The notes under the pieces: model-generated | What the model was told of the DNA's origin: nothing | The model's input: only the letters and a program-made list of their open reading frames with translations | Databases searched by the model: none | Position numbers and translations under genes: made by a program | Shown: one piece after another, positions 1 to 16,614 of the stretch | Position numbering within the stretch: the stretch's first letter is position 1 | Layout of the letters: each line of letters starts with the position of its first letter | Source of the DNA: Bdellovibrionota bacterium | GTDB lineage: Bacteria > Bdellovibrionota_C > UBA2361 | NCBI GenBank assembly: GCA_044352465.1 | Contig: JBILDU010000070.1 | Span: 1 to 16,614, forward strand | DNA length: 16,614 bases | Reading direction: 5' to 3'

Positions 1-656
1 CCGCCCCCCGCAAAGAACGCCCAGAGGAGCGCCCCCAAAAAAAATCCCCCCCGCTCAAACACCTCGCACTCGATCCCGCGACGGTGATCCGTGAGTTTTC
101 GCACCCACCGACCGGAGAGACGCGCGATGACGATCCACTCGCCGCACCGGTCGGCGACTACAAAGCTTTCTCTCGCCCCGCCGGCTCGGGCGCCGCTATC
201 GTCGGGCTCCGTGGCTCGAACGACTACCTCCCCCACCTACCGGACGGGGACCTCACCCTCTTAAACACCAAGGCGAATCGGTTCGCGGTCTTCGTCCGCC
301 GAGTAGCCACTCAGGTCTTTGGGCAACTTCGAGTATCGGGGTGGGAATATCTCAACGCAGGAGATATCAACCGGATCGACGACCACGCCACCGTCGTTGC
401 TACCCTTACTCCTGCCGGGGAACTCCTCGAGGCTCGCCTGATCGCCTCTTCGGGCAGTCGGCGATTCGACGAGGTCGTTCTCGCTGCGGTCAAAAAAGGT
501 GCTCGAGATCCCCACCCCCCATCCGGTGCTGAAAGTCCGGATGGCATGATCCGATTTATCTTTAAATCAAAAAGTTGGGTGCGACTCTCGGCCGATCCCC
601 GCGGACCCGGGTTCGGCGAAAGACGGTGGATATTACTGGGGACGGGGCTCGAGTGA
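1..656 (+). CDS. TonB family protein, C-terminal domain (energy transducer TonB-like); 5'-truncated by the window
   Basis: The frame is open from position 3 (APRKERPEERPQKKSPPLKHL..., a Pro/Lys/Glu-rich linker), so the 84 start in the ORF track is probably not the real start. The C-terminus has a TonB_C-like pattern (ATLTPAGELLEARLIASSGSRRFDEVVLAAVKKGA), preceded by NDYLP...DG..TLLNT. Confidence 0.7.
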   Translation, partial: APRKERPEERPQKKSPPLKHLALDPATVIREFSHPPTGETRDDDPLAAPVGDYKAFSRPAGSGAAIVGLRGSNDYLPHLPDGDLTLLNTKANRFAVFVRRVATQVFGQLRVSGWEYLNAGDINRIDDHATVVATLTPAGELLEARLIASSGSRRFDEVVLAAVKKGARDPHPPSGAESPDGMIRFIFKSKSWVRLSADPRGPGFGERRWILLGTGLE

Positions 657-911
657 GTATGCGCGAACGGTCAGCCCAGATATGGGTAGTTTTTGGGGGT
701 GGTCCCTCGAAAAATCGGGTAGCTATTTAACGCTCCCAGCGCACCTGCCTTACAGCGTGCGTCCCAACCAAACCGCTCGTGAAAGTCAACAAAACGCGAC
801 GCGAAGGTGAGAAGACCTCAGTCAGACGGAGCCCAAAGGCGGACCAGACAAAGAAACGAGTACTTCGACCGAAGGACAAGCTCTCAGGAGAAAAAATTTA
901 CATTCGGCGCA

Positions 912-3900
912 CTAGTTCCCACCCGGCGCATCGTTCGCGCCCGACGACCTCATCCGACTTAACCCGCTATTGGGACCAGCCTGCACTTGGGGGCTGCTAT
1001 TTAATAGTTGGTGATCTTGCGCTTGATGCGCTGGTTTGGTTACAAAATCAGGCGCAAGCGCTGCGGTAGCATCCGGTGGAGTCCACGAATGATACGCACC
1101 CTTCACCGCGCTTGCGCCGTAGTTGGCGTTCAAGCCACCGTGAATAGAGTTGGTACCGCCGCGATGCCCACCGGACTCTCCACTCTTATTCCAATCGAGG
1201 TGCCATGCGCTGCTTCCCGCGGCATCTCTTCCATCCGCCGTGCGGAGCTGACCAGACATTGCAAAACCGACCATATCGCTCGGCTTCGAGCCGGGGTCAA
1301 CGTTACCGGTCTGAATACCGAGGGCAGCCGACCAGCCACCCACCTGATTCGCAAACGCATTCCGCTCGTGCCACGCCTCTTGCTTGGCCGAGAAATCAGC
1401 GTAGCTCCGCATATTCCCCTGGGCAGCGCCGAGCTGGGATGAGTTTGCATTCGCCTGAAAGGCGCGCATATCGAGCCCCGCCTGCTGCTGCGCATACTGA
1501 TTCGACGCGCCGTAGAAATCGGTGGCGCCTTGAAAATTACTCTCAGCCATCCCCAGCTGCAACCCGGCGTCGGTTAACGCTCCACCGGTCTTCGAGGCCC
1601 CAGTGCCAAAAGTTGACCCACCACCTTGGCCCCCCCCCTTCGCTCCTGACGGCGGTGTGGGATCAAATGCTCGGCGAACACCCTCTCCAGCGAGCGGAGA
1701 CGCCACATTTGCGCCGCCCTGCCCACCCGCCAACGCCCACCGCCCTGCGGCTTCTCGCATCGCCATGGCGTTCTGGCTTTGCCCCATGATCCGACCGATC
1801 GCACCACTCGCGGCCTGCGCCTCGCTCCCCGCTCGGCCCTCCTCAAGTTGCTTCACTGAATAGCCGAGCGCTTGCGCCGCGAACCCTTGCTTCGCCATCG
1901 CTTTCGCTTCGCTCGACTGACCGATCGTGGCGGCATTCGAGCGGAGCTTCATCGACAGGTCGCCTTGGTAACCCGACGACGCCGCCCGACCCGCGTCCGA
2001 GGCCACTCCACCGATCATCGAATTCACCATGCTCGATGCACCGGACCGGGCACCCAAGACGAGCTGACCCGTCACCGCCGGGATCGCCATATAGAGCGCC
2101 GCCATGATGTAGATGTAGTAAGAGTTCGCTAAGTCGAGGTTAAGCGCCTTACTCATCAGGAGCGATTGGTCGAAAAGCTGCCACGCCTCGTTGACCGAAG
2201 CTTGGAAAGCGATCGTTTGGTTATCAAAATTGACCGCACCGCTCGGTCCGTTTAATGAGAAGATCGGTATCGGACACAGCGCATCGCCGCTACACGCTAC
2301 CCAATCTGCTTCACCAACGAGCTCATCGACCCGAACGATTCGATCGGAAAGGAACTTCACGTTCCCCCCCTGACTCGTCATCGCCCAGATACTTCGCTCG
2401 AGCGCTTTAACGATGGCGAAACCGAGGTCCCACATCTTTGCCCACGCCCAGAACGACATCCAGGTGAACACCGCCTTGTGCCAACCCGGCACAACAACGA
2501 GGACACACGCGAAGGGATAGGCGACTGCGAGAAAATAGAGCAGCGTACCCTGGATATAAGGGAGGAGGAGCGACCAAGTGTATAGCTCGCTAAATTTGCT
2601 CTTGGCGGAGGTCGTCTTGAGCGCTAGCTCAACGTTCTGCTGGGTTCGCTCCTCATTGGTCTGGCGAATCGGGGTGATCTCCTTCGTGATCATGTACTCG
2701 TTTCGAAAGAGATGGAGGAGGATCAGATTGTAGGCGAATCGTTGCCGCTCCGGCAGGGTCAAGAGCTCCCCCTCCGTGCCCACGGTGAATGCACTCGTCC
2801 ACTCCCGGTCCCTACGGATATCCCAGCCGTAGAAAAGGCTCGAGATAAGCATCTCTTCCCGCTCGTTATCCTCCGGAACAACGCCCGTCTCAGGGATAAA
2901 CTCAGGTCCAACCGAGTTCCAAAGACCGTGATACTTAAACGCCGCCTCAAGACGGAGCGCCTGCATCAACAGAAAAAGGTAATGCTCACAATCGATCGTG
3001 GTCAAATTAAGGGTAGATTCGAGTGAATTGCCTGGCCAGTTCTGCATCAAACTCCCCAAGCCGGTCCTTACGACGTTACCGAGACTGGAGGGCACGGAGA
3101 CGATGGTATTCCTTAAATTCCGTCCCGAGCCGTTGTACGTGCGGTTAACTTGGTTACAGGTATCATCGCTTGCGCAGGTGATAACCGAGGGGGGAAGCCG
3201 CCGCCCCCCAGAGGCCATCGCCGCCATCATCGCCTGGGTATTAAAACTCTTCCGCAGCGCATCGCCGCACATCACGAAGAAGTTCGAGAACGCATCCCGA
3301 AAGTCCGGGTTATCGACGCTCGCCGAGGTGATCTCCTCGAGAGCCTGCCACTTGACATCGGCATAGAGGCTCCACAAGACTCCCACCGGCAGGTTCTGCG
3401 TTCCGATGTTCGGGAGCTCAGGGAGATTGGTATCACCAGCCCCTTGACCAGCCTCAAGGTTATAGAGCCCGGTCCACCGCATCATGTTGATCATCGTTGA
3501 GCTTATGAGCTCATCGAACCACAGAAACGCTGCAGAAACTGAAACCCACGCACGCGGCTCAGCGTTCTTCGAGATACCCGCTGCGGTTGGACCGAGTATC
3601 CGGGCCGTATTCGAATTCGCAAGCCCGACCTCGGAGAGCTCCCACACCTTGCGTTGGAAATTCGTGAGCACCTGGGCATTTCCTACACACGGCATCGCCC
3701 ACCGCACCCCCTTGACCTCTATCTGGGTGCCGATGAGCCATGAGTAGATGGCCGGCCCCATGAAGAACCACATATAGGTCTTCGGTGGGGCACCCAGCGC
3801 TACCCCTACGAGGCCGCCGATGACCGCTAAAACGTAGAGGAGCGGGGCCCACAGTTGCAGGTCCGAGAACATAAGCTTATTAAGGACATCCGCCTGCACC

Positions 3901-4040
3901 CAGTAACCTTGGGTGGCAAAAGCGGCGGTGATCGCCGAGAACGTACTCGCTCGAAGCGGCGATTCCGGGCCATCATCGGGAGCCGCGGCGCACTGGAGGT
4001 CAACAAGACCTTGAACGATATCGATGATAATCGAATCCAT
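912..4040 (-). CDS. traG: TraG-like conjugative mating-pair stabilisation / inner-membrane protein (TraG_N-like domain plus long Gly/Ala/Ser/Gln-rich C-terminal tail)
   Basis: 1042 aa with an N-terminal TM pair, a large soluble loop, then a TraG_N-type TM block (LLPYIQGTLLYFLAVAYPFACVLVVVPGWHKAVFTWMSFWAWAKMWD), another TM (YYIYIMAALYMAIPAVTGQLV) and a low-complexity tail. RBS-like TAAGGAATTGAGGT lies directly before the ATG. It is the last gene after the traF/traH-like genes, as in F-type systems. Confidence 0.75.
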   Translation of the reverse strand: MDSIIIDIVQGLVDLQCAAAPDDGPESPLRASTFSAITAAFATQGYWVQADVLNKLMFSDLQLWAPLLYVLAVIGGLVGVALGAPPKTYMWFFMGPAIYSWLIGTQIEVKGVRWAMPCVGNAQVLTNFQRKVWELSEVGLANSNTARILGPTAAGISKNAEPRAWVSVSAAFLWFDELISSTMINMMRWTGLYNLEAGQGAGDTNLPELPNIGTQNLPVGVLWSLYADVKWQALEEITSASVDNPDFRDAFSNFFVMCGDALRKSFNTQAMMAAMASGGRRLPPSVITCASDDTCNQVNRTYNGSGRNLRNTIVSVPSSLGNVVRTGLGSLMQNWPGNSLESTLNLTTIDCEHYLFLLMQALRLEAAFKYHGLWNSVGPEFIPETGVVPEDNEREEMLISSLFYGWDIRRDREWTSAFTVGTEGELLTLPERQRFAYNLILLHLFRNEYMITKEITPIRQTNEERTQQNVELALKTTSAKSKFSELYTWSLLLPYIQGTLLYFLAVAYPFACVLVVVPGWHKAVFTWMSFWAWAKMWDLGFAIVKALERSIWAMTSQGGNVKFLSDRIVRVDELVGEADWVACSGDALCPIPIFSLNGPSGAVNFDNQTIAFQASVNEAWQLFDQSLLMSKALNLDLANSYYIYIMAALYMAIPAVTGQLVLGARSGASSMVNSMIGGVASDAGRAASSGYQGDLSMKLRSNAATIGQSSEAKAMAKQGFAAQALGYSVKQLEEGRAGSEAQAASGAIGRIMGQSQNAMAMREAAGRWALAGGQGGANVASPLAGEGVRRAFDPTPPSGAKGGGQGGGSTFGTGASKTGGALTDAGLQLGMAESNFQGATDFYGASNQYAQQQAGLDMRAFQANANSSQLGAAQGNMRSYADFSAKQEAWHERNAFANQVGGWSAALGIQTGNVDPGSKPSDMVGFAMSGQLRTADGRDAAGSSAWHLDWNKSGESGGHRGGTNSIHGGLNANYGASAVKGAYHSWTPPDATAALAPDFVTKPAHQAQDHQLLNSSPQVQAGPNSGLSRMRSSGANDAPGGN

Positions 4041-4051
4041 ACCTCAATTCC

Positions 4052-5635
4052 TTAGCGCAACCGCCCCGAATCCTGATTCTCAGAGACGAGAATCTGAGCG
4101 AACTCCCGCACCTTCGCTAGAACGCTCTCGTACTCACGCTGAATATCCCGTGTCCCCGCAACGCCGTACACCATGTCGAGGGCGAGGCTCCGCGTAGCAC
4201 CATCGAACGCGCCCGCTGAGAGACCTTTGATAAGCTGCTCAGCCGCGATGTAGGTGTTGAGGGTCTTGAGCCGCCCAAGCATCAGCGCGTACGAAAATAT
4301 AATCCGCGATAGCCGCGTTGCATTGGAGCCCCACTGCCCACCGCTCGCGATATTCTCGATATTCGTCGGGCGGTCTTCCCACGACCGCAACTCGTCGCAC
4401 GCGGGCTCCCCGCGAGTTCGCCCGAGCGATTCCTCGAACTCCCGATAGAACGCCTGAACCTCCGGCATACCGGTCATATGCCCGACCACCGCCAATCGAC
4501 CCATCAACTCCTGCGTCCTCTCCTGCCGATAGTAGCTCGTGCGAAACGGGCTCGGCGGGCCCACGACCTGGCCCGGATTAAGTTCAGTACACAGCCCCTG
4601 GAGCAAGTCGTGAATCACGTTGTACGCCACCGTGGTATGCCGCCGGTGAAGCTCCTCGGGAAGAATCGTCGGTCTGATTTTCGTGTGATTGAATTGGCGC
4701 GCCCCCGTATTTCCCGGAGTGATGGAGAATACGATGTCGCCGATCGTCTCGAGGAACGTCCCGCGAATAGCATTTAACGCTTGGGGGTCCCCCGGGTTGG
4801 TCTCCGAGTTAAAGAGATAGTCGGTTAACTTCATCTCGTTGGGGTTACCGTTCGGGACACCGATATTATTGAAGCTACTCGGGTGATCAGCATCGTCCTG
4901 CAAATTGAATCCGACTGGGCTCACCGACGAGAACGGAGTCACACCCGACGTATTCGTAATCGCCTCGCCGCCCTGACACTCTGCATCAGCCTGCGGCCAT
5001 GTTTTCCGGTCGGTTGAAGCGCTCATCTTCCGATACATACAGTCTTGGTAGGCCCGCAAAGCCAAGATCCCCTCGGGAGATACGTTGGCATTCGCGATAA
5101 ACGCTTGATTAGCGAGAAAGCGACTCTGGAGCGCCTGATTGACGTTACTAAGCGCGATGCTCATTCCGGCTGAAATCCCCGGTTCGGTAAGCTGCATCGC
5201 CACGTTCATAAGCGTCATCGGTGCGACAAGAGCATTGGCCGCCTGATTCGAATACGCCATTGAGTTGACGATCGACTGAAAACCACTCATCGGGGAGAGG
5301 GAGTTAAGCGACCTCTGTCGTCTTCCCGGTTCAGGCTGTGGGGGTGGTGTGTTTCCTACCTCGTTGCAGTTCCCGTTGGCACACCAAATGTTGGGATTCG
5401 ATGAGCGACCGACTAAGCTGTTTGCCAATGCCTCAAGACGTGAGGCTGAGGTGAGTGAGTTAGCGGGATTAGAGAGCTGAGCGACCTCCTCGTTTCGCCC
5501 CATCGCGTAGAGACCGGTGGCCGAATCCCCACTTGGGTCTTCCACACCCGGATACGGATACCCGAGCGCAATCTGGGGAAGGATCCACCAGACCCCCAGA
5601 ACGACAATAAACCCCGGTATATATCCACGCCGCAT
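4052..5635 (-). CDS. traH: TraH-like exported pilus assembly protein (divergent)
   Basis: Signal peptide (MRRGYIPGFIVVLGVWWILPQIALG) and 6 Cys. The segment NVAMQLTEPGISAGMSIALSNVNQAL and the later C...W..A...C and FLETIGDIVFS segments resemble TraH/ICE-family features. It sits between traF-like and traG-like genes. The canonical CGGID motif is not visible. Confidence 0.55.
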   Translation of the reverse strand: MRRGYIPGFIVVLGVWWILPQIALGYPYPGVEDPSGDSATGLYAMGRNEEVAQLSNPANSLTSASRLEALANSLVGRSSNPNIWCANGNCNEVGNTPPPQPEPGRRQRSLNSLSPMSGFQSIVNSMAYSNQAANALVAPMTLMNVAMQLTEPGISAGMSIALSNVNQALQSRFLANQAFIANANVSPEGILALRAYQDCMYRKMSASTDRKTWPQADAECQGGEAITNTSGVTPFSSVSPVGFNLQDDADHPSSFNNIGVPNGNPNEMKLTDYLFNSETNPGDPQALNAIRGTFLETIGDIVFSITPGNTGARQFNHTKIRPTILPEELHRRHTTVAYNVIHDLLQGLCTELNPGQVVGPPSPFRTSYYRQERTQELMGRLAVVGHMTGMPEVQAFYREFEESLGRTRGEPACDELRSWEDRPTNIENIASGGQWGSNATRLSRIIFSYALMLGRLKTLNTYIAAEQLIKGLSAGAFDGATRSLALDMVYGVAGTRDIQREYESVLAKVREFAQILVSENQDSGRLR

Positions 5636-5642
5636 AAGCTAC

Positions 5643-6833
5643 CTATCTCCCCGTATCCATGGATTTGAGAATTTGCTCCAGCTCACTAAAACGAACGATC
5701 CCCTCCCGCGACACGGTCTTTCCCGTACGCGGATCCGTGATAACCAACGTCGGAGATTTTGTGAGCTGCATCGACTGGGCGAGCCGCGAACCGTCTCGGA
5801 TCAAGAACGTCGTCCGGGTAACCGACTTAAATCGTTGAGCTTCGCCTTGATTGAAGTTACTGGCTACGAATCCCACCACGTTAACCTTACGACCGGAACG
5901 GTGGAGCGACTCGATCTCCGGAGCCATCTCAAGCGCTCCACGATCGTTCGGTGAGAAGAAGAAGAAGACATCCACCGGCTGAGCGGCGGGGGCCGTGCCG
6001 TTCACACGACCAGCAGCTCCCCCCTCGTTGTTGATAAACGCTTGGGCCGCAGAGTCGTCGCTCATCGAGGGGACGATACTGTTCTCTCCACCCGGAGCGT
6101 TGCGCTCATCCGCACGCCTCTCCGCGGCTTTCGCCTCCTCAAACATCTCGCGGGTACGCTCATCGAGCCCACCGCTCTTCGCGGCGATACCACTCCGCTC
6201 AAGATCGCGCTCCAGAATCTCTTGATCCTCAACAAAATCGGGACCGCCTTTCCACTGCCCCGGTTCCGCCATCCCCTCACGCTCAAGCGCCTTCCCGGTC
6301 ATGCTCATAAGCCGCGCATTTTGGCTCTGCACATGGCCGATGTAGCGAACATATTGGCGGGCGTATTGAAAGGCGAGATCGTCGTGCCCCGCTTCAAGCG
6401 CGCGAAGCATCGCTTTAAAGGGCTTCGGAGCGTTTTCAACCGCAAGCATCGGTAGCTTCTCCTCGGGGTCACCGAATTCGGCGGTGATATCTTCCTCGCT
6501 CGTATTCTCCGGATCGAATGCGGTGCCACCATCTTTAGCCTTGTCGGGAGCGACAGCGGCCTCGTCTGCACGGGCAGCAGGACGTTCCTTCTTTTTGCGC
6601 GCAGCCAACTCGCGCTCACGTAGGCGCCCCGCGTTCACGACCACGATGGAGTCATCGAACACCGAGAGAGCAGCATCACGGTCAAAAAAGTCGAGTGAGG
6701 ATTCCTCGGCACCAACCGCCGGCCCCGCGAGCAGCATCCCCACAAGGAGCGCCACACAGACGCGGGACTGCGACGTCACCGCGAACTTCTCGGCAAGGCG
6801 ATCTGAACTCTTCTTTCGAACGAATGCGCGCAC
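5643..6833 (-). CDS. traF: TraF-like exported protein with C-terminal thioredoxin-like fold, no CxxC
   Basis: GTG start with AGAGGT 7 nt upstream and a signal peptide ending ...AGPAVGA. A helical middle region is followed by VDVFFFFSPNDRGALEMAPEIESL...VNVVGF and a cis-Pro loop LAQSMQLTKSPTLVI, matching the TraF thioredoxin-domain pattern. It lies directly upstream of the traH-like gene. Confidence 0.6.
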   Translation of the reverse strand: MRAFVRKKSSDRLAEKFAVTSQSRVCVALLVGMLLAGPAVGAEESSLDFFDRDAALSVFDDSIVVVNAGRLRERELAARKKKERPAARADEAAVAPDKAKDGGTAFDPENTSEEDITAEFGDPEEKLPMLAVENAPKPFKAMLRALEAGHDDLAFQYARQYVRYIGHVQSQNARLMSMTGKALEREGMAEPGQWKGGPDFVEDQEILERDLERSGIAAKSGGLDERTREMFEEAKAAERRADERNAPGGENSIVPSMSDDSAAQAFINNEGGAAGRVNGTAPAAQPVDVFFFFSPNDRGALEMAPEIESLHRSGRKVNVVGFVASNFNQGEAQRFKSVTRTTFLIRDGSRLAQSMQLTKSPTLVITDPRTGKTVSREGIVRFSELEQILKSMDTGR

Positions 6834-6949
6834 GCGTAGAACCTCTCGTCGTCGACGTCTAACGTTGCAATGAGCGCTTCTCTCCCGCGCGAAGCGCCCC
6901 TCCTGGTCATAAAGAGTTATGGAGGTTTTAGGGACTTATGTGCCCTTTA

Positions 6950-6969
6950 CGATAATGATTTTCAGGCTC
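6950..6969. promoter_or_regulatory. Fur-box-like operator upstream of the traF-traH-traG-like genes
   Basis: GATAATGATTTTCAGGCTC (6951-6969) matches the 19-bp Fur consensus GATAATGATAATCATTATC at 14/19. cGATAAT-G-ATTtTCA (6950-6964) matches the 7-1-7 form at 12/14. It lies in an AT-rich intergenic stretch. Confidence 0.4.
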
Positions 6970-7033
6970 GCTACGGCTGGGGGGATAATCAAAAAACCAT
7001 GCAGTACCGAAGACTTAGAGACTCAGCGCGCGC

Positions 7034-7876
7034 CTACAACTTTGGCTGGGCGCCACCGAAAAGAGCATCGGGGGTCGGACTCGGGCTGGGCACGGGGGTC
7101 GCAGGAATAGAACTAACGTCCCCTTCAACCGGTTTAAGCGCTGGTGCGGCCACATCCCGCGAGACCCGCATCTCGTTTGGTTTCTCGACGAACTCCCCCT
7201 TCATATTGAAGTGCGCTGCGAGCGGCCCGGTCGCCTCGAGGAGGATCTCCCCTTCCGGAGTTCGGAGCACCCACGTTGGTGACATCTTTATCTTGTAGTG
7301 CTCCGGAGCAGCCTCGGCCGCTTCCACGATCCCTTGGCGGGCGACGAGGTAGAGCGCTTCGGGAGACGACATGAGATTTTGTACCGAGCCGATCGCCCAG
7401 ATAAACCCCACATCGAGATCGTATCTTTCAACGACCTCGAGAAGCTCTTTGAGCTTCGCATCAAAGTGGGTTTTATCAACCGCATTGATGACCCCCCCGA
7501 TCGAAAGAACCTTATGATTCTTCTCGAGAGCGGTGAGGTCCCCCGCTTGAATCTGCCCCTCGCGTTGCATCGCTTCGATTCGGCTCTTGGCTTCCTCCTC
7601 GGCGGAACGACCCCCTGCCGCTGGAGCTGCTTCAACCCGCGGGGCCTCATTGGGTGCCGGCGAGGCACCGTCTCCCAGTTTGCGCGGCGCTCCCGAAGCA
7701 GGCTGTTCACTCAGCGGATTACGCGCAAAATCACGCTCAAAAAAGGGGTTTTTCTCCTGCCCGTCGGCGGAGCGCCCCAGACACACAAGCACCAGAAAAA
7801 AGCCCAGCGATACCGCTCTCGGTAAAAGTTCTCCGCGGAGGCCGCCTCGCGCATTTCGGTATTCCATAGCTCTCAC
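7034..7876 (-). CDS. TrbC-like (F-type pilin assembly, thioredoxin-like) exported protein; start may be the ATG at 7867
   Basis: Signal peptide (AVSLGFFLVLVCLGRSADG) and Pro/Ala-rich linkers at both ends. The alpha/beta core ends in APEHYKIKMSPTWVL, similar to the TrbC 'F..Y.I..VP.FV' motif. It lies directly downstream of the traU-like gene, as in F. Confidence 0.5.
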   Translation of the reverse strand: MRAMEYRNARGGLRGELLPRAVSLGFFLVLVCLGRSADGQEKNPFFERDFARNPLSEQPASGAPRKLGDGASPAPNEAPRVEAAPAAGGRSAEEEAKSRIEAMQREGQIQAGDLTALEKNHKVLSIGGVINAVDKTHFDAKLKELLEVVERYDLDVGFIWAIGSVQNLMSSPEALYLVARQGIVEAAEAAPEHYKIKMSPTWVLRTPEGEILLEATGPLAAHFNMKGEFVEKPNEMRVSRDVAAPALKPVEGDVSSIPATPVPSPSPTPDALFGGAQPKL

Positions 7877-8055
7877 GACAACCGAAGTTTTGACACATCC
7901 ATACGGGCACTACCGCGACGACTGACACCAGGCTTTACTCATCGACACCTGCCTATCCATAAAGCTATCCGTCCGTGGGGCACTCACACGGTGTCGCGCG
8001 AAACATCCCACCGTCCGGTGCGCACGCCTGCGCGCAGTCGTTTCAAAAGCCACTT

Positions 8056-9576
8056 CTAGTGAAAACGGAGCTCACTCTTATTCGGTGGCCACACATTGGG
8101 CACTTTGCCGCGCCAGTTCATACAACAGGTAAAGCGCGTCCACATAATCACCACGTTCCAAGGATCCTTACCCTTCTTCGAATTGGCAAGCTTGTTTTCG
8201 TCGAGCTTCCACTTCTCGATCCCGCCGCACCCTTTGGGCATCCGATCGTTACGGGTCCATTGGAACTTGTCACCTTTCTCCGGTTTGTAGGTGTACATAC
8301 TCCCCGACATTAACTTCTCCGCCACCCGAATCGCTTTCATCGTCCCTACCCGCGAAGCATCGGTGAAGTGGACCGACTGAGCGGTGTTCGTGACCGGGAG
8401 CCACGCACCGGCATTCGTGCCCTGGCAGCCCCCCTCGCCGGGAAAACTTAATCCCCCCGGAAGTGGGAACGCGAGCGGAAAGGCCATATCCTTGGGGGTC
8501 TTGCCGGTGCGCACGTTCTTCATCGTGCACACCTGCGGCAGGAACGTCATCGGCACCATCAGGGATGGCCACAAGATCATACTCAGCCCGCTAAACCGCG
8601 CCGGCAGCATCATGAACGGCCAGTCGCTAAACCACCACGGTTGGCGAATGTGGTGACACCACGGGCTTGCTGAGCCCACCGTCGTGTTAAAGAACTCCGG
8701 CATCAGATGGTATTCAACGTGGCGATACCCCGGCGCGCTCGTCATCGCCGTGGTCCACCGCGCGTTACTATTATATCCACCCAAACGACTCATCCCGAGA
8801 CCGATCCCCGCGCCCCCGTCCGGACTCGGATTCGGATCGCTCGCCACCGAATGGCCGTACATACCGCTGAGCGTCTGCGCCGCCGCCTTCGCCCGGGTCA
8901 CTCCGATCTGGGTCATCGTTGGAGCTATCGCGTACAGCCCCACAGGGAGGTACTCATTCAGCGGAATAATAAACCCGTCGTTGATAAAACGGGGGAAGTA
9001 TCCGCTCTTATAGGGCTGATCGACCGTCTCAATCTTCACCGTTGGAAAGCTGTAGCGGATCAAAAGGGTCACATCAACATCGAAAGGCGGGGTGTAATGG
9101 ATACAGATATTGACGAGCCGAAACTTAAGGCAACTTAAGATCCGTGATACGATCGTCTGGATATCGTGAATATGATTGACGACGAGATCGGAGAGAGCGG
9201 CACCGTGGAAAAACGCCCACCGGTCCCCGCTATTTCCCAGCCGATCGATAATCTCAGGCGCGGCCGCGTTCGGATTGAACTCGCTCTCGAGGGGATCCCC
9301 ACCTCGGGCGAGCTTTTGAATATTCTTTTCGGTTAACCCCCGCCCGGAGGGCTTGGACAGATTGTTCTTCTGCCGCGAGATCTCACCTTGCTGAGCATCG
9401 ATGTGGGGCTGAACGGTATTGAGAATAAAGTCGAGGGTAAAAGGACGCACATCGAGGCCGTTTCCTCCCCCGCCTTGCGCCTCGGCCACGCCGCCGAGCC
9501 CGGCGCACCACCAGCCCACGAGCACGATCAATCGGGCGAACTTCAAAGTTCCTTGCATACGCCTACTTCTCATCAC
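8056..9576 (-). CDS. traU: TraU family exported Cys-rich protein
   Basis: Signal peptide ending GVAEA. Contains CLKFRLVNICIH...LIRYSFPTVKIETVDQPY, WFSDWP, CQGTNAGAWLPVT and VVIMWTRFTCC, which are TraU-type motifs, with 8 Cys in the mature part. The start overlaps the upstream stop (GTGA/TGATG at 9571-9576). Confidence 0.75.
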   Translation of the reverse strand: MMRSRRMQGTLKFARLIVLVGWWCAGLGGVAEAQGGGGNGLDVRPFTLDFILNTVQPHIDAQQGEISRQKNNLSKPSGRGLTEKNIQKLARGGDPLESEFNPNAAAPEIIDRLGNSGDRWAFFHGAALSDLVVNHIHDIQTIVSRILSCLKFRLVNICIHYTPPFDVDVTLLIRYSFPTVKIETVDQPYKSGYFPRFINDGFIIPLNEYLPVGLYAIAPTMTQIGVTRAKAAAQTLSGMYGHSVASDPNPSPDGGAGIGLGMSRLGGYNSNARWTTAMTSAPGYRHVEYHLMPEFFNTTVGSASPWCHHIRQPWWFSDWPFMMLPARFSGLSMILWPSLMVPMTFLPQVCTMKNVRTGKTPKDMAFPLAFPLPGGLSFPGEGGCQGTNAGAWLPVTNTAQSVHFTDASRVGTMKAIRVAEKLMSGSMYTYKPEKGDKFQWTRNDRMPKGCGGIEKWKLDENKLANSKKGKDPWNVVIMWTRFTCCMNWRGKVPNVWPPNKSELRFH

Positions 9577-10352
9577 CTGAAGGTTTGATTAATCAAAGCC
9601 TCCATCTTGGGGTGGACCTTCCCTTTCCCGTGAGGATTCTCATCAAAATTCTTTAAGGCATTGGCCCCCTCATCCCGGTAGACATACGCCTTCGTCGCCC
9701 GCATCCGCGTCGGCAAACAGGTCACGCCAACCCCGACCGCCGAAAAGGCGAGGGCGTTGGGGGTTTCCGCGTCGTAGGGATGAATGATCGTGTCTTTTCC
9801 AAAGACCTCATCGGTATCGAGGGGGAGATCCCTCTTCGCGATGAAGAGCATATCGAATAAAATAGTCTTGTCTCCCTTGGCATCTTTCATCCCGGTCTCT
9901 TCCCGGGTCGTCTTATTCTCGGAGCACTTGGGCAGATCCGGCACGGACTGATGCATCTCCTTAATGCGCTCGACCCCCTGCATGTGCAGATCGATAATCT
10001 CCTGCTCTTGCTCCTTTGTGATGTGCAGCACCGGCGGAATCTCCTCGGGTTTCGGAAAGGGAACACCTTGGGTTGAGCGTAGATGAAGCACTATCGGGCG
10101 AACGGTAGCCGCCTCCTCATCGATCTCACGCTCCCGCTCCTCGATCCCCTGGGGGCCCCGATACTGTGCTTCGATAATCGCCCGGAGGTGCCGGCTATCC
10201 GGCTCAAGCCGAAGTCGCGCCGCGATCTTGCCGATAATCTCAGGGGTCAGGACAAAATTGGGATCGCGCGACGATTGCGCCAACGTGGGTGAGGCACCCC
10301 AAAGAGCCGCTCCGATAATACCAAGGGTGAGGAATAGAAATTGTCCGCGCAC
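9573..10352 (-). CDS. TraW-like exported protein (divergent)
   Basis: Start re-called to the GTG at 10352. It has GAAAGG upstream and gives a clean signal peptide (MRGQFLFLTLGIIGAALWGASPTLA), whereas the 10514 start runs through the terminator. The C-terminal AVGVGVTCLPTRMRA resembles the TraW 'FGI..VP..V' motif. It is translationally coupled to the traU-like gene. Confidence 0.45.
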   Translation of the reverse strand: MRGQFLFLTLGIIGAALWGASPTLAQSSRDPNFVLTPEIIGKIAARLRLEPDSRHLRAIIEAQYRGPQGIEEREREIDEEAATVRPIVLHLRSTQGVPFPKPEEIPPVLHITKEQEQEIIDLHMQGVERIKEMHQSVPDLPKCSENKTTREETGMKDAKGDKTILFDMLFIAKRDLPLDTDEVFGKDTIIHPYDAETPNALAFSAVGVGVTCLPTRMRATKAYVYRDEGANALKNFDENPHGKGKVHPKMEALINQTFR

Positions 10353-10422
10353 GGGGAAAAACCTTTCTTTCTTCTCGCGGTCGACGGGATTGCGCCCGCA
10401 TGCAACACCGCCACCGCTGATT

Positions 10423-10441
10423 AAATGGGTTATGCCCATTT
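10423..10441. promoter_or_regulatory. Palindromic putative operator upstream of the tra-like cluster
   Basis: AAATGGG-TTATG-CCCATTT is a perfect 7-5-7 inverted repeat between the gcv terminator and the traW-like start. Confidence 0.3.
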
Positions 10442-10469
10442 TCTCCCGGGGTGTGTCATATCTATCGGC

Positions 10470-10503
10470 GCAAAAAAGCCCGCCAAAGAGCGGGCTTTTT
10501 TGC
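10470..10503. terminator. Rho-independent terminator of the gcv operon (symmetric, potentially bidirectional)
   Basis: GCAAAAAAGCCCGC-CAAAGA-GCGGGCTTTTTTGC is a perfect 14-bp inverted repeat with a GC stem and a 6-U tail on either strand, about 20 nt after the gcvP stop. Confidence 0.9.
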
Positions 10504-10522
10504 TGCATTTTCAAGAGCTTAC

Positions 10523-13438
10523 CTACTTATAAGCCTCCATCGGCAAGCAGGTGCAGACAAGGTTACGGTCGCCAAAGCTGCTATCGATGCGGCCCACGGT
10601 AGGCCAGAACTTATAGCTGCGGGTAAACTTCGACGGGAACGCCGCCTGCTCACGAGAGTACGGATGAGCCCATTCGCTCGAGATCACCGCGTGCGCTGTG
10701 TGCGGGGCGTTCTTCAGGGGGTTATTCACCCGATCCATCACCCCCTCCTCTATCCCCTTCGCCTCGTGCCAAATCGCGATCATCGCCTCACAAAATCGAT
10801 CGAGCTCCGCGAGCGATTCACTCTCGGTCGGCTCCACCATCATGGTACCAGCAACAGGCCACGAGACCGTGGGCGCATGGAAACCGTAGTCCATCAGCCG
10901 CTTCGCCACGTCATCAACCTCGATCCCCGCTGATTTCTTCAACGGCCGAAGGTCGAGGATACACTCATGAGCGCAGAAGCCGTTTTTCCCTCGGTAAACA
11001 ACCGGGTAATACTTCTCGAGCTTCGCCGCGATATAGTTCGCATTCACAATCGCCATCTCGGAAGCCTCCCGGAGCCCCGCGGCTCCCATCATCGCGATAT
11101 ACATCCACGAGATGGTGAGAATGCTCGCACTTCCCCACGGGGCGGCGGATATCGGACCGACACCATGAGCATGCCCGAGGTTCACCAAAGGATGGTTGGG
11201 CAAGAACGGCACCAAATGGGCCCGCGCGGCGATCGGCCCCATTCCCGGTCCACCACCGCCGTGCGGGATGCAGAAGGTTTTGTGGAGGTTAATATGACAG
11301 ACGTCCGCCCCGATATCGTTCGGCCGTACTACCCCCACCAAGGCGTTCAAATTGGCTCCATCCATATAGACCTGCCCACCCTGCGCGTGAATCGCATCGC
11401 AGATCTCGCGGATTAACTCTTCAAACACCCCGTGGGTTGAGGGATAGGTCACCATGAGCGCGGCAAGGTTAGCCTTATGCTCCAGCGCCTTCGCCTTGAC
11501 ATCAGCCACAGCGATATTGCCGTGTTCGTCACACTCAACCGGAACAACCTTGAGGCCAGCCATCACCGCACTCGCCGGATTCGTTCCGTGAGCTGAACGG
11601 GGGATGAGACAGATATCCCGGTGCGATTCACCTCGACTCGCGTGATACGCTCGGATGACCGCGAGTCCAGCATACTCACCTTGCGAGCCCGCATTCGGCT
11701 GAAGCGATACTCCGGCGAAGCCGGTCACCTCAGCGAGAGCTGATTCGAGTCCACGGAAGAGCTCTTCGTAGCCCCGTCGCTGCTCAGCCGGACAAAAAGG
11801 GTGGAGCCCGTTAAACTCAGGCCAGGTCACCGGAAACATCTCAGTTGCCGCGTTTAACTTCATCGTGCACGAGCCGAGCGGAATCATCGACCCCGTCAGC
11901 GAAAGATCGCGCGACTCAAGCCGCCGCACATACCGCTGGAATTCCGTCTCAGAGTGGTAGCGATTAAAGACCTCGTGGGTCATGTAAGCACTCTGGCGCT
12001 CAAAGAAAGCGGGCCATACCCACCGACCCTGCGGCGCCTCATGGAAAGTCTCAACCGTCTTTCCGGTGAGCACCTCGATCAGATCCTTAAGATCACGCTC
12101 CAAGGTGGTTTCATCGAGCGACACCGCCACGCTTTCACCATCAACCGTGCGCAGGTTCATCCGTTTTTTCGTCGCCCGCTCCTGCACGGTCCGAAGCTCG
12201 CGGCCGAGATGCACATGGAGCGTATCGAAGAACAATCCGTTCTTAACGGTGACACCATCCGCTTCGAGCGCGGCGGCGAGGAGCCGAGTCATCTGATGGA
12301 CTCGCGCAGCGATTCGTCGAATTCCCTTCGGACCGTGGTATACCCCGTACATACTCGCCATAACCGCGAGAAGCACCTGGGCCGTGCAAATATTACTCGT
12401 CGCCCGCTCGCGCCGGATATGTTGCTCGCGGGTTTGGAGCGAGAGCCTGAGGGCGGGCTGCCCGTGACTATCTTTCGAAACACCCACAAGTCGGCCCGGC
12501 ATGAGCCGCTTATGCTCATCCTTCGTCGCAAAGAACGCGGCGTGCGGCCCACCGAACCCCATCGGCACTCCGAACCTTTGGGCGCTTCCCACCACGATAT
12601 CAGCACCGAACTCACCGGGTGGCGTGAGCATCGCGAGGGACAAGATATCAGCCGCCACAACGAAGAGGGCTTTCCCCTTCGCGCACCCCTCGCCGAGAGC
12701 ACGATAGTCCTCAATCGACCCCAAGGTTGTCGGATATTGCACCAACACGCAGAAAACATCGGACGAAAGTGCGCCACCGCTCAACCAGGTGGTATGGTCG
12801 CTGATCACCACGTTGACGTCGAGCATCCGCGCCCGCGTCTCCACGACGCTGATCGTTTGGGGATGACACCCCGAGGAGACAAGTAAGGTGCGTTTCGGAC
12901 CAACCGCGCGTGCCCCTTCCTGTTCGAGTTTCTCACAGACCGCGAGCGCGAGCGCCACCGCTTCCGCTGCTGCCGTGCCCTCATCGAGGAGCGAAGCGTT
13001 TGCAATCGGCAACCCGGTGAGGTCGGTGATCATCGTTTGGAAGTTGAGGCACGCCTCCAGTCGCCCTTGCGATATCTCGGGCTGATACGGGGTGTACTGC
13101 GTGTACCACCCGGGATTTTCCAGGATGTTTCGCTGTATCACCGCCGGAGTAAAGCAGCCGTAGTACCCCATTCCGATAAACGACCGCCAGATCTGGTTCT
13201 TCGATGCGATCGCCTTCAGGTCAGCTAACGCCTGAGGCTCCGTCCGCTCTGCAGCGAAGTCGGTCAGGCTAAAAGTTCCGGGGATACGGATCGATTCAGG
13301 CACCACCTGCGCAATAAGATCGCTCACCGAGGAGACTCCGAGAGCATCGAGCATCGTACGAGTCTCTTCAGCGCTAGGGCCGATATGGCGACGGATAAAG
13401 GAATCGGTTTCGAGCTTAAACGAACGAGGAGTTGTCAT
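10523..13438 (-). CDS. gcvP: Glycine dehydrogenase (decarboxylating), glycine cleavage P protein, single-chain form
   Basis: Contains [58 protein letters not shown] and the PLP-site [18 protein letters not shown]. Start re-called to the ATG at 13438 (MTTPRSF) so that it does not overlap gcvH. Confidence 0.98.
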
Positions 13439-13466
13439 ATGAGCGGCTACAACGAACGAGTAAAAG

Positions 13467-13850
13467 TTATTTCTCTCCGACGTGGGCACGATATTGCTCG
13501 GCCGACATGAGAGTCGCGATATCTTCGGCGGCAAAACCCTCGAGCTTTACCATCCAACCCTCTCCGTACGGATCGGAGTTAAGCAGCTGCGGATTTCCTT
13601 GTAGCGCAGCGTTACCTTCCTTAACCTTACCTGCTATCGGCGCGTACACATCCGAGGCTGCCTTCGTGGACTCAACGACGCAGAGCGAATCTCCCTTCGA
13701 GAAAGAGCGACCCGGCGCGGGGGTCTCAGCGAAAACGATCTCGCCCAGCTCGTGCTGCGCGAACTCAGTGATCCCGATTGTGGCCACACTCCCCTCAACA
13801 CGCACCCACTCGTGATCTTTGGTGTACTTTAACTCGCTCGGAAAGTTCAT
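13467..13850 (-). CDS. gcvH: Glycine cleavage system H protein
   Basis: Contains [32 protein letters not shown], the lipoyl motif [13 protein letters not shown] and [18 protein letters not shown] precedes the ATG at 13850. Confidence 0.98.
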
Positions 13851-13881
13851 AACCGTTCTCCTTGAATCAAAATCAAAACTC

Positions 13882-14988
13882 TTATTGGGCCCGTTTATAA
13901 AAGGGACGCTTGACGACACGACACTTCAACGAGCGATCCCGCACCACGACGGCGAGGCTCGTGCCCACCTCCGCAAACGCGGCATTAACTAACGCCAGCC
14001 CGATCGCTCGATTCACCGTCGGAGTCTTAGTACCGCTGGTGGTCACCCCGACTTTTACGCCGCTTGCATCCGTGAGCACATCACCTTGGCGAGCGATACC
14101 GGGATCATCAAGCACAAATCCCACGAGCGACCGGGGGCAACCCGCAGTTTTAATCTTTAAAAGCGCCTCTCGCCCGATAAAGTTTCCCTTGTCGAACTTC
14201 ACGATCCAGCCGAGCCCCGATTCCAGCGCCGGGATGTCATCGTTAATCTCGTGGCCATGGAGTGGCAAACACGCCTCCAACCGCAACGAGTCGCGCGCAC
14301 CCAGACCCGCGGGAACAAGCCCGGTTCCCTCACCCGCCACGAGGATGACCTCCCACAGCGCTGTGGATTGACTCCACGGAACGAATATTTCGAATCCATC
14401 CTCCCCGGTGTATCCAGTTCGGGCCACGATGACCGGGATGCCCGCGATCTCCAGCTCCGCGAACGAAAAGTACTGGAGCGCCACCGCCTGCATCCCACCT
14501 GGCAGCCGGTTCATAATCTCAACCGAGCGCGGCCCCTGGAGCGCGATCTGTCCGAACTCACCGCTGCGGTTCGTCACCGCGGCATCGAAGGTGTTATGCT
14601 TTTGAAACCACGCAAAATCTTTGTCGGCATTCGAGGCATTGACGCAGATAAGATAACGCGTCGCCGAGTAGCGATAGACGATGATATCATCCACCACTCC
14701 GCCATCGTCGTTAAGCAACGCGCTGTACTGCGCCCGCCCATCGGCGAGCTTCTTTACATCGTTGCAGGTCAGATAATCGATGAGCTTCTCCGCCTCACGC
14801 CCCTCCACGAAGAGCTCGCCCATATGGCTCACATCAAAGAGCCCGGCGGCGGTCCGCACCGCCGTATGCTCAGCGATAATACTGGAGTACCAGATCGGCA
14901 GCTCCCATCCGGCGAACGGGACGATTCGCCCCCCGAGCTTCGTATGTGCCTCGTAAAGGGGGGTGCGTTTGAGAGCCTCAGTTGCCAT
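13882..14988 (-). CDS. gcvT: Aminomethyltransferase, glycine cleavage T protein
   Basis: Contains LKRTPLY, GLFDVSHMG, ARTGYTGEDGFEI and GLGARDSLRLEA, and is the first gene of the gcvTHP cluster. Confidence 0.98.
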   Translation of the reverse strand: MATEALKRTPLYEAHTKLGGRIVPFAGWELPIWYSSIIAEHTAVRTAAGLFDVSHMGELFVEGREAEKLIDYLTCNDVKKLADGRAQYSALLNDDGGVVDDIIVYRYSATRYLICVNASNADKDFAWFQKHNTFDAAVTNRSGEFGQIALQGPRSVEIMNRLPGGMQAVALQYFSFAELEIAGIPVIVARTGYTGEDGFEIFVPWSQSTALWEVILVAGEGTGLVPAGLGARDSLRLEACLPLHGHEINDDIPALESGLGWIVKFDKGNFIGREALLKIKTAGCPRSLVGFVLDDPGIARQGDVLTDASGVKVGVTTSGTKTPTVNRAIGLALVNAAFAEVGTSLAVVVRDRSLKCRVVKRPFYKRAQ

Positions 14989-15117
14989 CGACTACCTTGT
15001 GAAGACTTAACCGCAGAACGGGGCGCTACCCCCTAGGCCAACCGCCGGTAGTCTTGCAAAGCGAGCTTGAAAATTCAAGGCGGAACGCCGAGTTGGGACC
15101 GTATTTTGCCGCCGAGC

Positions 15118-16014
15118 TCAGTCAGCCGATCGGCGTGCGAGCGCGGCTGCGACGGTGTTTTGTATAAGCATCACCACCGTCATCGGGCCCACCCCTTTCG
15201 GTACCGGGGTTATCGCCGCGGCGCGCACTTTGGCGCTCTCAAAATCAACGTCCCCGGTGAGCTTCCCCGTCTCAAGGCGGTTGATGCCCACATCGATCAC
15301 GATAGCCCCCGGCTTCACCCAGTCTCCCTTGATGAGCCCCGGCACACCCACTGCAGCGACCAGGACATCGGCGCTTCGACATACCCCGGCTAAGTCAGCG
15401 GTTTTGGAGTGGGCGACCGTCACTGTTGCGTTACGGTCGAGCAGCATTAACGCTACCGGCTTTCCAACCAAGATGGACCGACCCACCACCACCGCATGCT
15501 TACCGGCCAGGTCGTGCGGCACCAGCTCGACCGCGTCACTCCCGCCGACGGCGATACCTGAAAGCGCCAGATCAATCAGCGCCATCGCGCCTTGCGGGGT
15601 ACACGGCTTCACGACCCCCTCCCCGCGCATCAAAAGACCTTGATTGACCGGATGAAGGCCGTCGGCATCTTTGCGGGGGTCGATAAGGTTCAGCAGTTCA
15701 TTGGTGCGATCGCGCAGCGCCTTCGGCAGCGGGAGCTGGAGCAGTATCCCATCAACCCGCTCATCGAGGTTAAATCGCTCGATCGCTTCCCGGACCTCTT
15801 CAAAGGTGGCTGTGGCCGCAAGCCGCGCCTCAAAGGTAGCGAGCCCACAACCGGTGGCAAGTTTCTCTTTGTTCGCCACGTAGGTGTGGGATGCCGGGTC
15901 TTCGCCCACCAGGATAACCCCCAGACCGGGAACGAATTGAAGCCCGGCTACATTGCCTCGAATACGCTCCTGGATTCGTTCCGAGAGCCATTTGCCGTCG
16001 AGGATCGTTGTCAT
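15118..16014 (-). CDS. folD: Bifunctional methylenetetrahydrofolate dehydrogenase/cyclohydrolase
   Basis: Contains the YxxxK motif YVANK, GILLQLPLP, KDADGLHP, PCTP, GRSILVGKP, IDVGINR and ITPVPKGVGPMT. Confidence 0.98.
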   Translation of the reverse strand: MTTILDGKWLSERIQERIRGNVAGLQFVPGLGVILVGEDPASHTYVANKEKLATGCGLATFEARLAATATFEEVREAIERFNLDERVDGILLQLPLPKALRDRTNELLNLIDPRKDADGLHPVNQGLLMRGEGVVKPCTPQGAMALIDLALSGIAVGGSDAVELVPHDLAGKHAVVVGRSILVGKPVALMLLDRNATVTVAHSKTADLAGVCRSADVLVAAVGVPGLIKGDWVKPGAIVIDVGINRLETGKLTGDVDFESAKVRAAAITPVPKGVGPMTVVMLIQNTVAAALARRSAD

Positions 16015-16152
16015 CTTATATAGTTACCCGGTATTTTCGAGGCTGGCCGATCACCGCGCATAGCCTTCTAGACCCCGCACTTCGATCTGGATTAGTATCC
16101 GAGCCGGACTGTAATCGTCCCTATGGCGTATGTAAAGAAACTTGGAACCAAT

Positions 16153-16614
16153 ATGATAGTAGGCGTACCCCGCGAACGGAAAACCCTAGAGAAGCGTGTT
16201 GCTCTGACCCCCGATGGCGCTGCGGCGCTGGTGAAACGTGGTCACAAAGTGCTGATCGAGCAGAATGCCGGTGCTGGCTCGTTCTTCGAAGATAAGCTTT
16301 ACACCGACGTCGGCTGCCAGATCGTCCCCACCCTCAAGGATGTGTGGACCAAATCGGACATGGTAGTGAAGGTTAAAGAGCCGCACGAGTCGGAGTACGA
16401 GTTCTTCCGTCCCGGCCTCATCCTTTTCGATTATCTCCACTTAGCCTCGATGCCGGATGTGACCGAAGCGATGTTGAAAGGCGGTGTCACCGGTATCGCC
16501 TACGAGCTCGTACAACTCGCCGATGGACGGCTCCCCCTCCTCGAGCCGATGAGCGAGGTGGCTGGTCGACTGTCCGTCCTCAACGGGGCCAACTATCTCC
16601 TCTCGCAACACAAC
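16153..16614 (+). CDS. ald: Alanine dehydrogenase, N-terminal part (3'-truncated by the window; absent from the ORF track)
   Basis: Translation from the ATG at 16153 gives MIVGVPRERKTLEKRVALTP...VVKVKEP...LFDYLHLA...IAYELVQ..DGRLPLLEPMSEVAGRLSV, the AlaDH signature motifs. The frame is open to the window end. Confidence 0.95.
   Translation, partial: MIVGVPRERKTLEKRVALTPDGAAALVKRGHKVLIEQNAGAGSFFEDKLYTDVGCQIVPTLKDVWTKSDMVVKVKEPHESEYEFFRPGLILFDYLHLASMPDVTEAMLKGGVTGIAYELVQLADGRLPLLEPMSEVAGRLSVLNGANYLLSQHN

What the first reader, a model, noticed from the sequence alone, without database searches (positions are those of the whole stretch)
912..10352. Orphan, divergent F-type T4SS accessory module (traW-traU-trbC-traF-traH-traG) embedded among housekeeping genes: candidate domesticated contact/secretion system
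Seen: six intact co-oriented genes, five with signal peptides and one polytopic membrane protein, with RBSs and translational coupling, lying between a gcv terminator and a convergent TonB-like gene. No integrase, transposase, tRNA, relaxase, coupling protein, VirB4/TraC or pilin is in the window. Established: TraW, TraU, TrbC, TraN, TraF, TraH and TraG are the subunits that distinguish F-type T4SSs (pilus extension/retraction, mating-pair stabilisation) and occur in this order on F. F-type systems can be repurposed, e.g. DNA secretion by the gonococcal genetic island. Inference: this is a chromosomally fixed module working with core genes encoded elsewhere, possibly for a non-conjugative role such as prey/host attachment, effector delivery or DNA exchange.
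Basis: partly seen in the sequence, partly recalled or inferred. Interest (0 to 1): 0.85.

Follow-up and report, generated by a model that had tools for sequence, protein, structure and literature searches.

The report
Accessory genes of chromosomal F-like secretion machine
These six genes are the very diverged "F-plasmid-type" helper parts of a DNA/protein-injection machine that an entire uncultured bacterial lineage keeps permanently in its chromosome, split over several sites, which suggests the machine now serves the cell itself and not a plasmid.

Summary
Six intact, co-oriented minus-strand genes (912-10352) lie between a hairpin terminator after gcvP and a convergent TonB-like gene. No Pfam or NCBIfam model matches any of them.

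- TraF: clear (hhalign E 1.9e-8).
- TraG/VirB6: clear (paralogues pass Pfam TraG_N; the two best fold matches of 48,161 chains are DotA and TrwI/VirB6).
- TraU: probable (E 0.013, plus a bridging protein).
- TrbC and TraH: weak.
- TraW: not above the null by sequence, but it is predicted to bind the TrbC candidate (score 0.85; best control 0.04).
- Gene order matches canonical F systems, minus TraN.

The "core genes elsewhere" exist. Contig C101 carries TraE?-K-B-V-C and contig C105 a coupling protein.
- The TraC ATPase is in 121 of 124 genomes of the lineage (57-96% identity).
- The coupling-protein family is in 120 of 124.
- TraG relatives are in 108 of 124.
- No relaxase was found in this genome.

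So this is a vertically inherited, host-owned F-like T4SS, not an ICE remnant. Its substrate is unknown.

The scan found the core cluster before on other DNA (e1-4842167, e1-4527487, e1-3347700). This window supplies the W/U/TrbC/F/H/G set reported missing there. Four literature searches found no paper describing the system.

The parts
9573..10352 (-). W313: TraW candidate, a secreted periplasmic protein. 259 aa from the GTG at 10352; the longest ORF runs to 10514.
   Evidence: It occupies the first position of a conserved W-U-C triad, found in 13 of 30 related loci. hhalign against TraW gives E 0.051-0.057 over 77-164 columns. That ranks 3rd of 19 and 1st of 8 templates, but one reversed-template control scored higher (22.1 against 19.3), so sequence alone does not decide. 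It is predicted to bind C280: ipSAE 0.85, best of 3 controls 0.04. Conserved C-terminal motif CLPxRxR...G..ALKNYD.
8056..9576 (-). U506: TraU-like, Cys-rich secreted protein with an N-terminal extension and an internal insert relative to F TraU (330 aa).
   Evidence: No Pfam TraU match even at E<=10. The family is small: 7 close relatives among 5.8e9 proteins and 66 representatives among 1.84e9. 0 of 55 members scanned match Pfam TraU. hhalign against 8 diverse TraU sequences gives E 0.013 over 136 collinear columns (331-486 ~ TraU 176-329), score 27.5 against a reversed-template maximum of 15.3. The family HMM matches P0074 at 20.3 bits in two collinear stretches, and P0074 matches Pfam TraU at E 1.2e-5. 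The model is confident (pTM 0.79) and has no solved analogue.
7034..7876 (-). C280: TrbC candidate, a secreted protein with a C-terminal domain that scores like thioredoxin-fold proteins.
   Evidence: Pfam TrbC_Ftype matches 0 of 124 genomes. hhalign against TrbC gives E 0.041 over 72 columns (140-216 ~ 103-180), score 20.6 against a null maximum of 17.2. It also matches TrbB at E 0.028. It is predicted to bind W313 through residues 129-240. It holds the third position of the conserved triad in 14 of 30 related loci.
5643..6833 (-). F396: TraF homologue. Secreted, with a long charged N-terminal part and a C-terminal thioredoxin-like domain that has no CxxC.
   Evidence: hhalign against TraF gives E 1.9e-8, probability 95.4%, 91 columns (287-388 ~ 144-235). 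It ranks first, with score 65.2 against a null maximum of 18.5. Weak Pfam matches: Thioredoxin_2 E 0.052, and Thioredoxin_8 E 6.3e-5 for the G032 orthologue. The only Cys lies in the leader.
4052..5635 (-). H527: TraH candidate by position; a secreted, fast-evolving protein.
   Evidence: It sits between TraF and TraG as in F, pBAR3, pHN39-SIM and pPrY2001. hhalign against TraH gives E 0.13-0.17 over 36-39 columns (439-477 ~ 352-390). It ranks 1st of 19 and 1st of 8, with score 20.4 against a null maximum of 16.3. Pfam TraH finds nothing in the genome even at E<=10. Homologues occur in 21 of 30 related loci.
912..4040 (-). G1042: TraG_N/VirB6-class polytopic inner-membrane protein with a roughly 340-aa Gly/Ser/Ala/Gln-rich tail.
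10470..10503 (.). Palindromic hairpin terminator between gcvP and the module.
   Evidence: 14-bp stem with 8 GC pairs and T-runs on both strands.

Best explanation
Identity. The six genes encode the F-type-specific periplasmic and inner-membrane assembly set of a type IV secretion system: TraW?, TraU, TrbC?, TraF, TraH? and TraG/VirB6. This lineage carries the system as a permanent, vertically inherited chromosomal trait, split over at least three loci.

Other parts in this genome.
- The envelope-spanning core lies on contig C101: TraE?/VirB8, TraK/VirB9, TraB/VirB10, TraV/VirB7 and the TraC/VirB4 ATPase.
- A VirD4/TraD-type coupling ATPase lies on contig C105.

Inferred mechanism, by analogy with F.
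- TraG/VirB6 forms the inner-membrane base of the channel or stalk.
- The secreted proteins form a periplasmic complex: TraF (thioredoxin-like), TraH, TraU and a TraW-TrbC pair. This complex drives assembly, extension and retraction of the pilus or stalk on the TraK/B/V core.
- The coupling protein feeds substrates to TraC.

Likely use. The machine is near-universal in the lineage. Its TraC is as conserved as a housekeeping protein, and no relaxase, integrase or TraN adhesin was found. It most likely serves the cell by contact-dependent delivery or export of protein or DNA to another cell, not plasmid conjugation.

Shown versus inferred. Shown: gene content, homology of TraF, TraG, TraC, TraB, TraK, TraV and the T4CP, and distribution. 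Inferred: the roles of W, C and H, the substrate, and the biological use.
For: Identity of the six proteins.
- hhalign of family alignments (14-23 relatives each) was run against 19 canonical F-type families. The predicted partner ranks 1st for F396 (1.6e-7), G1042 (3.2e-4), U506 (0.14) and H527 (0.17). It ranks 2nd for C280 (0.041) and 3rd for W313 (0.051).
- With richer templates, U506->TraU reaches E 0.013 and F396->TraF 1.9e-8.
- Against reversed templates (n=17), the expected partner exceeds every control for U506, F396, C280 and H527.
- U506 is bridged to TraU through P0074.
- G1042 is tied to TraG_N through paralogues that pass the Pfam cut-off. Its two best fold matches of 48,161 chains are DotA and TrwI/VirB6. 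A review table equates F TraG, TrwI and DotA with VirB6 (PMC12624023, passages read).
- W313 and C280 are predicted to bind: ipSAE 0.85, best of 3 controls 0.04, runs agreeing in at least 72% of contacts, partner pLDDT at least 78. The mark was reached by 116 of 157 solved and 2 of 215 mismatched pairs. The interface joins W313's N-terminal half (residues 47-109) to C280's C-terminal domain. In F, the TraW N-terminal domain and the TrbC C-terminal domain interact, and some systems fuse the two proteins (PMC7555446, passages read). I saw such fusions.
- No solved structure matched F TraW, TraU, TraH or TraG by sequence.
- The order W-U-TrbC-(N)-F-H-G equals that of F, pBAR3, p48846_IncFII and a Legionella fallonii plasmid.

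Rest of the machine.
- C101 ORFs match TraC_F_IV (E 1.5e-15), TrbI/VirB10 (1.3e-11), TraV (0.005) and TraK_N (0.062) in Pfam.
- By hhalign they match TraB 2.4e-27, TraK 1.4e-5, TraV 9.9e-6 and TraE 0.028.
- The T4CP on C105 matches T4SS-DNA_transf at 125.6 bits, plus TrwB_AAD_bind and TraG-D_C.

Fixation in the lineage.
- TraC is in 121 of 124 genomes and 73 of 73 high-quality ones, mostly as a single match. Identity is 96% within the genus, 67-80% within the order and 57-64% in other orders.
- The 7-gene core is syntenic in 18 of 20 loci.
- TrwB_AAD_bind matches 120 of 124 genomes.
- G1042 relatives are in 108 of 124.
- Flanks are housekeeping genes, with no T4SS or mobility families, in 8 related loci.
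- Relaxase families TrwC, TraI_2 and Relaxase, and TraN, have no match at E<=1 in this genome.
Against: - None of the six proteins matches its Pfam or NCBIfam family. TrbC_Ftype matches 0 of 124 genomes. TraW_N matches 2 of 124 and TraH 3 of 124, all weakly and at other loci.
- W313->TraW is not above the reversed-template null: 19.3 against a maximum of 22.1.
- The C280 and H527 links are weak (E 0.04-0.17), and C280 scores equally well against TrbB and other thioredoxin-like templates.
- The U506 family was detected in only 47 of 124 genomes and in 0 of 36 of family f9, so the W-U-C triad is not shown to be lineage-wide.
- No pilin was identified. The first ORF of the core cluster is a secreted helical protein, not pilin-like, and no genome-wide pilin search was run.
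- A T4CP is present, so DNA transfer by an unrecognised relaxase is not excluded.
- The genome is 94.9% complete in 170 contigs, and relaxases were searched in this genome only.
- No expression or functional data were obtained.
Confidence: 0.75

Rival explanations
1. The machine still moves DNA. It would be a chromosome-borne conjugation, DNA-release or DNA-uptake system, like the F-like T4SS of the gonococcal genetic island. It would use the conserved coupling protein together with a relaxase or DNA-processing protein too diverged, or of too new a family, to be recognised. The window genes would then build a true conjugative pilus.
For: A bona fide VirD4/TraD-family T4CP is conserved (120 of 124 genomes). 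All recognisable parts are of the conjugative MPF_F type. An earlier scan note on a relative (e1-3347700, unchecked) reports a neighbour with a fold typical of single-stranded-DNA binders. GGI-like F-type systems secrete ssDNA (PMC4207684, abstract seen in the listing).
Against: No TrwC, TraI_2 or Relaxase family match at E<=1 in this genome. The only F TraI-like match is a RecD2 helicase. No TraN. No integrase, tRNA or mobility gene in the window or in the 8 related loci scanned. TraC conservation at housekeeping level across 121 genomes is unusual for a selfish transfer system.
Confidence: 0.2
2. The six genes are a lineage-specific envelope operon unrelated to the T4SS. The weak Tra similarities would reflect only shared general features: thioredoxin fold, signal peptides, hydrophobic helices.
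For: No Pfam or NCBIfam match for any of the six. Four of the six profile-profile links have E>0.01. One reversed control outscored W313->TraW. The module lies on a different contig from the T4SS core.
Against: TraF at 95% probability. The TraG_N chain of homology and the DotA and VirB6 top fold matches. The expected partner ranks 1st, 1st, 1st, 1st, 2nd and 3rd of 19 templates, and the gene order is canonical. An F-type core and T4CP lacking exactly these parts sit in the same genome. The T4CP lies about 1.3 kb from the TraG-like gene in G011.
Confidence: 0.04
3. The block is a decaying remnant of an integrated conjugative element or plasmid that lost its core, relaxase and integrase.
For: The accessory genes sit apart from the core genes. 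TraN, a pilin and a relaxase were not found.
Against: All six ORFs are intact, and their homologues recur in related loci: 13 to 25 of 30 loci per gene. GC content is even with the flanks. The same-genus relative has the same gcvP junction. G1042 relatives are in 108 of 124 genomes and TraC in 121 of 124, with identity that tracks taxonomy.
Confidence: 0.01

Closest known systems
MPF_F (F-type) conjugative T4SS: F plasmid, pBAR3 of Sphingomonas, SXT/R391- and IncA/C-like systems
   Same: Same parts list and the same order: TraE/K/B/V/C core, then TraW-TraU-TrbC-...-TraF-TraH-TraG, plus a VirD4/TraD-type coupling protein. TraF has a thioredoxin-like C-terminal domain, and a TraW-TrbC contact is predicted (PMC7555446).
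   Different: Chromosomal and split over at least three loci among housekeeping genes. Near-universal in a lineage of 124 species genomes. No TraN, relaxase, integrase or recognisable pilin was found. The accessory proteins are so diverged that no Pfam model detects them. U506 is 506 aa against 330 aa for F TraU. Some orders carry 3-10 tandem TraG_N paralogues.
Rickettsiales vir homolog (rvh) T4SS
   Same: A vertically inherited, host-owned T4SS scattered over separate chromosomal sites. Its VirB6-class genes have multiplied into tandem paralogues of about 670-1150 aa that are conserved only in a short core region (PMC2653234, passages read). Here, TraG_N paralogues of about 600-1150 aa match G1042 only at residues 464-578.
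   Different: rvh is P-type (VirB/D4) and has VirB11. This system is F-type, with TraC_F_IV, TraV and TraF/TraU-type parts. The lifestyle of the present lineage is unknown.
F-like T4SS of the gonococcal genetic island
   Same: An F-type machine with TraW/U/TrbC/F/H/G-type genes that serves a non-conjugative purpose, secreting ssDNA (PMC4207684, abstract only).
   Different: The GGI is a horizontally acquired island, variably present within one species, and it carries relaxase and partitioning genes (recalled, not checked here). The present system is lineage-wide and no relaxase was found.
Legionella Dot/Icm (type IVB) effector translocator
   Different: Different T4SS class (I-type ancestry). 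No sequence similarity was seen apart from the shared VirB6-class fold hint.

Membership tests
TraG_N / VirB6 class (PF07916) | Homology of the polytopic core region to TraG_N | tested here: met
   The direct Pfam match is only 12.5 bits (E 0.09, cut-off 36.1), but it is the sole match in the genome. Same-order ORFs of 1000-1130 aa, including G1042 homologues in G111, match at E down to 2.3e-7, and 20 of 124 genomes have a match over the cut-off. G1042 matches those same ORFs at about E 1e-19. hhalign against TraG gives E 3.2e-4, rank 1 of 19. DotA and TrwI/VirB6 are the top 2 of 48,161 chains.
TraF, F-type (PF13728) | C-terminal thioredoxin-like domain homologous to TraF | tested here: met
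   hhalign E 1.9e-8, probability 95.4%, 91 columns, score 65.2 against a reversed-template maximum of 18.5. The Pfam scan of the protein listed only Thioredoxin_2 at E 0.052.
TraU (PF06834) | Match to the TraU profile | tested here: inconclusive
   No Pfam match at E<=10, and 0 of 55 family members match. However, hhalign gives E 0.013 over 136 collinear columns, above all 17 reversed controls. There is also a bridge via P0074: 20.3 bits to the U506 family HMM and Pfam TraU E 1.2e-5.
TrbC_Ftype (PF09673) | Match to the TrbC profile | tested here: inconclusive
   Pfam matches 0 of 124 genomes. hhalign gives E 0.041 over 72 columns, score 20.6 against a null maximum of 17.2, but TrbB scores E 0.028.
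TraW (PF12477 TraW_N) | Match to the TraW profile | tested here: inconclusive
   Pfam matches 2 of 124 genomes, weakly and at other loci. hhalign gives E 0.051-0.057, and one reversed control scored higher.
TraW-TrbC pair | TraW N-terminal part binds the TrbC C-terminal domain | tested here: met
   This is a prediction only: ipSAE 0.85, best control 0.04. The interface joins W313 47-109 to C280 129-240. The F precedent comes from PMC7555446.
TraH (PF06122) | Match to the TraH profile | tested here: inconclusive
   No Pfam match at E<=10 in the genome. 3 of 124 genomes have weak matches in small ORFs elsewhere. hhalign gives E 0.13 over 39 columns, rank 1, score 20.4 against a null maximum of 16.3.
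MPF_F T4SS | Gene order traW-traU-trbC-(traN)-traF-traH-traG | tested here: met
   The window order equals that of F, pBAR3, p48846_IncFII and the L. fallonii plasmid, except for traN.
MPF_F T4SS | TraN mating-pair stabilisation adhesin | tested here: not met
   PF06986 has no match at E<=1 in the genome. There is no ORF between C280 and F396, only a 200-nt gap.
MPF_F T4SS | Core TraC (VirB4), TraB, TraK and TraV in the same genome | tested here: met
   Contig C101: TraC_F_IV at 57.6 bits and TrbI at 45.2 bits, both over the cut-off; TraV at 18.2 bits and TraK_N at 14.1 bits, both below it. hhalign: TraB 2.4e-27, TraK 1.4e-5, TraV 9.9e-6.
MPF_F T4SS | TraA/VirB2-type pilin | tested here: inconclusive
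   The first core-cluster ORF (149 aa) is a secreted helical protein with no TraA or TraL match in hhalign. No genome-wide pilin search was run.
Conjugative system (MPF + T4CP + relaxase) | Type IV coupling protein | tested here: met
   C105:3-1775(-): T4SS-DNA_transf 125.6 bits, TrwB_AAD_bind 94.5 bits, TraG-D_C 72.2 bits. The family is in 120 of 124 genomes.
Conjugative system (MPF + T4CP + relaxase) | Relaxase | tested here: not met
   PF08751, PF07514 and PF03432 have no match at E<=1 in this 94.9%-complete genome. Other MOB families and the relatives were not searched.

The most novel reading that the evidence does not exclude
An ancient F-type T4SS has been domesticated once and kept by a whole phylum-level lineage of uncultured bacteria as a core lifestyle machine. 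It would act as a contact-dependent injector or exporter aimed at other cells (prey, hosts or neighbours). Its TraG/VirB6 paralogue arrays and their variable tails would act as exchangeable recognition or delivered modules. This would be the F-type counterpart of the Rickettsiales rvh and Legionella Dot/Icm systems, and the first F-type machine shown to be lineage-defining and not mobile.
Probability: 0.35. Interest if true: 0.85.

Novelty: new variant of a known kind. Interest (0 to 1): 0.72.

Why it matters
F-type T4SSs are studied almost only as plasmid and ICE conjugation machines. Here one is fixed in the chromosome of nearly every member of a deep, uncultured lineage. Its ATPase is conserved like a housekeeping gene, and its F-specific helper proteins have drifted beyond the reach of every curated profile.

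- This window supplies the helper set (W/U/TrbC/F/H/G) that earlier looks at the core cluster reported as missing. The machine is therefore nearly complete, lacking only TraN, a pilin and a relaxase as far as could be seen.
- It gives highly diverged natural variants of TraU, TraH, TraW and TrbC, four proteins with no solved structure. These variants show which residues are truly constrained.
- It offers a test case for how conjugation machines become cell-owned secretion systems, in parallel to the rvh and Dot/Icm systems.
- It shows that standard tools such as Pfam would score these genomes as having an incomplete T4SS.

Tried and rejected
Searches that gave nothing useful.
- Pfam and NCBIfam scans of the six proteins at E<=10 gave only noise.
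- phmmer of U506 against PDB sequences gave only noise.
- The ESM Atlas gave no usable hit for U506.
- BLASTP of window proteins against F TraH, TraG, TraF, TraW and TrbC gave nothing significant. Only hints appeared: 'NQGEAQRF/DQGQAQRL' for TraF and a W..W.L membrane stretch for TraG.
- hhalign of the shallow alignment A1 against single TraU or P0074 sequences gave nothing.
- tblastn of U506 and P0074 against 72,556 plasmids gave no Tra hits.
- phmmer of 18 F Tra proteins against all genome ORFs of 100 aa or more found none of the six window genes, although it did find TraC and TraB on C101.
- phmmer of the six window proteins against ORFs around the G063/G064 TraU-like gene gave no hits at E<=10.

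Searches that returned too little diversity.
- tblastn with F TraU and the search for homologous proteins with F TraU returned only close IncF relatives.
- I recalled pES100 as F-type. It is MPF_T, so that recollection was wrong and the record was not used for templates.

Fold searches.
- Foldseek against the PDB found no match with E<=0.001 for the G1042 N-terminal model (best E 0.16) or the U506 model (best E 1.2).
- VIA-align wide for U506 matched only a helical hairpin at 202-277, with Z no higher than 5.8.
- No solved structure matched F TraU, TraH, TraG or TraW by sequence. Structural membership of U, H, W and C therefore could not be tested.

Other points.
- Adding a Methylomonas TraW-TrbC fusion to both the TraW and the TrbC templates blurred those two comparisons.
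- The idea that the module lacks a coupling protein was rejected.
- The F TraI-like hit on C95 is a RecD2 helicase, not a relaxase.
- Literature searches with the terms found no paper describing this system. The taxon name UBA10199 was only my guess and is unverified.

Full report
**What is in the window.** The window is a whole contig (G000:C62, 16,614 b) of a 3.13-Mb genome in 170 contigs, 94.9% complete.
- On the minus strand lie folD (15118-16014), gcvT (13882-14988) and gcvP (10523-13534).
- Six further ORFs follow: W313 (9573-10352/10514), U506 (8056-9576), C280 (7034-7876), F396 (5643-6833), H527 (4052-5635) and G1042 (912-4040).
- A TonB_C protein (3-656, + strand) converges on them.
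- A 14-bp-stem palindromic hairpin at 10470-10503 follows gcvP and lies inside the longest W313 ORF, so the start at 10352 is preferred.
- There is no tRNA, no mobility family among the 11 ORFs scanned, and GC content is even.
- The leaders and membrane helices were read by eye.

**Why the names were not obvious.** None of the six proteins matches any Pfam or NCBIfam family at E<=10, apart from noise.
- U506 has 7 close relatives among 5.8 billion proteins.
- A profile search of 1.84 billion representatives found 66 members. None of the 55 I scanned matches Pfam TraU.
- BLASTP and phmmer against the F plasmid's own Tra proteins (L001) gave nothing significant.

**The rest of the machine exists.** phmmer of F Tra proteins against all ORFs of the genome hit contig C101: TraC at E 2.1e-8 and TraB at 0.0014.
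- Pfam on C101 gives TraC_F_IV (E 1.5e-15, 57.6 bits), TrbI/VirB10 (1.3e-11), TraV (0.005) and TraK_N (0.062), in the order K-B-V-C.
- hhalign of family alignments gives TraB 2.4e-27, TraK 1.4e-5, TraV 9.9e-6 and TraE 0.028 (rank 1 of 19).
- A coupling protein lies at C105:3-1775(-), cut by the contig end. It matches T4SS-DNA_transf at 125.6 bits, TrwB_AAD_bind at 94.5 and TraG-D_C at 72.2.
- The relaxase families TrwC, TraI_2 and Relaxase, and TraN, have no match at E<=1 in this genome.
- The F TraI-like hit on C95 is a RecD2 helicase.

**Distribution.** The lineage held as this genome's phylum has 124 species genomes, all of one class.

| Component | Genomes with a match (of 124) | Notes |
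|---|---|---|
| TraC-like ATPase | 121 (73 of 73 high-quality) | Mostly one match per genome; identity 96% in genus, 67-80% in order, 57-64% in other orders |
| TrwB_AAD_bind (coupling-protein family) | 120 (118 over cut-off) | Best matches about 100 bits in ORFs of about 800 aa |
| Pfam TraG_N | 81 (20 over cut-off) | At E<=0.01 |
| G1042 N-terminal 700 aa | 108 (68 of 73 high-quality) | |
| U506 family profile | 47 | 0 of 36 in family f9 |

- The seven-gene core cluster is syntenic in 18 of 20 loci sampled across the class.
- The U506 figure means the W-U-C triad is either more diverged or missing in part of the lineage.
- In 30 related loci the F-H-G triad recurs (22, 21 and 25 loci) and so does the W-U-C triad (13, 14 and 14 loci). 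The two triads are sometimes adjacent, as here, and sometimes at separate sites.
- The same-genus relative has the block next to gcvP. More distant relatives have other housekeeping neighbours and no T4SS or mobility genes nearby.
- Public labels of TraC orthologues vary: 'Deltaproteobacteria', 'Candidatus Dadabacteria', 'SAR324' and 'Pseudomonadota'.
- Earlier scan notes call the lineage Bdellovibrionota. I could not check that.

**Identity of each window protein.** I built family alignments from 14-23 relatives. I compared them by hhalign with 19 canonical F-type families taken from six, later nine, diverse plasmids.
- F396 -> TraF: E 1.6e-7, then 1.9e-8 (probability 95.4%), over the thioredoxin-like domain 287-388.
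- G1042 -> TraG: E 3.2e-4 (488-547 ~ 320-380), rank 1 of 19.
- U506 -> TraU: E 0.14, then 0.013, over 136 collinear columns, rank 1.
- H527 -> TraH: E 0.17, then 0.13, rank 1.
- C280 -> TrbC: E 0.041 over 72 columns, rank 2 behind an 11-column hit. With the richer templates TrbB scores 0.028.
- W313 -> TraW: E 0.051 over 164 columns, rank 3 behind two short hits, then 0.057 and rank 1 of 8.

As a null I reversed 17 templates.

| Pair | Expected-partner score | Highest reversed-template score |
|---|---|---|
| U506 -> TraU | 27.5 | 15.3 |
| F396 -> TraF | 65.2 | 18.5 |
| C280 -> TrbC | 20.6 | 17.2 |
| H527 -> TraH | 20.4 | 16.3 |
| W313 -> TraW | 19.3 | 22.1 |

The expected partner beat every control except for W313.

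**Further links.**
- The U506 family HMM matches a 664-aa protein of another order (P0074) at 20.3 bits in two collinear stretches. P0074 matches Pfam TraU at E 1.2e-5.
- The only TraG_N match in the whole genome at E<=10 is inside G1042.
- G1042 matches, at about E 1e-19, ORFs that pass the TraG_N cut-off.
- A model of G1042 residues 1-700 (pLDDT 71, pTM 0.68) found nothing with Foldseek.
- The U506 model (pLDDT 80, pTM 0.79) has no solved analogue. No solved structure matched F TraU, TraH, TraG or TraW by sequence.

**The W313-C280 pair.** A complex prediction of W313 (27-259) with C280 (100-240) scored ipSAE 0.85 in three runs, against 0.04 for the best of three controls.
- Contact agreement was at least 72% and partner pLDDT at least 78.
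- The tool's mark was reached by 116 of 157 solved and 2 of 215 mismatched pairs.
- The interface joins a strand at W313 84-100 to C280 208-217.
- In F, the TraW N-terminal domain and the TrbC C-terminal domain must interact, and some systems fuse the two proteins (PMC7555446, passages read). I saw such fusions in the P. mandelii, Providencia, IncHI1B and Methylomonas records.
- This supports the pair functionally. It does not prove homology.

**Reading.** Gene order (W-U-TrbC-[no N]-F-H-G) matches canonical F systems. Two assignments are solid, one is probable and three are weak but consistent. The same genome holds an F-type core and a coupling protein that lack exactly these parts.
- Lineage-wide presence, and TraC identity that falls with taxonomic distance, argue for vertical inheritance and against an ICE remnant.
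- The absence of a detected relaxase, integrase and TraN suggests a cell-owned function.
- The conserved coupling protein keeps DNA transfer possible.
- The closest functional parallel is the Rickettsiales rvh system. [quoted passage not shown] In other orders of this lineage, 3-10 tandem TraG_N paralogues match G1042 only at residues 464-578.

**Prior knowledge.**
- Earlier agents of this scan described the core cluster on other genomes as a lineage-wide chromosomal F-like T4SS. One note says the W/U/N/F/H/G set was not seen there. Another says missing parts lie at a second site (e1-4842167, e1-4527487, e1-3347700).
- My independent counts agree, and this window is that second site.
- Literature searches with the terms found no paper on the system.
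- For each paper I cite, I saw only listings, abstracts or the quoted passages.

Noticed in passing
Related genomes: G061:C34:96321-106506, G059:C149/C253/C230, G046:C49:6190-13362, G068:C74:113-8147, G051:C1:2770013-2781305: Other orders of the lineage carry tandem arrays of 3-10 TraG_N paralogues of 600-1150 aa. They match G1042 only in the core region 464-578. This recalls the multiplied VirB6 genes of Rickettsiales.
   Followed up: partly
L022 = G032:C261:15000-31708 and L015 = G032:C136: One relative has two copies of the whole module. In the second copy W-U-C is on the minus strand and F-H-G on the plus strand, so the two triads are transcribed divergently.
   Followed up: partly
G000:C148:5859-8123 (L105:1360-3624, minus strand); L017:354-2585: A second HerA/TrwB-like ATPase of 755 aa (TrwB_AAD_bind 43 bits, DUF87). 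A similar 744-aa DUF87/TrwB-like ATPase lies about 6 kb from the W-U-C triad in G008.
   Followed up: partly
L024:1246-3240 (G063:C3) and L025:136-2085 (G064:C80): Proteins of 664 and 649 aa match Pfam TraU only in their last third (about 25 bits). They bridge the U506 family to TraU. Their neighbours showed no similarity to the window proteins.
   Followed up: partly
G000:C101:1-1476(-), 9927-12271(+); L082-L099: Genes flanking the TraE-K-B-V-C cluster are also conserved: a divergently transcribed gene of about 700 aa with no Pfam family (12 of 20 loci), a bacterial PH-domain protein (13 of 20), an SH3/coiled-coil protein (12 of 20) and an M23 peptidase (6 of 20). They may belong to the machine.
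   Followed up: partly
window 912-1940 (G1042 residues about 700-1042): The C-terminal third of G1042 is a low-complexity Gly/Ser/Ala/Gln/Asn-rich tail with no family match. Only the first 700 residues were used in the lineage-wide search, and the other-order paralogues match only residues 464-578.
   Followed up: no
Family f9 genomes (G085-G118): The U506 profile finds nothing in 0 of 36 genomes of the largest family. Yet F-H-G and TraC are present there, and W- and C-like ORFs were seen in one of these genomes (L063). The TraU-like gene is either lost or beyond detection.
   Followed up: no
G011:C4:20194-21339 against 15748-18858: In G011 the coupling-protein gene lies about 1.3 kb downstream of the TraG-like gene on the opposite strand. 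In G023, G053 and G054 it shares a contig with TraC, 11-20 kb away.
   Followed up: no
window 3-656 (+) and L015:9542-10561 (-): A TonB_C-domain gene converges on the TraG-like gene both here and in G032, which belongs to a different family. This may be a conserved neighbour and not a chance flank.
   Followed up: no
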